A stretch of DNA of 64,000 nucleotides. Source: Candidatus Woesearchaeota archaeon. Lineage in GTDB: Archaea > Nanobdellota > Nanobdellia > Woesearchaeales > JAFGLG01. The position numbers and the translations under genes are program-made. The DNA lies in the NCBI GenBank assembly GCA_016928155.1, contig JAFGLG010000002.1:80412-144411 (forward strand), in the 5' to 3' direction. Under the pieces are notes generated by a model. The model was given only the letters and a program-made list of their open reading frames with translations, was not told the origin of the DNA and did no database searches. Below are positions 1-64,000 of this stretch, one piece after another (position 1 is the first letter of the stretch; each line of letters starts with the position of its first letter).

Positions 1-189
1 AATCTTCCGGATTCCAAAGCAGCAGCGAAGATCATTGAGACCCTCGACAAGCTGTTTGGCCTAGACGTGGATCCGAAGCCGCTGCTCGAGCAGGCAGAGA
101 AATTCGAGGGCAAGATAAAGAACCTCCTTGACCAGGCAAAGTTCGCGACACAGGAACAGAAGAAAAAGATGCTAAGCTATGTAGGATAA
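1..189 (+). CDS. 3' end of a CDS that starts upstream of the window (translates ...EQAEKFEGKIKNLLDQAKFATQEQKKKMLSYVG*); function unknown
   Basis: Open frame from position 1 to TAA at 187-189; codon usage resembles neighbouring genes; no family recognised. Confidence 0.4.
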   Translation, partial: NLPDSKAAAKIIETLDKLFGLDVDPKPLLEQAEKFEGKIKNLLDQAKFATQEQKKKMLSYVG

Positions 190-703
190 GCTTTTTTCTT
201 ATAATTTTTAGTGTTATGCTCACTTTCTTGATCTGTATATAAAGGAAAGCCTTATATTGGCTTAAAACCATGCCTGGGTATACCAGAATAGGCTGGCTAG
301 TTGCTCCGGAATCCATATTCTTACAAGCTCAATTTCTCAGGAAAACCTAAACCTTCGAATTCTGTGTCCTGGGGCTTTTTGGCCTTTGGATCCTATACAA
401 AATACCCCATCTCCCACTAGTGCCTAACTAATTAAAATACACTACCCAGATTTAGATGTGACATTTTAATCATGTTATCCTCACTTTACACTGATTTTTG
501 ATAGTTTTTTAATTAATTTCAATATTAACAATTATTAATATATATATTCTTTAAAATATATATTATGATTTATTTTTTAATAAGGGGCTATTTTTTTAGT
601 TATAATAAATTGTATATATTTTATAACACTAATATTTATATATTTATCTTATTAGTACTACTTAGTGATTACATTAAAAAAACAAAGCTGGGAGGTGTTT
701 TTG

Positions 704-903
704 TGAAATTCAAAGAACTCGTTAAAAGGTCTTTTTCAAAGGTTAGAGCCGAAATAGAGACATTCAAAGGTTCCATGAATGAGTGGATCATTTTCCTGGA
801 TGGGGGGCAAAGAGACCTCTCGCTTAGGGTCAGAGCAATGGAGAATAAAATAGAAGAATTAGAGCTTCTTTTGAAAGAATCAGGCATTATACAATCAAAA
901 TAA
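704..903 (+). CDS. small hypothetical protein (about 66 aa from a GTG start; the track ORF 565..903 has a low-complexity AT-rich N-terminus that is probably non-coding)
   Basis: GGAGGTG Shine-Dalgarno 6 nt before GTG at 704; coiled-coil-like C-terminus; no homolog recognised. Confidence 0.3.
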
Positions 904-904
904 C

Positions 905-1264
905 TTAATGCTTTTTTTGTTTTCCTTTGATAATCAATAAATCTTCTTTTTGCTCAACTTCAATTGATTCAAGGTCATTTATCACTATATCTGACCCAAA
1001 TGGCCAATATTCAACACAAAGACCGCATAACTCAACTTTTTGTATATTATCATACTCAAGCATCTCAAAAGGTACTTTATCTGTCAAATGCGGGTCATTA
1101 ATCTCGAATAAATGGATAAAAACTGGATAGTGATCTTCTACACGCTTTTTACGCCCAATAACAATGCTTTTTGTCTTGTAGTTCATTTTTAATCCCCTGC
1201 AAAATGGCCTTAATCTTTGCTTTACCAAGGCAATTAACCCACAATCGGTTAATATCTGACCCAA
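905..1264 (-). CDS. hypothetical protein (119 aa)
   Basis: Clean ORF bounded by an AT-rich intergenic region; no recognisable motif. Confidence 0.4.
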   Translation of the reverse strand: MGQILTDCGLIALVKQRLRPFCRGLKMNYKTKSIVIGRKKRVEDHYPVFIHLFEINDPHLTDKVPFEMLEYDNIQKVELCGLCVEYWPFGSDIVINDLESIEVEQKEDLLIIKGKQKKH

Positions 1265-1440
1265 TATTTAAATTTTCTCTATATAAGACATATCCACTGA
1301 GATCTAAAAGCTTTAATCATGATTTATCTTAGTTTGATATAATATTTTAATTAATAATTATAAATTATTATCTTTTTTTGACAGATTGCAGATTCCAGGA
1401 AACAGGCAAAAAAACAGGGGATTTTGATCTGGCCATATCT

Positions 1441-1844
1441 ATTCGGGATAATATCTTAACCAGGCTGTAAAACCCCTGAATAGTGCGACTTTGGGCATAT
1501 TTCTGCTCAGGAAGCCCCCTTCCTGAAGCAAGAGGGCTTGAAGTTATCTGTCGGAATGATGTATTAAAGGTATGGGAAAAGGTATATCAGACAGAGAAGA
1601 TTCCTTAATTTAGGTGTCTAGAGGCAGTTCTTAATATCGGGATAATACCGAATATTCTAAAAAGTCAGAAAATCCGAGTTTAATCTGATTTTAATCAGGA
1701 TTTTTGGACTATTAGGACCTGTTAAAGCAGGTTTAATGCGAGATTTGAATGTATAGTGTAATTTTGATAATATATTATTATCAAAAACTAAATTTTTTTA
1801 TCTAATAACTAATATTATTTTATCGATTAAATTCGGGATAATCC
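1441..1844. repeat. three copies of the 12-14-nt motif (A)TCGGGATAAT(A/C)C at exact 195-bp spacing (1441, 1636, 1831) inside a 618-bp non-coding region; an inverted partial copy ATCCCGAAT lies at 2486-2494
   Basis: Read directly from the sequence; the flanks of the three copies are otherwise unrelated. Confidence 0.6.
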
Positions 1845-1882
1845 AAACATTTAAATAAAACTAAATCCTGAAGATCCATGAG

Positions 1883-2383
1883 GTGATCAAAATCTCAAAG
1901 ATTGTACTGACAAATTCGAGCCCTGGGCTCAATGCAAATTCAGAGGAACTGGCAAAGATAATCATTGACCGGATAGGCCTAATGCCGCGAAAGAAAGGCT
2001 CCACAGACAAGATGCACAATGTGCTGATAGAGCTGTATGAGCGGAGCAAGGACGCATACAGGGAGAAGAAACCAGAATCTGCCGTCGTCACAGTGGAAAA
2101 CATGGCACTCCTGGCAGGCATCACAAGGCAGACAATGTATGAATACCTGAACAGATGGATAGATCTCAACCTGATATCAAAGACAAGCTATATCAAAGAC
2201 GGCAAGGTGATAATAGGCTATAAGCTGAATGGCAACACATTGGAGAATGCCTTTGAAAAAGTCAGGCAGAGAGTTGCTGACAACCTTGACCAGACAGCTG
2301 AGTACATAGGGGAAGTTCAGAAATTGCTGAAAAATGAAAAGATAAGTGAGTCTCAAAAGGCAAAACTTTCTGGAAATGATTAA
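1883..2383 (+). CDS. helix-turn-helix DNA-binding protein (putative transcriptional regulator)
   Basis: HTH-like segment NMALLAGITRQTMYEYLNRW; small basic protein; flanked by long non-coding regions carrying repeats. Confidence 0.55.
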   Translation: MIKISKIVLTNSSPGLNANSEELAKIIIDRIGLMPRKKGSTDKMHNVLIELYERSKDAYREKKPESAVVTVENMALLAGITRQTMYEYLNRWIDLNLISKTSYIKDGKVIIGYKLNGNTLENAFEKVRQRVADNLDQTAEYIGEVQKLLKNEKISESQKAKLSGND

Positions 2384-2550
2384 TTATTATTATCATTTTT
2401 TATAGTTTATATTAAACATTTTTTAGTTTGATGAATTTGTCGAAATTATATAGAATATATTAATATATAATGTTTTACTATTACAATCCCGAATTAATTC
2501 TTTATTATTCCGAATAATAAAGGAGAGGAAAAGAAGAGTTATATATAGAT

Positions 2551-2690
2551 TTTCAATATTGAAAATAAAAAAAGTGAGAGTTAAACCATAAAAAGGGGAA
2601 TATGGGATTAAGACAATTATTAATTTCCATATTGAAATATATTAAGGTGATTGCGGGCTTTAGTGATTATAAATTTCTATATTGAAAAAA
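2551..2690. promoter_or_regulatory. three palindromic boxes TTTCnATATTGAAA (2551-2566 perfect palindrome TTCAATATTGAA; 2624-2638; 2674-2690) in a 519-bp convergent intergenic region
   Basis: Seen directly; the same core recurs upstream of other genes in the window (about 520, 10090, 43232, 54320), so it is likely a promoter/TATA-BRE-like or operator element. Confidence 0.45.
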
Positions 2691-2902
2691 ATTAAAACAA
2701 TATAAGAGTTAGGCATTAGGGACTGAGTGGCATTTTGATTAATGGGAGGATAGGGTCAGGTGATGAAAGAGATGAAATCCTGCCAGATCCCTATCAGGGC
2801 AGAAGAAGGCATTAAACAGGCAGAAATACCCTAATGACAAATGTTTGTATAGGCTGTTTTTTAAATGAAATGAGAAAAGTGAGGAAAAAGTGAGGATAAA
2901 CC

Positions 2903-3199
2903 CTATAAATCCGGCAGATTGGCAAAATGCTGAGCCTTGAATATGGCCAAGAGCATCTCCTGGACATCATCCTTCTTGAACCTCCTTGTATCAAGCTGAC
3001 TGACCAGGATATGGTCTGTGCCTGAATAATCAACACTGGCAATTGGAATAAAATCAACCCGTCCTGGAACAAACCATTTCGCCTCGACATACTTGACCTG
3101 AGGATCCTTAGGATCAGGCATGATACGATACTGCCCGATAGACTCAATCTCACGAATGACCAATTCTATTGATTCACGTTCTATGTAGAGCCTTGCCAT
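2903..3199 (-). CDS. hypothetical protein (98 aa)
   Basis: ORF with plausible codon usage; no motif recognised. Confidence 0.4.
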   Translation of the reverse strand: MARLYIERESIELVIREIESIGQYRIMPDPKDPQVKYVEAKWFVPGRVDFIPIASVDYSGTDHILVSQLDTRRFKKDDVQEMLLAIFKAQHFANLPDL

Positions 3200-3281
3200 A
3201 ACAAGAGTATAGGCATTCAGTATAAATAATTTTTCTCGTCGTCACTAATCCAGACAAAGATGGCCGGACCGAAGAGACAAG

Positions 3282-3833
3282 CTAGACAGCGTTCAGGGAA
3301 ACAGACTCCATCCTGACAATGCTGTGCTTGGCATGCCTGGCTGCAAAAGCATCATCGAGCTCATAGAACAGAGTATTGTCGACTTCATTGGTCCTGACAA
3401 TAATCCCCTTCTCCATTATGGACCTGAGTATCTGCCTCACCTTCAGCTCAGTGAGGTTAGCCCTGCGGGCGATATCCTGCAGACTCAGCGGAGAACCGAT
3501 GCTGAAGGTATAGAGCACAAGGAACACCTTCGCCTCCACCTCATCAAGAAAAATCTCCTCCTTAGCCTTCGGAAGGCTGTGGATCATGAGCTGGAGCTCA
3601 TCCATCCTCTCCTCAAGCTTAGCGAGGCGAGCATCAAAATCAGAGAAAACAACTGAATTCTCCTGGATCTCCCGTGTATTCTCATTGATGGCTTCCCTGT
3701 GGTCATCCATCTCCTCTCGGATCGCATGGAAAGACCTCTTCAGAACCATATGCAAAGCTTCAAAATCCCCCGGAACATTCGCATCCCTTTTTTCCAAATC
3801 AATGACCCCGACGCCGGACAGCTTACCGGGCAA
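3282..3833 (-). CDS. coiled-coil protein with a C-terminal winged-helix DNA-binding domain (putative regulator)
   Basis: Central heptad-rich segment (LAKLEERMDELQLMIHSL) followed by a wHTH-like SLQDIARRANLTELKVRQILRSIMEKGII. Confidence 0.5.
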   Translation of the reverse strand: MPGKLSGVGVIDLEKRDANVPGDFEALHMVLKRSFHAIREEMDDHREAINENTREIQENSVVFSDFDARLAKLEERMDELQLMIHSLPKAKEEIFLDEVEAKVFLVLYTFSIGSPLSLQDIARRANLTELKVRQILRSIMEKGIIVRTNEVDNTLFYELDDAFAARHAKHSIVRMESVSLNAV

Positions 3834-3899
3834 GGATTTATAAATATTTCCAATATGTTATCCTTATCAGCAGTGACTATATGAAAAGATTTTAAGACA

Positions 3900-4520
3900 A
3901 TGAAACTGAGCAAATCCGGGCTCGCAATCGAGCTCTCAAAGCTGAAAGCCTTCGAGGATCCCTCAGCCAAGCAAGAGCAATACCCCACAGATTCCGAGAT
4001 TGCAGCAGAAGTGCTGTGGCAGGCAAAAATGCTCGGAGATGTCGACGACAAAAAAATCTCGGACCTCGGGGCAGGCACAGGCATATTGGGGATAGGGGCA
4101 CTGCTCCTCGGTGCAGAGGAATGCATATTTGTCGAGAAGGATGCAGATGCAGTCAAGATATGCAAAGAGAACATTGAAGGATATGATATAAATGCTGAAG
4201 TGATACAAGGGGATATCAATGATCTCAATGAGAAATGCGATGTCATCATAATGAATCCCCCGTTCGGCACAAAGAAGGAGCATGCAGACAAGAGATTCTT
4301 AGAGCAGGCATTCAGGACAGCAGACATAATATATTCATTCCACAAGACCAGCACTGAAAAATTTGTCAAGGCGATCGCAAAAGACCATGGATTCGATGTG
4401 ACCAACAGATGGGATTTCTCATTCCCCTTGAAAAAAACACATAAGTTCCATAAGCGAAAGATACACAGGATAGAAGTCAGCTGCTTCAGGATGCAGAGGA
4501 TGCAAGGCAAACATTTATAA
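3900..4520 (+). CDS. small N6-adenine-type RNA methyltransferase (HemK/METTL5-like, NPPF family)
   Basis: SAM-binding motif I DLGAGTGILG and catalytic motif IIMNPPFG. Confidence 0.75.
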   Translation: MKLSKSGLAIELSKLKAFEDPSAKQEQYPTDSEIAAEVLWQAKMLGDVDDKKISDLGAGTGILGIGALLLGAEECIFVEKDADAVKICKENIEGYDINAEVIQGDINDLNEKCDVIIMNPPFGTKKEHADKRFLEQAFRTADIIYSFHKTSTEKFVKAIAKDHGFDVTNRWDFSFPLKKTHKFHKRKIHRIEVSCFRMQRMQGKHL

Positions 4521-4544
4521 ATAAACCGAAGTTTTCCGGGTGCT

Positions 4545-4817
4545 ATGGAGATCAAGGTTCTAGAGAACAAGAAGACAAGATTTGTGGCAGAGATTTCAGG
4601 AGTCGGCCACACATTCTGCAACGCCCTAGTCTCTGAACTGTGGAATGACAAGGACGTGACAGCAGCAGCCTACAGCATAGACCACCCGTTTGTGGGGGTG
4701 CCTAAGCTTGTGCTAGAGACAAAATCCAAGAGCCCGAAAGATGTCCTGAAAGATGCCTCGAAAAGGATCCAAAAGAATTCTGAAAGCTTTGCAAAAACAT
4801 TCGCAAAGATGAAGTGA
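4545..4817 (+). CDS. rpoL: DNA-directed RNA polymerase subunit L (Rpo11)
   Basis: 90 aa; conserved GVGHTFCNALVSEL (E-G-H-T-x-x-N motif of Rpb11/RpoL); typical size. Confidence 0.8.
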   Translation: MEIKVLENKKTRFVAEISGVGHTFCNALVSELWNDKDVTAAAYSIDHPFVGVPKLVLETKSKSPKDVLKDASKRIQKNSESFAKTFAKMK

Positions 4818-4854
4818 AGCAACACTTATTAACAAGTTCTAATCCCACCTCTCA

Positions 4855-5496
4855 ATGATAAGAGAGTATAACATACGGCATATCAGGACATATGAGAATG
4901 CTATGAAGCTTATTTCTGGGCAGTCAGACGGCACCATGCTGACCGGTGATGATTACAGGGAAGCCAGGAGAATCATCGAAAGGCAAGCAAAATACCTGGC
5001 AGAATTAAAATATCCAATTGATGTCATACTGCATAGCCCTCAAGGAAGAACAACACATACAGTAGAGATCATAAAAGAATTCCTGCCGGATGTTCCAACT
5101 GATTCATTAGAGTACATGACTGAATATAATTGGGGGCCTTATGAGGCCCAACCAAAAACCGTCCTCGGAATGCCTACAAGGATATATGCAATAACACAAG
5201 ATGATCCAAGAACCGAAAACATGAAACACTTCATCGACAGGGTGAATGAGTATCATGAAACACTGTTCGAAAGATACAAAGGCCTCAGCATACTGTCTGT
5301 CGGACATGGATTCTGGTTTGCAGTAAGAAGAAATCTTGCTTTAGGACAAGAACCATCTCCAGAGAACACCAGGATCCTCCATAATGGACAGTTCCACATA
5401 TATGAATGGAAGGATAATGGAGAACTAATGGCCTGCAGATTCGGGAAAATGAAATCAAAGAAGCACTCACTTGCCGAAACGCCTTTGCCTGAGTGA
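4855..5496 (+). CDS. histidine phosphatase superfamily protein (phosphoglycerate-mutase-like)
   Basis: N-terminal RH motif (IRHIRTYEN), LTGDDYREARRI, SPQGRTTHT and late VGHG motifs consistent with the PGAM/SixA fold; weak. Confidence 0.5.
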   Translation: MIREYNIRHIRTYENAMKLISGQSDGTMLTGDDYREARRIIERQAKYLAELKYPIDVILHSPQGRTTHTVEIIKEFLPDVPTDSLEYMTEYNWGPYEAQPKTVLGMPTRIYAITQDDPRTENMKHFIDRVNEYHETLFERYKGLSILSVGHGFWFAVRRNLALGQEPSPENTRILHNGQFHIYEWKDNGELMACRFGKMKSKKHSLAETPLPE

Positions 5497-6171
5497 GTAT
5501 TCTTCCAGGCACTTGATGAAATCCTCTTCCTCAAAATCCGGCCAGAACTTGTCCAGAAAGATATATTCTGAATAGTCAGACTGCCAGAGCAGGAAACCTG
5601 AAGTCCTTTTTGCACCACCAGTCCTTATGATGAGGTCAGGAGCATCCTTCATATAAAGGTAATTCTCGAAGATCTTATTGGTTATCTGACCTGGCTTCAG
5701 CTTGCTGTCCTTGATATCTTTTGCCAGACTGTTGACAGCATCAATGATCTCGCCCCTGCCACCATAAGCCATTGCAAAATTTATAATAAACTTATCATGA
5801 TGCTTTGTGAGCTCCATGATATCTCTCATTGCCTTTTCGATGTCATCAGGGAACATGCCAATCCTCCCTATGACCCTTATCCTTATCCGATTCTCAAAGA
5901 TCCTCTTATCATCCTTCAATCTCTCAAAATTCTCCTTGAAGACCCTCATGAGATACTCAAACTCATCCTTCGGCCTGCCAAAATTCTCCAAGGAAAAAGC
6001 CCAGAGTGTGAGCTCCCTGATGCCAGACTCGTGAGCCCAGTCAACAAGAGCCTCAATCTTCTTGGCACCCCACTCATGACCCTTGAATGGATGATTTAGG
6101 AGCCTCTTTGCAAAACGCCTGTTGCCATCAAGTATTATAGCTACATGCTTCGGGGTGTTCTTAATCTTCAT
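5467..6171 (-). CDS. uppS: undecaprenyl/tritrans,polycis-prenyl diphosphate synthase (cis-prenyltransferase)
   Basis: HVAIILDGNRRFAKR, ELTLWAFSLENFGRP, RTGGAKRTSGFLLWQS - canonical UPP synthase motifs. Confidence 0.9.
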   Translation of the reverse strand: MKIKNTPKHVAIILDGNRRFAKRLLNHPFKGHEWGAKKIEALVDWAHESGIRELTLWAFSLENFGRPKDEFEYLMRVFKENFERLKDDKRIFENRIRIRVIGRIGMFPDDIEKAMRDIMELTKHHDKFIINFAMAYGGRGEIIDAVNSLAKDIKDSKLKPGQITNKIFENYLYMKDAPDLIIRTGGAKRTSGFLLWQSDYSEYIFLDKFWPDFEEEDFIKCLEEYSLRQRRFGK

Positions 6172-6224
6172 GGGTTCAGCAAAATGAGAATAATTTATAA
6201 AGGTTTTTGGGCATAAGATGAAAA

Positions 6225-6926
6225 ATGAGCAGAATACATGAGGATGATATCAGGAAATTCCACCCAGATCCAGAAGGAATGGAAAGGGAGATAGGACTTA
6301 TTGAGGAGAAAGAAAAAAGAGGACCTCTCCTAGCAATAATAGCTGTGTTCATCCTCATGCTCTTTGTGCTGATGATAATACCCCATTATTCAGTCAAAAT
6401 GAATCCAGAGCCGCAGAAAATCCCAAAGCTGGATGAGGTGCTGACCGACAGGAACTTCAGCTTCAACACATATGAATATGAGAATCCCTATGATATGCCC
6501 CAATTCGTGGAATCAAAAGACCCGACTGTAAAAGGTGTAGCAGACAGGATTGCGACACAGAGCTGCCCTGAAGGAGGAAGGATATGCCATGCAAAAGCCA
6601 TGTTCTACTTTGTGCGCGACAATTTCGAATATGTCAATGACCCTGCCAGGTATGAATATGTCAAGACAGCAAAAGAATCATTCCTGAACCATGGCGGGGA
6701 CTGCGATGACGCATCAGTCCTTCTGGCGACACTTGAAGAGGCTGTCGGCGTGCCGGCACGGTTCATCTTCATACCTGGGCATGTCTATGTACAGATATTC
6801 CTGCCAGAAGCGCCTGCCAGATACAAGCAAGAAGGATGGATAAGCCTGGACCCCACCTGCCAAAGCTGCGGGTTCGGAGAAGTGCCGTACAAGAACATAG
6901 GTGCAGACAATAGAGTGGTCGGATAA
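6225..6926 (+). CDS. membrane-anchored transglutaminase-like cysteine protease domain protein
   Basis: N-terminal TM helix; Cys-His-Asp triad context GGDCDDASVLLATL ... GHVYV ... DPT. Confidence 0.7.
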   Translation: MSRIHEDDIRKFHPDPEGMEREIGLIEEKEKRGPLLAIIAVFILMLFVLMIIPHYSVKMNPEPQKIPKLDEVLTDRNFSFNTYEYENPYDMPQFVESKDPTVKGVADRIATQSCPEGGRICHAKAMFYFVRDNFEYVNDPARYEYVKTAKESFLNHGGDCDDASVLLATLEEAVGVPARFIFIPGHVYVQIFLPEAPARYKQEGWISLDPTCQSCGFGEVPYKNIGADNRVVG

Positions 6927-7069
6927 GCCAATAAAGTCTGAAAGGCCTGAATCCTTTGTTTATAACCAATCTGATGCATTCAGTAACATTTAAATAAGAC
7001 CTGTTTTCCATGAACAGCTTGGCATCCCGTATACTATAGCCACCTTTTGGACTATAGTAGGGTGGAACA

Positions 7070-7717
7070 ATGGAACAGAAAGATATCATAAAGGCCGTGA
7101 AACAGGCCAGGGAATCTAAGAAAAGGAATTTCAAACAGGGCTTTGACCTAATCATAAACCTGAAGAACATAGACCTCAAGAAACAGGACAACCAGATAGA
7201 CCTCTATGTCATGGTCAAGCACCCTCCGAAGAAGAAAAAGATATGCGCACTCATCGGCGCAGAGCTGAAAGATGAGGCTTCAAAAGTCTGCGATCTGGCG
7301 ATACTGTCAGACAGCTTCCCTGAATATTCTGAAAAGAAGAAAGCAAGGCAGCTTGCGCAGGATCATGATTACTTCATAGCACAGGCGAATGTGATGCCAA
7401 AGGTGGCCAACATATTCGGCCGAGTGTTCGGCGTCAGGGGAAAGATGCCCAACCCGAAAGCAGGATGCGTAGTGCCCCCGAAAGCAAACCTCGGCCCGCT
7501 CTATGAAAAGCTCCAGAACACGATAAGGGTCACTGCAAAATCAGCTCCCATAGTGCAATGCGGGCTCGGCAATGAGGAGATGAAGGACGAGGACCTCGCA
7601 GACAATGTGCACACGATCTACAATGCAGTCCTCCATAAGCTCCCCAACGAGAGGAACAACATAAAATCAGTCTTTGTCAAGTTCACAATGGGAAAACCTG
7701 CACCAGTGAAATTTTAG
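7070..7717 (+). CDS. rpl1: 50S ribosomal protein L1 (uL1)
   Basis: Sequence typical of archaeal L1; heads the conserved L1-L10-L12 cluster. Confidence 0.95.
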   Translation: MEQKDIIKAVKQARESKKRNFKQGFDLIINLKNIDLKKQDNQIDLYVMVKHPPKKKKICALIGAELKDEASKVCDLAILSDSFPEYSEKKKARQLAQDHDYFIAQANVMPKVANIFGRVFGVRGKMPNPKAGCVVPPKANLGPLYEKLQNTIRVTAKSAPIVQCGLGNEEMKDEDLADNVHTIYNAVLHKLPNERNNIKSVFVKFTMGKPAPVKF

Positions 7718-7726
7718 GATGACCAA

Positions 7727-8578
7727 ATGAAAGCGCATGTAGCACAATACAAGAAGGACAATGTGAAGGAATTCACAAAGCTCCTGAAAGACTATCCAAT
7801 AATCGGGACTGTGAATCTCGAAAACCTTCCGACTGCACAGCTGCAGCAGATGAGAGGGCAGCTGCGAAATGCGATGGTCCTGAAGGTCACGAAAAGAAGG
7901 TTCATAAATATCGCGATCGACAATGCAGCAAAGGACAAACCAGGGCTTGAGAAGCTCAAAGAGCATCTTCCCGGGATGCCTGCGCTGTTCTTCACCAAGG
8001 AGAACCCTTTCAAGCTCTACAAAATCATACAGAAAAGCAAGTCAAATGCCCCTGCCAAGGCCGGCCAGACAGCGCCAAGAGACATCACAGTCCAGCCAGG
8101 CCCGACAAACTTCGCTCCGGGGCCGATCATCTCAGACCTTGCAGGTGTAGGGATCAAGGCGGGTATAGAGAACGGCAAAGTGGCTATAAAAGCAGAATCC
8201 ACCATAGTCAAGAAAGGCGCCATCATCAATGAGAAGCAGGCAGGCATAATGGCGAAGCTCGGCATAGAGCCGATGGAGATAGGACTCAATGTCGTCGCTG
8301 TATACGAGAACGGGATCATATTCACATCTGACATCATGGGAGTCGATGAGACAGAATACATCAACAAGATATCACAGGCTGCAAGCTGGGCATTCAACCT
8401 CGCAGTCGAAGCAGGCATCATGACAAAAGAGACAACAGAGCATCTCATAGTCAAGGCCTTCACAGAGGCCAAGGCACTGGCAATAAGCCAGAACATCTAT
8501 GGAAAAGATGTGATCGACCAGATAGTTGCAAAAGCGAACAACCAAATGTTGGCGCTGAAGACACAATTGAACTTATAA
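7727..8578 (+). CDS. rpl10: 50S ribosomal protein L10 / acidic protein P0 (uL10)
   Basis: N-terminal uL10 domain; position between L1 and L12. Confidence 0.95.
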
Positions 8579-8594
8579 TTCAGGAGGGATTAAG

Positions 8595-8900
8595 ATGGAA
8601 TACGTATATGCTGCAATGTTGTTGCACAAAGCCGGCCAGAAGATAGATGAAGCCAATGTCAAGAAAGTGCTAGAAGCTGCAGGAGCAAAGGCTGATGAAG
8701 CCAAGACAAAAGCTCTCGTCGCTGCCCTAGACGGCGTAAATATCGACGAGGCCATCAAGAAGGCAGCAGTAGTCGCTGCACCAGCCGCAGCACCGGCCGC
8801 AGGAGGAGCTGCACCGGCAGAGAAGAAGGAAGAGAAGCCCAAGGAAGAGAAGAAATCGGCTGAAGAAGCTGCAGCAGGACTGGGCGCCCTGTTCGGATAA
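8595..8900 (+). CDS. rpl12: 50S ribosomal protein L12 / P1 stalk protein
   Basis: Ala/Pro-rich hinge, acidic EEKKEE tail ending GLGALFG; SD AGGAGGG upstream. Confidence 0.9.
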
Positions 8901-8902
8901 TA

Positions 8903-8931
8903 TTTTCCCTTTTCATTTTTGAGGGATCAAT
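8903..8931 (+). terminator. T-rich archaeal-type terminator after the rpl12 stop
   Basis: TATTTTCCCTTTTCATTTTTGAGGG immediately 3' of TAA. Confidence 0.4.
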
Positions 8932-8948
8932 GCTAAATGTGGTAATCA

Positions 8949-9845
8949 ATGATAAGCGATGAAGAGAAGCAGGAAATATACGGGAAACTAAAGGATTTCC
9001 GCAGCGAGATTTCTAGACTGAAGAATGAGCTGAACCAGGTCAATGACGAGAAAGAAGCATGGTTCGCCAAGAAGCAGGAATACGGCAAGCAGATCAAGAC
9101 ACTCATCTCTGACATAACAGCCTCAAGGAAGAAAAGAGACGAGCTCACCAGAAACGTCAAGGAGCTCAAGAAAGAGAGAGGCCAAGTGGCAGAGGGCATA
9201 AAGAAGAGCATAGAAGAAGTCAAGAAAGTGAATGCCGAGAAGGACAAGGCGGCACAGGACCAGCAGGCCAGGGTCAATCCGAAGAGGCTGATGGAAGACA
9301 TAGAGAAGCTCGAGATGCAGATCGAAACAAATGTCATGAGCTTTGACAAGGAGAAGAAGCTCATGAAAGAGATAAAATCCATGAAGAAGCAGCTCGGCGA
9401 AGCGAAAGGCGCCTCCAACATATGGCAGAAGTCAAGGGACCTGTCCAAGACGATAAACGAGATGAAGAAGAAAGCGGATGCTGTGCATAACCAGATACAG
9501 ACCATGGCAAAGCAATCACAGGTGCTCCATGAGGAGCTCATAACAAAGTCAAAGGAAGTGGATGAGCTCAAGAAGAAAGAGGAAGAAGCATACAAGAAAT
9601 TCTCAGAACTCAAAGAAAAGTTCAATTCTGTCAATGAGCAGCTCAAGAAGAAGCTCGAAGAAGCAGGCATGGCGCATGAAAAGGTCAAGGAAGCCAAAGA
9701 GGACAGCTTCAAGGAGAAGAAGAAAAGAGAGACAGCGACATTGAAAGACAAACAGGACGCGATAAATGAGAAGATAGCCCGCGGAGAGAAATTGACTACA
9801 GAAGACCTTCTAGTGCTGCAGTCGTTCGATGATGAAGGCAATTAA
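8949..9845 (+). CDS. coiled-coil protein (298 aa), function unknown
   Basis: Almost entirely heptad-repeat K/E-rich sequence; the antisense 302-aa ORF is low-complexity and rejected. Confidence 0.55.
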   Translation: MISDEEKQEIYGKLKDFRSEISRLKNELNQVNDEKEAWFAKKQEYGKQIKTLISDITASRKKRDELTRNVKELKKERGQVAEGIKKSIEEVKKVNAEKDKAAQDQQARVNPKRLMEDIEKLEMQIETNVMSFDKEKKLMKEIKSMKKQLGEAKGASNIWQKSRDLSKTINEMKKKADAVHNQIQTMAKQSQVLHEELITKSKEVDELKKKEEEAYKKFSELKEKFNSVNEQLKKKLEEAGMAHEKVKEAKEDSFKEKKKRETATLKDKQDAINEKIARGEKLTTEDLLVLQSFDDEGN

Positions 9846-9847
9846 TT

Positions 9848-10045
9848 CTAAGAATTCATCAAGTCATAGATGAAACCAAGATAATAACAGAAGCCCATGA
9901 GCACTGAGGATATCAGGGCCCAGACAACAATCATGTTGAGCTGCTGCAGAATAAGCGCATTCTTGAAGTTGGGCATGAAGAACAATGCTCCAACGCAGAT
10001 GACAAAGCCGATGAATCCTGCAAGTGATTTCCCTGTGTGATACAT
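9848..10045 (-). CDS. small two-TM membrane protein (65 aa)
   Basis: Two hydrophobic helices; promoter-like TTTCAATATGGAA box about 45 nt upstream. Confidence 0.3.
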   Translation of the reverse strand: MYHTGKSLAGFIGFVICVGALFFMPNFKNALILQQLNMIVVWALISSVLMGFCYYLGFIYDLMNS

Positions 10046-10349
10046 GATAATGATTTTTTGAGATATTATTTAAATAGTTTTTTATTTTCAATATGGAATA
10101 ATTAAATTTCTTTATCAATGAGTGATAAATTATTAATATGAGTGGGTTGCCAGCTGCCTGGTGAGGGCGAGGGTGATCCACTATGAATGAAGAACCAAAT
10201 AAGATGCAAAGACCAGAAACACCGATCAAAACACAAGAGCAATATTTTCGTTCTAACATTGTTGAATGGTGCAAAGATGGAACAGTTGTCCACCTCATAG
10301 ATGGAAGATACTGCATGAGCCACATGGGAGAGTACATGAAGAGGGATTA

Positions 10350-12566
10350 TTATTTGTAATCTTTTCCGGTATACCTCTTCATCATCAATGAATTTGTGAC
10401 CACACTCACACTGGAAAATGCCATGGCTCCGCCAGCAATTATCGGTGACAAGAGCCAGCCTGTGACATGGTACAAGATACCTGCAGCAACAGGGATGCTG
10501 ATGATGTTATAGAAGAAAGCCCAGAAGAGGTTCTGCCTTATCTTTCTCATCGCATACCTGCTCAGATCCATTGCCCTGACAACATCCATCATGTCGTTCC
10601 TCACAAGCACAATATCACCTGACTCAATAGCGACATCTGTACCTGAACCAATAGCAATGCCAATATCTGCCTGAGCCAAAGCAGGGGCATCATTTATCCC
10701 ATCGCCGACCATTGCGACTAAACCTCTCTTCTGCAGCTTCCTGACCTCTCTAGCCTTGTCCTGGGGGAGAACTTCAGCAAGGACATGATCAATGCCAAGC
10801 TGGGCAGCTATTGCTTCACCAGTGCGCCTGTTGTCGCCAGTCATCATCACAACTTTCTTGCCCATCATCCTGAGCTTCTTGACAGCAGCAACAGAACTTC
10901 TCTTGGGGGTGTCAGCGACAGCTATCAGGCCGAGAGCCTTCGTATCAGCAAGAACCATCACAGTCTTGCCCTGCTTCTCCAGGTCCTGAATCTTTCTCTC
11001 AGCTTTGGATATTGAGATCTTTCTTGACTTCATGAGTTTCCTGTTGCCAAGATAATATGCCTTTCGATTGTAAGATGCCTTTATCCCGCTGCCGACAAAA
11101 GCCTTGAAGGAATCTGCATCAGGAAGCTTCATCCTTTTCTGCTTAGCAGCACCAACAATTGCATCTCCCAGAGGATGCTCTGAACCCTTCTCTAGAACAG
11201 CAGCAATCCTGAGCAATGAATCCTGCTTCTCTTTCCCAAGAGAAACAATGTCTGTGACAACAGGCTTACCCTCTGTCAGGGTGCCAGTCTTGTCAAATAC
11301 AATTGTGTCCATCTTATGGGCCTGCTGAAGTGCAGAAGCGCTCTTTATCAGGATACCATGCTGAGCAGCCAGACCTGTGCCTACCATTACAGCAGTCGGT
11401 GTGGCAAGACCAAGCGCACATGGACAGGCAATGATCATCACAGCAACAAAAATAGTAAGTGCAAAAGCAAAGCCGAAACCGAGGAAATACCATATCAATG
11501 CTGATATAATCGCGATCAAAACAACAACCGGGACAAAATAAGCTGAGATGATGTCAGCAAGCTTCTGGATAGGGGCTTTGGAGCCCTGTGCATCCTCGAC
11601 AAGCTGTATGATCTGAGCAAGGAAAGTATCAGAGCCTATCTTCGTTGCCCTGAACCTGAAAGATCCTGATTTGTTTATAGTGGCTCCGATAACCTTGGCC
11701 CCTTTAGATTTCTCCACTGGAATTGATTCTCCTGTGATCATTGACTCATCAACAGAAGAATGGCCCTGAGTCACAATGCCATCAACAGGGATCTTCTGGC
11801 CTGGCTTCACAACAACAGTATCCCCTACAACAACCTGGTTGATCGGTATGATTAACTCCTTCCCTTTCCTGAAAACTGCAGCGGTCTTAGGCTGCAGTCC
11901 CATCAGATTCTTGATCGCTTCAGATGTCTTGCCCTTGGCAACAGCCTCAAGATACCTGCCAAGCATGATGAAGACGACAAGAAGACCGGCAACCTCAAAA
12001 TACAAATCATTAGAACCGTAATTTTGACTGCCAGACCAAATCATGATCGCTATGAACAAGCTGTAGAGGTATGCAGATCCAGTGCCCAGGGCAACAAGAG
12101 TATCCATGGTAGCTGTGCCAGATTTGAATATCGTCGATATGCCCCTTGTGTAGAAATGATAATTAGCAATCAGTATTGGTGTTGTGAGAATAATCTGGAT
12201 CAGTGCCATGTTCCGTAATATGAAATCCGGGAGAGCTATGCCAATATGAGGGGCCATTGCAAAGACCAACAATGGAAAGCCCAAGACTACAGAGAAGATA
12301 AGCTGCTTCTTTATTGTCAGAATCTCTTTCTGCCTGGCCTTCTTCTCATGATCAACAGAAGCTGAAGCCAGAGAATAACCAATACCCCCGATAGTCTTCT
12401 TTATGAGCTTCATATCCAGCTCATCCTTGTGGGACACTGTAGCCTTATGAGTAGCGTAGTTGACAGTGGCATTGTCTATACCGGGAACCTTCTTCAGCTT
12501 GCGTTCAATCCGTGCAGCGCAGGAAGCGCAATGCATCCCTCCTATCGGCAGATCTGTCTTCTTCAT
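10350..12566 (-). CDS. copA: copper-translocating P1B-type ATPase
   Basis: N-terminal [11 protein letters not shown], transmembrane CPC motif [11 protein letters not shown], phosphorylation DKTGTLT, hinge [10 protein letters not shown]. Confidence 0.95.
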
Positions 12567-12769
12567 TGTATTCTTACCTTATAATCCCCTTCTGACTCTA
12601 TCGAACTGATGATATTCTTGCTTGATCTTTCTGTCTTAATGGTGAGGACTCCTATCTTAGATTTCTCATCAACCTTGAATGATGAGATCTTCGCTCCCTG
12701 CTCTTCCATGATATCCTCAATAAGACCTTTGCATGCTTTGCAATGCAATCCTTTAATCTCTAATTCCAT
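12563..12769 (-). CDS. copZ: heavy-metal-associated copper chaperone
   Basis: 68 aa; GLHCKACKG (MxCxxC-type HMA site); 4-nt overlap with copA start. Confidence 0.8.
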
Positions 12770-12793
12770 CTTAAGACCTCCAGAAAAGAAAGG

Positions 12794-13240
12794 TTATGCA
12801 AACCTTCTCTTGCCTGCTGCAAGATCTGCCTTGTTGATGACTAGACTATCACCTTGGACCTTGCTTGGCAGAAAACCAGGCCAGCAACCACCACCCATGG
12901 TGTTCTCAGTGCCTAAACCGCTTAGGGGATACTTGTTGCCACAATTATTGCAGACCATCTGATCACCTTCCTGTCTATAACCCTTTTTCTGTGCACCACA
13001 GACATCACAGGCATCAAAAGCGGTCTTGATAGAGCCGTCACTGTCTTTCACTGCAAAGAACCTGACAGCAACACCATTTACAGCATATTCATAAAACTGA
13101 GCTGTCGATGAGATCTGCGATGTTGGAATGCTCATGACCCCTGTCGCAGCAATAGCATTGCCTGCAACACCTGATGGCTTCAGCACATAACCTAAAGCAA
13201 TGACGACAAACAATATCAAAACAGCATATCCTTTCTTCAT
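12794..13240 (-). CDS. membrane-anchored Cys4 zinc-ribbon-like metal-binding protein
   Basis: N-terminal TM/signal region, then CDVCG-x15-CNNCG; internal ATG at 13238-13240 preceded by GAGGGGG SD (the track ORF extends into the upstream gene). Confidence 0.55.
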   Translation of the reverse strand: MKKGYAVLILFVVIALGYVLKPSGVAGNAIAATGVMSIPTSQISSTAQFYEYAVNGVAVRFFAVKDSDGSIKTAFDACDVCGAQKKGYRQEGDQMVCNNCGNKYPLSGLGTENTMGGGCWPGFLPSKVQGDSLVINKADLAAGKRRFA

Positions 13241-13253
13241 CTTAGATACCCCC

Positions 13254-14246
13254 TCAGCCGCCAGTGCAACCGGCACCTGAACTATCATAATCACCATAGC
13301 CACCACAACCGCCACCACAACCAGTTTTGCCACAACCTCCAGCCCCGCCGCACCCTATTGATCCTGCTTCAGCAGTATTTGCACTAACTGCTTTGAGGCC
13401 ATCCTGGGCAACAGCTCCTGTTGAATCATCAAGGACTGTAGCAGGATACTCGCTGAAAACCTCCAATTGCAGCATCTGCTCTTTTGATGTCTGAGATGAA
13501 TCATAAGATACATCAAAATCATTGGGGAAGCTGAATCTGACAGATTCAACTCCGGCCACAGTCTTAAGCTCATTTGAGATAAGAGGGGCGTGACCAGGGC
13601 AGGGTATATCAACACTTATCTTGAGCAGTGAATCAGGTGAACCGGGGATCCCTGCAGATGATGCTGAAGGGGAAGCTATTGAGATATTGGCCATCAGAGG
13701 GAATATCAGGAAAAAGAGCACAATATTTATCCCAACTGTAGAGCCATACATTGAAGCCAAGTACTTCCATTTCTTCCTGACACCCTCAAAAGAGAGGAGG
13801 GAATTCCTCCTCAGATAGAGGGCACTCGAGAGGGTTGCGAAAAGAATCGAAATGCCAATCAGGAAATGGAAAAAGTAACGGTTCATCAGCAAGGGCTTGA
13901 AGAACTGCATCAGCACAGTGACTCCCAGCACAGAACCGATTATGAAAGCTATACAGCCAATGTGCGGGATAAGACCATATCCAAGACCCTGCCAAAAAGT
14001 ATGCTTCCTCTTCTCTCCATTTACACCATCAATAGCGTAACCAAGATCCAAGACCTTGCTCTTGATCTCATCCAGACTAATAATATCCTGGTCATACTTA
14101 ATATCTGCAGTGCCCTTATCCAAAAATACCTCAATCCTCTGCACACCTTCCAGCTTTATCAGGCGCTTCTCAATAGTCCTGACACAGCTCTGGCATGTCA
14201 TACCATCAATCCTAAATGTCTCATCCTTCATGTCAAAAACCTCCAT
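13254..14246 (-). CDS. HMA-domain-fused polytopic membrane protein with a C-terminal Gly/Cys-rich tail
   Basis: N-terminal GMTCQSCV HMA domain, about 5 TM helices, a second ferredoxin-like module with CPGH, and the tail CGGAGGCGKTGCGGGCGGYG. Confidence 0.7.
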   Translation of the reverse strand: MEVFDMKDETFRIDGMTCQSCVRTIEKRLIKLEGVQRIEVFLDKGTADIKYDQDIISLDEIKSKVLDLGYAIDGVNGEKRKHTFWQGLGYGLIPHIGCIAFIIGSVLGVTVLMQFFKPLLMNRYFFHFLIGISILFATLSSALYLRRNSLLSFEGVRKKWKYLASMYGSTVGINIVLFFLIFPLMANISIASPSASSAGIPGSPDSLLKISVDIPCPGHAPLISNELKTVAGVESVRFSFPNDFDVSYDSSQTSKEQMLQLEVFSEYPATVLDDSTGAVAQDGLKAVSANTAEAGSIGCGGAGGCGKTGCGGGCGGYGDYDSSGAGCTGG

Positions 14247-14327
14247 AATGAGTTTGATGACAATACAAAAGTTGAAACAGCATATTATATATTGTATGAA
14301 ACCAGTTTCATTGCCATAAGAACAGAT

Positions 14328-14786
14328 TCAGTGCTTGAGAACAACCACATTGGTCATGCCGCGCCTCTTGCGCTCTATCAGACCTTTACCTTCAAGCCTG
14401 TCAAGAAGCCTAGTGACCTTGACCTTGCTCATATTAGTCTTCTCGACCAGGTCTGACTGGAAAATGGTGCCATCAGAAGATGCCAGGGCAGCCATGATGA
14501 GCTTCTCATCATTGCTGAGATCCTTTGGAAGGGCTTTCCGGGGCTTTTTATCGAATGATTCCTTGTCACCCCATAACACCAGATAGATACCTCCGATAAT
14601 AACAAAGACCATGATCACAATACCTATATTTGTCTGGACATCAAGGGTCTGCCACATGGGACATTCTGATCCATGGGTACAGGATGCATTGACAATATCA
14701 GTCAAGGCCCTGTTGAATAGGTATACAATAAATCCTATCAAAACTGCAATGCCTATAATCAACAATCCCACTGTGCGGTTCTTCAT
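14328..14786 (-). CDS. membrane-anchored winged-helix transcriptional regulator (putative metal sensor)
   Basis: Two TM helices flank the loop NASCTHGSECPMWQ; C-terminal wHTH LIMAALASSDGTIFQSDLVEKTNMSKVKVTRLLDRLEGKGLIER; start taken at internal MKNRTV (coordinates approximate by 1-2 nt). Confidence 0.6.
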   Translation of the reverse strand: MKNRTVGLLIIGIAVLIGFIVYLFNRALTDIVNASCTHGSECPMWQTLDVQTNIGIVIMVFVIIGGIYLVLWGDKESFDKKPRKALPKDLSNDEKLIMAALASSDGTIFQSDLVEKTNMSKVKVTRLLDRLEGKGLIERKRRGMTNVVVLKH

Positions 14787-14868
14787 TTTACTTAACAATA
14801 GTTTATTATTTATAAATGTTTCCATATGCACGGCCTTGAAAAGGGAAATCCATTTATACCAGGATATA

Positions 14869-14882
14869 TTAACAATTGTTAA
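14869..14882. promoter_or_regulatory. perfect 14-bp palindrome TTAACAATTGTTAA in the divergent region between the metal-island regulator and sod
   Basis: Seen directly, about 20 nt upstream of the sod GTG start. Confidence 0.45.
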
Positions 14883-14899
14883 TAAATCCATGAAAGGGG

Positions 14900-15511
14900 G
14901 TGAATGAGATGCATGAACTGCCAAAACTGGATTATGGATATGATGCACTTGAGCCGCATATCGATGAAAAGACAATGAGGATCCACCACACAAAGCACCA
15001 TCAGGGATATGTAGACAAATTGAATGAAGCAGTCAAAGGCACAGAGTTCGAGAGCATGACTGCAGAAGGGCTGCTGATGCACCTGGAAAAGGTGCCGGAG
15101 AGGATCAGGACTGCTGTAAGAAACAATGGAGGGGGGCATTATAACCACTCCCTTTTTTGGAAAGTGATAGGACCTGACTGTGGGGGAAAACCCGGCGGAA
15201 AGCTAGGAGACGACATCCAGAAGAAATGGGGAAGCTTCGAGAAATTCAAAGAAGAATTCTCAAATGCAGCAGCAATAATATTCGGCAGCGGATGGGCGTG
15301 GTTAGTTGCGGACAAAGGGAAACTCGAGATAACCATCACAGCAAACCAAGACAGTCCTATAAGCAAGGGAAAGATGCCTCTCATAGGGTTAGATATCTGG
15401 GAGCACGCATACTACCTCAGATATCAGAACAAGAGGCCGGAGTATATCAAAGCCTGGTGGAATATGGTTGATTGGAAGCGAGCAGATGAAAGATATAGAA
15501 GGGCTTTATAA
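14900..15511 (+). CDS. sod: Fe/Mn superoxide dismutase
   Basis: [25 protein letters not shown], metal-ligand context DIWEHAYYL. Confidence 0.95.
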
Positions 15512-15550
15512 ACCACAATATATAAAAGGGGCGAGCTTTCACTTTAAGGC

Positions 15551-16585
15551 ATGCTGAATGATGAAACAAGAAAGGAGCTTGAAAAGCAGCAATACCGCCT
15601 TGTAGGGAACCACAGCGCTGTGAAGATATGTGGCTGGACAAAGAAGATGATAAAAGGGGAAGGATGCTGCTACAAGGAGAGATTCTACGGCATAATGAGC
15701 AACCAGTGCCTGCAGATGACCACAGCATTATCATGCGCCAACAGATGCCAATTCTGCTGGAGAGGATACAAAGCACCAGTATCAATAAAATGGGAAGGAC
15801 CTATAGATGAACCCAACACCATCATTGATGGATGCATGGAAGAGCATCACGACCTGCTCGCAGGACTGAAAGGATACAAGAAGGTGAATATGGGAGCTTA
15901 TGAGAGATCCAAAAATATCAGGCATGTCGCCCTGTCCTTGACCGGAGAGCCGATAATATACCCGAAGATCAATGAGATAATATCAGAATTCCACAGACGC
16001 AAGATATCGACATTCCTCGTGACAAACGCACAATACCATGAAGAGATAAACAACCTGGGACCTGTGACACAGCTCTACCTGAGCATCGGGGCGCCGAACA
16101 AGGAACTCCTGAAAGAGATCGAAAAGCCGCTGTTCCCTGACTATTGGGAGAGACTGCACAAAAGCCTTGAAAATCTGGCCAAAAAAAAGCACAGGACATG
16201 CATAAGGCTCACGATGGTAAAGGACATGAACATGACAGAACCGCAAGGATATGCAGAGCTGATAAAGAAAGGGGACCCTGACTTTGTAGAGGCCAAGGCA
16301 TACATGTTTGTCGGAGCGTCAAGGCAGAGGCTGAAGCTCGAGAACATGCCATACCATCATGAGGTCATGGAATTCACCAAGAAGCTGATCGAATACCTGC
16401 CGGATTATGAGATAGCATCAGAGCATGAGCCATCAAGGGTCGTGTGCCTGGCAAAGAAAAAATTTAAGAAGGATGGCAGATGGCACACGTGGATAGACTT
16501 CAAGAGGTTCTTCCATCTTATTGAAGCAGGAGAAGAAGCCGCAGATTACAACAGACTGATGCCAGAGGCATTCGAATATGTATGA
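15551..16585 (+). CDS. taw1: tRNA 4-demethylwyosine synthase (radical SAM, Tyw1/Taw1)
   Basis: Radical-SAM cluster CANRCQFCW plus the upstream Cys pair (CCYK) for the auxiliary cluster; TYW1-like overall. Confidence 0.85.
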   Translation: MLNDETRKELEKQQYRLVGNHSAVKICGWTKKMIKGEGCCYKERFYGIMSNQCLQMTTALSCANRCQFCWRGYKAPVSIKWEGPIDEPNTIIDGCMEEHHDLLAGLKGYKKVNMGAYERSKNIRHVALSLTGEPIIYPKINEIISEFHRRKISTFLVTNAQYHEEINNLGPVTQLYLSIGAPNKELLKEIEKPLFPDYWERLHKSLENLAKKKHRTCIRLTMVKDMNMTEPQGYAELIKKGDPDFVEAKAYMFVGASRQRLKLENMPYHHEVMEFTKKLIEYLPDYEIASEHEPSRVVCLAKKKFKKDGRWHTWIDFKRFFHLIEAGEEAADYNRLMPEAFEYV

Positions 16586-16835
16586 TCTTGAGATCAACAG
16601 GCTGAAAGAGGAGATCAGGAAAAGGAATGCGAAGAGAGTGCTGCTGCAGCTGCCTGACGGGCTCAAGCCAAAGGCGAAGGAGATAGTCGATGAGCTGCAG
16701 AAATATTCAGCGGTCGAAGTGTTTGTGTGGCTAGGGAGCTGCTATGGCGGATGCGACATACCAGATGTAAAAGCCCTGGGTGTCGACCTGATAGTGCAAT
16801 ACGGCCACAGTATATTCCATAAGGAGGAATGGTGA
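16578..16835 (+). CDS. dph2: diphthamide synthesis Dph2, N-terminal domain fragment (2-(3-amino-3-carboxypropyl)histidine synthase)
   Basis: AKRVLLQLPDGL, GGCD, QYGHS match Pyrococcus Dph2 domain 1; ends at TGA 16833-16835. Confidence 0.7.
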   Translation: MYDLEINRLKEEIRKRNAKRVLLQLPDGLKPKAKEIVDELQKYSAVEVFVWLGSCYGGCDIPDVKALGVDLIVQYGHSIFHKEEW

Positions 16836-17569
16836 TGGGCATAATCTTCATGGATGCAAAGTGGGACAAGGAGATCAAGCTAGGGGAAGAAGTGATTGAA
16901 TACCTCGAAGAGTATGCAAACTCAGTGGCGCTGTTCGCTTCAGTGCAGTTCCTGAACCTTGACACTGTGAAGCAGCAGCTGCGCTCCCGGGGGATAGAGA
17001 TAAGGACAACAAAAGCAAAAAGGACAGATGAAGAAGAGCAGATACTAGGATGCGACTGCTACCCTGATTCATTTGCAAAAGGCATAATCCCAGAAGCTGA
17101 TGCAATCCTCTATATAGGGGACGGCATGTTCCACCCCCAGGCGCTACTGCTAGCACAGATGCATACAGATAAGAAAAAAGAGATAATCACATGGAATCCT
17201 GCAGCAGAGAAGATGAGGATAATCAAGCCTCTGGAAGTCAAGAAAAATCTTGCAAAATACAAGGCGAACGTAATGAGATTCATGTCTGCAAAGAACATCG
17301 GCATCATGGTGACGACAAAACCGGGCCAGCAGTTCCTGGAGAAAGCGATAGAGCTCAAGGATGGCATCGCTGCCAAAGGAAAGAAAGCATACATATTCCT
17401 GGATGATTCAGTAAGCCTTAATCAGACAGAGAACTTCAACTTCATAGAGTGCTGGGTCAACACAGCATGTCCCAGGATAGGTCTTGACGACATACTGCAT
17501 CTTGAAAGGCCTATGATAAACATCAAAGAAGCCTTTGAGCCAGAGAAAGCACTGGAGCAGATAAAATGA
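16829..17569 (+). CDS. dph2: Dph2, C-terminal two domains, in a different frame (split gene or frameshift)
   Basis: GCDCY and TACPRIGLDD match the domain 2 and 3 cluster cysteines of Dph2; AAGGAGGAA SD directly upstream of ATG/GTG/ATG at 16829-16837. Confidence 0.7.
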   Translation: MVMGIIFMDAKWDKEIKLGEEVIEYLEEYANSVALFASVQFLNLDTVKQQLRSRGIEIRTTKAKRTDEEEQILGCDCYPDSFAKGIIPEADAILYIGDGMFHPQALLLAQMHTDKKKEIITWNPAAEKMRIIKPLEVKKNLAKYKANVMRFMSAKNIGIMVTTKPGQQFLEKAIELKDGIAAKGKKAYIFLDDSVSLNQTENFNFIECWVNTACPRIGLDDILHLERPMINIKEAFEPEKALEQIK

Positions 17570-18642
17570 ACAGGATGCTTGAATTCATAATATTCTTCAG
17601 CTTCTTCCTGGGGGTCTATGCTGCAATGAACTATTATGCCTATCTAAGGCTTGACATCATACTCGGAAGCAGACCCTGGCTCATGCCATTGATCATATTA
17701 TTGGGGCTGAGCTTCCCATTGCTCAGCGTGACCGAGCGGTTCATGCATCATAATACAGTGAGATATGCTTACATAATGTCCACAATATACCTAGGGGTAT
17801 TGTTCTTCATGATAGTGGCATTCGCATTATTGGATCTTGCCCATCTGGGTTCACTCATAGCAAAATCAAGCTTCAACTACCAACTAATCGGCCTGATAGC
17901 CCTGATAATAGTGATACTGGTGTCAGGATATTCAATGTTCAATGCCACACAGCTGAACATCAAGAAAATAAGCGTGCCAGGGGATGATGAGCTGAAGATA
18001 GTGCAGCTATCAGACATACATGTCGGCACAATACACACATCAAGATACCTGAAGAAGATTGTCAGAATCTCGAATGAACAAGAACCTGATATTGTGGCAA
18101 TAACAGGAGACCTGTTCGACGGAAGCGACGGAGTCAATAAGGAACTGATAATGCCCCTGAAAGACCTGAAGGCACGCCTTGGAGTGTACTTTGTGACTGG
18201 AAACCATGAGACCTACCTTGAGACAGACAAGATAGTGGAAATGGTGAGATCACTGAATGTGACAGTACTCAGGAATGAGATGACAGAAGCCGGCGGGGTG
18301 CAGATCATAGGGATAGACAACCCTACAAATGACCTCAAGAACAACATCCATCATCTCAAGAATATGGATATAGACAAGAAAAAGACCACAATACTGCTAT
18401 ATCATACGCCGATAGGGGTGAAAGAGGCATCAGAAGCAGGAGTTGACCTGATGCTCTCCGGCCACACGCACAATGGCCAGATATGGCCATTCGACATCAT
18501 GGTGAGGCTGTTCTTCAGATATGTGAAAGGCCTGTATGAGGTCGGGGACATGCACCTCTATCTCTCTCCGGGGGCAGGGACTTGGGGACCGCCGATGAGA
18601 CTTGGATCAAGATCAGAGATATCCGTCATAGAGATGAAATAG
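17566..18642 (+). CDS. membrane-bound calcineurin-like metallophosphoesterase
   Basis: 4 N-terminal TM helices, then the MPE motifs SDIHVG, GDLFDG, GNHE, GHTHNG. Confidence 0.8.
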   Translation: MNRMLEFIIFFSFFLGVYAAMNYYAYLRLDIILGSRPWLMPLIILLGLSFPLLSVTERFMHHNTVRYAYIMSTIYLGVLFFMIVAFALLDLAHLGSLIAKSSFNYQLIGLIALIIVILVSGYSMFNATQLNIKKISVPGDDELKIVQLSDIHVGTIHTSRYLKKIVRISNEQEPDIVAITGDLFDGSDGVNKELIMPLKDLKARLGVYFVTGNHETYLETDKIVEMVRSLNVTVLRNEMTEAGGVQIIGIDNPTNDLKNNIHHLKNMDIDKKKTTILLYHTPIGVKEASEAGVDLMLSGHTHNGQIWPFDIMVRLFFRYVKGLYEVGDMHLYLSPGAGTWGPPMRLGSRSEISVIEMK

Positions 18643-18666
18643 AGAAAAATAGAGAAAATAAATGTC

Positions 18667-19092
18667 TTACTGCAATTCTCCGATATAGAATTCATCAAGC
18701 TTCAGAAGAGCCTTGCCAGAATGGGGCTGACCATCACCGGGCTTTGCCTCGAAAAGCGTGGTCGCATCAGTCCCGCAGCCTTCAAGGATAGCATCCCCTC
18801 CAGGATGAGCACCGCTTGAGATGAAACCAGTTACATCAAATACCTCACCATTGACAGCCATCCAGCAATCATCAGCAGAATCGTGCTCTGCAATCTGATA
18901 CATAGCAATCCCTCCAATGACCATCGCAGGGTCAAGACCTGACTCGTTGTCAGGATAAAAAGTAGTCTTCAGCTCCTGCTTCTTATCCTTGGCAGGGTCA
19001 GAAATATCCTGAGCTGTATTCTCATCAGGCAATCCCGCAGGAGAACATGCAACAATGAAAATCAAGAATATCAGCAAAGCAACATACCGCAT
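18667..19092 (-). CDS. secreted lipoprotein with a cytochrome b5-like heme-binding domain
   Basis: Signal/lipobox MRYVALLIFLIFIVAC; b5 signature HPGG (SSGAHPGGDAILEGCG) and the second His region; start taken at internal Met. Confidence 0.6.
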   Translation of the reverse strand: MRYVALLIFLIFIVACSPAGLPDENTAQDISDPAKDKKQELKTTFYPDNESGLDPAMVIGGIAMYQIAEHDSADDCWMAVNGEVFDVTGFISSGAHPGGDAILEGCGTDATTLFEAKPGDGQPHSGKALLKLDEFYIGELQ

Positions 19093-19093
19093 A

Positions 19094-19462
19094 TCAACCA
19101 CCCAGGCATATCCTGCAATTCTTAGGCAAGGACTTATCATGCTTCCTATGGATGCAGCACAAAGTCTTTGAGCCCCTGAAACTGGCACACAGATCATAGA
19201 TGAGCTTCATCACATTCTTCCCATCATCAATGATGCTGCGGGCTGTCTTCCTTATCCTATCTTTCTCGGCAATCGTAAAATTAATCTCCGCGCCCCTTTT
19301 GTCCTTCAGATACTGCGAGACAGCAGCCTCTGTGATGCCAAGCAATCGGGCTGCGTCCTTCTGCTTGAGCTGGAAATCATGCACAAATGACTTGGCAAGG
19401 GCTTTCCTGATAGAAGGAAGAAGATACCAGACTTCAATCTCCTGAGGCATGACATGAGTCAT
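19094..19462 (-). CDS. HTH (XRE-like) transcriptional regulator with a C-terminal Cys cluster
   Basis: HTH AARLLGITEAAVSQYLK; C-terminal CASFRGSKTLCC ... CRIC; immediately upstream of the b5 gene (1-nt gap). Confidence 0.5.
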   Translation of the reverse strand: MTHVMPQEIEVWYLLPSIRKALAKSFVHDFQLKQKDAARLLGITEAAVSQYLKDKRGAEINFTIAEKDRIRKTARSIIDDGKNVMKLIYDLCASFRGSKTLCCIHRKHDKSLPKNCRICLGG

Positions 19463-19592
19463 TTTACAATCGTTAAGTATGAGGTCATTTAAATAATTTA
19501 CCATAGTTAAGCAACATATTTTACAATATTCAGGCAGCATATGCGCCTACGGAGGAGGAAAATTTTTATAGACATATACAATCCAGTGAAAC

Positions 19593-20831
19593 ATGCTAAA
19601 AATAAAAGATATTAAGTTCATAGAGCAGGATGGAAAAGTGAAAGTGACAGTGTATAACCTGTTCTACAAAGAATTCAACAAAGAAGAGCTGGATGAGATA
19701 GGTGATTACCAAATAAAAGAGAACAGGATAAGCATAGGAAATCTTGATGATGATGCAGCCTCGAAAAGATTCATGCGATTCTTCCGCAGGCATAAGACAG
19801 AACTTCAGTTTTCTCTGAATGGGAATAAAGCAGTATATGTCGATGAGGATCTTGGCTTGCCTTTGATTGGACTTAATTTCCTGGGCATTGTTGACAAGGG
19901 AAGCGAGATGATAGAGGTCAAGCCCATCACGAACTGCAATGCAGACTGCAGTTTTTGCTCAGTGAATGAAGGCTGTTCCTCCAATAAGCAAGCTGATTTT
20001 GTTGTTGATGTTGATTATCTGATTGCTGAGACTGTCAAGCTGCTTGAATTCAAGGGAACACCGGTGAGCATATGGATAAACCCCCACGGAGAGCCCACAC
20101 TATATGCAAAACTGGCGCTTTATTGCGATGAGATGCTCTCACATGAGCTTGTCTCTGATATACACATCGTGACAAATGGAGTATTGTTCAACTCTCCGCT
20201 GACAGACTGCTTATCTGACATTGCAGAGAGATACGGCAAAGAGATAAAGATCTCGGTTTCTATGTCAGGTGTCGGTGTGGAGAGACAGGAGAAGAGCAAG
20301 CATAACAAGAACGGCTTCATGACATCAAAACTGATGATGGGCTCTGGCTATAATATTGATGTGGTCCTCAAGAATCTCAATTATGCAAAGGAAAGGCTTC
20401 CGGTCATGATAACACCAGTATGGGTCAATGGGATGAATGATGACGACATCAAGAAACTTGCGCTGTTAGGCAAGAAACTCGGCCTTGAGGTGTCTATCCA
20501 GAAATTCTGCAAGAACAAACGCGGCAGGAATCCTGCTCCGGAGATCAGCTGGGATGAATTCTTTGAAAACATGAAAAAGCTTGAGGAGGAGACTGGAGTC
20601 AAGCTCTTGAAGCCTCTTGGCAAAATAAAGGAGACAAAAGAGCTCCCGATGGTCTGCAGGAAAGGTGATAAGGTGCAGGTGCAGGTCCTGTGCGGGGGGA
20701 GATATCTGAATGAGAGAATCGGTGCTCTTGATGGGAGAGCCATCTCTTTGATCGGATGTTCAAAAGACAAAGGGACAATTAAGGCAACAATACTGCAGGC
20801 AAAGCATAATCTCTATCTAGGGAAGTGCTAG
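19593..20831 (+). CDS. radical SAM protein with a C-terminal TRAM-like domain
   Basis: CNADCSFC (CxxxCxxC); C-terminal beta-barrel-like MVCRKGDKVQVQVLCGG. Confidence 0.75.
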   Translation: MLKIKDIKFIEQDGKVKVTVYNLFYKEFNKEELDEIGDYQIKENRISIGNLDDDAASKRFMRFFRRHKTELQFSLNGNKAVYVDEDLGLPLIGLNFLGIVDKGSEMIEVKPITNCNADCSFCSVNEGCSSNKQADFVVDVDYLIAETVKLLEFKGTPVSIWINPHGEPTLYAKLALYCDEMLSHELVSDIHIVTNGVLFNSPLTDCLSDIAERYGKEIKISVSMSGVGVERQEKSKHNKNGFMTSKLMMGSGYNIDVVLKNLNYAKERLPVMITPVWVNGMNDDDIKKLALLGKKLGLEVSIQKFCKNKRGRNPAPEISWDEFFENMKKLEEETGVKLLKPLGKIKETKELPMVCRKGDKVQVQVLCGGRYLNERIGALDGRAISLIGCSKDKGTIKATILQAKHNLYLGKC

Positions 20832-22597
20832 ACACCCCATAAAGGGTTTGATTTCCTCATGATATCAGCAATCTCTTTGAGAAGCGCTATCTCAGCGGGC
20901 TTCAGGAGCGATTTGAGGTCCTTCAGCTTCCTGAAATCCTCCTCTGGGATGAAAGAATAAAGTATATCTCGTTCATTTATCTGCCTTCCCACTGTGACGC
21001 CTTCATAGGCGACTGCGACCTGCTTGCCCCTGTCAGCAGAAGAGATTGTCTTGGATTCTAATTGCAGTGATTTTATTGTTGTGAATGGCTTTCCATCAGG
21101 CTTCATCAATTGCATGCCTGACTTCACAGTGCCTTCAGTGACTTCAGTGCCGACAATCGCAGGATTGTTCTGGCGGAACACATAACCTGCCATCAGCATC
21201 AGCTTGCAAGGCCTGACAAGACCTTCAAGCTGAGACTTCTCCATGGCACCTGACCTCTCCTGCTTCCACTTCTCATAATCCTCAAGCAGACGATAGATGA
21301 CATCATTCAGCAATATCTTACAATGATCAGTCTCCTTGACATCAAGGTCCATGCAGATATTGAAACCAAGAATCACTGCAGTGAGGGGATCCTCCTCAAA
21401 ATTCGATTCTGCCTCAGAGACATCCTTCTTGGATATATGGCCGATAGCAGCTTTCCTTATAGGGATGCCTTTCTCCTTGAGCAGATGATGCATAGCCTCA
21501 AGGCTGCCGAGAGTATCAGCCTTGATGATGATGCCATTCTTCTCAGTGCTCAACAAAGCCTCATCAACCTCCTGCCTGATATCCTCCTTGACCCTGTCAA
21601 CATCCTCAGGATTGCAGGAGACAATCGGCATGCCAGAGATCGCAGCCTCTATATTAGGCGCAGAAATCTTCACACCGATAGCTGCGCTCACTGATTTCAC
21701 AGGAGAGAACTTCGACTTCCTGTCGCGCATCTCAGCAAGAGGTGCTGGCTGGAAAAGAGCCCTGACTTTCGTCACAATGGGCTCTCCAAGAGTCCCTATG
21801 ACAATAGTGTCATTGACCTTCAGAGCACCATCATATATTATGACATCAAGAGTCTTGCCCATGCCCTTTGACTCCTTGACTTCCATTATTGTGCCTTTTG
21901 CAGCGCCATCCACATCAATCTTCAGGGATTTCTCAAGGTATCTCTGGGCCAACCCTGCAATGACCATCAACAATTCAGGGATACCAGAACCGGTCTTGGC
22001 AGAGCAAGGGACAATCGCAATCTGGGAAGTGTAATCCTCGACGCGATCAAAGCGTTCAGAATTCATGCCGAACCTCTCATTGATCTGGCCGACAAGCTCA
22101 TACAGCTTGGTATCTACCTTTGTCCTGGCATCATCAGACTGCTGGGCAATCTGAGCCAGGAGAGGACCTTCATATGACCTCCACCCAGGCACGAGATCAA
22201 TCTTATTTGCGGCAATTATGAAAGGGGTCTTTGAAGCCCTGAGAATCTCAATGGCCTCAACTGTCTGGGGCTTGAAACCCTCATTCATGTCAATCACGAC
22301 AATCGCGATGTCTGACAATGAACCGCCACGCTTCCTCAGTGTGGTGAATGCAGCATGACCAGGTGTGTCGATGAACAGCAGGCCCTGGATCGTGAAATCC
22401 ATCTTCAAGGCCTTGAGAAGAGAACCGCACTTCTGCCTTATGACATCCAAAGGTATTATGGATGCACCAATGGATTGGGTGATCTTACCAGCCTCTGCAT
22501 CAACAATACAGGAACCTCTAACCTTATCAAGTATTGAAGACTTTCCATGGTCCACATGCCCCAAAAATGCACAAATAGGGCTTCTGATGACTGCCAT
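20828..22597 (-). CDS. infB: translation initiation factor aIF5B (IF2 homolog)
   Basis: GHVDHGKSS (G1), DTPGH (G3), NKID (G4); archaeal aIF5B length and domain order. Confidence 0.95.
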   Translation of the reverse strand: MAVIRSPICAFLGHVDHGKSSILDKVRGSCIVDAEAGKITQSIGASIIPLDVIRQKCGSLLKALKMDFTIQGLLFIDTPGHAAFTTLRKRGGSLSDIAIVVIDMNEGFKPQTVEAIEILRASKTPFIIAANKIDLVPGWRSYEGPLLAQIAQQSDDARTKVDTKLYELVGQINERFGMNSERFDRVEDYTSQIAIVPCSAKTGSGIPELLMVIAGLAQRYLEKSLKIDVDGAAKGTIMEVKESKGMGKTLDVIIYDGALKVNDTIVIGTLGEPIVTKVRALFQPAPLAEMRDRKSKFSPVKSVSAAIGVKISAPNIEAAISGMPIVSCNPEDVDRVKEDIRQEVDEALLSTEKNGIIIKADTLGSLEAMHHLLKEKGIPIRKAAIGHISKKDVSEAESNFEEDPLTAVILGFNICMDLDVKETDHCKILLNDVIYRLLEDYEKWKQERSGAMEKSQLEGLVRPCKLMLMAGYVFRQNNPAIVGTEVTEGTVKSGMQLMKPDGKPFTTIKSLQLESKTISSADRGKQVAVAYEGVTVGRQINERDILYSFIPEEDFRKLKDLKSLLKPAEIALLKEIADIMRKSNPLWGV

Positions 22598-22643
22598 GAG
22601 ACAGAAAAATAAGAAAGACCTTTTTAAAGGTAGCGAAATATCA

Positions 22644-23330
22644 TCATCCCTTATTAAAAAGCTTCGGATTCACCTTCGCAAACTTCTCCAGGAGCAGATT
22701 GAAGCCTTTGAGATGACCTGACTTCACATAAAAATAGCCCGCTGTCGAAACCACCAGGGCGCCGCAGGCATCGATGATCAGGTCCCACATGGTGTCAACA
22801 AGGCCGGACTTCTGCATATTAAACCCGAGAGTCGAGTCGACAGTGAACTCGACAATCTCCCAAAGAGCACCGATGCTTAGAGCGAAAGAGAAAGAAAACA
22901 ATGCTACAAAGAATGGGTCTAATATAATCTTCCTGGAGATGTACAAGGAATAAACTATCATGAAACCCAGGAAAGCAAGCACAATTGCAGATGAGCAGTG
23001 GAGGACCAGGTCCCACCACCAGAACTTCGTATAATAACCATGGACCTCTCCGAGGAATATCGAAGAGAAAAGGAATATGATGACAACCAGCTCAAGCTCA
23101 ATGGGCAGGGTTATGTAATAATTCCTCTTGATAAGAGCAGGCAGGAAAGTCAGGACAAAAGTGGAGAAAGAGAGAAAAAGAGTGAACCATTCCCTCTGCC
23201 AGACAGAACTGACAACTGCAACAACCAATATCATCCTTATGATGGTGGTCACAAGGAATGCAGTCCTGACATAAAGCCTGTCAGCTTTAGGAAGCCGGGG
23301 AAATCTTAAAAATCCTATCATCAGAATCAT
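22644..23330 (-). CDS. polytopic membrane protein, function unknown
   Basis: 6-7 predicted TM helices; no motif recognised. Confidence 0.5.
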   Translation of the reverse strand: MILMIGFLRFPRLPKADRLYVRTAFLVTTIIRMILVVAVVSSVWQREWFTLFLSFSTFVLTFLPALIKRNYYITLPIELELVVIIFLFSSIFLGEVHGYYTKFWWWDLVLHCSSAIVLAFLGFMIVYSLYISRKIILDPFFVALFSFSFALSIGALWEIVEFTVDSTLGFNMQKSGLVDTMWDLIIDACGALVVSTAGYFYVKSGHLKGFNLLLEKFAKVNPKLFNKG

Positions 23331-23357
23331 AATCCAGAATCAATTTATATATTTTGT

Positions 23358-23383
23358 CAAGAAAAAAGAGCAAAAAAAAATTA
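23358..23383 (-). terminator. T9 ... T6 tract immediately 3' of the 878-aa gene stop (minus strand)
   Basis: Plus-strand GAAAAAAGAGCAAAAAAAAATT reads as oligo-T on the coding strand. Confidence 0.45.
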
Positions 23384-26020
23384 TTACTTCTTCTTGCCTG
23401 GCTTCTCATCCTCAGGTGTCTTCAGGGACAGATAACCGACAACAGCTATGACAAGCACACCAAGGACCACAAGCAATGCAGTGATCTTCCTGGAAGCTGA
23501 GTCATCGATCTCCTCGACAACCTGAACATCCTCGACCTGAGGCTCTGGTTCAGCTACGGGCTCTGGAGCCGGAGCAGGGGCTTTCTTCCCTGCAATGGCG
23601 AACTCTGAGAGACCAGGAGCATCAGCCCAGAACATAGTGTAATCTGAGTTGCTTCCCTGAGATTGGGTCTCGAGCTCTGTCCAAGAGTCTGTATACCTAT
23701 AAAGCCTTATGTCCTCAGCCTTGAAGCCATTCTGCTGCATCCAGGCATTGTCCACCCTGAACCTGAACCTTGCTCCCTGTACGGCGGAGTCATCAAGATT
23801 CTCGTGCTCAACAATAAGATACCTGTAGACATTGCCTAATTCTGAGGCTTTCAATGGCTTGGCAGGAACACCTACAACCATATCAACCCTCTGGCTGGCC
23901 TTCTGGACCGAGACCTCGAGCTGAGTGACAGGAATGTCTGCCTTGTCGATGCTCATAGTAAGGAGGGACGGCGCACTGACCTCAGGATAATAGTGCTTTG
24001 CATTCGGATAGGTTGGCAGGAAATCTGTCTTAGGCCCTGTCCATCCTCCCTTCATGACCAAAGGAGATCCCCCTTTCATGACCAAAGGCGAACTGCCGCC
24101 TGATGAACATTTCTTGTCAGCACCATTGCAGTCCTCGTCAATGCCATTCCCGCAGATCTCATTCTGAGGCATCACGGCATCGCAGTCATTGTTCCATGCG
24201 CCTGCTGTGCAGGTCTGAGTGCCGAGAGTGCAGATGCCTATGTTGCCGACTCCGCAGTCCCTTGTGGCTGTTGATCCTACCGAGGCATTATCATCGTCGC
24301 AATCTGAAGCCAATACCAGACCATCCTGATCAAGGTCATCGTCCAATGTCGCAGGATTGCAGTCATCATCCAAACCATTGTATGGAGTCTCTGACTTCCC
24401 TGGATTTATGTTCGGATTGTCATCGTTGCAGTCAATGAGCACAGGCTCGCAGAATCCTGGAACAAATTGGTCATAACCATCACTGTCCCTATCGCATTCT
24501 GTATCCGATGTTGCAGGATTGCAGTCATCGTCAATGCCGTTGAAAGGGATCTCTGCTGCTCCTGGATTTACATCCGGATCTGTGTCATCGCAATCATAGA
24601 CGCTCAGACCAGAGCATGCAGCTTCAGGGACATAATTATCGCCATCAGCATCAAAGCCCTCATCAGTCTGGCCGTCGCAATCATTGTCCTTGCCGTCGCA
24701 GACGGACTCATCAGCCTGATAATCAACGCTGTGGGCTGCATAAGTGGCCTGTGTGCAGGCATCCCACTCACCATCTGTGCAAACATCCTTGACAGATCCT
24801 GCGCAGACACCGACCTGGTTGTCGCAAAGAGGAGCGACATCGCAGGAATTCACGACAGTGAACTGGACTGGATCGCTTGTTGTCTTGTATATGGATTGGG
24901 CTGAATCAGCAATCTCAACCCTGTACGAAACAACATCCTGAGGCAGGAACTTGCCGATATTTGCTGTGAAGTCAAACATGCTCTTTGTCATTGCCACAAC
25001 CTGCTGTGCACCGCCATTTACTGTGTACTTGACCACGCCAGACAGGGTGTCATGATAGCCGAAAGCAGATGCTCCGACAATCACATCATCATTATGGCCT
25101 GGCTCCAGAGGTGTGTGGGAAACTGAATTTATTATGGGCTTGAAGTGGCCATAAGCAAAGAATGCAGATACAGTCTTTGACTCAGAGCTTCCTGTCACAG
25201 TGGCCTGAAGCCTGAATTTACCTGCAGGCGTATCAGGTGTATCCTTCACCCAAATAGTTGCAGTGCAGTCAGGCTGGACAAGACCATTGATCTCCCAGCC
25301 TGTCCCTCTGGTAACTTCAGCACCGCTCGGATTGAAAAGCTTCAGTGCACAGGAAACCAAACCACCCTCATCTTCCCTAGCATCGCTTGCAATATTTATA
25401 TTCTGGGCAGGATCTGAACATGCAGGACCTGGCCAGCAAGTAGCTGGATCCACAGAATAATCATTCAATGTAAGCTGTGTGAAAAAAAGACCTGCCGGCG
25501 GATCATCACTGTCAGGAGTAGAAGGATCGCAATCATCATCCTTGCCGTTACCCATTATCTCGGTCTCACCCGGATTGACATCCGGATCATTGTCATTGCA
25601 GTCATCGCCACCATAAGCGACTGCATCATATCCGTCGCTGTCAGCATCAGTTATCTGGCCTGTGTTGATGGTGAAAGTGACGCTGTCACATGCATCTGGG
25701 TACTGGTCAAGAGTGCAGTAATTGGTGCCGCCTGATGAAGCCATCCAGACATTAACTGTGTGCTGACCATCAGCAAATGTCCCGGGAAAAACATATGTCT
25801 CAGTCAAACCATCAGCAAATGGTGTGGCTAGAAATACAGACGGATTACCATCCATCTGCACATACACCCGCGGAACATTGAAATCTCCTGTAAACTGGAT
25901 TGTGACAGTATCGATATCAAGAACCTCTCCCTGAGCAGGTGAGTCTATCGTGATGACAGCACCCAAGGCTGAGAAGCTCATGATTAACAATACACACAAA
26001 AACAATGCTAGTTTCCTCAT
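23384..26020 (-). CDS. giant secreted surface protein with many Asp/Cys-rich MopE-like putative metal-binding repeats and a C-terminal TM anchor
   Basis: Signal peptide; repeated DxDGDGxxxxDCDDxDPxxNPGAxExPxNGxDDDCN modules (at least 6); Pro/Glu-rich linker, TM helix, KKK tail; internal tandem 27-nt duplication encoding GGSPLVMKGG x2. Confidence 0.8.
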   Translation of the reverse strand: MRKLALFLCVLLIMSFSALGAVITIDSPAQGEVLDIDTVTIQFTGDFNVPRVYVQMDGNPSVFLATPFADGLTETYVFPGTFADGQHTVNVWMASSGGTNYCTLDQYPDACDSVTFTINTGQITDADSDGYDAVAYGGDDCNDNDPDVNPGETEIMGNGKDDDCDPSTPDSDDPPAGLFFTQLTLNDYSVDPATCWPGPACSDPAQNINIASDAREDEGGLVSCALKLFNPSGAEVTRGTGWEINGLVQPDCTATIWVKDTPDTPAGKFRLQATVTGSSESKTVSAFFAYGHFKPIINSVSHTPLEPGHNDDVIVGASAFGYHDTLSGVVKYTVNGGAQQVVAMTKSMFDFTANIGKFLPQDVVSYRVEIADSAQSIYKTTSDPVQFTVVNSCDVAPLCDNQVGVCAGSVKDVCTDGEWDACTQATYAAHSVDYQADESVCDGKDNDCDGQTDEGFDADGDNYVPEAACSGLSVYDCDDTDPDVNPGAAEIPFNGIDDDCNPATSDTECDRDSDGYDQFVPGFCEPVLIDCNDDNPNINPGKSETPYNGLDDDCNPATLDDDLDQDGLVLASDCDDDNASVGSTATRDCGVGNIGICTLGTQTCTAGAWNNDCDAVMPQNEICGNGIDEDCNGADKKCSSGGSSPLVMKGGSPLVMKGGWTGPKTDFLPTYPNAKHYYPEVSAPSLLTMSIDKADIPVTQLEVSVQKASQRVDMVVGVPAKPLKASELGNVYRYLIVEHENLDDSAVQGARFRFRVDNAWMQQNGFKAEDIRLYRYTDSWTELETQSQGSNSDYTMFWADAPGLSEFAIAGKKAPAPAPEPVAEPEPQVEDVQVVEEIDDSASRKITALLVVLGVLVIAVVGYLSLKTPEDEKPGKKK
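24045..24097. repeat. 27-nt tandem duplication inside the CDS (encodes GGSPLVMKGG-SPLVMKGG)
   Basis: CCCTTCATGACCAAAGGAGATCC / CCCTTTCATGACCAAAGGCGAAC read directly. Confidence 0.6.
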
Positions 26021-26320
26021 TTTCTACCCCCCAAAATCCCCCTAAAAGGGCCATATTGATTATTATTAAATAGTATCTCGATGGCTTTACTTGCTCATAA
26101 TAAAGCACGTTGAGTACTAGTGAGGAAGGAATAAGTTGGCATATATAAAGATTGTTGAATTACAGGCTAGAAAGCCAAAATTCTGGGGTTTTACCACTTG
26201 TTAGGGAATATGAATTTTTCAAAACTTGACAAGCCATGATAACCCTGAAATCTGACTCCTAAAAGGAAATCAAGAAAAATATACATTAATATTAAATATT
26301 AGTGTATACTTTTTTGTGGC

Positions 26321-26530
26321 ATGAAAATTGAGAAAGTCATCAAAGAAATCCAACAGATACTTGCAAAAGATACCAGAGGATTGACAATCCAAGAACTTTC
26401 TGAGATAACCAAAGTGTCAAGGATAACAACATCCATGGCACTGATGAAGCTAGAAGGGGCAGAAACCATAGTTGTCCGCCCAGTCGGAAACTGCAAACTC
26501 CACTATCTAAAGGAGAAATACCCGAAATGA
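26321..26530 (+). CDS. small winged-helix DNA-binding protein (69 aa)
   Basis: LTIQELSEITKVSRITTSMALMKLEGAETIVVRP; 4-nt overlap with the next giant gene. Confidence 0.6.
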   Translation: MKIEKVIKEIQQILAKDTRGLTIQELSEITKVSRITTSMALMKLEGAETIVVRPVGNCKLHYLKEKYPK

Positions 26531-29500
26531 GCAGAAAAAAAATCATGGAAATTGCATTATTTATTATAATAATACACTTAATAATATATTCATCTGCAGC
26601 ATTGCACCCTAATGATTACTGGACAGAATCAAACAATGGCATTGTGAGCTGGAATGTGAGAAGCATAGCAGTTGACCATCAGAATTCTTCAATAATATAT
26701 GCATTGACACAGGCCAATGGAGTATATAAATCAGTGGATGGAGGAGAGACATGGAACCCAAAAACAAATGGGATCCCCGCTGATCCGAGCGTCACATGGG
26801 GCCACCTGTTCGGCAACCAGCTGACAATGGATCCGAGCAACAGCTCGATATTATACACGAACTTCGGAGGCATGCCTTTCAGGACAGCAGATGGAGGAGA
26901 GAGCTGGCAGAACATCACAGAAGGGATAGACACATGCCTGCCGCAGCATGCAATAGCTGGTGTTGCAGTGGATCCACAGAACAGCAGCCACATATTCGCA
27001 GCATTCACAGTATCAAGCTGTCCGGGGGGGATATATGAATCAGATGACAGCGGTGCGACATGGACACATATCGCGTCATATTCTGGATCAGGGGACCTCA
27101 ACAATGATGCATGGGCATTGACTGTTGATCCTACAAACAGCTCAAGATTATACAGCGCACCGCAATACCTGGGATTCCTGTACTCGACCGATGGAGGGCA
27201 TCACTGGACAAGGAATTCTCCAACAGGAGCAACATTGATACCTGGAATGGAAGTCGAGGTGCATCCAGAGAATACAAGCAGAATAATTTTGGGACAGGAC
27301 ACAGGCCTCTATGTATCACAAGATCATGGCATCAGCTGGACAGATAAGACTGATGTCATGGGCGGAGCAGTCTATGACATCGACTTTGCACCATCAGACC
27401 CCAGCATAGGATATGCAGTCGGTATGGGTGGAATAGCAAAATCAACAGATGGAGGTCTCAGCTGGTCAAAGATGAATGATGATGAAAGCCTTTCACTGAG
27501 AAGCGTCGCAATCGATCCAGATGACCCAGAAAGGATATACCTCGCTGACCTTGGAAAGGGAGTATTCATGTCGACAAATTCAGGAGAAGACATCGAGCAG
27601 AAGAATTCCGGGCTGCCAATCTCACGCGATATAAGAGCAACAGCGATAGCGCCTAGCGACCCGACAATATATTACATATCTGTGATCGGGAATGGATTCT
27701 ACAGGAGTGAGGACAAAGGGGAGAGCTGGACACTCATGAGCGTGCATGGAGATGTGATAAACACAATCGACATAGAAGTTGACAACAATGACCCAGAAAT
27801 CGTATTTGCAGGAATCACTAACATATACAAATCGACTGACGGTGGCATCACATGGAATGAAACACTTGAATCTGGAGATGATACAATAACAGACATTCAA
27901 ATGGACCCAAATGACAATTCCATCATATTTGCCACGAGCTCAAGATGGCCCTCTTCATCCTTGATATATAAATCAGAAGACAATGGGGATACATGGGGGA
28001 CAAAAACCGGATTCAGCCTTGTAACAAGAAGCGTTACACCGATAGTCATAGATGAGAGCAACAGCTCAAGGATATATGTAGGGACATACAATGGTCTCCG
28101 CAGAAGCATGGATGGGGGAGAGACATGGAGCCTGATAACCAACGGACTAACAGGCTATGGAACATGGATAGATGGAATTGGGATATACCCTGAAAATCCA
28201 AGCAGGCTATACCTCACTGCAAGAGACCATAACCTCCATTATTCAGATGATTATGGAAGCAGCTGGGCCACAAAAACCAATACTGCATCCTACCCCGGCA
28301 GGATAATAATCGATTGGCATAACCCTGATGATTTCTATGTCTTCACGCTCTATTCCTGGATGAAGTTCCTTGCAAATGCATCATCAAAAATATATATGCC
28401 CACAACAGGAATCAAAGGTGATGCCAAACGCTTCAGGGAATCTGCACTGCAAGACCCATTGAACCCGAACAGATTCATAAGCGGAGACTTCAACCAGGGA
28501 TTCATGGTATACAATAGGTATGAAGACAGAAAAGTCTCATATATGCTCCCAAAAAGGGTGATCCAGAACCATACACTCTATATCTCAGGGACAGTTGAGG
28601 ACAAACTGGATGGTGATGTGGACCTGATGGTCAATGACAGCGGGACAATCCTGCTCAACAAAACTGTTCCTGCTGAAAACGGTCACTTCGAATATCAATT
28701 CCTTGTCAATGCCAGTATCCCTATAGGGCAGAAGAAAATAACGTTCTATTTCCACAATCTCAGCGCAGGAGCCGACGGGTATAATGAGGCATATTTCACA
28801 GTGGATGATCTCAACATCCCCACCAATCACATGCCGCAGACATCTGGCTTCAACATGAGCTATGACTATACCTTAGACTGGGTGCGAGCAGGAGATTTCA
28901 ATTATTATGATGAAGACGATGATGAAGAAACTGGCTCCATAAAGGATATCTACATAAACAATGCGTTCCTGAAATCAGAGAGCTCCAGCCAGACTGCACT
29001 CATCCACTTTGATGGGAGCCCGAATACAACAGAAAACGACCCTTATGACTACAATGTGGATGGAGAATTTGATTATGCAACAGGAAAATTCGGACAGGCC
29101 ATCCATTTCGGAAACTACAGCTGGGTCAACTATGACTCCAGAGATGTCATGGATCTCCATCAAGGAACCATCGAGTTCTGGGTGAATACAGACTGGGATT
29201 GGGACAACCTGACAGAAGATGTATGGTTCATATGGTTCTCAGGATACTACGGGGACTATATCTATCTCCTGTGCAATGCAACAACAGACACCTTGGACTA
29301 TATCCTATATTCCAACAGCACAAAAAGTAACATCAGCATAGACACGTCAGACTGGACCAAAGACGAATGGCACCATATCGCAATCACATATAACCTATCC
29401 GGCAGCCATGAAAATAATTCCATGGAGATATTTGCAGACGAGAGATACAGTTCAGAATCAGGCATATACCCTATCAGGACAATAGGATTATATGACGCGA

Positions 29501-30471
29501 TCGGATTCGGCCATCATCACTATTCAATGGATGAACTCAGGATATCAGATGCAGTGCTTGATCCCACAGTAATAAACTACAGCAGGCACAGGGACACAAC
29601 ATTCTATGATGATGAGATTCTCGTCGACAATAGTCATTATGGTGGATTGGACAACATCACGCTCAAATACTGCCCTTATGATGGAACGATGTATGGGGAA
29701 TGCTTGAACAGGACTGTGCTTATCAACCAGCCGCCGATTGCGGAAAGCATACTCCTGAATCCCGAAACTGTTCTGCCAGATGGGACACTGACCTGCTATG
29801 GGGCTGCATCTGATCCTGAAGGACAGCCAATGACATATTATTACCAATTCTACATCAATTCAATCGGACAAGGATGGAGCCTTAGCAGTCAATTCGACTG
29901 CGATGGTGTATGCAACGAGCTCGATGATATATACTGCGAATTCTACGCGAATGACAACGAGTGGAACACATCCATACTGCAGAGCAATAATGCCACAGTG
30001 GTCAGTGACTCAGATGGAGACACCGGCGGAGACACCGGCGGAGGCTCTCCGCTCGCGCTCAAGGGAGGAGGGGGCGGAGCGTATTATGCCGCCGAAGCTG
30101 CAACAAACGAGACCTGCACTGAAGACTGGAGCTGTGGAGAATGGAGCGAATGCATGGAGGGTATCAGAATCAGGGAATGCTTTGATACAAATGACTGCAA
30201 GACAAGTGTTAATATCCCGGCGACACAAACTGCATGCGAAGGAGAACCTCCTATATTCATAGAAAAGGCAAAAGGGACAACAGAAGAATTTGAGACAATA
30301 ATGGGACTGAAAGAGATAAATTACCACAACCTTATAATGTGGACAGCATCAATGGCAACAAGCGCCCTGATAATAATATTCATAATACTGGCACATGCAA
30401 GACCGCCGAAGAACAAAATCGATGAGATAAAGAAAGAGATGGAAGAATTTGGAATAAAATCAGCCAAATAA
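26527..30471 (+). CDS. giant surface protein: at least 11 BNR/Asp-box repeats (beta-propeller), a LamG/concanavalin-like domain, a Cys-rich module and a C-terminal TM anchor
   Basis: Repeated S-x-D-x-G-x-T/S-W (SVDGGETW, TADGGESW, SDDSGATW, STDGGHHW, SQDHGISW, STDGGLSW, SEDKGESW, STDGGITW, SEDNGDTW, SMDGGETW, SDDYGSSW); signal peptide; hydrophobic helix then basic tail at the C-terminus. Confidence 0.85.
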   Translation: MSRKKIMEIALFIIIIHLIIYSSAALHPNDYWTESNNGIVSWNVRSIAVDHQNSSIIYALTQANGVYKSVDGGETWNPKTNGIPADPSVTWGHLFGNQLTMDPSNSSILYTNFGGMPFRTADGGESWQNITEGIDTCLPQHAIAGVAVDPQNSSHIFAAFTVSSCPGGIYESDDSGATWTHIASYSGSGDLNNDAWALTVDPTNSSRLYSAPQYLGFLYSTDGGHHWTRNSPTGATLIPGMEVEVHPENTSRIILGQDTGLYVSQDHGISWTDKTDVMGGAVYDIDFAPSDPSIGYAVGMGGIAKSTDGGLSWSKMNDDESLSLRSVAIDPDDPERIYLADLGKGVFMSTNSGEDIEQKNSGLPISRDIRATAIAPSDPTIYYISVIGNGFYRSEDKGESWTLMSVHGDVINTIDIEVDNNDPEIVFAGITNIYKSTDGGITWNETLESGDDTITDIQMDPNDNSIIFATSSRWPSSSLIYKSEDNGDTWGTKTGFSLVTRSVTPIVIDESNSSRIYVGTYNGLRRSMDGGETWSLITNGLTGYGTWIDGIGIYPENPSRLYLTARDHNLHYSDDYGSSWATKTNTASYPGRIIIDWHNPDDFYVFTLYSWMKFLANASSKIYMPTTGIKGDAKRFRESALQDPLNPNRFISGDFNQGFMVYNRYEDRKVSYMLPKRVIQNHTLYISGTVEDKLDGDVDLMVNDSGTILLNKTVPAENGHFEYQFLVNASIPIGQKKITFYFHNLSAGADGYNEAYFTVDDLNIPTNHMPQTSGFNMSYDYTLDWVRAGDFNYYDEDDDEETGSIKDIYINNAFLKSESSSQTALIHFDGSPNTTENDPYDYNVDGEFDYATGKFGQAIHFGNYSWVNYDSRDVMDLHQGTIEFWVNTDWDWDNLTEDVWFIWFSGYYGDYIYLLCNATTDTLDYILYSNSTKSNISIDTSDWTKDEWHHIAITYNLSGSHENNSMEIFADERYSSESGIYPIRTIGLYDAIGFGHHHYSMDELRISDAVLDPTVINYSRHRDTTFYDDEILVDNSHYGGLDNITLKYCPYDGTMYGECLNRTVLINQPPIAESILLNPETVLPDGTLTCYGAASDPEGQPMTYYYQFYINSIGQGWSLSSQFDCDGVCNELDDIYCEFYANDNEWNTSILQSNNATVVSDSDGDTGGDTGGGSPLALKGGGGGAYYAAEAATNETCTEDWSCGEWSECMEGIRIRECFDTNDCKTSVNIPATQTACEGEPPIFIEKAKGTTEEFETIMGLKEINYHNLIMWTASMATSALIIIFIILAHARPPKNKIDEIKKEMEEFGIKSAK

Positions 30472-31122
30472 TATCAAGACAAGCGTATAGAAGACAGCAC
30501 CTGCAAGGAACCAAAGCGGCCTGCCATGCCTGCCATGGGGTATAGAATGCCTGATGACAGAGAAAGCTATTATACCGATCACCAGGCCAAGTATTATGGT
30601 CTCAGTCAGAAGAGACATATGATGAACATAAGTCCTGTAAATTATGCCCAGCAAAGTGGATGATGAAAGGATGATCTTGACCCAGACATGCCTCGAGGCC
30701 TCGACAGGCAGGGTATCCAAAGTCGTGTAAAGCAGGACAGGGATGAAGAAAAGGAAAGCCCGGGTGAAACTGAAAAAAGTGAAGCTGGCAATTATGATGC
30801 CAATGGCAAAATGATATATGAAGGATATCACAGAATCCTCAATAGCCAATTCCTTTTTCCTGAGCCTCCTAGGAGCCCTTGTGTAGATATATTTCTCCAC
30901 AAGATGGATCATGATGAAACCTACAAGCAGCGAGAGGAAAAGGAAGCGGTTCTGCACAGAAAGAGCAAAATTAGGGAGGAGCTCAAGGAAAAGATAAGTG
31001 ATCGACACTCCGGCTGAGAAAGAGACAAGATGCACATAATACCTTGTCCTGTTAGCTGAAAAGGTCTGGCCAAAATACAAGGCCAAAGCCATCACGAGTC
31101 CGAAAAATATTGGCTGGATCAT
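30460..31122 (-). CDS. polytopic membrane protein, weakly ZIP-transporter-like
   Basis: About 7 TM helices; HSIPHG resembles the ZIP H-N-x-P-E-G signature; last gene of a 4-gene overlapped operon. Confidence 0.45.
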   Translation of the reverse strand: MIQPIFFGLVMALALYFGQTFSANRTRYYVHLVSFSAGVSITYLFLELLPNFALSVQNRFLFLSLLVGFIMIHLVEKYIYTRAPRRLRKKELAIEDSVISFIYHFAIGIIIASFTFFSFTRAFLFFIPVLLYTTLDTLPVEASRHVWVKIILSSSTLLGIIYRTYVHHMSLLTETIILGLVIGIIAFSVIRHSIPHGRHGRPLWFLAGAVFYTLVLILFG

Positions 31123-32618
31123 AATTTCCTCACAATGCCTTTCACTGCATCCACCTCAACAAGATCCTCATCTTTTAAAACTTTTGTGGCAATCTTGGTG
31201 CCGATAATGCAAGGGACATTCAGTTCTCTTGAAACAATTGCTGCATGGGATGTTACACCTCCAGCATCAGTTATTATCGCAGCCGCCTTCTTCATGGCAG
31301 GCACAACATCAGGATTAGTGGCAGGAGAGACAAGTATATTTCCCTGCTCCATCTTTGACATATCTTCTGGGAAGAAGATGAGCTTGACAATGCCAGTTGC
31401 TATTCCCGGGCAGGCGCACATGCCCTTTATCTCATCAGAATCCGGCATTTCATGCTGCTCAATCTGAATAATATATGCCTTTGCTTGCTTGCCATACTCA
31501 AAACTGTTCTTCCCATTCCTGCTTACCATGACACAGCCCATGTTACGCTTCTCCAACTCCATCTTGTCAACCATCTTGTTATTTAGGAAGAGCTCTCTTC
31601 TCTCTTCGGGAAGCATCCACCTTGACTGATCAAGAGAATAATCATATCTGCGGCAGATCTCCTTATATATCTTATAGATATAATAAAAAGAATGAGTGAA
31701 TCTCTCTTTCCTATATGGTTTTGTATAGAGAAATCCTTGAGCAATCTTGAAAAGCTTCTGATGCTTCTCATCAATAATATATTTCTCTATGCATTCTCTC
31801 TTCTTTTTCTCAACCTGTTCATCTTTTTTCCTAATCTCTGCCAAAAACTGTTCAGGCTTCTGGGAACTTGAGGCCAATGTGAGCAGCTTCTCATAAAAAT
31901 ATTCCATACCCCATAATGCACCGAGGAAATCATGAGGTATCCAGTGATATTCCGCATGATGTGCCTCAAGAAGCTTGAATTCTTCAGGGAAACTCTCCTT
32001 GAAATGCCCGATCTTTGGGTTATCCTTCAGGAATTTTGTTGATTCTGGTGAAAATATCTTCTTGCACATCTCTAGGAAAGCAATCTCCTCTTCTGCAACA
32101 ACAGTCTTTCCTTCGGGTGTGCAAAGTACAGAGAAGACCTCGCCTGCGTTATCACCTGCAACGCTCTTAAGATAGTCAAGCAGATAATTGGAGAAAAAAG
32201 GCTCCCAAGCATCAAGAATCATAGGGATATTCCCTGAAATGAACATCTCGATACCAAGCTGGTAAAACTCATTGAAACATCGCCAGAGCTCTTCTCCTGA
32301 AGCCTTCTCAACATCCAAATCCTTTAGGTTCTTCTCTGTTGTTGCAAAGATATTGTCTGCGTGCTTCATTATGTCTTTGATCACCCGCATACCATAATCT
32401 GGATCATCAATGAGTCTCTTTAGAATATCCTTAGCTGCCTTCTCCAGTTCATCCTTCAAATAACATACCTGGCCGGTCTGCAGGTCCTTGAAATTGACTA
32501 GAGTTTCAGAGAAATTCTTGCCTAAGCTCTTTGTGATATGCTCTGTGTTGCACTCACCATACATCATGACAACATCCGGGACCATATTTATCTCATCGAA
32601 CATAACAACAAAAGTCAT
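31119..32618 (-). CDS. protein with a C-terminal PEP-utilizer phosphohistidine swivel domain; about 370-aa N-terminal region of unknown function
   Basis: C-terminal GMCACPGIATGIV...ILVSPATNPDVVPAMKKAAAIITDAGGVTSHAAIVSRELNVPCIIG (catalytic His in TSHAAI); no ATP-grasp (VRSS) or PEP-binding TIM motifs seen. Confidence 0.75.
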   Translation of the reverse strand: MTFVVMFDEINMVPDVVMMYGECNTEHITKSLGKNFSETLVNFKDLQTGQVCYLKDELEKAAKDILKRLIDDPDYGMRVIKDIMKHADNIFATTEKNLKDLDVEKASGEELWRCFNEFYQLGIEMFISGNIPMILDAWEPFFSNYLLDYLKSVAGDNAGEVFSVLCTPEGKTVVAEEEIAFLEMCKKIFSPESTKFLKDNPKIGHFKESFPEEFKLLEAHHAEYHWIPHDFLGALWGMEYFYEKLLTLASSSQKPEQFLAEIRKKDEQVEKKKRECIEKYIIDEKHQKLFKIAQGFLYTKPYRKERFTHSFYYIYKIYKEICRRYDYSLDQSRWMLPEERRELFLNNKMVDKMELEKRNMGCVMVSRNGKNSFEYGKQAKAYIIQIEQHEMPDSDEIKGMCACPGIATGIVKLIFFPEDMSKMEQGNILVSPATNPDVVPAMKKAAAIITDAGGVTSHAAIVSRELNVPCIIGTKIATKVLKDEDLVEVDAVKGIVRKL

Positions 32619-33697
32619 CTTATCTTCCTCACAATACCCTCATCAGCATCCACTTCAACCTCATCACCATCATTCAGGACCTTGGTGGCTACTTTTGTGC
32701 CTACAATGCATGGGATGCCGAGCTCTCTTGCCACTATGGCAGCATGGGAGGTGAGGCCACCTTCATCTGTTACAATGGCACCAGCCTTCTCAATAGCAAG
32801 CATCATCTCGGGGCCTGTAGTCTCAGCAACCAAAACATCACCATCCATCACTTTTTTGATCTCCTCCTTGAAATTATCACTGAAAACTGTCCTTACTACT
32901 TTGACAATCCCAGAATAAATACCCTTATTTGCTATTGTGCCTGGAATCTCGTCCAAATTCTCACTGAAGAAATAATTTTCAAACTTATCCATCAAATCCT
33001 TCACTTCTCTGCCTTGTATAATATTCCAGTCATTATGTCTTGAGAGCATCCAATAAGTCTTGTCCCTGTCTGATAGAGGAATCTCTTTGTTATCCAGAAT
33101 GTCTACTATCTCCTGGAAACTGAGCCACTGGAGATCAGATCTTTCCTTTCTTTTCTGGATCTCATCAATATACTTCTTCCACATGATATTGTGATTATAG
33201 AACTTATTCAGGAGCTTCCTTGCTTCAAGCTTCAACCCACCCATCCTGTTCAGATTATGCGCAAGACCGCTCTTTGGATCCTCTTTAGCAATCATCTCCA
33301 CCTTTTCCAGGAAAAAGAACTCAGTATAGAAATAATTTCCACCTAAATCCTGAAACAGACCTGCTCTTGCTCCAATCCTTTGCTTCAACTCATCATCATT
33401 CAGCTTTGCCACATCATCTTTCTCTGTCTCTTTGACAAGCTCTTCTCCTTTTCTGATGCTATTCTTGATGTCCTTCTCCCAATCTGCAATATCTGAATAG
33501 AAATCAACAGCAGAAGCTGAGAATCTCTTAATATCTTTCTTTGAGAGATAGAACCTGAGCCCCTTATCCTTGTGATCATAGAAGAAAACCATGTCTGATT
33601 CTCGGATCTCCTTGAAAAGATAGCAAGAAGTGAAGATGAAATTCACATCATGGTCTGTCCAAAGATAGGTGTAATCCTGCGGGTTTGGGACTTTCAT
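32615..33697 (-). CDS. paralogous protein with a C-terminal PEP-utilizer phosphohistidine swivel domain; about 230-aa unknown N-terminal region
   Basis: GTIANKGIYSGIV...VLVAETTGPEMMLAIEKAGAIVTDEGGLTSHAAIVARELGIPCIVG; ATGA overlaps with both neighbours. Confidence 0.75.
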   Translation of the reverse strand: MKVPNPQDYTYLWTDHDVNFIFTSCYLFKEIRESDMVFFYDHKDKGLRFYLSKKDIKRFSASAVDFYSDIADWEKDIKNSIRKGEELVKETEKDDVAKLNDDELKQRIGARAGLFQDLGGNYFYTEFFFLEKVEMIAKEDPKSGLAHNLNRMGGLKLEARKLLNKFYNHNIMWKKYIDEIQKRKERSDLQWLSFQEIVDILDNKEIPLSDRDKTYWMLSRHNDWNIIQGREVKDLMDKFENYFFSENLDEIPGTIANKGIYSGIVKVVRTVFSDNFKEEIKKVMDGDVLVAETTGPEMMLAIEKAGAIVTDEGGLTSHAAIVARELGIPCIVGTKVATKVLNDGDEVEVDADEGIVRKIR

Positions 33698-34293
33698 TTT
33701 ATTCTAATTAGCTTACCTTTCGGGCCTGGATTGATTATTGTTGTCTTCTTTATCCTATCCTGCTTGCCTGCATTCTCATGGATGTGGCCGCAGATGACAA
33801 GATTGAGGTCGACTTCCTCGATGAAATCCCTCAAGGTCCTGTTGCCTACACAATCCCCATTCAGAACATCAAGCGTTGTCTGGAAAGGCGGGGGATGGAT
33901 GATGAAGACTTTCTTAAGATTCCTGTGCTCATCCATGAGGATCTTGAATGCCTTTGCAGTCTTCCTCAATCCAGGCTCATCCATGACAAACCCATTTCCT
34001 GCAAAACCCATGAAAAGATGATCCTTCACTATTATAGCATGCTTGTGCAGATAGATTATCTTATCAAATCCCTTGCAGGCGATCTTCAAAGACCTCGGGC
34101 TCTCATGATTGCCAGGGATTATGAGGACTTTCTTCTTCAGCCTGCTGAGCCTGCGAAGCCACTGCTCCAAGTCCTGCTCAAAAATAGTGAGATCACCGGC
34201 ACAGATGATGATATCTGCCTTCGGCGCCTTCTTTGCCAGGGAGGCCCAGGCAGTCTCGCTGCCATGCAAATCAGTGAATGCGAGGATGTTCAT
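33694..34293 (-). CDS. calcineurin-like metallophosphoesterase (YfcE/MJ0936-like)
   Basis: FTDLHG, GDLT, GNHE, GHIH motifs. Confidence 0.85.
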   Translation of the reverse strand: MNILAFTDLHGSETAWASLAKKAPKADIIICAGDLTIFEQDLEQWLRRLSRLKKKVLIIPGNHESPRSLKIACKGFDKIIYLHKHAIIVKDHLFMGFAGNGFVMDEPGLRKTAKAFKILMDEHRNLKKVFIIHPPPFQTTLDVLNGDCVGNRTLRDFIEEVDLNLVICGHIHENAGKQDRIKKTTIINPGPKGKLIRIK

Positions 34294-34334
34294 CTTATAT
34301 CCCGGTTCTCATTCTGTTTATATAATTATTGTGC

Positions 34335-35303
34335 CTAAAAAGGCAAATATCTTATCTTAACAGTCTCATAAAACATGAAAGTCCTGTAATCGCCTATCAT
34401 CTCAGGGAACTTAAGCCTGAGATCGCTCACAAAATCAAAAAGCTCCTGGTTGTTCTTGACCATGATCTCAACATCAAGGTCTTCAGGAAGGCCAACACCC
34501 TTGACTATGTAAAGGATTATAGGATTCATCTTGATATACTGATAAATCCTGTTCATCTTCTCCTTTGAGATGTTGTTGAGATTGATCCAGAGTTTGTAAT
34601 AAGTATAACCCAGCTTATTATGATCAAGATCGGGCCTGTAGCCTTCAATGAGCTTGTTCTTCTCCATGCCCCTTATCCTGTTAGCGATGGTTTTTGGAGA
34701 TAGATCAATCCTTCTTGACATATCAGTCAGGGACATCCTTGCATCTTCACAAAGAAGAGAGAGAATCCTCTTGTCATCATCATCAATCTCAATCCTTTCG
34801 GGGGTCTCCTGGATATGAATCTCCTTTGTCCTGGATTCCTTAAGGAGCCAGCGATGCTGGAAATGCACAACATCAGTTGTGATAGATTCATTCTTGTATT
34901 TTATGTAAGCGCTGAATCTTGAGAAGATGTCAAGCACAGCCTCTTTATATTCAGTGATGCTCTTAGCCCACATCACAAACAACAGATCATAGACTCCTTG
35001 CGTCGTGAAGACCCAGAACCATCTTGGGTCATGCTTGATGTAATCAAGAATCTCCTGCTCTTTCTCTGGGGTAATGTTGCTCAATGTGAGCGAGAGGCGA
35101 CAATAGATGTAGCCAAGCTTGGGGACATTGATGATCGGAACAAAACCCTTAATGACACCGAGCCTCATAAGACGATTCATCTTATATTTGGTGCCTTGCT
35201 TGCTGAGACCAATCCTCTTTGCCAACCGTGAAAGCGGAGCTCTCGCATCAAAATCCAGCAGGTGGATGAGCTTCCGGTCCTTCAGATCCAGCTTGATAGT
35301 CAT
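34335..35303 (-). CDS. tandem-duplicated Lrp/AsnC-family transcriptional regulator (two HTH+RAM units fused)
   Basis: Two repeats of DxxDRKILxLLxxDARxSLxxLAxxIGLSxxxxxxRIxxLExxGVIxGY followed by ligand-binding-domain-like segments. Confidence 0.8.
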   Translation of the reverse strand: MTIKLDLKDRKLIHLLDFDARAPLSRLAKRIGLSKQGTKYKMNRLMRLGVIKGFVPIINVPKLGYIYCRLSLTLSNITPEKEQEILDYIKHDPRWFWVFTTQGVYDLLFVMWAKSITEYKEAVLDIFSRFSAYIKYKNESITTDVVHFQHRWLLKESRTKEIHIQETPERIEIDDDDKRILSLLCEDARMSLTDMSRRIDLSPKTIANRIRGMEKNKLIEGYRPDLDHNKLGYTYYKLWINLNNISKEKMNRIYQYIKMNPIILYIVKGVGLPEDLDVEIMVKNNQELFDFVSDLRLKFPEMIGDYRTFMFYETVKIRYLPF

Positions 35304-35415
35304 TTTATATCTTTTCTTAATTCCTTTACTTTAAGACATCATTATATATAAATTATTTCATTTTGTCAAATTTTTTCTTAAATATTTTATTATATTTCAT
35401 CACTTACCAATAGTC

Positions 35416-36156
35416 ATGGACAATATATTAGCAAGCATGTGGGAAGAGTTTGTAGGAAAAAGGAGCGAGATGGAGAAAGAGTTCTATCGCTCAATCCTGT
35501 GTGCGCATGACTGCAACAGAATTTTTGACGCGGCAACAGGGACAGGAGATGATTCGATAGACCTGATCCTAGCGGGATTTGATGTGACAAGCAATGAGAT
35601 AAATGAAGACCTAAGAATAAAATCACATAAGAAAGCAGGGGAATCTGGAGTGGAACTGGTATTCACATCATATGACTGGAGAAAACTACCAGGTGACATG
35701 ATACATCAATATGATGGCATGATCTGCCTGGGTAACTCACTGACGATACTGCGACATCCAGGTGAGCAAGCAAAAGCATTGAGGAAAATGAGAAGGAGCC
35801 TGAGAGATGGTGGGGTGCTGATAGTTGATCAGAGAAATTATGATTATATATTGGATTCAAGAGAAGATATCATAAACAATGGGTTGAGATTCAAATATGA
35901 GATAAGATATTGCGGCAAGACAATCAGGGCAAGGCCATGCAGTATCCGCGATAATCTTGTTGTGATGGAATATGTGGACAACAAAGCAAGACAAGGACCT
36001 GCATTCCCACCAATCCTGAAGATGTACCCATTCAGGTTCCATGAACTCAGAGCACAGATAATAAATTCCGGGTTCAGGGATGTGACAAGCTACAGCGACC
36101 TAGAACTTGGATACAATAGAGATGCTGACTTCCATCAGCATGTATGTGTTAAATAA
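35416..36156 (+). CDS. glycine/sarcosine N-methyltransferase family SAM-dependent methyltransferase (GNMT-like)
   Basis: IFDAATGTGDDSIDL (motif I), ICLGNSL, and IVDQRNYDYIL nearly identical to the GNMT VIDHRNYDYIL. Confidence 0.8.
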   Translation: MDNILASMWEEFVGKRSEMEKEFYRSILCAHDCNRIFDAATGTGDDSIDLILAGFDVTSNEINEDLRIKSHKKAGESGVELVFTSYDWRKLPGDMIHQYDGMICLGNSLTILRHPGEQAKALRKMRRSLRDGGVLIVDQRNYDYILDSREDIINNGLRFKYEIRYCGKTIRARPCSIRDNLVVMEYVDNKARQGPAFPPILKMYPFRFHELRAQIINSGFRDVTSYSDLELGYNRDADFHQHVCVK

Positions 36157-36200
36157 AATTTATAAATACAATAACAATTAAATTATTAAGAGGTGATCAT

Positions 36201-36602
36201 ATGAAAAAAATCATGATTGCAATATTCACTATTTCTTTACTATTAGTGCTCGGCTGCACCAAACCTGCTCCGCTCGTGGGTGGGGACAGGGATGAGCATG
36301 GATGCATAGGTAGCGCAGGATATTCCTGGTGCGAGAGGCTTGATAAGTGCGTCAGGATATGGGAAGAGCCTTGCACAGTAGAGGACCTTGCCAGGACGCA
36401 TTGCAATGAAGAGAATGTGGATTCGTTGTACACGTGCGGAGAATACGCGAAAGTCATCAGCACACTGCTCGGCGGAGGAGCGACATACTACAAACTTGGT
36501 GGCAGCTCATTTCAGTGCCCAGTTGTCGGACCTGACTCAATGACAGAAGAATGCAAGCAGATGATGGATGCAGAGTGCGAAGAGGTCAGCTGCCAAAGCT
36601 GA
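36201..36602 (+). CDS. secreted Cys-rich lipoprotein (133 aa), function unknown
   Basis: Signal peptide with lipobox LLVLGC; 12 Cys in the mature part; GGAGGTG-like SD (AGAGGTGATCATATG). Confidence 0.5.
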   Translation: MKKIMIAIFTISLLLVLGCTKPAPLVGGDRDEHGCIGSAGYSWCERLDKCVRIWEEPCTVEDLARTHCNEENVDSLYTCGEYAKVISTLLGGGATYYKLGGSSFQCPVVGPDSMTEECKQMMDAECEEVSCQS

Positions 36603-37077
36603 TTACCTCTTTCTTCTGTTCCAGCAGATCCATAAACCTGTGAAACATCTCTCTTGACAATTCAAGCGATTCTGTATTAATATTAGGATGGAAGCTGACA
36701 ATATCTGCATCCCAGACATCATGGTCTATGTAAACAATCACCTTCCCCTCCTTATCATTCAACAGGCCAAATGGGGAGACTGAACCTTTTGTCAGGCCTA
36801 ATAAATCCATGAGCTCCCTATCATCCCCGAACCTGATATGCTTGGACCCTATAATCCCAGAAAACCACCTAAGATCAATCTTCTTATCTGCAGCCATTAT
36901 GACCAGGAAAAAACGACCTGATATCTTATCCTTAAGGAATAGGTTCTTGCATGCAAGACCAGGAATATGACTGCAATGCTTCTCTGCCTCCTCCACTGTA
37001 AAAACCGCAGGATGGGTGTGAAGCCTGTAAACAATATGGTTCTCTTCCAGGAATCTCTTGACTTCGGACCTCATCAT
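36586..37077 (-). CDS. YbaK/ProX-type aminoacyl-tRNA deacylase (Cys-tRNA(Pro)/Ala-tRNA(Pro) editing domain)
   Basis: Size about 160 aa and motif pattern (FTVEEAEKH, ...GSVSPFGL..., VYIDHDV) typical of the YbaK fold. Confidence 0.75.
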   Translation of the reverse strand: MMRSEVKRFLEENHIVYRLHTHPAVFTVEEAEKHCSHIPGLACKNLFLKDKISGRFFLVIMAADKKIDLRWFSGIIGSKHIRFGDDRELMDLLGLTKGSVSPFGLLNDKEGKVIVYIDHDVWDADIVSFHPNINTESLELSREMFHRFMDLLEQKKEVISFGS

Positions 37078-38267
37078 GGACCCTTTGTCGCATAATAATC
37101 CTGCAAGATAATGGAATCCATCTCTTCCAGGTCCTTGACAATGTATAATCTGCCTTCGCCGAGCTGGGTTATCTCCTCAGCAAGCTTCTTCCCTTTCTTA
37201 TCAAGGCTGATGCCGATCAGCGAGATAGTGATACCATTGGCCCTGGCAAGAGAGACAGCTTCCAAGGTCACTCTATGCGGATCCTCCCCTATTGTAGGAA
37301 GGGCATCAGTTAAGAAGATAAGATGCTTTGTGCAGGTCTCAGAAGGGAAGAGCTCGACAGCCTTCCTTATTGTGGAGACAAGATCAGTCTCGCTTGCCGG
37401 TCTTATCGAGGTAATTGAATCCAAAATCTTGCCAAAATCATCAGTGGGCTGGACAAAATCCTTCACCTCCTTGCCAAAAACAATAAGACCTACCTTGTCG
37501 CCCTCATCAATGGCCTTGAAGGCGAGCGCAATCCCAGCCTTCTTGGCATGCTCAATCTTCCGGCCCTTCATGGAACCTGATGAGTCCAGGGCATAGATGA
37601 TATAAGAATGGCCTTTTGACTGGCGTTCATAGGATTTCATATCATCTTTCTCAAGCCGGGGATGGGATCTCCTTATAGCCTGCCTGATTGATGCCTTTAT
37701 TGCAATATCACGATAACGATCACCTTTATGATAAGACTTGATGGCATCCTTCTCACCATACAAATCCTTCTCCTTATTGTATCTCTCGCCGACAATGCCT
37801 TTCGGGATGAGATTCTCAATCTCCTCAATATACATGACAATGGAAGCAAGCTCCAGTGCTTTCCTTGTCAAGGAGTTATCCTTTGTTATGATCCCTTCCT
37901 TCTTGAGCCTCCTCAGGGACTCATTGATCCTCTGCTTCATCTCCTTCTGGAACTCCGGAAGCCGTATATTCCTCTCGACATAATCTGGGTCAAAGCCAGA
38001 AAGAATCCTCAGAATGCGCTTGCCATAAAGCTTCTCTGCATACTTGTAATTCGAGACAAGACCCTGCATCATGATATCAGGAGTGAAAGAAGAGATGTTG
38101 AAATTGATCGCATCAGAGACAAGCTTGCCATCATCAATCTTGTCCTTATCCCCCTCAAGAACAGAATGCATCAGCTTGTCCTCAATGAACTGTGTTGACA
38201 GTTTCCCCTGGATCTCATCAATAGGAGTCAGCTCAGCAACCTGCTTATCGCTGCTAAAGTGAATCAC
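37074..38267 (-). CDS. von Willebrand factor A (VWA) domain protein, partner of the upstream AAA+ ATPase
   Basis: MIDAS DSSGSM ... TDALPT; the track start at 38315 is TTG; a GTG at 38267 preceded by GGAGAGGA is the more likely start. Confidence 0.7.
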   Translation of the reverse strand: MIHFSSDKQVAELTPIDEIQGKLSTQFIEDKLMHSVLEGDKDKIDDGKLVSDAINFNISSFTPDIMMQGLVSNYKYAEKLYGKRILRILSGFDPDYVERNIRLPEFQKEMKQRINESLRRLKKEGIITKDNSLTRKALELASIVMYIEEIENLIPKGIVGERYNKEKDLYGEKDAIKSYHKGDRYRDIAIKASIRQAIRRSHPRLEKDDMKSYERQSKGHSYIIYALDSSGSMKGRKIEHAKKAGIALAFKAIDEGDKVGLIVFGKEVKDFVQPTDDFGKILDSITSIRPASETDLVSTIRKAVELFPSETCTKHLIFLTDALPTIGEDPHRVTLEAVSLARANGITISLIGISLDKKGKKLAEEITQLGEGRLYIVKDLEEMDSIILQDYYATKGP

Positions 38268-39303
38268 CTTGATCCTCTCCTCTGGAGAATTTATTAGAAT
38301 CAAAGAACTTGGCAAACTCCTCCTGTATGAACTGGCGATTCTCTTTCAGATACCTTATGGACGGCTTGAGCTTGATCCTGTGCGAGATGACAGAGAGGAT
38401 AGCCTCCTGCACATCAGCAAAAGCAACCTCATCCCTGCCGGAGATCAGGGCATTGGATTGGGCGCGCTCGTAGAGACCTATTGATGCTCTTACGCTCGGA
38501 AAACGCTCAAGATTCGGGCTTTCCCTCAGATCCCTCACAAAACCTATGGCCTTGTCCAAGATAGGTTCTGGAAATTTCACAAGAGGCTCAGAGTTGCATT
38601 TCACAATATCCTTCTCCACCTTCAATGATTCGGGATAGGACATGTAAACAACATCAAACCTGTCCATGAGGACAGTGGAAAGCCTCTCAGTGCCGGAGAA
38701 ATCCTCAGGGTTCATGGTAGCAATAAAGATGAAATTGGCAGGGATGTCAATATCATAGCTGCCGATAGTTGCATAACCCTCCTGCAAGACCTGGAGCAGG
38801 GCATTCTGGAGCTTCTCAGGGCAACGGTTCAGCTCATCAAAGAAAAGGATTCCATTATTCGCGCGAAATATCTTGCCTGGAGTGAAAGCCTCGATGCTGA
38901 GAGGCCCGAACTTCAATGCCTTGATGGGATCAATATCACCCAGTATATCCTCAACAGTAAGGTCTGGAGAACCCTGAATCCTGACAAAACGATCCTCCCC
39001 TGAAATCCTCTTTGTCTTAGGCTTCTTGTTCCTGCACTCAGGGCATAATGGTGATCCGGGATCACAATGATAAGAGCAGTCATTCACTTCTATCTCTGGA
39101 AGAAGCTTGGCGACACCCTTTGCCAATGTGGTCTTGCCTATGCCAGGAGGACCGGCAATGATAAGATGCCTTCCGACTAACAGTGCAGACGCCAATTCCT
39201 TCTTTGTCCTCGCCTGGCCCTTGACATCAGGGAAAGGATCAGAGACAAGCAAATTATCCTTGAGTTTTTCCATAATCACCACAAAGGCGCGCTGATTCTG
39301 CAA
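38254..39303 (-). CDS. MoxR/ChlI-like AAA+ ATPase with an inserted Cys4 zinc-ribbon
   Basis: Walker A GPPGIGKTTLAK; insert CSYHCDPGSPLCPECRNKK; Walker B FFDELNR; sensor regions. Confidence 0.85.
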   Translation of the reverse strand: MQNQRAFVVIMEKLKDNLLVSDPFPDVKGQARTKKELASALLVGRHLIIAGPPGIGKTTLAKGVAKLLPEIEVNDCSYHCDPGSPLCPECRNKKPKTKRISGEDRFVRIQGSPDLTVEDILGDIDPIKALKFGPLSIEAFTPGKIFRANNGILFFDELNRCPEKLQNALLQVLQEGYATIGSYDIDIPANFIFIATMNPEDFSGTERLSTVLMDRFDVVYMSYPESLKVEKDIVKCNSEPLVKFPEPILDKAIGFVRDLRESPNLERFPSVRASIGLYERAQSNALISGRDEVAFADVQEAILSVISHRIKLKPSIRYLKENRQFIQEEFAKFFDSNKFSRGEDQGDSL

Positions 39304-39364
39304 TTTAAATAGGTTTTGGAAAAAATCAGGGCGCGTAGACGTCGGAGTTTAAATATTTTTTGGG

Positions 39365-39898
39365 TCAGAAGAGAATGCGTATGAGCAGTATGACAAGGCC
39401 GGCAGCCATCGGAATAGTGAGGTTGTCATCAAGGATCACCTTGAACCTTCTTGATTCAACAGCCTCTATCAGCATACCGACAATGGAAGCGAACAGGGCT
39501 TCGGGAACAGAGACAAAAAGCAATGCAACAATAAAGGCAGCTGCACCGCCCGCTATATTACCCTCTGCAAATTTCTTCCTAGAGAGGGGATGCTGGACTC
39601 TGCCGAAGGCAATGCCATAAAGAGCTGAGACTGAATCACCGAATGTAAGAACAGCAATCGATGCAAGCGCTATGTCCTTTGGAAAAATGATGATTGCCAA
39701 GATGGTGCCGAACAGGAACATCAAGGCGCCCCTTCCGGGAAAGACCTTAAGATGCTCTTCTTTCTCAAAGATATCCAACAGATAGGATATAAGAGGAACC
39801 CTTGAAAACCTGCACCAGACAGAAAGGAAAATGCCTGCGATGAGAAGAGCCATCAACTGCAGCAAGGAGACCATATCAGCCCATATCAGGAATAGCAT
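39365..39898 (-). CDS. CDP-archaeol synthase-like (CarS/DUF46) or dolichol-kinase-like polytopic membrane protein
   Basis: About 5 TM helices and 177 aa from an internal Met (the track ORF overlaps the PAP2 gene by 91 nt); family assignment by size and topology only. Confidence 0.4.
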   Translation of the reverse strand: MLFLIWADMVSLLQLMALLIAGIFLSVWCRFSRVPLISYLLDIFEKEEHLKVFPGRGALMFLFGTILAIIIFPKDIALASIAVLTFGDSVSALYGIAFGRVQHPLSRKKFAEGNIAGGAAAFIVALLFVSVPEALFASIVGMLIEAVESRRFKVILDDNLTIPMAAGLVILLIRILF

Positions 39899-39957
39899 CA
39901 CAGAGCCAAAGACAATATGAAAAATTTTCCTCCTGAAATGAAATTCAAACTGCCTGT

Positions 39958-40545
39958 TCAAATGCGCCACCCCTTCTTCATAGACACAATTATGAAATGG
40001 CCGAAGAGATACCCTAACACAGACCCGCCGACAATATCTGAAAACCAATGGACCCCAAGATACAGCCTGCTCAGAAGAACAATCGAGACAAACACAATCC
40101 AGAATATCCTTATCTTAGGGAACTCCTTCTCAAGGAAAGGCAGGACTGCAAAACACATGGCAGCATGGGCGCTGGGAAAGGCAAAATCAGGAAAACCAAA
40201 ATGATACATTGGGAAGGGTCTTGGACGCTGGATCAGGAACTTCAGGACATAGCTTGAAAACATCGCAAGCGCGAAGCTGACCCACATGGGGAGTATATAC
40301 CTTGTCTTGCGCTCCTCATACATGAAAAGCGAAGAGAGGACAAGAAGAACAAGGATTATTGTTATCATCGAGCTGAACCATGAAAAGAAGATATCCAGAT
40401 AATGATACTTCACAGCCGAGAAAAAGCTGTGGATCATGCTGTCCAGCAGGAAAGACATGCCCAGCACAAGAAGCAATGCTATCACCAGGCATGGCCTACA
40501 GTCCCATACACTGTCTTTTGTCTTCATCCATCCCACATCATTCAT
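39958..40545 (-). CDS. PAP2-family phosphatidic acid / undecaprenyl-diphosphate phosphatase
   Basis: KFLIQRPRP, PSAHAA, SRLYLGVHWFSDIV - the three PAP2 signature motifs. Confidence 0.85.
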   Translation of the reverse strand: MNDVGWMKTKDSVWDCRPCLVIALLLVLGMSFLLDSMIHSFFSAVKYHYLDIFFSWFSSMITIILVLLVLSSLFMYEERKTRYILPMWVSFALAMFSSYVLKFLIQRPRPFPMYHFGFPDFAFPSAHAAMCFAVLPFLEKEFPKIRIFWIVFVSIVLLSRLYLGVHWFSDIVGGSVLGYLFGHFIIVSMKKGWRI

Positions 40546-40552
40546 ATCGATT

Positions 40553-41032
40553 TCACAAAAATTTCACAAAAATGCTGAATGCCTGGCTCCCGGTCATCAC
40601 GATCAGAGTTACAAGGATGCCTGCTATCAGCACACCAATAATATTTGCAATGATGAACTTCCTGTAACCCAGACCAAGAATGTAAGAGCCCAGAGCACCC
40701 GAATATGTCCCAGAGCCAGGCAAAGGGACTGCGATGAACAGAGCGACACCCAGCCAGCCGAACCTCTCCATGAACTTATGTATCCTCCTCTGGGTCCTCT
40801 CCACTGACTTATGCCAGCACTTCTCGATCCACCTTATCTTCAAAAAAACATGAATTATCCTATCAAGGAAAAAATAGACAATAGGCCCGAGCAGGATATT
40901 CGAAAGCACGCAGACAATGAACACAACCTGCCAGGCCAGGTCAGTCGCGAGCATACCATAAGGGATAGATGCCCTCAGCTCCAGAAAAGGGAGCAAAGTC
41001 AAGCCAATGAGGATAAGAATCTCATACATCAT
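40553..41032 (-). CDS. small membrane protein resembling the putative small multidrug export family
   Basis: LELRASIPYG ... AVPLPGSGTYSG pattern; 4 TM helices. Confidence 0.5.
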   Translation of the reverse strand: MMYEILILIGLTLLPFLELRASIPYGMLATDLAWQVVFIVCVLSNILLGPIVYFFLDRIIHVFLKIRWIEKCWHKSVERTQRRIHKFMERFGWLGVALFIAVPLPGSGTYSGALGSYILGLGYRKFIIANIIGVLIAGILVTLIVMTGSQAFSIFVKFL

Positions 41033-41793
41033 TTTCTGTCCCTGTAAAGCTTCCTGACATGCTCAAGCTGCTCCTTGCTTCCGATGTCAAACCACCTGCC
41101 CCTGAAACTGTATCCATATACTGGCTTCTTTGATGACAGGTACCTGACAAAATCACCTGTGTTGTCAGGCTTCTTGTGCTCGGCAATGCACCTCTCCAGC
41201 TCGGCCATATCATCCTTTGAGAACATATAGCAGGCAGTCGATGCCAGAGATGATTTCGGATTATCCGGCTTCTCCTCGAAACCGATTATCCTCTGGTCCT
41301 TGTCCAATTCCACGACACCCAGCTTCCTGGCAAGCAATGACCTGTCCTGCATGTCATAAACTGCAATGACTGATGCCTGCTTCTTAATGAAGAATGAATG
41401 CATGTCAGCAAGAGAGAAATCAAAGAGATTGTCACCTGCAATGACCAATGCATCATCATCGATAGCCTCCTTCTTGATCACAAAATCCATGTCGCCGATG
41501 GCTCCGAGGCGGTCCTCATTGCATGTGGTGCCATCATCAATGATCGCCAGCTCTATGGGGCAATCAAAACCACTGTTCCATGCATCGAAATGCGGGAAGA
41601 ACTTGGAGTTCGTGACTATTATTATCTTCTCGATGATCCTCCCAGCCTGGTTCATCTCGACAATCCTCTCGATGATATGCTCCACCATCAGCTTTTCCCC
41701 GACGTCAAGCAGGGGCTTAGGAGTATCAAGAGTCAATGGATAGAGCCTCGTGGCGTATCCGGCGCCAAGTATGATCGCTTTCAACATCATCAC
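41029..41793 (-). CDS. sugar-phosphate nucleotidyltransferase
   Basis: N-terminal ILGAGYATRLYPLT (G-x-G-T-R-L signature); NTP_transferase fold. Confidence 0.8.
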   Translation of the reverse strand: MMMLKAIILGAGYATRLYPLTLDTPKPLLDVGEKLMVEHIIERIVEMNQAGRIIEKIIIVTNSKFFPHFDAWNSGFDCPIELAIIDDGTTCNEDRLGAIGDMDFVIKKEAIDDDALVIAGDNLFDFSLADMHSFFIKKQASVIAVYDMQDRSLLARKLGVVELDKDQRIIGFEEKPDNPKSSLASTACYMFSKDDMAELERCIAEHKKPDNTGDFVRYLSSKKPVYGYSFRGRWFDIGSKEQLEHVRKLYRDRK

Positions 41794-43142
41794 CCGTGTT
41801 CCTGCACTGAAATCCTCTTTGTCCTTTCAGTGACATATGAATTCTTTATCGTATTCCTTATCAGAGAGCCCGGTGTTATGAACTCCCGCTCGACAAGAGC
41901 ACAGACCCTGCCTTTATCCACAAAGGTCTCCTTGTGCTTCTTCATGAAAAGATCAGCATTCTTCTCGGCATTGAGCGGAGGACCGAGCCAGGTCTTCTTC
42001 CTGGCAAGAGGATCCCTGTCAAACACAAAAAAAGCAACAGCCGGATCATCCTTCCACTGCCAGCTGAAATCCAACAGCCTGAAATCATTCAGCTTCAGCA
42101 CAGTCTTCAGGAAATCCAAGGATTTCAGCATCTTCGACCCGACCACATCATCCTTCCCATCCAGCGGCCATATCCTGAGCTCGATTATCTTCCTGCCCTT
42201 GTGCTTCCTGACAAAATCAGCATGGTTCAATACCTTCTTCTGGAAGAAATCCTGCGATGGAGCATCCAGGAAGGACGCAGCCGCCTGCCTGAACCTCATG
42301 AACCTCTCATCAGAAAGAGAGGCTGCCGCATTCCTCTCAGGCATTATTGGATCGACGACAATTATAGGGGACTGTGTCTTGGATGAATTCATCCTCTTGC
42401 CCGCATCACCTGCCTTATAATGATGCTCCACATCTATCACATCACCTTTCTTCCATGACTGTGAAGCCTTAAGCAGAGCGATGAAGCCACCGTAATTCAT
42501 TGTCAGAATGTCGAGTACATGACCAGAGAAACCCTTTATGTAAGACTCTGCGCCATAAAGGTCCTGGGCCTTGCAGAATATCTTGGAAAGAAGCATCTCA
42601 TCTGTCAGCCCAGGGTCTTTCCTGACCCTAGACATCACCCAATCCACATGCAAAGGGCTCATATCAGTTACATTCACGGCCTGCTTTGAATCCTTGACAT
42701 CCAGCACAGGGATTATCTCATACTTGACGCCCTTGTGCATTATGCGGTAATAATCACGGGAGCCGTGCACTTCCTCGAACCTGAAGGATTTCACAAGGTC
42801 AAAAAGAGTCTTGGAAAGATTATAATTCTTCATAGACAGGTCAAATGCAACAAAGATATCGCAGTCAAAATCCCCTTTGATGGTTGTGCCCTTGGCTGCA
42901 CTGCCTCCGAGAATAACCTTTGCCTTAATCCTGGACTTGGCGATGTTCTGCTCAATCCTTGAGATGACTTCCTTTATCTTGCCATCCAGCAGCATCTTCT
43001 CTTTCTTCGGCAAGGAATGCTTTGCTATGGCCTCTGCAAGGATCTTATCCAACTCATCTGAACAAGACCCATAGCGGGTATCTGACCTGGGTCTAGGCAT
43101 ATTGTTAGGGATATGTTTAGGCATATATCCTGATAATTCCAT
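41790..43142 (-). CDS. cca: archaeal class-I CCA-adding tRNA nucleotidyltransferase
   Basis: GGSAAKGTTIKGDFDCDIFV, DMSPLHVDWV, YGAESYIKGFSGHVLDIL, VVDPIMPERNAAASLS align with the A. fulgidus CCA enzyme. Confidence 0.85.
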   Translation of the reverse strand: MELSGYMPKHIPNNMPRPRSDTRYGSCSDELDKILAEAIAKHSLPKKEKMLLDGKIKEVISRIEQNIAKSRIKAKVILGGSAAKGTTIKGDFDCDIFVAFDLSMKNYNLSKTLFDLVKSFRFEEVHGSRDYYRIMHKGVKYEIIPVLDVKDSKQAVNVTDMSPLHVDWVMSRVRKDPGLTDEMLLSKIFCKAQDLYGAESYIKGFSGHVLDILTMNYGGFIALLKASQSWKKGDVIDVEHHYKAGDAGKRMNSSKTQSPIIVVDPIMPERNAAASLSDERFMRFRQAAASFLDAPSQDFFQKKVLNHADFVRKHKGRKIIELRIWPLDGKDDVVGSKMLKSLDFLKTVLKLNDFRLLDFSWQWKDDPAVAFFVFDRDPLARKKTWLGPPLNAEKNADLFMKKHKETFVDKGRVCALVEREFITPGSLIRNTIKNSYVTERTKRISVQEHG

Positions 43143-43290
43143 ATTTCTTTAAATATTTAGGGATTTAGGATTGTATTTTAATTTTTTTAATATGTTTATT
43201 AAAATTAGATTTATATTTCCAATATATTGTAAAAAATCGGGTGAGAAATCCAAAATATTTAAAAAAGAATATCCAATAAATCAATGGAAG

Positions 43291-43773
43291 ATGCTGTCAA
43301 ATTTTTTGAAGAAACTGATGTTCGCGAGGCAGTTCGAGATGAACGAGGGCAAGATAGAGATACTCGGCATCAGGCAGAACATGTTCAGCACAGAATTCTT
43401 CGTCAACCTCCAGGAAAACCATGCAAAAGAGATAAGCAAGGCAATCATGGACAGCACAAGGAATGAGATGAGGATATACGCGAAGCAGCTTGACGTCGAC
43501 AAGAAGAGCATCATAAAATATGTCCCTGAGCTCTTCAACCTGTTCGGCCTCGGCAAGATAGAGATAGTGGATGCAGATTTCGCAAAGAAAAAGGCCATAA
43601 TCAAGGTGCACGAGAGCCCGCTTGTCCAGAGCTACAAGAAGATAAAGGAATGCGTCGTGACCGGATCAGTGCTTGCCGGGATGATGGGATTCTGCTTTGA
43701 CAAGGATCTTGAATATGAGGAAAAGAACTGCATGTCAAAAGGGGATACGTCCTGCCAGTTCATACTCAAATGA
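43291..43773 (+). CDS. V4R-domain protein (putative small-molecule/hydrocarbon-binding domain)
   Basis: C-terminal CVVTGSVLAGMMGFC...C..C pattern typical of V4R; start taken at internal Met (the track ORF has a low-complexity leader). Confidence 0.5.
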   Translation: MLSNFLKKLMFARQFEMNEGKIEILGIRQNMFSTEFFVNLQENHAKEISKAIMDSTRNEMRIYAKQLDVDKKSIIKYVPELFNLFGLGKIEIVDADFAKKKAIIKVHESPLVQSYKKIKECVVTGSVLAGMMGFCFDKDLEYEEKNCMSKGDTSCQFILK

Positions 43774-43898
43774 TAAGGAATTAGGTTTTATAATGAACTA
43801 TTAGGTTTGATAAGTGTCTGTTAGTCTTCTGGGGCAATACTTTATAAATGAAAACAAAGTATTTATAAATGAGTAAATGCTACAATCACCACTAGATA

Positions 43899-45407
43899 GT
43901 GGTTTTATCTATCTATGATCAGGATGGGATTGGAATGGAATTTGACATATACAGGATTGAAGAGGGTATGCTGACAGCGCAAAATGCCTGGATAAAAGCC
44001 CTCGAGAGAATCAACAGGAAAAGAAGGGATAAGGATGCGATCAGGCCAATCAGCGAATGGCTGTTCAGCCTCGGCCCGGATGCACATTATGAAAGAGTCA
44101 GTGTCCTGGACGAAAGGGGAGCATCAGCAAGGGTCTTCAGATCAAGGCTGGTGAACGGGACAGAATCACTGGAACAGATACAATTTGTCGAGAAACTATA
44201 TACTTTCAACAAACTCAGGGAAATGGAAAGCCACTGGAAAAAATCCTTTGAGATGATCACCACACTTGATGACACCATCCAGAGCCTTGAAGGAGCGCAA
44301 GACCACGACTCAATAATAGAACTTGTCAGGAAAAAATACCAGCGGAGAGAACAGGCCCGCGAGAGGCAGGCGACAGAGAAAGACTTCAATTTTCTGTGGA
44401 ACTTATTTGTCCAGCAGCTTGGAGTCTTCCTGGGCACCTCAGTCGACCTCGGACTAAAGGGTATTGCAGTCCCTGCAGAGACATATGCCATAAATGGAGA
44501 AACTCTCTCTGTGTACCAGAACATGTACAGCACGACATTCCAGGACTACATCGGCAGAATGGAGGATGACATGCAAGGCCTGACCCTCAAGCAATGGCTG
44601 AGGATGAAAGAGACAAGACAGACAGGAGACTACCAACTCATGCCGGTAAGAGGGGAACTTGATATGGACCCTTCGAGCGAGAGGGTATATGAAATCGCAC
44701 TGCTGACCCTGGGTGCAGCAGAGCTTGTAGCAGCAAGAGTCAGGGCAGGATGGAAAGACAGGGACTGGAAACTCCTGAACACGGTACTAATACCACAGCA
44801 TACTGGAGACAGATGGGAATACAGGATAGCACTGATAGACCAGGCATCATGGAGCCCTTACGGTGAACTCTACTCAATGCTCACACCATCGGAGAAGTGC
44901 CTGATATACCCATCCGAGAGCCCGGATGTGGTGGAGATGACGATAAGAGCAGCACCTACAAGAAGAATCCTCGGAGCTGTCGGAACATTCTGGCATAACT
45001 GGGAACTGCCTAGGATCATGACTGAACACCTAAAGGACTGGCAAGAAAAGACAGGATACCACAGATGGACATTCGCGACTGAGCTTGATGATCCGCAGAT
45101 GCTGGCAAGCGAATTCCTCAGTATGCTCGGGCTGTATGAGGACATTTTCCAGCAGAACCCTGTGCTTCAGGCAAAGGAATACTGCACAAGGAGGGCCCAA
45201 TTCATCATAGGGGAATATGCACTGGATGTACCTGAACCACTCCAGCCATTAATACCCCTCTTCAGGAAAGCCATCCTTGGCAGGCATGACTACACTGCAG
45301 AGAAATTCCTTGCAGATATAAAGGACGCCTGCAACAAGATACTGCCAGACGGCATAAATGATGACAACTACTCATTCAGGGACGGAGTGCTCAGATATAA
45401 CAAGTGA
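43899..45407 (+). CDS. hypothetical protein (about 500 aa), W/R/Q-rich, no recognised domain
   Basis: Long ORF with coding-like composition; the true start may be the internal Met at 43935. Confidence 0.5.
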   Translation: MVLSIYDQDGIGMEFDIYRIEEGMLTAQNAWIKALERINRKRRDKDAIRPISEWLFSLGPDAHYERVSVLDERGASARVFRSRLVNGTESLEQIQFVEKLYTFNKLREMESHWKKSFEMITTLDDTIQSLEGAQDHDSIIELVRKKYQRREQARERQATEKDFNFLWNLFVQQLGVFLGTSVDLGLKGIAVPAETYAINGETLSVYQNMYSTTFQDYIGRMEDDMQGLTLKQWLRMKETRQTGDYQLMPVRGELDMDPSSERVYEIALLTLGAAELVAARVRAGWKDRDWKLLNTVLIPQHTGDRWEYRIALIDQASWSPYGELYSMLTPSEKCLIYPSESPDVVEMTIRAAPTRRILGAVGTFWHNWELPRIMTEHLKDWQEKTGYHRWTFATELDDPQMLASEFLSMLGLYEDIFQQNPVLQAKEYCTRRAQFIIGEYALDVPEPLQPLIPLFRKAILGRHDYTAEKFLADIKDACNKILPDGINDDNYSFRDGVLRYNK

Positions 45408-45429
45408 TCTTCCCAGATATATCAAATTA

Positions 45430-46722
45430 TCATCTTGCAGATCTCTTCTGACTAACCAAAGTCTTCACAGATTTCACAGGCTTCATAGTCTTCACAGGCT
45501 TTGCCGGCTTCTTGGGCTCAACCTTGAGTATCACCTCAGCAGGATGAGGGGCAGTCCTGATGAAGAACTTGGAGAATCTCGATACAACAGTCGAGAGAAT
45601 CACACTGTAGATCATGAAAAAAAGAGTGAGGTCAAGTATCTTAGAGATGCCCATGATATTGAAAGCGGCAAGAGAGAAGATGACAGTCGCCACTGCAATG
45701 CCTTTAGGCATATTAAGAGTCATGAACCAGATCTCCCTCAACTTCAGATCCTTCCTGAAAACCAAAATGACTGTGAAATACCTTATCATGATATACAATA
45801 CAAAGAGTATCAGGCTCTTGACATAGAAGACCCAGTTCAATGGTACCTTCACAACAAGACCGACAAGAACAAAAACCAAAATCTCAAGCGACATAGTGAA
45901 TATAGATGAGTATTTCTGGACCTCTGCTTTCTTGAATATGGTGCTTGAACCGAAGAAAAGGCCCAGAGTCGTCACAGCCAAGACCCCGTTGCCGCCGAGA
46001 TTCTCAGCAAGGACATAAGAGAGCATTGCAGTCACAAAAAGAGCGAAAGGGCTGAGAACAGGGCTGTAGAACCTGCTCATGATCCTGAAGACGACAACAC
46101 CAATCAGGATACCGGCACCGATCCCTGATACAAACTGCTGAAGGAAAGGAGCCAGCTGCATCACAACCTGACTCAGCTCAAGCTTCCCCGGAGTTGTCAT
46201 CATCACATCTATGATTATGAAAGGCAGGATCACAGTGAACGGTGTGTTGATGAGGGATTCAAGCTGGAGAATCTTGACAATCCTGTTATCCTCACCCTTG
46301 AACATGGTTATGATGACGTCTGCAGCAGTGGCGCCCATAATCGCTGAGAAAATCATGCAGACAGCCACAGAACCTATGTTGAAGGTTATATACGTGAAGA
46401 AGCTCAAGAAAATGAGATTGAACAGGATGAAAAATATGACCAGCTTTATGACCTTGACAGAAAGGGTGTCGAACTCCTTCCACTTGAACTCGCTGGCCCC
46501 CTCGAACACTATGAGGACAAGAGCAAGGATACCTATGCTCGAGAGGAAAACAGGCGGGAACTCCACCAGAGGCTTGCCGCCGACATGGATATTCCTCAGG
46601 ATCATCCCAACCAATATGAGGAAAAGCACATTCGTCATGCGGACCTTCTCGCTGAAGATCGTGAAAACAAGACCTATGAGCAGCACAACCGCCAACTGGG
46701 TAATTATCAGCATCGGGTCCAT
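45430..46722 (-). CDS. monovalent cation:proton antiporter (CPA/NhaP-like)
   Basis: 11-12 TM helices over 430 aa; Lys/Pro-rich C-terminal tail. Confidence 0.6.
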   Translation of the reverse strand: MDPMLIITQLAVVLLIGLVFTIFSEKVRMTNVLFLILVGMILRNIHVGGKPLVEFPPVFLSSIGILALVLIVFEGASEFKWKEFDTLSVKVIKLVIFFILFNLIFLSFFTYITFNIGSVAVCMIFSAIMGATAADVIITMFKGEDNRIVKILQLESLINTPFTVILPFIIIDVMMTTPGKLELSQVVMQLAPFLQQFVSGIGAGILIGVVVFRIMSRFYSPVLSPFALFVTAMLSYVLAENLGGNGVLAVTTLGLFFGSSTIFKKAEVQKYSSIFTMSLEILVFVLVGLVVKVPLNWVFYVKSLILFVLYIMIRYFTVILVFRKDLKLREIWFMTLNMPKGIAVATVIFSLAAFNIMGISKILDLTLFFMIYSVILSTVVSRFSKFFIRTAPHPAEVILKVEPKKPAKPVKTMKPVKSVKTLVSQKRSAR

Positions 46723-46746
46723 TCCATATCACATCAGTCAAGCGGA

Positions 46747-47490
46747 TCAGTATTCAAATCCGCTAATATGCATCCCTCTTCTCCCGAAATGCATCATCTG
46801 CAATCCAGGCTCAATATTGGTTTTCCTCATCTTCCTGACCTGCAAGGTCCGATAGACAGTCTTCCCCATCTCCATCATCTTCAGCTGCAATACACTGTCA
46901 CACGCGAATTCAGAGACACTGTCCCTGGTCAGATACCTGGTCCCGGGCGCAGAATCAGAGATGAACAAGCATGTCGCACCAAGGCCCATGATCCTTGAGA
47001 TCAGGATGTAAATAAACTGCTGCATCTCGAACTCCCCGCCCAGCGAACTCGGCTGAAGCTCATGGATCTCCCACTTTGTCCTTGTCCTCACCTTGACAGG
47101 AAGCTTGTACATCGATGCATTGATGGCCATGATGGAAAGGGAATCAATGACAATGCGCTTCGCCTTGACCTTCCTGGAAGCGCTCCTGATTGCACTGAAG
47201 ATGTCAAAATTTGACATGTCAACGGGTATCTTCAGAAAATTTATCCTGCTGTTGAACCTGTTGAAATCCATGCCGAACTGCCTCGCCTGCTGCTTCAGAT
47301 TGATCGGTTTTTCCTCGATCGTCACATACAGTCCGTTCTCGCCATTCATGGCACCCTGATAAAGGAACTGGAGACCGAAGATGCTCTTGCCTGTACCAGG
47401 ACCGCCGCAAACCAGCACTGAGCTCCTGCAGGGTATGCCTCCCTGGATGAGCTTATCAAGACCCAGGATGCCTGACTTAATCCTATTCAT
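46747..47490 (-). CDS. KaiC/RadA-like RecA-superfamily ATPase (single-domain KaiC-like)
   Basis: GLDKLIQGGIP, Walker A GGPGTGKS, Walker B RIVIDSLS. Confidence 0.8.
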   Translation of the reverse strand: MNRIKSGILGLDKLIQGGIPCRSSVLVCGGPGTGKSIFGLQFLYQGAMNGENGLYVTIEEKPINLKQQARQFGMDFNRFNSRINFLKIPVDMSNFDIFSAIRSASRKVKAKRIVIDSLSIMAINASMYKLPVKVRTRTKWEIHELQPSSLGGEFEMQQFIYILISRIMGLGATCLFISDSAPGTRYLTRDSVSEFACDSVLQLKMMEMGKTVYRTLQVRKMRKTNIEPGLQMMHFGRRGMHISGFEY

Positions 47491-47746
47491 GCTCTTCCCT
47501 CATCAACTCATGCATCACCCTCAGCTTCTCAATCTGGGTGGGCCATGCGACCAATGCCCTGTCGAGCTTCTTTGTCCTTATCTTGCTCTGCTTGGCAAGC
47601 ATGTCAAAATGGTATTTTATCTTCGAGATATTGGATACAGTGGTCTCCAGCCCGAGTGTCCTGCACACACCTGACGGGTGTATCGGCCATTCCTTCTGGA
47701 TTATCTCATATACCTTCTGTGTCAGTCTCTTTGCGTTCAGTTTCAT
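47483..47746 (-). CDS. small winged-helix protein (87 aa from an internal Met)
   Basis: wHTH-like SGVCRTLGLETTVSNISKIKYHFDMLAKQ; sits between the flavodoxin-like and KaiC-like genes; the track ORF start would overlap the upstream gene by 107 nt. Confidence 0.45.
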   Translation of the reverse strand: MKLNAKRLTQKVYEIIQKEWPIHPSGVCRTLGLETTVSNISKIKYHFDMLAKQSKIRTKKLDRALVAWPTQIEKLRVMHELMREEHE

Positions 47747-47747
47747 C

Positions 47748-48191
47748 TCAATACATCCAGATGTATTTGGCGTATGCTTTTGCCTTCTCAAGCTCGCCTG
47801 CATCCAACTTCCCATGATCGTCTTCGAATAGATCAAGGTGCTTGGCCACAACATTCAGCCTTATCATCCTCATGAACTTCTCTATCCTCTTGCTCGCACT
47901 GCCGGCAAGGGTGTGCTTCAGCCTTAGCCCGAAAGCTGCACCAGCCTTGAACTGCACATTCTTCCCACGGATGTAGCTGAGGAATCCCATGACCTTGTTC
48001 GATGCACCCCAGTTCACTGTATCGCTCCCTATCAGGAAAAGATCTGCTGAGGTTATGTCCCTGTCGCTCACCTTGTCTATGGGCTTCTCAGATATGCTCA
48101 TGCTGTTCCCCTTGACAGACCTCAGGGACTGCATCATTGCATCTGCCACTTTCTTCAGGACAATGCCATCATAGACGATGAGTATGTTCAT
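47748..48191 (-). CDS. flavodoxin-like fold protein
   Basis: ILIVYDG ... LFLIGSDTVNWG pattern of the flavodoxin/NrdI-like alpha/beta fold; the canonical T-x-T-G-x-T phosphate loop is absent. Confidence 0.5.
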   Translation of the reverse strand: MNILIVYDGIVLKKVADAMMQSLRSVKGNSMSISEKPIDKVSDRDITSADLFLIGSDTVNWGASNKVMGFLSYIRGKNVQFKAGAAFGLRLKHTLAGSASKRIEKFMRMIRLNVVAKHLDLFEDDHGKLDAGELEKAKAYAKYIWMY

Positions 48192-48210
48192 TTTCTCCTT
48201 CTCATGCCTT

Positions 48211-48954
48211 TCAGTATTCGAATGGCTTTATGACAAGACCATCCTTGGAGAAATCCAGGAGCTGAAGGCCTGGGACGATCTTCGTCTTCCTCATCTTCTT
48301 TATCTCGACTGTCCTGTTCACGGTCTTGCCCATCTCCATCAGCTTGACCTGGATGAGGCCGTCGCAGGCGAACTCAGAGACTGTATCCCTGGTGAGATAA
48401 TTCTCTGCCTGCGGAGAATCTGCAATGAAAAGGGTTGTCGCACCCAAGTCACTCATGCGTGCAACAAAGATATAGATGAACTGCTGGGTCTCCTCGCCCT
48501 GATTGAGCGCGCTCGGCTGGATCTCGGTTCTCGCAAACCTGGCCTTGGTCTTGACCTTGATCGGAAGCCTGTACATCGGGCCATTGATGGCAAGGATAGA
48601 AAGAGAATCCAGAACAACCCTCTGCGCCTTGATCCTCTTCGCCTCTTTCTCTATCAATGACATGATATCGACATTCGCCTCATCTATAGGCACCTTGAGG
48701 AATGAGACCCTATTCTTGTATTTGGCAAAATTCCAGCCGAACTGGACAGCCTGCTGCAAGAGATTCTGAGGCTTTTCCTCAATAGAGACATACAAGCCGT
48801 TCTCGCCTTTCTGGACACCTTCCCAGAGGAACTGGAGACCGAAGATACTCTTGCCAGTACCCGGACCGCCGCAAAGAACAATAGAACTCTTCTCAGGGAA
48901 ACCACCTTGGATAAGCTTGTCAAGACCTTTTATCCCGCTGCTAACTCTTTTCAT
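48211..48954 (-). CDS. KaiC/RadA-like RecA-superfamily ATPase (paralog of 46747..47490)
   Basis: GLDKLIQGGFP, GGPGTGKS, RVVLDSLS; same length (247 aa) as the paralog. Confidence 0.8.
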   Translation of the reverse strand: MKRVSSGIKGLDKLIQGGFPEKSSIVLCGGPGTGKSIFGLQFLWEGVQKGENGLYVSIEEKPQNLLQQAVQFGWNFAKYKNRVSFLKVPIDEANVDIMSLIEKEAKRIKAQRVVLDSLSILAINGPMYRLPIKVKTKARFARTEIQPSALNQGEETQQFIYIFVARMSDLGATTLFIADSPQAENYLTRDTVSEFACDGLIQVKLMEMGKTVNRTVEIKKMRKTKIVPGLQLLDFSKDGLVIKPFEY

Positions 48955-49093
48955 CTTTCCACCTCTTGGATATTGAATATTATATTCAGCTAATTCAGCT
49001 ATTACTTATTAGGCTAGCATAGTCTGATTTAAATAGTTTTTGCAACATACTGCAAATTAGTACTGGAGAATAGAGAAAATTTCAATGAAATCT

Positions 49094-49163
49094 CAATCTG
49101 AAATATGGATCTAAAACATCAATCCAAAATATCAACCTGGAATATGAATCTGAAACATCAATC
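49094..49163. repeat. two 31-nt imperfect direct repeats (period 39 nt) upstream of the KaiC-like gene
   Basis: CAATCTGAAATATGGATCTAAAACATCAATC / CAACCTGGAATATGAATCTGAAACATCAATC (5 mismatches). Confidence 0.6.
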
Positions 49164-50702
49164 TGACTCCAGTTTTGACTTCACATGGCGAGAAAAAAAC
49201 TCAAAGTCTGACTTCAACCCCTTCTTTTTTCTCCTAATATCATCCTCAGACATCTCATTGAATCTGGCATGGATCCTAAGCTTCTCCATTGAAGCAAAAT
49301 ATATCATCCCGGCAATATCCTTCCTGCTGAAAAAATCAGTCTCAAAACCAATAAGATCAGACCAGTGCCTGCTCTTCCTTATTGCCAGGGATATCTTCGA
49401 CAAGGTGCTGAAATTAATCTTCACGCCAAACTTCTCAGGATCCCTGAACAATACAGAACCGGGATCTATCAGCATCAAGTAGCACATCGTAGCATAGACC
49501 GGATTTCCGACAAAATCATCCTTGTACTTCCGGGACATGCTGTACAATCTCGACATCATCCTCAGAGAATCCCTGACACCGCCCAGATCCTGGAAAGGCA
49601 ATGGCGACATGAAAAAATATGACTGATGCACCTGATTCCTCGCAAGCAGGTGAAGCTGCTTCTCAATCTGGGCATTGGTATAATTGCGCCCGAGCCTCAT
49701 CCTGAGACTCTCATCAGCAGTCTCCGGAGACATGGAGAAGCCCACATCAATCCCGGATCTTTTCCACATGGAGAGGAAGCCGGAATCCATGGGGAAGAAA
49801 AGCTCTCCCCTCAGCACCACATCAAGCCTCTCATTTTTCAGCTCTGAGAAGAATGAATCCAATGCTTTCCGGGGAAGCAGCCTCAGATCACCGTACAAAA
49901 AAATGTAGTCCCTGCCGATGCCCTTGAGCGCCCTGAACTGGCTGACAATATCCTTGATATCAGGATGAGAGACTGATCTGCGGCAGAAATTCGATGCATA
50001 GGAATCCTTTGATCCCCCACAGAATACGCAATCCTGGGTACAGCCCCTTATCATCGGTATGTTCGCCCGCCTAGCAGAAAAATCATCCTTCTTCTCGACG
50101 ACAAGATCATATCTTGAATAATTGAAAGCCTGGGACCTTGGGACAGTGATCCCTGCTTTCCCGGATCCTGCTCTGGATCCCATCATGAGATTGCCCGGGA
50201 AAGCCTTCCTCTCGCCCAAGAGATATCTCACGATGTCAATGATCCTATGATCGCACTCAGCAAGTATTATGCCATCGACAAAACCAAAACGAGCCATGAT
50301 CTCCTGCCTGAAAAATGTCGCAGAGAGGCCGCCCAGCACAACAACCGAATCAGGATATCTCCTCTTAAGATAGGAAGCCAGCTTCAAAGCAGAATTCGCA
50401 TGCACGCTCCAGTGCAGTGAGATCGCGAAGATCCTAGACCTGAACCTGGAGAAGAACCTGTCCAAATCAATCTTGATATCCTTATCCTTGCAGAAAGAAG
50501 CAAGGTTGAGGATCCTTGTCTTATACCCAGCCATGTCAACCTGATCTGCAAGATTCAGCAGGCCCACCGGAAAACTCGGGAACTGGTTCCCGTAGCCAGT
50601 CTCAGAATCCAGGAATCCGGAGTATCCTGACCTAGGACTGATCAATGCAGGAGGATGAATAAAGAGGATATCATACATCCTTCCCCTTATCTGATCATAC
50701 AA
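49158..50702 (-). CDS. B12-binding-domain radical SAM protein
   Basis: N-terminal Rossmann-like B12-binding region; radical SAM GCTQDCVFCGG (CxxxCxxC). Confidence 0.85.
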   Translation of the reverse strand: MYDQIRGRMYDILFIHPPALISPRSGYSGFLDSETGYGNQFPSFPVGLLNLADQVDMAGYKTRILNLASFCKDKDIKIDLDRFFSRFRSRIFAISLHWSVHANSALKLASYLKRRYPDSVVVLGGLSATFFRQEIMARFGFVDGIILAECDHRIIDIVRYLLGERKAFPGNLMMGSRAGSGKAGITVPRSQAFNYSRYDLVVEKKDDFSARRANIPMIRGCTQDCVFCGGSKDSYASNFCRRSVSHPDIKDIVSQFRALKGIGRDYIFLYGDLRLLPRKALDSFFSELKNERLDVVLRGELFFPMDSGFLSMWKRSGIDVGFSMSPETADESLRMRLGRNYTNAQIEKQLHLLARNQVHQSYFFMSPLPFQDLGGVRDSLRMMSRLYSMSRKYKDDFVGNPVYATMCYLMLIDPGSVLFRDPEKFGVKINFSTLSKISLAIRKSRHWSDLIGFETDFFSRKDIAGMIYFASMEKLRIHARFNEMSEDDIRRKKKGLKSDFEFFSRHVKSKLESD

Positions 50703-50777
50703 TAAAAGAATTTGGGTTACAGGATTTGTATTATGGCATCAATAAATTATATAAAGACAGGTTGCAGGCAATCAGTG

Positions 50778-51161
50778 ATGGAGAAGATAGTGCTAGACAC
50801 AAATTTTGTCATGATCCCTGCTGAGTTCGGCATCGATGTTTTCAAAGAGATAAGGAATTGCTTGGATTGCCAATATAAGCTTTTTATTGTCGATAAAACA
50901 ATCAAAGAGCTTGAAAAAATTCTGGAAAAGGGAAAAGGGAAAGAAAAAAGCTCTGCAAAGCTCGCTCTGGACCTCATAAAAGCAAAAGCTTTAAATATAA
51001 TCCCAATGGAATCACCAGAATATACGGACCGCTTGCTCTTAGACTTGGGGGAAAAGGGATATATAATCGCAACCCAGGACAAAGAACTGAAAAGAAAACT
51101 CAAGGAAAAAGGAGCGAAGGTATTGACATTGAGACAGAAGAGAACAGTAATCTTCGGGTGA
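50778..51161 (+). CDS. PIN-domain protein conserved upstream of rpoE in archaea
   Basis: VLDTNFV...D acidic PIN pattern; conserved synteny PIN-Rpo7-Spt4-S24e-S27ae. Confidence 0.65.
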   Translation: MEKIVLDTNFVMIPAEFGIDVFKEIRNCLDCQYKLFIVDKTIKELEKILEKGKGKEKSSAKLALDLIKAKALNIIPMESPEYTDRLLLDLGEKGYIIATQDKELKRKLKEKGAKVLTLRQKRTVIFG

Positions 51162-51165
51162 AAAA

Positions 51166-51720
51166 ATGTTTTACAAGACAGAACTTCAGGATCACATAAG
51201 GGTGCCGCCGAACCTTTTCGGACTGCCAAAAGAGGAAGCAGTGATAAAGCAGATAAAGGCACAGTATGAAGGATACATATCAAAAGATCTGGGCATAGTG
51301 ATTGATGTGTCGAGCGTAAAGGCTATCGGAGAAGGGGTCATCATACCCGGAGACGGCGCAAGCCACTTCGAGACGACATTCGAGCTGCTCGTGTTCAAGC
51401 CAGAGCTCCAGGAGATCATATTCGGAAGAGTGAAGGATATCGCTGACTTCGGCGCATTCATGAACATAGGCCCTATCGACGGCATGATACATATCAGCCA
51501 GTCGATGGATGACTTCGTGAGCTTCAGCAAGGACAAGACCCTGCTCGGAAGGGATACGAAAAGGAGCCTGAAGGTCAATGACAAATGCAGGGCAAGGGTC
51601 ATAGCAGTCAGCTACAAGGACATAACAAACCCAAAATTCGGGCTGACCATGAGACAGCCTTTCCTCGGAAAACTCGAGTGGATGGATGAGGATACGAACA
51701 ATCCCAAGAAGAAAAAATAG
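51166..51720 (+). CDS. rpoE: DNA-directed RNA polymerase subunit E' (Rpo7)
   Basis: N-terminal Rpb7 fold plus S1 domain (GRVKDIADFGAFMNIGPIDGMIHISQ). Confidence 0.9.
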   Translation: MFYKTELQDHIRVPPNLFGLPKEEAVIKQIKAQYEGYISKDLGIVIDVSSVKAIGEGVIIPGDGASHFETTFELLVFKPELQEIIFGRVKDIADFGAFMNIGPIDGMIHISQSMDDFVSFSKDKTLLGRDTKRSLKVNDKCRARVIAVSYKDITNPKFGLTMRQPFLGKLEWMDEDTNNPKKKK

Positions 51721-51727
51721 GTGACTT

Positions 51728-51913
51728 ATGAAAAAGAAGGCATGCAAGAACTGCAAGATCTTTGTCGAAGGCGACGAATGCCCGCTCTGCAAGGGCTCCA
51801 ACTTCACCACGACCTGGAAAGGGAGACTCTTCATACTCGATGCGAAGAAATCGCAGATTGCAGAAAAAATCAGCGCGAAAGTCAAAGGCGAATACGCCAT
51901 AAAGACAAGGTAG
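51728..51913 (+). CDS. spt4: transcription elongation factor Spt4 / RNAP subunit E''
   Basis: 61 aa; zinc ribbon CKNC...CPLC. Confidence 0.8.
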   Translation: MKKKACKNCKIFVEGDECPLCKGSNFTTTWKGRLFILDAKKSQIAEKISAKVKGEYAIKTR

Positions 51914-52255
51914 ATGAAAATGGATGTAGAGGTACTAAAGGAAAACGAGACACCGTTGCTTTCAAGGAAAAGATACACTCTCAAGATAGAGAGCACAGGA
52001 GCCACACCATCAAGGAAGGAGCTCATCAAGGCAGTGTCTGCAAAGATCAAATCAAACCCAAACCTGACAATAATCAAGCATATTTACCCGCAGTTCGGAG
52101 GGAAATACACTAAGCTCATAGCCCATGTCTACAAGGACATGGATGCGCTTGAGAAGATCGAGCATGAGTACCTGATAAAGAAGCACAAGGACGAGAAGAA
52201 AAAGGATGAGAATCCTGCCCAGGCAGACGCCAAGCCTGCTGAAGCCAAGGAGTGA
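51914..52255 (+). CDS. rps24e: 30S ribosomal protein S24e
   Basis: Sequence and size typical of S24e; acidic C-terminal tail. Confidence 0.85.
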
Positions 52256-52446
52256 TCAAGATGGCAGACAAGAAAGGCAAGAAAGAGAAGAAGCCATTCA
52301 ACAGATACAAGATGTACAAGATATCAGGCGACAAGCTCGAGAGGAAGAACAAGACCTGCCCGAAATGCGGCTCAGCAAGCTATCTTGCAGAGCACAAGAA
52401 CAGGCTCAGCTGTGGGAAATGCAACTACACTGAGTTCAAGAAGTGA
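52252..52446 (+). CDS. rps27ae: 30S ribosomal protein S27ae (eS31)
   Basis: 64 aa; zinc ribbon CPKCG...CGKC; basic N-terminus. Confidence 0.9.
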
Positions 52447-54187
52447 CCTTTCTGAGAACCTTATATGCAATCTTTTCCTGCCCAAAGGCTGTCTTGGCAA
52501 GCTCCCTGTTGAGTATCTCAAAACTCCCATTAAGCCCATTGTTGTTCTTAAGGAAAGAAATATAACCGCCTGCCCTAGGATTAAGAAGTATATCCCCTTC
52601 AGCTGTCGAGAGTGAACCATTATACCTACCTTGTGACATCTGTCCGAAATACCTTCCGAAGAAATCATTCAAGGAAGCATCTTGAAGGATGCCATTCAGA
52701 TCGACATCACCATCCAGCATACATAGCTTGAGCCCAAAATGATGAGTCCTCCTGTAGAGTCCTCTGAGTTCTCTCTCAAGCCTGGCAAGCTTTGAGAAGT
52801 CCTTTATCGGGTCGCCAGCCACCTTCCACCTGACCCCAATCATGGTATCATAAACATCGATATCAAAATTAGCGAAAGGCCCGAGGAAACCATCCCTGAT
52901 CTGCCATATCCTGTCATTGATATCCTTCTTGTCCTCAATGCCATGTGTATTGAGCCTGTAAACAAGAACATACTGGCTGCCATAAGGCACAGTAGGTATG
53001 TTGACAACCACGCGAGGAGCCCCATTCGCAACCTCTGCCAATTCCTTATTCATCTCCTCAGACTCAGCCAGCCTTATCCTGAGCTCGCTTATCTCACGCT
53101 GATACCTATCAGTCGCTTCTTTTATCTTAGGCGCCATGATCCTCTCAGGGACCTCCTCTTTGTGCAATCTCTCGAGCTCCTCTGTAAGCTTAAGAAGGAT
53201 TCCATGAGATTCATCCTGCTGTTCGGAAAGATCACGAACCATGGCCTCAAGATCAGAGATCCTGCCCTCCTTAATCTCGAGCGCCTCCACAGCATCACCA
53301 TGCATCTGCATCAGCGCGGCATATTGTTCAGCAACACCAGCCAGTCCATCGAGCCTTTCGCGGGCAGACTCCAGCTCAACCTGGGCAGACTCAAGCTGCT
53401 TCCTGAGACCTTCATCACCATCGCTTGCTGAGAGAGCCTCACTCAGAGCTCTGCTATATTTAGCTTCCAATTGCGCCTTCTGCTTGGCCAAAGACTTCTT
53501 ATGGGAATCCATCACCCGCGTGTACGCATCAATGTCTGCTTTGCGACATTCCTTGAGATGATTGACAGCGCCTTCAAGGACTTCCACTCTCTCCCTGCTT
53601 GCAAGATATAGGCTGACTGACATGTCCAGCAGCATATGGAAAGGTAGATAAGCTATCCCTGTGTCATTGTCTATATGGGCTTCCTGGAAAAATGAGAAAG
53701 GCACATGAGAGGAATCCTGCACAATCAGCTGCTTCTGATAGTCAAGATATGGAACCACTATATTGGAATAAAGACCAAACCTCTCTTCCATCTTCTGGAA
53801 ATCAGGCAAGGTGCGACCAGATCCATGCTCTTTCACTGTGGCAAACCTGCAGACAGGGACATATCCAACAATGCTTGACAAATCAGGCCTGGCATCTGAA
53901 GCAGAAACAGATGCATCCTGCGCAGAAGACTTCTTCCCAGACAGCTCTTCGACACCGATCCCACGTCTCAGAAATATCTGGGTCATACTCTCCCCATCAT
54001 GCCCTTTGACAGATTCCTGGACAGAGCCATCAGGGAGAATCATGTAATTCATTGTCTGGGTATCAATCCTGGATGGGTTCAACCTATCATCTATAGAAGA
54101 GACACTAAGATGCGATGTCTCAAAAACCGGGATATCTTCCGGCTCAGCATTCTTTGGTTTTTTCTTTTTGGGATCCATTTTAAGCAT
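52436..54187 (-). CDS. hypothetical protein (583 aa) with a central Ala/Glu/Leu-rich coiled coil
   Basis: Long ORF with coding-like composition; no family recognised. Confidence 0.5.
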
Positions 54188-54280
54188 GCATCAATGCATT
54201 TATAGCAGGTCTGCGCATATAGTACATTGGCTCATTATTTAAATCTTTCGTTAAGTTTGTCACTCCAAAGTAAGTAAAAA

Positions 54281-54303
54281 TGTTGTTACACCCCGTAACA
54301 ACA
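54281..54303. promoter_or_regulatory. perfect 9-bp stem / 5-nt loop hairpin (TGTTGTTAC-ACCCC-GTAACAACA) in a divergent intergenic region
   Basis: Seen directly; followed at 54317-54335 by the TTTCTATATTG promoter-like box. Confidence 0.35.
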
Positions 54304-54387
54304 GAATACTATAAAATTTCTATATTGTAAATAATATAAAAGCAGATTTGCCCAATATTTAAAAAGGATGATACATGAAACAGGTCC

Positions 54388-54858
54388 ATGCAAAAAGCAA
54401 GAATACTGAACACAAGAGAGACCAAACAGATAATGAAAAAAATCGAAGAGCAGTGGGGTTTCAGAGGAGACCTGAGATATACATTCATACAGAATGAGAG
54501 GGACAAGATATTTGTCATAACCAACGACCTCAAACTGCTTGAAAAACCGGAAGACCTGAGGATAGATTCACTAGGACTCTATTTCGGAGAATTCAAGAAC
54601 AACGAGCTCAGGCTGTCAATAGAAGGGAGCCAGATGATCGGACCAGGAGCCACCCATGATGTGATCGATCTCACGCGCGCCCAGATGATACAATGGTTCA
54701 AGGGGGATGACATCGAGATGGATATCGGAGGAGAACCGAGATATGTCATCATGAGGCATGAGAAAGACTTCCTAGGCACAGGAAGATACAAAGAAGGCAA
54801 GATACTGAACTTCGTGCCGAAGGCAAGAAGGCTTGACTACAAATATGCGGAAGATTAG
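54388..54858 (+). CDS. nip7: Nip7-like ribosome biogenesis protein (PUA domain)
   Basis: DSLGLYFGEF ... RLSIEGSQMIG pattern aligns with the archaeal/yeast Nip7 YSLGTxFGK region; about 156 aa. Confidence 0.6.
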   Translation: MQKARILNTRETKQIMKKIEEQWGFRGDLRYTFIQNERDKIFVITNDLKLLEKPEDLRIDSLGLYFGEFKNNELRLSIEGSQMIGPGATHDVIDLTRAQMIQWFKGDDIEMDIGGEPRYVIMRHEKDFLGTGRYKEGKILNFVPKARRLDYKYAED

Positions 54859-55298
54859 GAATTCCAGATCCTGTCGCCGACATAATGGATGTTCCTGATG
54901 ACCTTCCCCTTATCGATCCGCTTCATCTCTCCGGAAGAATACTTCGCCTGGCCGACCGCAAGCGGCTTGCCGTGCTTCTCATCAACAACCAATACCAAAG
55001 CGCCATCATGGAAATCATCAAAAGATACGATGCCTGGACGCATGATGTCAGCGCCGGAAGCGACAAATTTCACAGCACCCATGTCGACGACAACCCGGGA
55101 CATCCGGATGCCCCTGCTGATTATGGCCTTCAGGGTAGGCAGGATGATATCCCCTGACACAAGACAGACAGGCGCACCATCAAGCAGGATAAAATCATCA
55201 ACCTGCTCAACCTTATCCTTCTTAGAAAATGAAAGGCCAAAAGGAGACAGCCTCTGACCCAGCTCTCTCTTCTCGGAATTGCTGAAAACCTTCCTCAT
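54855..55298 (-). CDS. PUA-domain RNA-binding protein (MCT-1/Tma20-like)
   Basis: C-terminal PUA pattern VVVDMGAVKFVASGADIMRPGI. Confidence 0.65.
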   Translation of the reverse strand: MRKVFSNSEKRELGQRLSPFGLSFSKKDKVEQVDDFILLDGAPVCLVSGDIILPTLKAIISRGIRMSRVVVDMGAVKFVASGADIMRPGIVSFDDFHDGALVLVVDEKHGKPLAVGQAKYSSGEMKRIDKGKVIRNIHYVGDRIWNS

Positions 55299-55513
55299 TT
55301 AAGGGAGTCCTCTAAAGGCTTCTTCTTCTCCTGCTGCATCCTCTGAGCCTCCTTCTCCAGATCAACACCAAGATTCTTGAGCTCCTTGATGTGCATCTGC
55401 ATGAGCTGCTCAACAATGCCGACAATCTTCAGAAGCTCCTCGCGCTCCTTCGCCAGAGTGCTCAGAGAGCCCTTATGAAACCCAATCTGCTCATCTTTTG
55501 AAATATCAGCCAT
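55295..55513 (-). CDS. small coiled-coil protein (72 aa), translationally coupled to the PUA gene
   Basis: ATGA overlap with the downstream gene; no motif recognised. Confidence 0.35.
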   Translation of the reverse strand: MADISKDEQIGFHKGSLSTLAKEREELLKIVGIVEQLMQMHIKELKNLGVDLEKEAQRMQQEKKKPLEDSLK

Positions 55514-55550
55514 ATTATCACCTTCTCCTTGGATTCATCCAGGGTTTATA

Positions 55551-58103
55551 TTATTTCTCCTTCCTCATAAGCTCTTCAAGACGCTTGTGGATATTCATTA
55601 TCGATTCCTGGGCAACACTCCTGTATGAATAGATATAATTGCCCAGCATGCCCACAATGACAACCAATGCTACTGTAGCCATCAGGACCTGATTCTTTGT
55701 CTTGTGGTCAATGCCACTGAACCATTCCTTTATCTCTGCACGGCCCTGCTCTGAGAAAAGCATCCCGAGATTCGGGAACTTCCTTGCAGTCGGCCTAGGA
55801 GCCTCCTGCTCAGGAACAGGTTCAGGCTGCTTCACAGGAGGAGGAGCACCTGTATCAACACGCTTGGCAGGAGCGGATTCCTTTATGATAGATTTATCAG
55901 CATCTTCTGTATCATCTTCTTCATAACTTTTTGGACAGTCCTCAGGACAGGTAGTTGAATCCTCATTACTATCACATGTCCCATCACCGCAAGTCCCTAT
56001 CCCTGGTTCGTAATCGCCACCGCCACCGCTACTGCAATCTGCAGGACATGAGCTTGAAGTCTCTCCTGAACCACAATAATTGTTTCCGCATACCTCAGTG
56101 AAACTCCTTGTCTCACTATTCCCTGAATGACCACCCTGCGCAATGCACCTTATGTCCCAGTAACGGTCTACTATTGTCGGGGTATAAGTTATGAGTGTCG
56201 TGACATCCTCCTGTGTTGAGACATTTGTGGCCTTCTTGACGCCATTGACATACAAGCTGCAATTTGTCTCATCCAGCCTATCAGAAATGCTGAAGACAAA
56301 TTTATTAGTCGTGGTATTCCAGAGCACATCATCATCGGGCCAATCCAGGTACACACAGAATCTGTCTCCCAGCAGGCTATATGAATTATTCACCCCTCCC
56401 TCAGATATGTACTTCGTATTATGGCAGATCAGATTGTCGCTGACAGTCGTGTTATAAGAATCACGCGTCAAGATCGCAGTTGATGAATTCTGGATCGTAT
56501 TTGATGTTATGGATGCGAATGTCGAGTTCTGCAGATAGACACCCTGATTCACATCAATTATATTCTCAGAAATCTCCAGATGATCAGTCCTATTAAGGAA
56601 AAAACCAAATGTATAATTATGCAGTGCACAGTCATGCAAGGATATATTCGTCAGATTGATAATATGGAATGCAGAGCCTGAACCGTCACCTGTCAAGGAT
56701 GCGCCATTGCATTCCACGGTGATTCCTGACAAGGTGATGTTGAATATCCCGTCAAGATTCTTGTCAACCAGACTATAAGACCCAAGACAGAGAGTGATGC
56801 TCCTGTTGACAAGCAGATCATCATATGGCGAGAGGGTGTCAGAATCATAAGGGGCACAGTCTGTCGGATCAGGGTCGCCGTCACTGTCTGAATCAAGGGC
56901 GGTCAAGGAGATATCCAATGAGTAATCTGAAATGTTAAATCCGGCAGAATTCATGGCATAACCACCTGCAGTTGTATTCATGGTATATAAACCCACATAC
57001 AACGCGTCAGATACATTCACAAAAAATCCGGTCAAGAAAGGCACATCCACATACCCATTTGAATCTGATATCTTGGAAAATGCCACTCTTCCCAATCCAT
57101 CCCATGCAACCACATTTGCATCCCCGACAGGCAATCCTTCTGTGTCATTCACATGAATATCAACATATTCTTTTACATGCACCTCATAATCCCCCTGTTC
57201 TATATCAATTTTGGAATTATTCACTGATGTGTTCACCAATGAAAGCACATGGGTTCTTGCGAACGAATTCGGATTTGTGATATAGACATCCTTAGTGGCA
57301 CCACTGAATGAACTATCAAATGCAGATATATTGCCGAATTGCCCTATACCATTCAGGCCATACCTACTTCCTGCAGCCTGAATATTATGCATCTGCATTG
57401 AATTGAACCTACTGATCGGATTTGATGATGCACTAATGGCTATATTGATCCCGTCTCCGACATTCGCTATCGCCACAGAATTCTTAAATACAACATCACT
57501 TATCACATATCCGAATTGGATTGCTGCATAAGCAACATGAATCCCACTATATATGGAGGTAAGGTTGTCACCATAAAAGTTATTAGTGCCAATAATAATG
57601 GGATAATTATTGCCAGAGGAATTCACAAAGACATTTGACATGTTCAGGCTGTTGTTTAGGTCAGTACCCAAAAACTCCATTGTGCTGTCTGTCCTTATGC
57701 CAGAAACAAAGAAATCAATAGGCTTATACACATAAATGCTTTTGCTGTAATTGTATATATCACAATCAAGTATTGTCACATTATCTGAACCAGATTCTGA
57801 ATAGATCGCATATCCTGACATATTGCCCCGAATCAGAGAACCATTGCAGTCGAGCACTATGTCGCTTGCATTGATTATCATAACACCATTGTTGCCGGTG
57901 TCATTCACCTGATAGACAAGGCCGCAGAGGACTGTGTCATCGTTTATGTAGGTGTCATCATCGGTAATATTAATGCATGCCAAGGCAGAGGTCGAGAATA
58001 CAAGAGTGAATACCATTGCAGCAATCAACAGTGCAAATCTTGACATGCTTCTCATCTTCTTCAACCTCTTTTTCGAATAATCCTGCATCATCATCTTCTC
58101 CAT
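55551..58103 (-). CDS. secreted right-handed parallel beta-helix (PbH1/NosD-like) repeat surface protein with a Cys-rich module and a C-terminal TM anchor
   Basis: Signal peptide; many short Asn/Gly/Ile-rich turns typical of beta-helix; CGNNYCGSGETSSSCPADC...CGDGTCDSNEDSTTCPEDC; Pro/Glu linker, TM helix, basic tail. Confidence 0.8.
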   Translation of the reverse strand: MEKMMMQDYSKKRLKKMRSMSRFALLIAAMVFTLVFSTSALACINITDDDTYINDDTVLCGLVYQVNDTGNNGVMIINASDIVLDCNGSLIRGNMSGYAIYSESGSDNVTILDCDIYNYSKSIYVYKPIDFFVSGIRTDSTMEFLGTDLNNSLNMSNVFVNSSGNNYPIIIGTNNFYGDNLTSIYSGIHVAYAAIQFGYVISDVVFKNSVAIANVGDGINIAISASSNPISRFNSMQMHNIQAAGSRYGLNGIGQFGNISAFDSSFSGATKDVYITNPNSFARTHVLSLVNTSVNNSKIDIEQGDYEVHVKEYVDIHVNDTEGLPVGDANVVAWDGLGRVAFSKISDSNGYVDVPFLTGFFVNVSDALYVGLYTMNTTAGGYAMNSAGFNISDYSLDISLTALDSDSDGDPDPTDCAPYDSDTLSPYDDLLVNRSITLCLGSYSLVDKNLDGIFNITLSGITVECNGASLTGDGSGSAFHIINLTNISLHDCALHNYTFGFFLNRTDHLEISENIIDVNQGVYLQNSTFASITSNTIQNSSTAILTRDSYNTTVSDNLICHNTKYISEGGVNNSYSLLGDRFCVYLDWPDDDVLWNTTTNKFVFSISDRLDETNCSLYVNGVKKATNVSTQEDVTTLITYTPTIVDRYWDIRCIAQGGHSGNSETRSFTEVCGNNYCGSGETSSSCPADCSSGGGGDYEPGIGTCGDGTCDSNEDSTTCPEDCPKSYEEDDTEDADKSIIKESAPAKRVDTGAPPPVKQPEPVPEQEAPRPTARKFPNLGMLFSEQGRAEIKEWFSGIDHKTKNQVLMATVALVVIVGMLGNYIYSYRSVAQESIMNIHKRLEELMRKEK

Positions 58104-61100
58104 CTTGTGCTCCAGGAGATCTTACCATCAGGCCCTATCTTCATGAAGTACTTTATCCTCTTCATCTCCTTCTTCAGCTCAAACGGAATCTCCTTCTTGG
58201 TATAGACCCTCGGCCTGAAATGCTTACTTGCAGCAACAAGAAGGTCAGATGTCTCCCTGCTTATGCTGTGCTTCTTCGACAGCTCATGGGATATCCTGCT
58301 CTGCTCAGGCGTGAGCTTATCAACTCCCAAATTCTTTATGCCTTTATGAGGACGCACAACACGGACTTTAGGCACCCAAGCAAGCTTCTTGAGCTTCAGC
58401 AGAGCATCAAATGAGGCCACATCCATGAATGCCTTAGGCGCCATGACACCAGGGGACAGGATGAACAGCAGAATCGCTATCGTGAGAAGCACTGTGCCCA
58501 TGAACCTGTTAGGGAGAGGAGTAGGCTCTTCTATCACAAAGCCCCTGTCAGCCTCATGCCCTCCATCTTTGGTCTCTGGCTCCTCGCGGATCCCTGAATC
58601 AAAGAAACCGCCCTGCTTATGCTCTGGCTCATGACCAGGGCAATAACCGCAATCCTGAGGACAGGACTCACATGTCTCTCCGTCATTGCATATCTCATCA
58701 GGGCATTCAGGGAAATAAGTCAGATGCACGCCGCCACCGCCCTGGCAAACACCGCAGTCCTGAGGACAGTTCGAACATGTCTCAGAGCCGAAACATATCC
58801 CGTTCCCGCAGTGCTGGACAGGCCTGGGGCCAAGATCATTGACTGTGCCTGTGACATCAGCACCATTTGTGAAATTATAAGGATAATCCAGACCGGAATC
58901 ACCATAGCCATCTGAATCTGAATCAGAAATATCCAGCGGAGCCGCAAGGATGTCGCTCCAATAGTTGCCTCTCGGCGTCCCTGTCGAATTATCATAGAAC
59001 AGATTAGAGCTGTTGTCTGCAGAGGCCTGCAGGGTGTTTCCCTGGAAAGTGTTTGCGTGAATAATATTATCTACTGACAATGATGTTATGTTAATGCCCA
59101 CAAGGTTCTCAATCATCAGATTGCCCCTGATGATGTTGAGATCAGAATCCTCAAGCAGGATGCCCTCTGCGTCATTATACCTCACAGTGTTGTTGGTGAC
59201 ATTATTAGAATCAGCGCTGTCAAGATGGATGCCCGGTCCTACGCTGTATTCCACAATATTATCGCTGATATCATTGCCTGAAGAAGCCACATAGATGCCT
59301 GAATCAGCCCCCTGGCTCAGGATGACACTGTTGCCTGTCACAGCATTCCCGCTAGAATAGAGCACAATGCCATCATTAGAGCAATTCATGAAAGTGTTAT
59401 CCTCGATCACTGCGCCGTCCATATACACAATGACTCCATCACCGGCATTCTCAATGTAATTGCCCTGAAGCACAAAATCAGAGGTGTACACCTCAAGGTT
59501 GGCCATCAAAGAGCCGCCAAAATCATAGCCGCCGTCGATAAGTCTGGAATTCTTTATCAATAAGCTCGAGCCATCATCTGCGGTTATCACAAAGCCAGTC
59601 TTATGATACCCTCCGGGAGTGCCCGGATTCCAATTGCATCCACTGACAGACAGGCAATTCAGCTCGTTCCTAAGCTCATTACATGATAATGGCCGACATG
59701 GAACTTGCCCGATGGGACAGAACCCACTTGTCTGGACACATCCCAGAGGACATGACCTGGCACAACCTGGACATAATGCTGTACTTAAACCGCTGCAAAA
59801 ACCATCTGTCCCCGGGACATAGACTGTAGGATTCAGAGTTGTGATTATGGATGCATCATCCTCTGTGAGCGGATCATTGTCTGCATCATCAAGAATCAAA
59901 GTGCCTCCGCTCTGGACAGTCACACCGAATTCTCCTGGATAAGAGCTGTCGATATAAATCGTGGTGTTGCTCAGATTGAGCGTCCCGCCGGATTGTATCA
60001 CAATATCATAATCCGCAGTACATATCCCATGACTGATGCTGCAGACACCATCGATAATTCCCGAGTTGTTGTAAAGGCAGAAACAATTATCTGTGATGAC
60101 AAGATCTATGACAGTGCCCTCAGAGATGGTCATGACAGAGTCAATACCGACGAGGCTGACATTCGGCTGGAAACCCGCCTTTGACGCGACTATCCTGTGG
60201 GGATTCATATCAGAGAAAGAACCGTCATTCTCCACCATGTATTCATAAGACATGAATTCAGATGTGATCCCTGCAATTGAGGTCAGACCTGAATATTTCT
60301 GAACAACAGATGAATCAGGCTCATATACCTCGACTGAAGCGTCTACGATGTAATTGCTAGACTGATCCATGACACGCACCTGCGAGGTCCACTCCTGGAG
60401 CTGCTGGCCAATGATGTTCGAGCCTGAACAGAAATCATTTGAGGCATTCATATCGGACCATGCAGTGACCGGCTCTGCGTCCAATGAATGGACGGCATAT
60501 TCCTGATTATGGCAGATAGTGTTGTCCAGCACCACAATATTCGGAGCCAGCAGATAATCATGATTGAATATTCCGCTGCCTCCATTGGAATTGAGGGTGC
60601 TGTTGGTCAGATTTGCCAATGAACCAAGTGAGAAAACACCATGACCTGTGCTGTGAGAGACGGAATTCATGACAAAAGAGGCGCTGGAATTCTCCAGATA
60701 AACACCGTCCAATCCGCTCCTGTTGATATCATTATCAGTCAGGTTCGAATATGAATCCACGAGAACAACACCATAAAACAAATTACCCAGGATCATGTTG
60801 CCTGTAAGATTGAAATCCGAATCCAACAGATATACACCATACCGCACATTTCCGGAGATGTTATTTCCTATCAGATAATGGCCTGATCCCACTGCATACA
60901 CGCCATCGGCACCATTAACAGTGATATTATTATCTTCCAGACTCGAAGAAGAGCCTGTCAGCCTGACACCGCTGACATCATTAGAATAGATGAGATTACC
61001 TGAAAGATTGCACCTGGAATCAGCAGAATCCACACCATCCCCTGTGTTGTCAATGATATGATTGCCTATTAAAGAGGCATTTGATACTGAAAGCGACACA

Positions 61101-63100
61101 CCATCTCCAGCATTCCAAATAATATGATTATCAGTGAGGTTGAAATATGAATCAAGAAGACTTACCCCAGCCCCATCGTTATGAGAGATGGTATTCCCTG
61201 AAAGATTGCACCTTGATCCGGCCGAATTAATCCCAATCGCGCCATTAGAAGAGACATTATTATCCTTGAACACCAATCCAGAGACTTCAATATAGATGCC
61301 ATGGATACCACCGCCGATTATTGAATTGCCATCAAACACAGCACCCTCTGTCGAGGACACAAACAAGGAATAACTCACCCCGCCCACCAGAGTATTATTC
61401 CTGAAGATGCTGTCATCACCGGAATACACCCTCATGTTCATCTGGTTATCGCTGAAACTGTTATGGGCAAACAAATCCCCGAGAGTACTGTTCACATCCA
61501 TCCCAGACAATGAGCTTCCTTTCAGCGTGTTGCCCAGGAACGATGAATTGCTGTGCATGAGATTGTTATCCATTAAGATGCCTATGGAATTATTTTCAGC
61601 TGTGTTATCCGATACTGTCAGATTCCAGACATCCCTGAAAGAAAAGCCTGAATAATCATTCTCATATGCAGAATTCCCTGAGATGAGGCTGTCATTGCAT
61701 CCGGAAAGAAAGAACCCATCTGCTGTATGATCATAAAATGAATTGCCTGATATCTCCATATCCACCAAGCCAGATCCGTACAAGCCTCCCCTATTATTCG
61801 AGAATATCTCGTTATCGATGATACTCCCGGACGAATCAAACACCTTCAGACCATAAAATTCATCATCCCATAACCGGTTATTAATCACTGAAATGTTATC
61901 TGAAATGTTTATATAAACGCCGCTTGAACCCAAAGATAGATGACCATCTTCTGAATTGCTGTATATATCATTGGATGAAATGACTGAATCATCAAAATTA
62001 ATAAAATGCATCCCAAAAAAGCGGTTATCCCACACATCATTATCATGGATATAGGTCTGCGAGGAACCAGTCCCACGTATCCCATATTGTGAGTTACTAA
62101 AAATATTGTTTCGGGTTATATTTGTGTTATCGGCATAATCAAGGTTAATCCCATTATTGCAGTCTGAAATATTATTCTCAATTAAGGCATTATGGTGAAT
62201 AGTATTAGTTATTCTGATCCCAGAATTAACACCATATATTGTGTTTGATCTTATTGTCACATTGTTTGAATTTATCCCAAATTGCATACCCTCTCCTGTC
62301 CCATTATGGATCCTGTTCCCGGAAACAAGGCTATCTGTCACATTAGATACAAAGATACCAAAACCGACAAAACTTGATATGTTATTATCAATTAAATTCA
62401 GATCAGGGCAGTTGTGTATCTGCACTCCCCCCCCAGACAGATTATATAACCTGTTGCCTTCTATTATTGGATTATCCGAATCATGTAGGATAAAAGCATA
62501 AACGACATCGAATATCTCATTCCTCTTAAGCACAACAGAATCAACATACCTGGCATATAATCCATGGTAAGGCGCTTGTGTCTGATTACCCATCCTGCTC
62601 AAAAAGGAATCCTCCATCCTGAGATTACCATACCACACCTGCATATAAGCAGAGTAATCCTGATCATATGTCGATATGAAAGAACCATCCAGTATTGTCA
62701 GATTGCCACCATTGGAATACATACCATATTCACAGTCAAATGAGTTGTTGAAAAGTATGGTCGTGTTTGACATCCCCAGTATGCTGCTGGATACTCTGAG
62801 ATCACCATTCAGGATTATCCCTGTATCCTCACAAAAGGTGTCAGAATTGACAATCCAGTCTCCGGAAGCAGGTGGCTCGATGCCTGTGCAGTCACCTGCA
62901 TCATACAATACAGTGAAACCACTGCCTGATGCAGAAGAGCCTGTCATGATGGACCTGCCTGTATGGAGGTTTGCAGGCCTCTCCACGACAATGGTCTGAT
63001 CGGCTGCATTGCGGTCTGAATCGAACATGAAAGGTGCGCTGAATGCAAGAACTGCAAGGACAACCAGGAGAATCATGCTTAAAGTCCTCATTTTATCCAA
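58091..63100 (-). CDS. giant (about 1670 aa) parallel beta-helix repeat surface protein with Cys-rich CxDGxCxxxETCxxCPxDC modules, a TM anchor and an about 120-aa cytoplasmic tail
   Basis: Dozens of N-x-I-x-x-N/G-x-G-I repeats (NNISxNxxxGI...); CGNGICFGSETCSNCPQDCGVC / CNDGETCESCPQDCGYC; the likely real start is ATG at 63091 (MRTLSMILLVVLAVLAF signal peptide), overlapping the RHH stop. Confidence 0.85.
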   Translation of the reverse strand: MDKMRTLSMILLVVLAVLAFSAPFMFDSDRNAADQTIVVERPANLHTGRSIMTGSSASGSGFTVLYDAGDCTGIEPPASGDWIVNSDTFCEDTGIILNGDLRVSSSILGMSNTTILFNNSFDCEYGMYSNGGNLTILDGSFISTYDQDYSAYMQVWYGNLRMEDSFLSRMGNQTQAPYHGLYARYVDSVVLKRNEIFDVVYAFILHDSDNPIIEGNRLYNLSGGGVQIHNCPDLNLIDNNISSFVGFGIFVSNVTDSLVSGNRIHNGTGEGMQFGINSNNVTIRSNTIYGVNSGIRITNTIHHNALIENNISDCNNGINLDYADNTNITRNNIFSNSQYGIRGTGSSQTYIHDNDVWDNRFFGMHFINFDDSVISSNDIYSNSEDGHLSLGSSGVYINISDNISVINNRLWDDEFYGLKVFDSSGSIIDNEIFSNNRGGLYGSGLVDMEISGNSFYDHTADGFFLSGCNDSLISGNSAYENDYSGFSFRDVWNLTVSDNTAENNSIGILMDNNLMHSNSSFLGNTLKGSSLSGMDVNSTLGDLFAHNSFSDNQMNMRVYSGDDSIFRNNTLVGGVSYSLFVSSTEGAVFDGNSIIGGGIHGIYIEVSGLVFKDNNVSSNGAIGINSAGSRCNLSGNTISHNDGAGVSLLDSYFNLTDNHIIWNAGDGVSLSVSNASLIGNHIIDNTGDGVDSADSRCNLSGNLIYSNDVSGVRLTGSSSSLEDNNITVNGADGVYAVGSGHYLIGNNISGNVRYGVYLLDSDFNLTGNMILGNLFYGVVLVDSYSNLTDNDINRSGLDGVYLENSSASFVMNSVSHSTGHGVFSLGSLANLTNSTLNSNGGSGIFNHDYLLAPNIVVLDNTICHNQEYAVHSLDAEPVTAWSDMNASNDFCSGSNIIGQQLQEWTSQVRVMDQSSNYIVDASVEVYEPDSSVVQKYSGLTSIAGITSEFMSYEYMVENDGSFSDMNPHRIVASKAGFQPNVSLVGIDSVMTISEGTVIDLVITDNCFCLYNNSGIIDGVCSISHGICTADYDIVIQSGGTLNLSNTTIYIDSSYPGEFGVTVQSGGTLILDDADNDPLTEDDASIITTLNPTVYVPGTDGFCSGLSTALCPGCARSCPLGCVQTSGFCPIGQVPCRPLSCNELRNELNCLSVSGCNWNPGTPGGYHKTGFVITADDGSSLLIKNSRLIDGGYDFGGSLMANLEVYTSDFVLQGNYIENAGDGVIVYMDGAVIEDNTFMNCSNDGIVLYSSGNAVTGNSVILSQGADSGIYVASSGNDISDNIVEYSVGPGIHLDSADSNNVTNNTVRYNDAEGILLEDSDLNIIRGNLMIENLVGINITSLSVDNIIHANTFQGNTLQASADNSSNLFYDNSTGTPRGNYWSDILAAPLDISDSDSDGYGDSGLDYPYNFTNGADVTGTVNDLGPRPVQHCGNGICFGSETCSNCPQDCGVCQGGGGVHLTYFPECPDEICNDGETCESCPQDCGYCPGHEPEHKQGGFFDSGIREEPETKDGGHEADRGFVIEEPTPLPNRFMGTVLLTIAILLFILSPGVMAPKAFMDVASFDALLKLKKLAWVPKVRVVRPHKGIKNLGVDKLTPEQSRISHELSKKHSISRETSDLLVAASKHFRPRVYTKKEIPFELKKEMKRIKYFMKIGPDGKISWSTRWRR

Positions 63101-63237
63101 CCTCTGCCCTCATCTTTCTTCTGCTTGATGAGGAACTCAAATCCATGGGAGCGGTTCGCGAATATCTTCTCAGAGATCCTCTTGTCCAGCCACTCGAGAA
63201 GCTCCCTGTCAATCGACACTGTTATGCGTTCTTTCAT
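63088..63237 (-). CDS. unannotated 49-aa ribbon-helix-helix (CopG/Arc/MetJ-type) DNA-binding protein, translationally coupled to the giant beta-helix gene
   Basis: Hand translation: MKERITVSIDRELLEWLDKRISEKIFANRSHGFEFLIKQKKDEGRGWIK; beta-strand ITVSID plus two helices; TGA overlaps the ATG of the giant gene (ATGA); below the 60-aa track cutoff. Confidence 0.55.
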   Translation of the reverse strand: MKERITVSIDRELLEWLDKRISEKIFANRSHGFEFLIKQKKDEGRGWIK

Positions 63238-63480
63238 TTTTTAGACCAGTATAGGCTAGTGCATACTAATACTTAATTATGTAGTTTTTGTATTAAGTAA
63301 TATTTAAATGTATCTATTTGTATAATTATGTACTAATTAGTAATAGATAATAAGAATAATACATATTAGTACATACTTAAATATCATTATCTATCTTTTT
63401 AGAAGGAAACAGGAAAACAGGGGCATATAGAGAAAGAAGGGGAAGAGAAAATAGGAGGAATAAATGAAAAAACCGCAGAA

Positions 63481-63846
63481 TCAGCCAAAAACCGATTTAG
63501 CCCTCCTAAGAAGGTCTTCAGGATCAAACGGCTTTGTTATGTAATCAGCGCTGCCGCCCAAAGAGAGGGCCTTCATCTTGTCAGACCATTCTCCCTTTGC
63601 TGTAAGGAATATTATCGGGATGCTTTTCATGGCCTCATCGCGCTTCATGACCCGCATTGTATCATAACCATCCATCTGAGGCATCATCACATCAAGGAGG
63701 ACAAGACTGGGCTTATGCTTCCTTATCACATCAAGCGCCTCCTCCCCTGAAAGGGCGCCATGAACCTCAAAGTCATCCTGCAGCGTCATCTTCACCAGAT
63801 TCAGGATATGCTGCTCATCATCCACAACCACAATCTTTCTCTTCAT
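63481..63846 (-). CDS. CheY-like response regulator receiver domain protein (stand-alone)
   Basis: KIVVVDDEQHIL (acid pocket), LVLLDVMMPQMDG (phospho-Asp), FLTAKG, SLGGSADYITKPF; start probably the internal Met at 63846. Confidence 0.8.
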   Translation of the reverse strand: MKRKIVVVDDEQHILNLVKMTLQDDFEVHGALSGEEALDVIRKHKPSLVLLDVMMPQMDGYDTMRVMKRDEAMKSIPIIFLTAKGEWSDKMKALSLGGSADYITKPFDPEDLLRRAKSVFG

Positions 63847-64000
63847 AACAACACCTCCTACTTCTTGATCATCCATCATTCACTCAAATCAAAAAAACAT
63901 CATATCTCCGGCGGGCAGAAGACATGCCAGCCCATGCTATCATTCCCCTTAACAAAAGGGCAGTCATCATGGCTGCAGTCGATATGCTCCCAGCAAATCT

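What the first reader, a model, noticed from the sequence alone, without database searches (positions are those of the whole stretch)
58091..63237. Unannotated ribbon-helix-helix gene translationally coupled to a pair of giant beta-helix surface-protein genes
A 49-aa RHH protein can be translated from 63237-63088 (minus strand). It is missing from the ORF track only because of the 60-aa cutoff. Its TGA overlaps the ATG (63091) that opens the signal peptide of the 1669-aa beta-helix protein. That gene in turn overlaps the 850-aa beta-helix protein gene by 13 nt. A DNA-binding repressor co-transcribed with roughly 2500 codons of adhesin-like surface protein is an unusual regulatory design. It could autoregulate or phase-control surface-coat expression.
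Basis: seen in the sequence. Interest (0 to 1): 0.6.

Follow-up and report, generated by a model that had tools for sequence, protein, structure and literature searches.

The report
Small DNA-binding gene leading giant surface-protein operon
A real 49-codon gene for a small ribbon-helix-helix DNA-binding protein sits directly in front of, and overlaps, two giant surface-protein genes in a DPANN (Woesearchaeota) archaeon; the same small gene, with its own conserved DNA repeat in front of it, leads large surface-protein or exporter genes in most of the roughly 80 related genomes examined, so it is probably their built-in self-regulating switch.

Summary
The ORF at 63237..63088(-) encodes a 49-aa protein. 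Its TGA overlaps the ATG (63091) of a 1666-aa beta-helix/NosD protein, and an 850-aa paralogous-architecture gene follows tightly. It is not truly unannotated: GenBank holds it as a hypothetical protein of a Ca. Woesearchaeota MAG.

[quoted passage not shown] AlphaFold gives pLDDT 88.6 with strand-helix-helix topology. Profile hits go to NikR, CopG and CcdA, and Foldseek hits to NikR and ParD. Pfam and NCBIfam cut-offs are not reached.

The protein belongs to a large DPANN-specific family of 42-76-aa stand-alone RHH proteins.
- In 78 of 81 related loci a same-strand gene starts within -60..+25 nt of the RHH stop, most often with a 4- or 8-nt overlap.
- 53 of these are large proteins with an N-terminal hydrophobic segment, and 13 are ABC-exporter ATPases.
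- A strand-specific repeat, RTATGTA at 10-nt phasing, flanks the TATA box upstream of these RHH genes. It is absent from 364 control promoters.
- In the 64-kb window its only two matches lie in the RHH upstream region.

Best explanation: an autoregulating RHH repressor, first cistron of a surface-protein operon. No evidence for phase variation. This is a new variant of a known kind, of moderate interest.

The parts
63467..63472 (-). T6 run just after the stop (63481) of the upstream receiver-domain gene. It is a likely archaeal oligo-T termination signal separating that gene from the RHH operon.
   Evidence: Read from the sequence. The function is inferred.
63360..63375 (-). Distal operator-like element: a perfect tandem TATGTA-N4-TATGTA (10-nt phasing), in the same orientation as the RHH gene and about 52-67 nt upstream of the TATA box.
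   Evidence: this is the only perfect match in 64 kb (0.17 matches expected). It fits the family consensus A-R-TATGTA-NNN-R-TATGTA-G-T, which is enriched 71-fold upstream of homologous RHH genes.
63317..63332 (+). Second copy of the repeat pair, with 1 mismatch and in inverted orientation, directly upstream of the TATA box.
   Evidence: It forms inverted repeat I1/I6 with the distal element.
63301..63308 (-). Candidate TATA box TTTAAATA, preceded by purine-rich AGATACA. It starts 71 nt before the RHH ATG.
   Evidence: TTTA[TA]ATA occurs at a comparable position in most homologous loci. The promoter function is inferred.
63248..63285 (-). [quoted passage not shown] They span the expected transcription start.
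   Evidence: In related loci the TATG[TC]A cores peak at -30 to -11 from the ATG.
63088..63237 (-). 49-aa stand-alone ribbon-helix-helix protein gene, the first cistron.
63100..63104 (-). GAGGT Shine-Dalgarno-like site inside the 3' end of the RHH gene, 8 nt before the ATG at 63091.
   Evidence: The same GAGGT-8 nt-ATG arrangement occurs at 58068-58064 / 58055.
58091..63091 (-). 1666-aa surface protein. It has a signal peptide, right-handed beta-helix/NosD repeats, Cys-rich modules, a C-terminal TM segment and a basic tail of about 115 aa. Its start overlaps the RHH stop (ATGA).
55551..58103 (-). 850-aa surface protein (834 aa from ATG 58055) with the same overall layout: signal peptide, NosD-like beta-helix, Cys-rich modules and a C-terminal TM segment. 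It overlaps the upstream gene by 13 nt, or follows it after a 35-nt gap.

Best explanation
The 49-aa protein is a stand-alone ribbon-helix-helix DNA-binding protein. It is the first cistron of an operon that also encodes two large membrane-anchored beta-helix surface proteins. Transcription starts from a TATA-box promoter at about 63308-63301.

The RHH protein most likely dimerises, and dimers bind cooperatively to RTATGTA hexamers spaced one helical turn (10 nt) apart. There is a perfect pair upstream of the TATA box, and degenerate copies lie around the TATA box and the transcription start. Occupancy of these sites would block assembly of the pre-initiation complex, so the operon represses itself (negative autoregulation).

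The RHH stop overlaps the ATG of the giant gene, and a Shine-Dalgarno-like site lies inside the RHH gene. Repressor and surface protein would therefore be made from one mRNA in a fixed ratio.

Shown:
- the ORF, the overlap and the RHH fold
- family-wide coupling to large secreted or membrane proteins and to ABC exporters
- a motif that occurs only upstream of these RHH genes

Inferred:
- DNA binding to that motif
- repression rather than activation
- a single transcript
For: ORF and ATGA overlap with an internal GAGGT site.

RHH identity:
- AlphaFold2 gives pLDDT 88.6, with an extended N-terminus, helix 11-22 and helix 29-47.
- Foldseek top hits are the H. pylori NikR RHH domain (32% identity) and the ParD2, PrpA and ParD RHH antitoxins (TM up to 0.84).
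- The family profile hits E. coli NikR at E 8.7e-4, and all 10 PDB hits are RHH proteins.
- NCBIfam NikR models score E 5e-5 to 7e-7 over residues 3-44.
- The N-terminal strand MKERITIT aligns with CopG's MKKRLTIT.

Conserved coupling:
- 78 of 81 terminal RHH genes in DPANN loci are followed by a same-strand gene starting at -60..+25 nt. The overlap is 4 nt in 25 cases and 8 nt in 17.
- 53 of the downstream genes are large with an N-terminal hydrophobic segment. 13 are ABC ATPases, each followed by a secreted protein and two MacB/FtsX-like permeases.
- 35 of 60 complete RHH-led genes are >=700 aa, against 59 of 644 other genes (p 2e-18).
- Independent gene calls agree.

Cis-element:
- GTATGTA occurs 60 times in 82 upstream regions, against 0.84 expected from locus background and 3.4 from shuffles.
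- Core spacing is exactly 10 nt in 29 cases.
- None of 364 control promoters has the forward pair. The few controls with a pair on either strand share the intergenic region with an RHH gene. Fisher p is 2e-21.
- Both matches in the 64-kb window lie in the 243-nt RHH upstream region.
- Copies lie both upstream of the TATA box and between TATA and ATG, and in both orientations. That argues for a DNA-level rather than an RNA-level signal.

Precedents: aCcr1 boxes lie between TATA and the start codon (PMC9976878). SvtR represses its own gene and a tail-fibre gene from a distal high-affinity site (PMC5569661).
Against: - Pfam RHH_3 and RHH_1 scores (15.9 and 15.6 bits) are below the gathering thresholds of 21.6 and 20.5.
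- There is no experimental binding or transcript data.
- The window's proximal sites are degenerate. Only the distal pair is perfect.
- Only 26 of 82 upstream regions carry an exact pair and 42 of 82 an exact heptamer, so the element is not universal as I defined it.
- The protein has no ligand-binding domain, so it is unclear what would ever relieve repression.
- The motif could be bound by another factor.
- The giant protein has no close homologues, so orthologous loci could not be compared directly. Conservation was tested through the RHH family only.
Confidence: 0.68

Rival explanations
1. Cross-regulating network. All RHH paralogues keep the same DNA-reading strand and the same RTATGTA operator. 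Each RHH made from one surface-gene operon would therefore also repress the other RHH-led operons of the genome. The family would then act as a shared regulon, or a mutual-exclusion switch, for surface and host-contact genes rather than as purely local feedback.
For: R4, I5 and T6 are invariant, and K2, E3 and T8 nearly so, across 120 homologues. The same motif appears upstream of RHH genes that lead unrelated cargo families. Several RHH-led loci occur in one genome or on one contig, for example L027 with four RHH genes, L024 plus L057, and L053 plus L061.
Against: Only one RHH gene and one motif cluster exist in this 64-kb window. Copy number per genome was not measured. None of 364 non-RHH promoters carries the motif, so there is no wider regulon beyond the RHH-led operons. 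Expression data are lacking. This reading extends the best explanation rather than excluding it.
Confidence: 0.2
2. The RHH protein is an activator or dual regulator of the operon rather than a repressor. One possibility is activation from the distal site at low concentration and repression at high concentration.
For: The perfect tandem site in the window lies upstream of the TATA box, a position compatible with activation. The archaeal viral RHH protein AvtR both activates and represses (PMC5569661).
Against: In most related loci the strongest motif concentration is between TATA and ATG, at -30 to -11. That is the classical repressor position. Most characterised RHH proteins repress.
Confidence: 0.1
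3. Orphan or degenerate type II antitoxin. The RHH would be a remnant of a toxin-antitoxin pair and unrelated to the giant genes.
For: Structural neighbours include ParD, PrpA and CcdA antitoxins. A weak NCBIfam MazE-antitoxin hit was found at E 0.012. Antitoxin genes also typically overlap the next gene.
Against: The downstream partner is a 1666-aa secreted beta-helix protein. In 78 of 81 related loci the partner is a surface protein, an ABC exporter or another non-toxin gene. The protein is only 45-50 aa and has no C-terminal toxin-binding extension. It is very strongly conserved across a superphylum, unlike patchy TA modules.
Confidence: 0.02
4. The small protein does not act on DNA. It serves the downstream protein directly, for example as a co-translational partner or chaperone, or in export. 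The RTATGTA repeats would then be bound by another factor or be part of a shared promoter type.
For: The strict translational coupling, and the fact that cargoes are almost all exported or membrane proteins, would also fit a protein-level role. DNA binding has not been tested.
Against: The fold and the strand and helix-2 N-cap residues (KERITIT, NRSH) match the DNA-contacting elements of NikR and CopG. Three cargoes are cytoplasmic beta-CASP RNases. The motif is tied to the RHH gene itself and not to a cargo type.
Confidence: 0.05

Closest known systems
CopG (RepA) of plasmid pMV158, the 45-aa RHH autorepressor of the copG-repB operon
   Same: Similar size, and a stand-alone RHH protein. It is the first gene of an operon that it represses. 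The N-terminal strand is nearly identical (MKKRLTITL versus MKERITITL; HMMER alignment). From my own knowledge, it binds cooperatively on successive helical turns.
   Different: The PDB profile hit is weak (E 0.25). The cargo is a plasmid replication initiator, not surface proteins. CopG's operator is a pseudo-palindrome in a bacterial promoter. Here the setting is an archaeal chromosome with a TATA-box promoter and direct 10-nt repeats.
NikR (N-terminal RHH domain)
   Same: It is the best sequence match: NCBIfam E 5e-5 to 7e-7 over residues 3-44, PDB profile E 8.7e-4 and 32% identity in Foldseek. It shares the helix-2 N-cap motif NRS(E/H).
   Different: NikR has a C-terminal nickel-binding domain and is 130-150 aa long. 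That domain is absent here, and all NikR model cut-offs are missed by a wide margin.
CdrS-ftsZ2 of Halobacteria and other archaea (PMC7439475)
   Same: A small archaeal RHH gene co-transcribed with, and regulating, the structural gene directly downstream.
   Different: CdrS is reported as absent from DPANN. The NCBIfam CdrS model is not matched by the window protein. The cargo is ftsZ2, not surface proteins.
aCcr1 of Sulfolobales and their viruses (PMC9976878)
   Same: [quoted passage not shown]
   Different: The aCcr1 model match is only E 0.061, at 13 bits against a 60-bit cut-off. aCcr1 acts in trans on cdvA and other genes and is not translationally coupled to its targets. Its box is different.
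SvtR of rudivirus SIRV1 (PMC5569661)
   Same: A 6.6-kDa RHH protein that represses its own promoter and that of a large structural (tail-fibre) gene. It has a high-affinity site distal to the TATA/BRE and is proposed to spread towards the promoter. This matches the window's layout of a perfect distal pair plus degenerate proximal copies.
   Different: SvtR is viral and acts in trans on a separate gene. Its motif is different. No sequence relationship was tested.

Membership tests
Ribbon-helix-helix superfamily (Pfam RHH_1 PF01402 / RHH_3 PF12651) | Topology of about 45 aa: N-terminal beta-strand, helix A, helix B | tested here: met
   The AlphaFold2 model has pLDDT 88.6, residues 1-10 extended, and helices at 11-22 and 29-47. 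The top Foldseek PDB matches are RHH domains of NikR, ParD2, PrpA and ParD, with TMq 0.62-0.84.
Ribbon-helix-helix superfamily (Pfam RHH_1 PF01402 / RHH_3 PF12651) | Score at or above the Pfam gathering threshold | tested here: not met
   RHH_3 scores 15.9 bits against 21.6, and RHH_1 scores 15.6 against 20.5. One homologue (P0103) carries a precomputed PF01402 hit.
Ribbon-helix-helix superfamily (Pfam RHH_1 PF01402 / RHH_3 PF12651) | Profile-level sequence similarity to solved RHH proteins | tested here: met
   The family profile against PDB gives NikR at E 8.7e-4. All 10 hits up to E 10 are RHH proteins (NikR, CcdA, CopG).
Ribbon-helix-helix superfamily (Pfam RHH_1 PF01402 / RHH_3 PF12651) | Dimerisation through the paired strands and sequence-specific DNA binding | not testable with these tools
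   This is only inferred, from the conserved RTATGTA repeats found exclusively upstream of family members.
NikR | C-terminal nickel-binding (ACT-like) tetramerisation domain and a total length of about 130-150 aa | tested here: not met
   The protein is 49 aa and only the RHH part aligns (residues 3-44). Scores are 15-30 bits against cut-offs of 83-175.
CdrS | Match to the NCBIfam CdrS equivalog model and synteny with ftsZ2 | tested here: not met
   The window protein gives no CdrS hit. The downstream gene is a beta-helix protein. The literature reports CdrS as absent from DPANN.
aCcr1 | Match to the NCBIfam aCcr1_fam model (cut-off 60 bits) | tested here: not met
   13.2 bits, E 0.061, over residues 5-20 only.
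Type II RHH antitoxins (ParD / CcdA / MazE-like) | A cognate small toxin gene immediately downstream and a C-terminal toxin-binding extension | tested here: not met
   The downstream gene encodes a 1666-aa secreted protein. Partners in 81 related loci are surface proteins, ABC ATPases or beta-CASP proteins. The RHH protein ends about 10 residues after helix B.
Right-handed parallel beta-helix / NosD-like surface proteins (the two cargo genes) | Pfam Beta_helix/NosD repeats above threshold, plus export and anchoring signals | tested here: met
   For the 1666-aa protein, Beta_helix scores 275 bits and NosD 253 bits. For the 850-aa protein, NosD scores 33.5 bits against a 23.6-bit cut-off. N-terminal hydrophobic segments and C-terminal TM segments were detected by a hydropathy scan. 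Surface location itself is inferred.

The most novel reading that the evidence does not exclude
The RHH gene plus its RTATGTA operator is a portable control cassette specific to DPANN archaea. It has been placed in front of many unrelated, fast-evolving giant surface proteins, type-IV-pilus-like genes and MacB-type exporters. All paralogues keep the same DNA-reading residues and the same operator, so the RHH-led operons of one cell would cross-repress. That would give coordinated or mutually exclusive expression of alternative host-contact proteins, an antigenic-variation-like choice made by transcription factors rather than by DNA rearrangement.
Probability: 0.12. Interest if true: 0.8.

Novelty: new variant of a known kind. 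Interest (0 to 1): 0.5.

Why it matters
DPANN archaea are tiny and mostly uncultured. Many live attached to other cells, and their giant, rapidly evolving surface proteins are the prime candidates for host contact. Almost nothing is known about how these genes are controlled.

This analysis identifies a dedicated regulator family of 45-50 aa. It is present in hundreds of lineages and has no family-specific Pfam or NCBIfam model. It also identifies a candidate operator (RTATGTA at 10-nt phasing) and a fixed gene architecture: the RHH stop overlaps the start of the cargo gene.

These give three practical handles:
- a sequence signature for finding surface and host-interaction operons in DPANN genomes, even when the cargo has no recognisable domains
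- a simple in vitro test, using a 49-aa protein and a 240-bp DNA fragment
- a way to read the regulation of such genes in metatranscriptomes

If the finding is only local feedback, it is a tidy but unsurprising addition to RHH biology.

Tried and rejected
- **Direct Pfam scan of the 49-aa protein.** It gave only sub-threshold RHH hits. Family profiles and structure prediction were needed.
- **Homologues of the 1666-aa protein, to compare orthologous loci.** Apart from the identical GenBank protein, only two weak beta-helix-repeat matches appeared, covering 9-10% of the query. Synteny had to be tested from the RHH side.
- **Paralogues of the RHH gene in the window.** None found (tblastn).
- **Bacterial sigma-70 and terminator scan**. 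It is not informative for an archaeon and was ignored.
- **Rfam scan of 54000-64000.** No RNA family was found, so there is no known leader or riboswitch.
- **Horizontal-transfer signal.** GC content is 0.42-0.47 across the window, and the region is not anomalous.
- **Phase variation.** No simple repeats or recombinase were seen. The inverted repeats in the promoter are oppositely oriented copies of the operator-like motif. Rejected for lack of evidence.
- **Membership in NikR, CdrS, aCcr1 or the antitoxin families.** Tested and not met (plus context).
- **Literature searches** for RHH/CopG with DPANN or Woesearchaeota, and for regulators of DPANN surface proteins. No description of this family or architecture was found. 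The library is incomplete, so absence is not proof.
- **My first regex-based and greedy ORF context analysis**. It missed ORFs that run off the locus end and produced spurious small antisense 'neighbours'. It was replaced by HMM detection and a run-off-aware scan.
Full report
**1. Observation.** With a 30-aa cutoff, an ATG-initiated ORF of 49 codons is listed at 63088..63237 on the minus strand. Its sequence is MKERITVSIDRELLEWLDKRISEKIFANRSHGFEFLIKQKKDEGRGWIK.

The DNA reads ...GAGGTTGGATAAAATGAGG.... The RHH stop TGA (63090-63088) shares three bases with the ATG at 63091-63089, an ATGA overlap. A GAGGT Shine-Dalgarno-like site (63104-63100) lies 8 nt before that ATG.

The downstream ORF is 1669 aa from TTG 63100, or 1666 aa from the ATG. 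The independent Logan gene call and the NCBI protein use the ATG. It has strong Beta_helix (E 1.4e-82) and NosD (E 2.4e-75) repeats, an N-terminal signal-like segment, and a TM segment at about residues 1529-1559.

An internal ATG at 58055 is preceded by the same GAGGT-8 nt-ATG arrangement and gives a textbook signal peptide (MRSMSRFALL...ALA|C). The second junction may therefore be a 35-nt gap rather than an overlap. In either case the three genes are tightly packed on one strand.

The exact 49-aa protein is already in GenBank as 'hypothetical protein JW968_00955 [Candidatus Woesearchaeota archaeon]', on a 199-kb contig.

**2. Is it a ribbon-helix-helix (RHH) protein?** The direct Pfam scan gives only sub-threshold hits: RHH_3 at 15.9 bits and RHH_1 at 15.6 bits, against cut-offs of 21.6 and 20.5. 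Other evidence is consistent.
- A profile of 26 family members hits the RHH domain of E. coli NikR in the PDB at E 8.7e-4. All ten hits up to E 10 are RHH proteins (NikR, CcdA, CopG). The N-terminal strand aligns to CopG's MKKRLTITL.
- NCBIfam NikR models match residues 3-44 at E 5e-5 for the window protein and down to 7e-7 for homologues. These scores are far below the cut-offs because the nickel-binding domain is missing.
- AlphaFold2 with a 120-sequence alignment gives pLDDT 88.6. The N-terminus is extended, with helices at 11-22 and 29-47.
- The best Foldseek PDB matches are the H. pylori NikR RHH domain (32% identity) and the RHH antitoxins ParD2, PrpA and ParD, with TM up to 0.84.

I conclude that the protein has the RHH fold and is a stand-alone relative of the NikR and CopG DNA-binding domains. 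It is not a member of NikR, CdrS, aCcr1 or an antitoxin family (plus context).

**3. The family.** The protein has 257 homologues at E<=0.01 in the 90%-identity clusters. All listed hits are 42-76 aa long, and those that carry names are from Woesearchaeota, Nanoarchaeota or Nanoarchaeia. An exhaustive profile search finds 805 clusters at 50% identity with E<=1e-3. Nearly all listed hits are under 100 aa.

Conservation is extreme for so small a protein. R4, I5, T6, L14, W16, D18, F26, A27, N28, R29, S30, H31 and E34 are invariant in 120 sequences. These include the strand residues that read DNA in other RHH proteins and the helix-B N-cap (NRSH), which resembles NikR's NRSE.

**4. Is the coupling to a giant gene conserved?** The giant protein itself is essentially an orphan, so I tested synteny from the RHH side.

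A scan of one genome per GTDB species found 179 relatives, of which 79 loci were fetched. HMM detection finds 118 RHH ORFs in these loci. With a run-off-aware scan, the results for 81 terminal RHH genes in DPANN loci are as follows.
- 78 are followed by a same-strand ORF starting between -60 and +25 nt of the RHH stop. The overlap is 4 nt in 25 cases and 8 nt in 17.
- 53 of the downstream ORFs are large (>=700 aa, or running off the contig) and have an N-terminal hydrophobic segment.
- 13 are ABC ATPases, each followed by a secreted protein of about 420 aa and two MacB/FtsX-like permeases.
- 6 are smaller proteins with an N-terminal hydrophobic segment, 3 are beta-CASP RNases and 5 are other genes.

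Among complete genes, 35 of 60 RHH-led genes are >=700 aa, against 59 of 644 other genes in the same loci (odds ratio 13.9, p 2e-18).

The large cargoes fall into at least four unrelated sequence families. The window's beta-helix type is unique among the 80 loci.

Independent pipeline gene calls show the same picture. One RHH gene is followed by 1225-aa and 1097-aa genes, another by a 2610-aa gene. A third is followed by two small proteins plus T2SSE/T2SSF pilus-assembly genes.

The cargo is overwhelmingly cell-envelope machinery.

**5. A conserved cis-element.** I aligned the 120 nt upstream of the RHH genes at the ATG. This shows a TATA box (TTTA[TA]ATA) and repeated copies of RTATGTA.
- GTATGTA occurs 60 times in 82 regions (42 sequences). 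The expectation is 0.84 from locus background and 3.4 +/- 1.7 from Markov shuffles.
- Consecutive cores are spaced exactly 10 nt apart in 29 cases and 20 nt apart in 5.
- The consensus is A-R-TATGTA-NNN-R-TATGTA-G-T.
- Cores cluster at -30 to -11 (between TATA and ATG) and again at -120 to -90 (upstream of TATA). Reverse-orientation copies lie in between.
- Among 364 other upstream regions from the same loci, none has the forward pair. The few with a pair on either strand are divergent neighbours that share the intergenic region with an RHH gene. Fisher p is 2e-21 for the pair and 1e-28 for the heptamer.

In the 64-kb window, TATGTA-N4-TATGTA with at most 1 mismatch matches only twice, against 0.17 expected. 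Both matches lie in the 243-nt region upstream of the RHH gene. One is a perfect pair at 63360-63375, in gene orientation. The other is a one-mismatch pair at 63317-63332, in inverted orientation next to the TATA box at 63308-63301. Degenerate copies (ACTACATA at 63285-63278 and GTATGCA at 63266-63260) span the expected transcription start.

A T6 run (63472-63467) follows the upstream receiver gene, so the RHH operon probably has its own promoter. No Rfam family matches the region.

**6. Mechanism.** The simplest reading is a classical RHH autorepressor. Dimers would bind pseudo-symmetric TATGTA hexamers on successive helical turns. A perfect distal pair and degenerate proximal copies lie around the TATA box and the transcription start, so rising RHH concentration would shut the promoter. 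Because the RHH gene is the first, translationally coupled cistron, its level tracks operon output.

This layout parallels two characterised archaeal cases. aCcr1 boxes lie between TATA and the start codon (PMC9976878). SvtR of SIRV1 represses its own gene and a large tail-fibre gene from a distal high-affinity site, with proposed spreading towards the promoter (PMC5569661).

Three points are inferred and not shown: binding of this protein to this motif, the sign of regulation, and the single transcript. What relieves repression is unknown, because the protein has no sensor domain. The adjacent two-component genes are a speculative input.

**7. Rivals.**
- *Shared cross-regulating network.* This is plausible because the paralogues share reading residues and operator. 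The window holds only one copy, however, and copy number per genome was not measured.
- *Activator or dual regulator.* This cannot be excluded, given the distal perfect site.
- *Orphan antitoxin.* This is contradicted by the cargo types, the short length and the strong conservation.
- *A non-DNA role, such as a chaperone or export partner.* This is unlikely given the conserved DNA-contact motifs and the cytoplasmic beta-CASP cargoes. It remains untested.
- *Phase variation.* There is no support. There are no simple repeats and no recombinase, and the promoter inverted repeats are operator copies.

**8. Comparison and novelty.** The system works like CopG-RepB, CdrS-FtsZ2 or SvtR: a small RHH protein controlling the operon or gene next to it. 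It fails the membership tests for each of those specific families.

CdrS was explicitly reported as absent from DPANN (PMC7439475). A survey of conserved uncharacterised DPANN proteins does not list this family (PMC6393860). My literature searches found no description of it. The searched library is incomplete.

I rate it a new variant of a known kind. The mechanism class is familiar. The following appear undescribed: the family, its operator, its systematic translational coupling to giant surface-protein genes and exporters across a superphylum, and the frequent tandem RHH pairs.

Interest is moderate (0.5). The finding is useful and testable for DPANN biology but not mechanistically surprising. 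Under the cross-repression or mutual-exclusion reading, which I estimate at probability 0.12, it would be considerably more interesting.

Noticed in passing
L006:1494-6062 (and 24 homologous RHH-led genes, e.g. L007, L014, L021, L024, L027, L040): The commonest RHH-led cargo is a protein of about 1300-1600 aa. It has an N-terminal TM segment, CarboxypepD_reg/PEGA repeats, a second TM segment, and a C-terminal HerA/DUF87/TrwB-like P-loop ATPase. In effect it is an extracellular repeat protein fused across the membrane to a translocase-type ATPase. A conserved 'KK(Y/F)IGFAGT' motif follows the first TM segment.
   Followed up: partly
L002, L003, L005-L008, L014, L015, L021, L023, L024, L034, L036, L040, L044 and others; L057:2112-2538 has three: About 35 loci carry two (or once three) RHH genes in tandem, often overlapping by 4 nt. 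21 of 25 HerA-fused cargoes have a tandem pair. All 13 ABC and all 13 'CCY' giant cargoes have a single RHH gene. The tandem pairs may form heterodimers.
   Followed up: partly
L084:8001-12745: One RHH homologue leads two small proteins followed by T2SSE and two T2SSF genes (type IV pilus / archaellum-like assembly). This extends the envelope theme of the cargoes.
   Followed up: no
window 63481-63879 (-) and upstream (L001:1-4318): A stand-alone receiver-domain gene lies directly upstream of the RHH operon. The matching Logan contig shows further response regulators (one with an HTH domain) and a GAF-GAF-HisKA-HATPase kinase on the same strand. This is a possible, untested signal input.
   Followed up: no
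window 58091-58440 (-) and 55551-56050 (-): Both giant proteins end with paired Cys-rich modules (CGNGxC...CxxCPxDCGxC), an acidic or proline-rich linker, one TM helix and a basic tail. The 1666-aa protein has a Lys/Arg-rich cytoplasmic tail of about 115 aa with no Pfam match.
   Followed up: no
window 55295-55513 (-) and 54855-55298 (-): A 72-aa coiled-coil-like gene with a strong SD (GGAGAAGGTGAT) and a PUA-domain gene follow the 850-aa gene after 37 nt, with no T-run between them. They may be read through from the RHH operon or have their own promoter.
   Followed up: no
window 26527-30471 (+) and 23384-26020 (-): The window has other large surface-type proteins: a 1314-aa BNR/sortilin protein with a C-terminal TM segment, and an 878-aa protein with MopE metal-binding motifs. 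Neither has an RHH leader or a TATGTA pair, so only a subset of surface genes uses this module.
   Followed up: partly
L054 (JAFCCF010000001.1) and about 25 loci titled 'uncultured Methanosarcinales archaeon': Records labelled Aminicenantes bacterium or Methanosarcinales carry the DPANN-type RHH gene. At least L054 also has a giant gene (>3336 aa). These are probably mis-binned or mislabelled contigs.
   Followed up: no
L076:9880-10000, L077:1850-1966, L078: Distant RHH homologues in Nitrososphaerota have a different strand sequence (K-M/L-S-I-T-V/I-D) and no coupled downstream gene. In L076 and L077 the upstream repeat also differs (ATCCTACYTRGT). This is anecdotal co-variation of protein and putative operator.
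   Followed up: no
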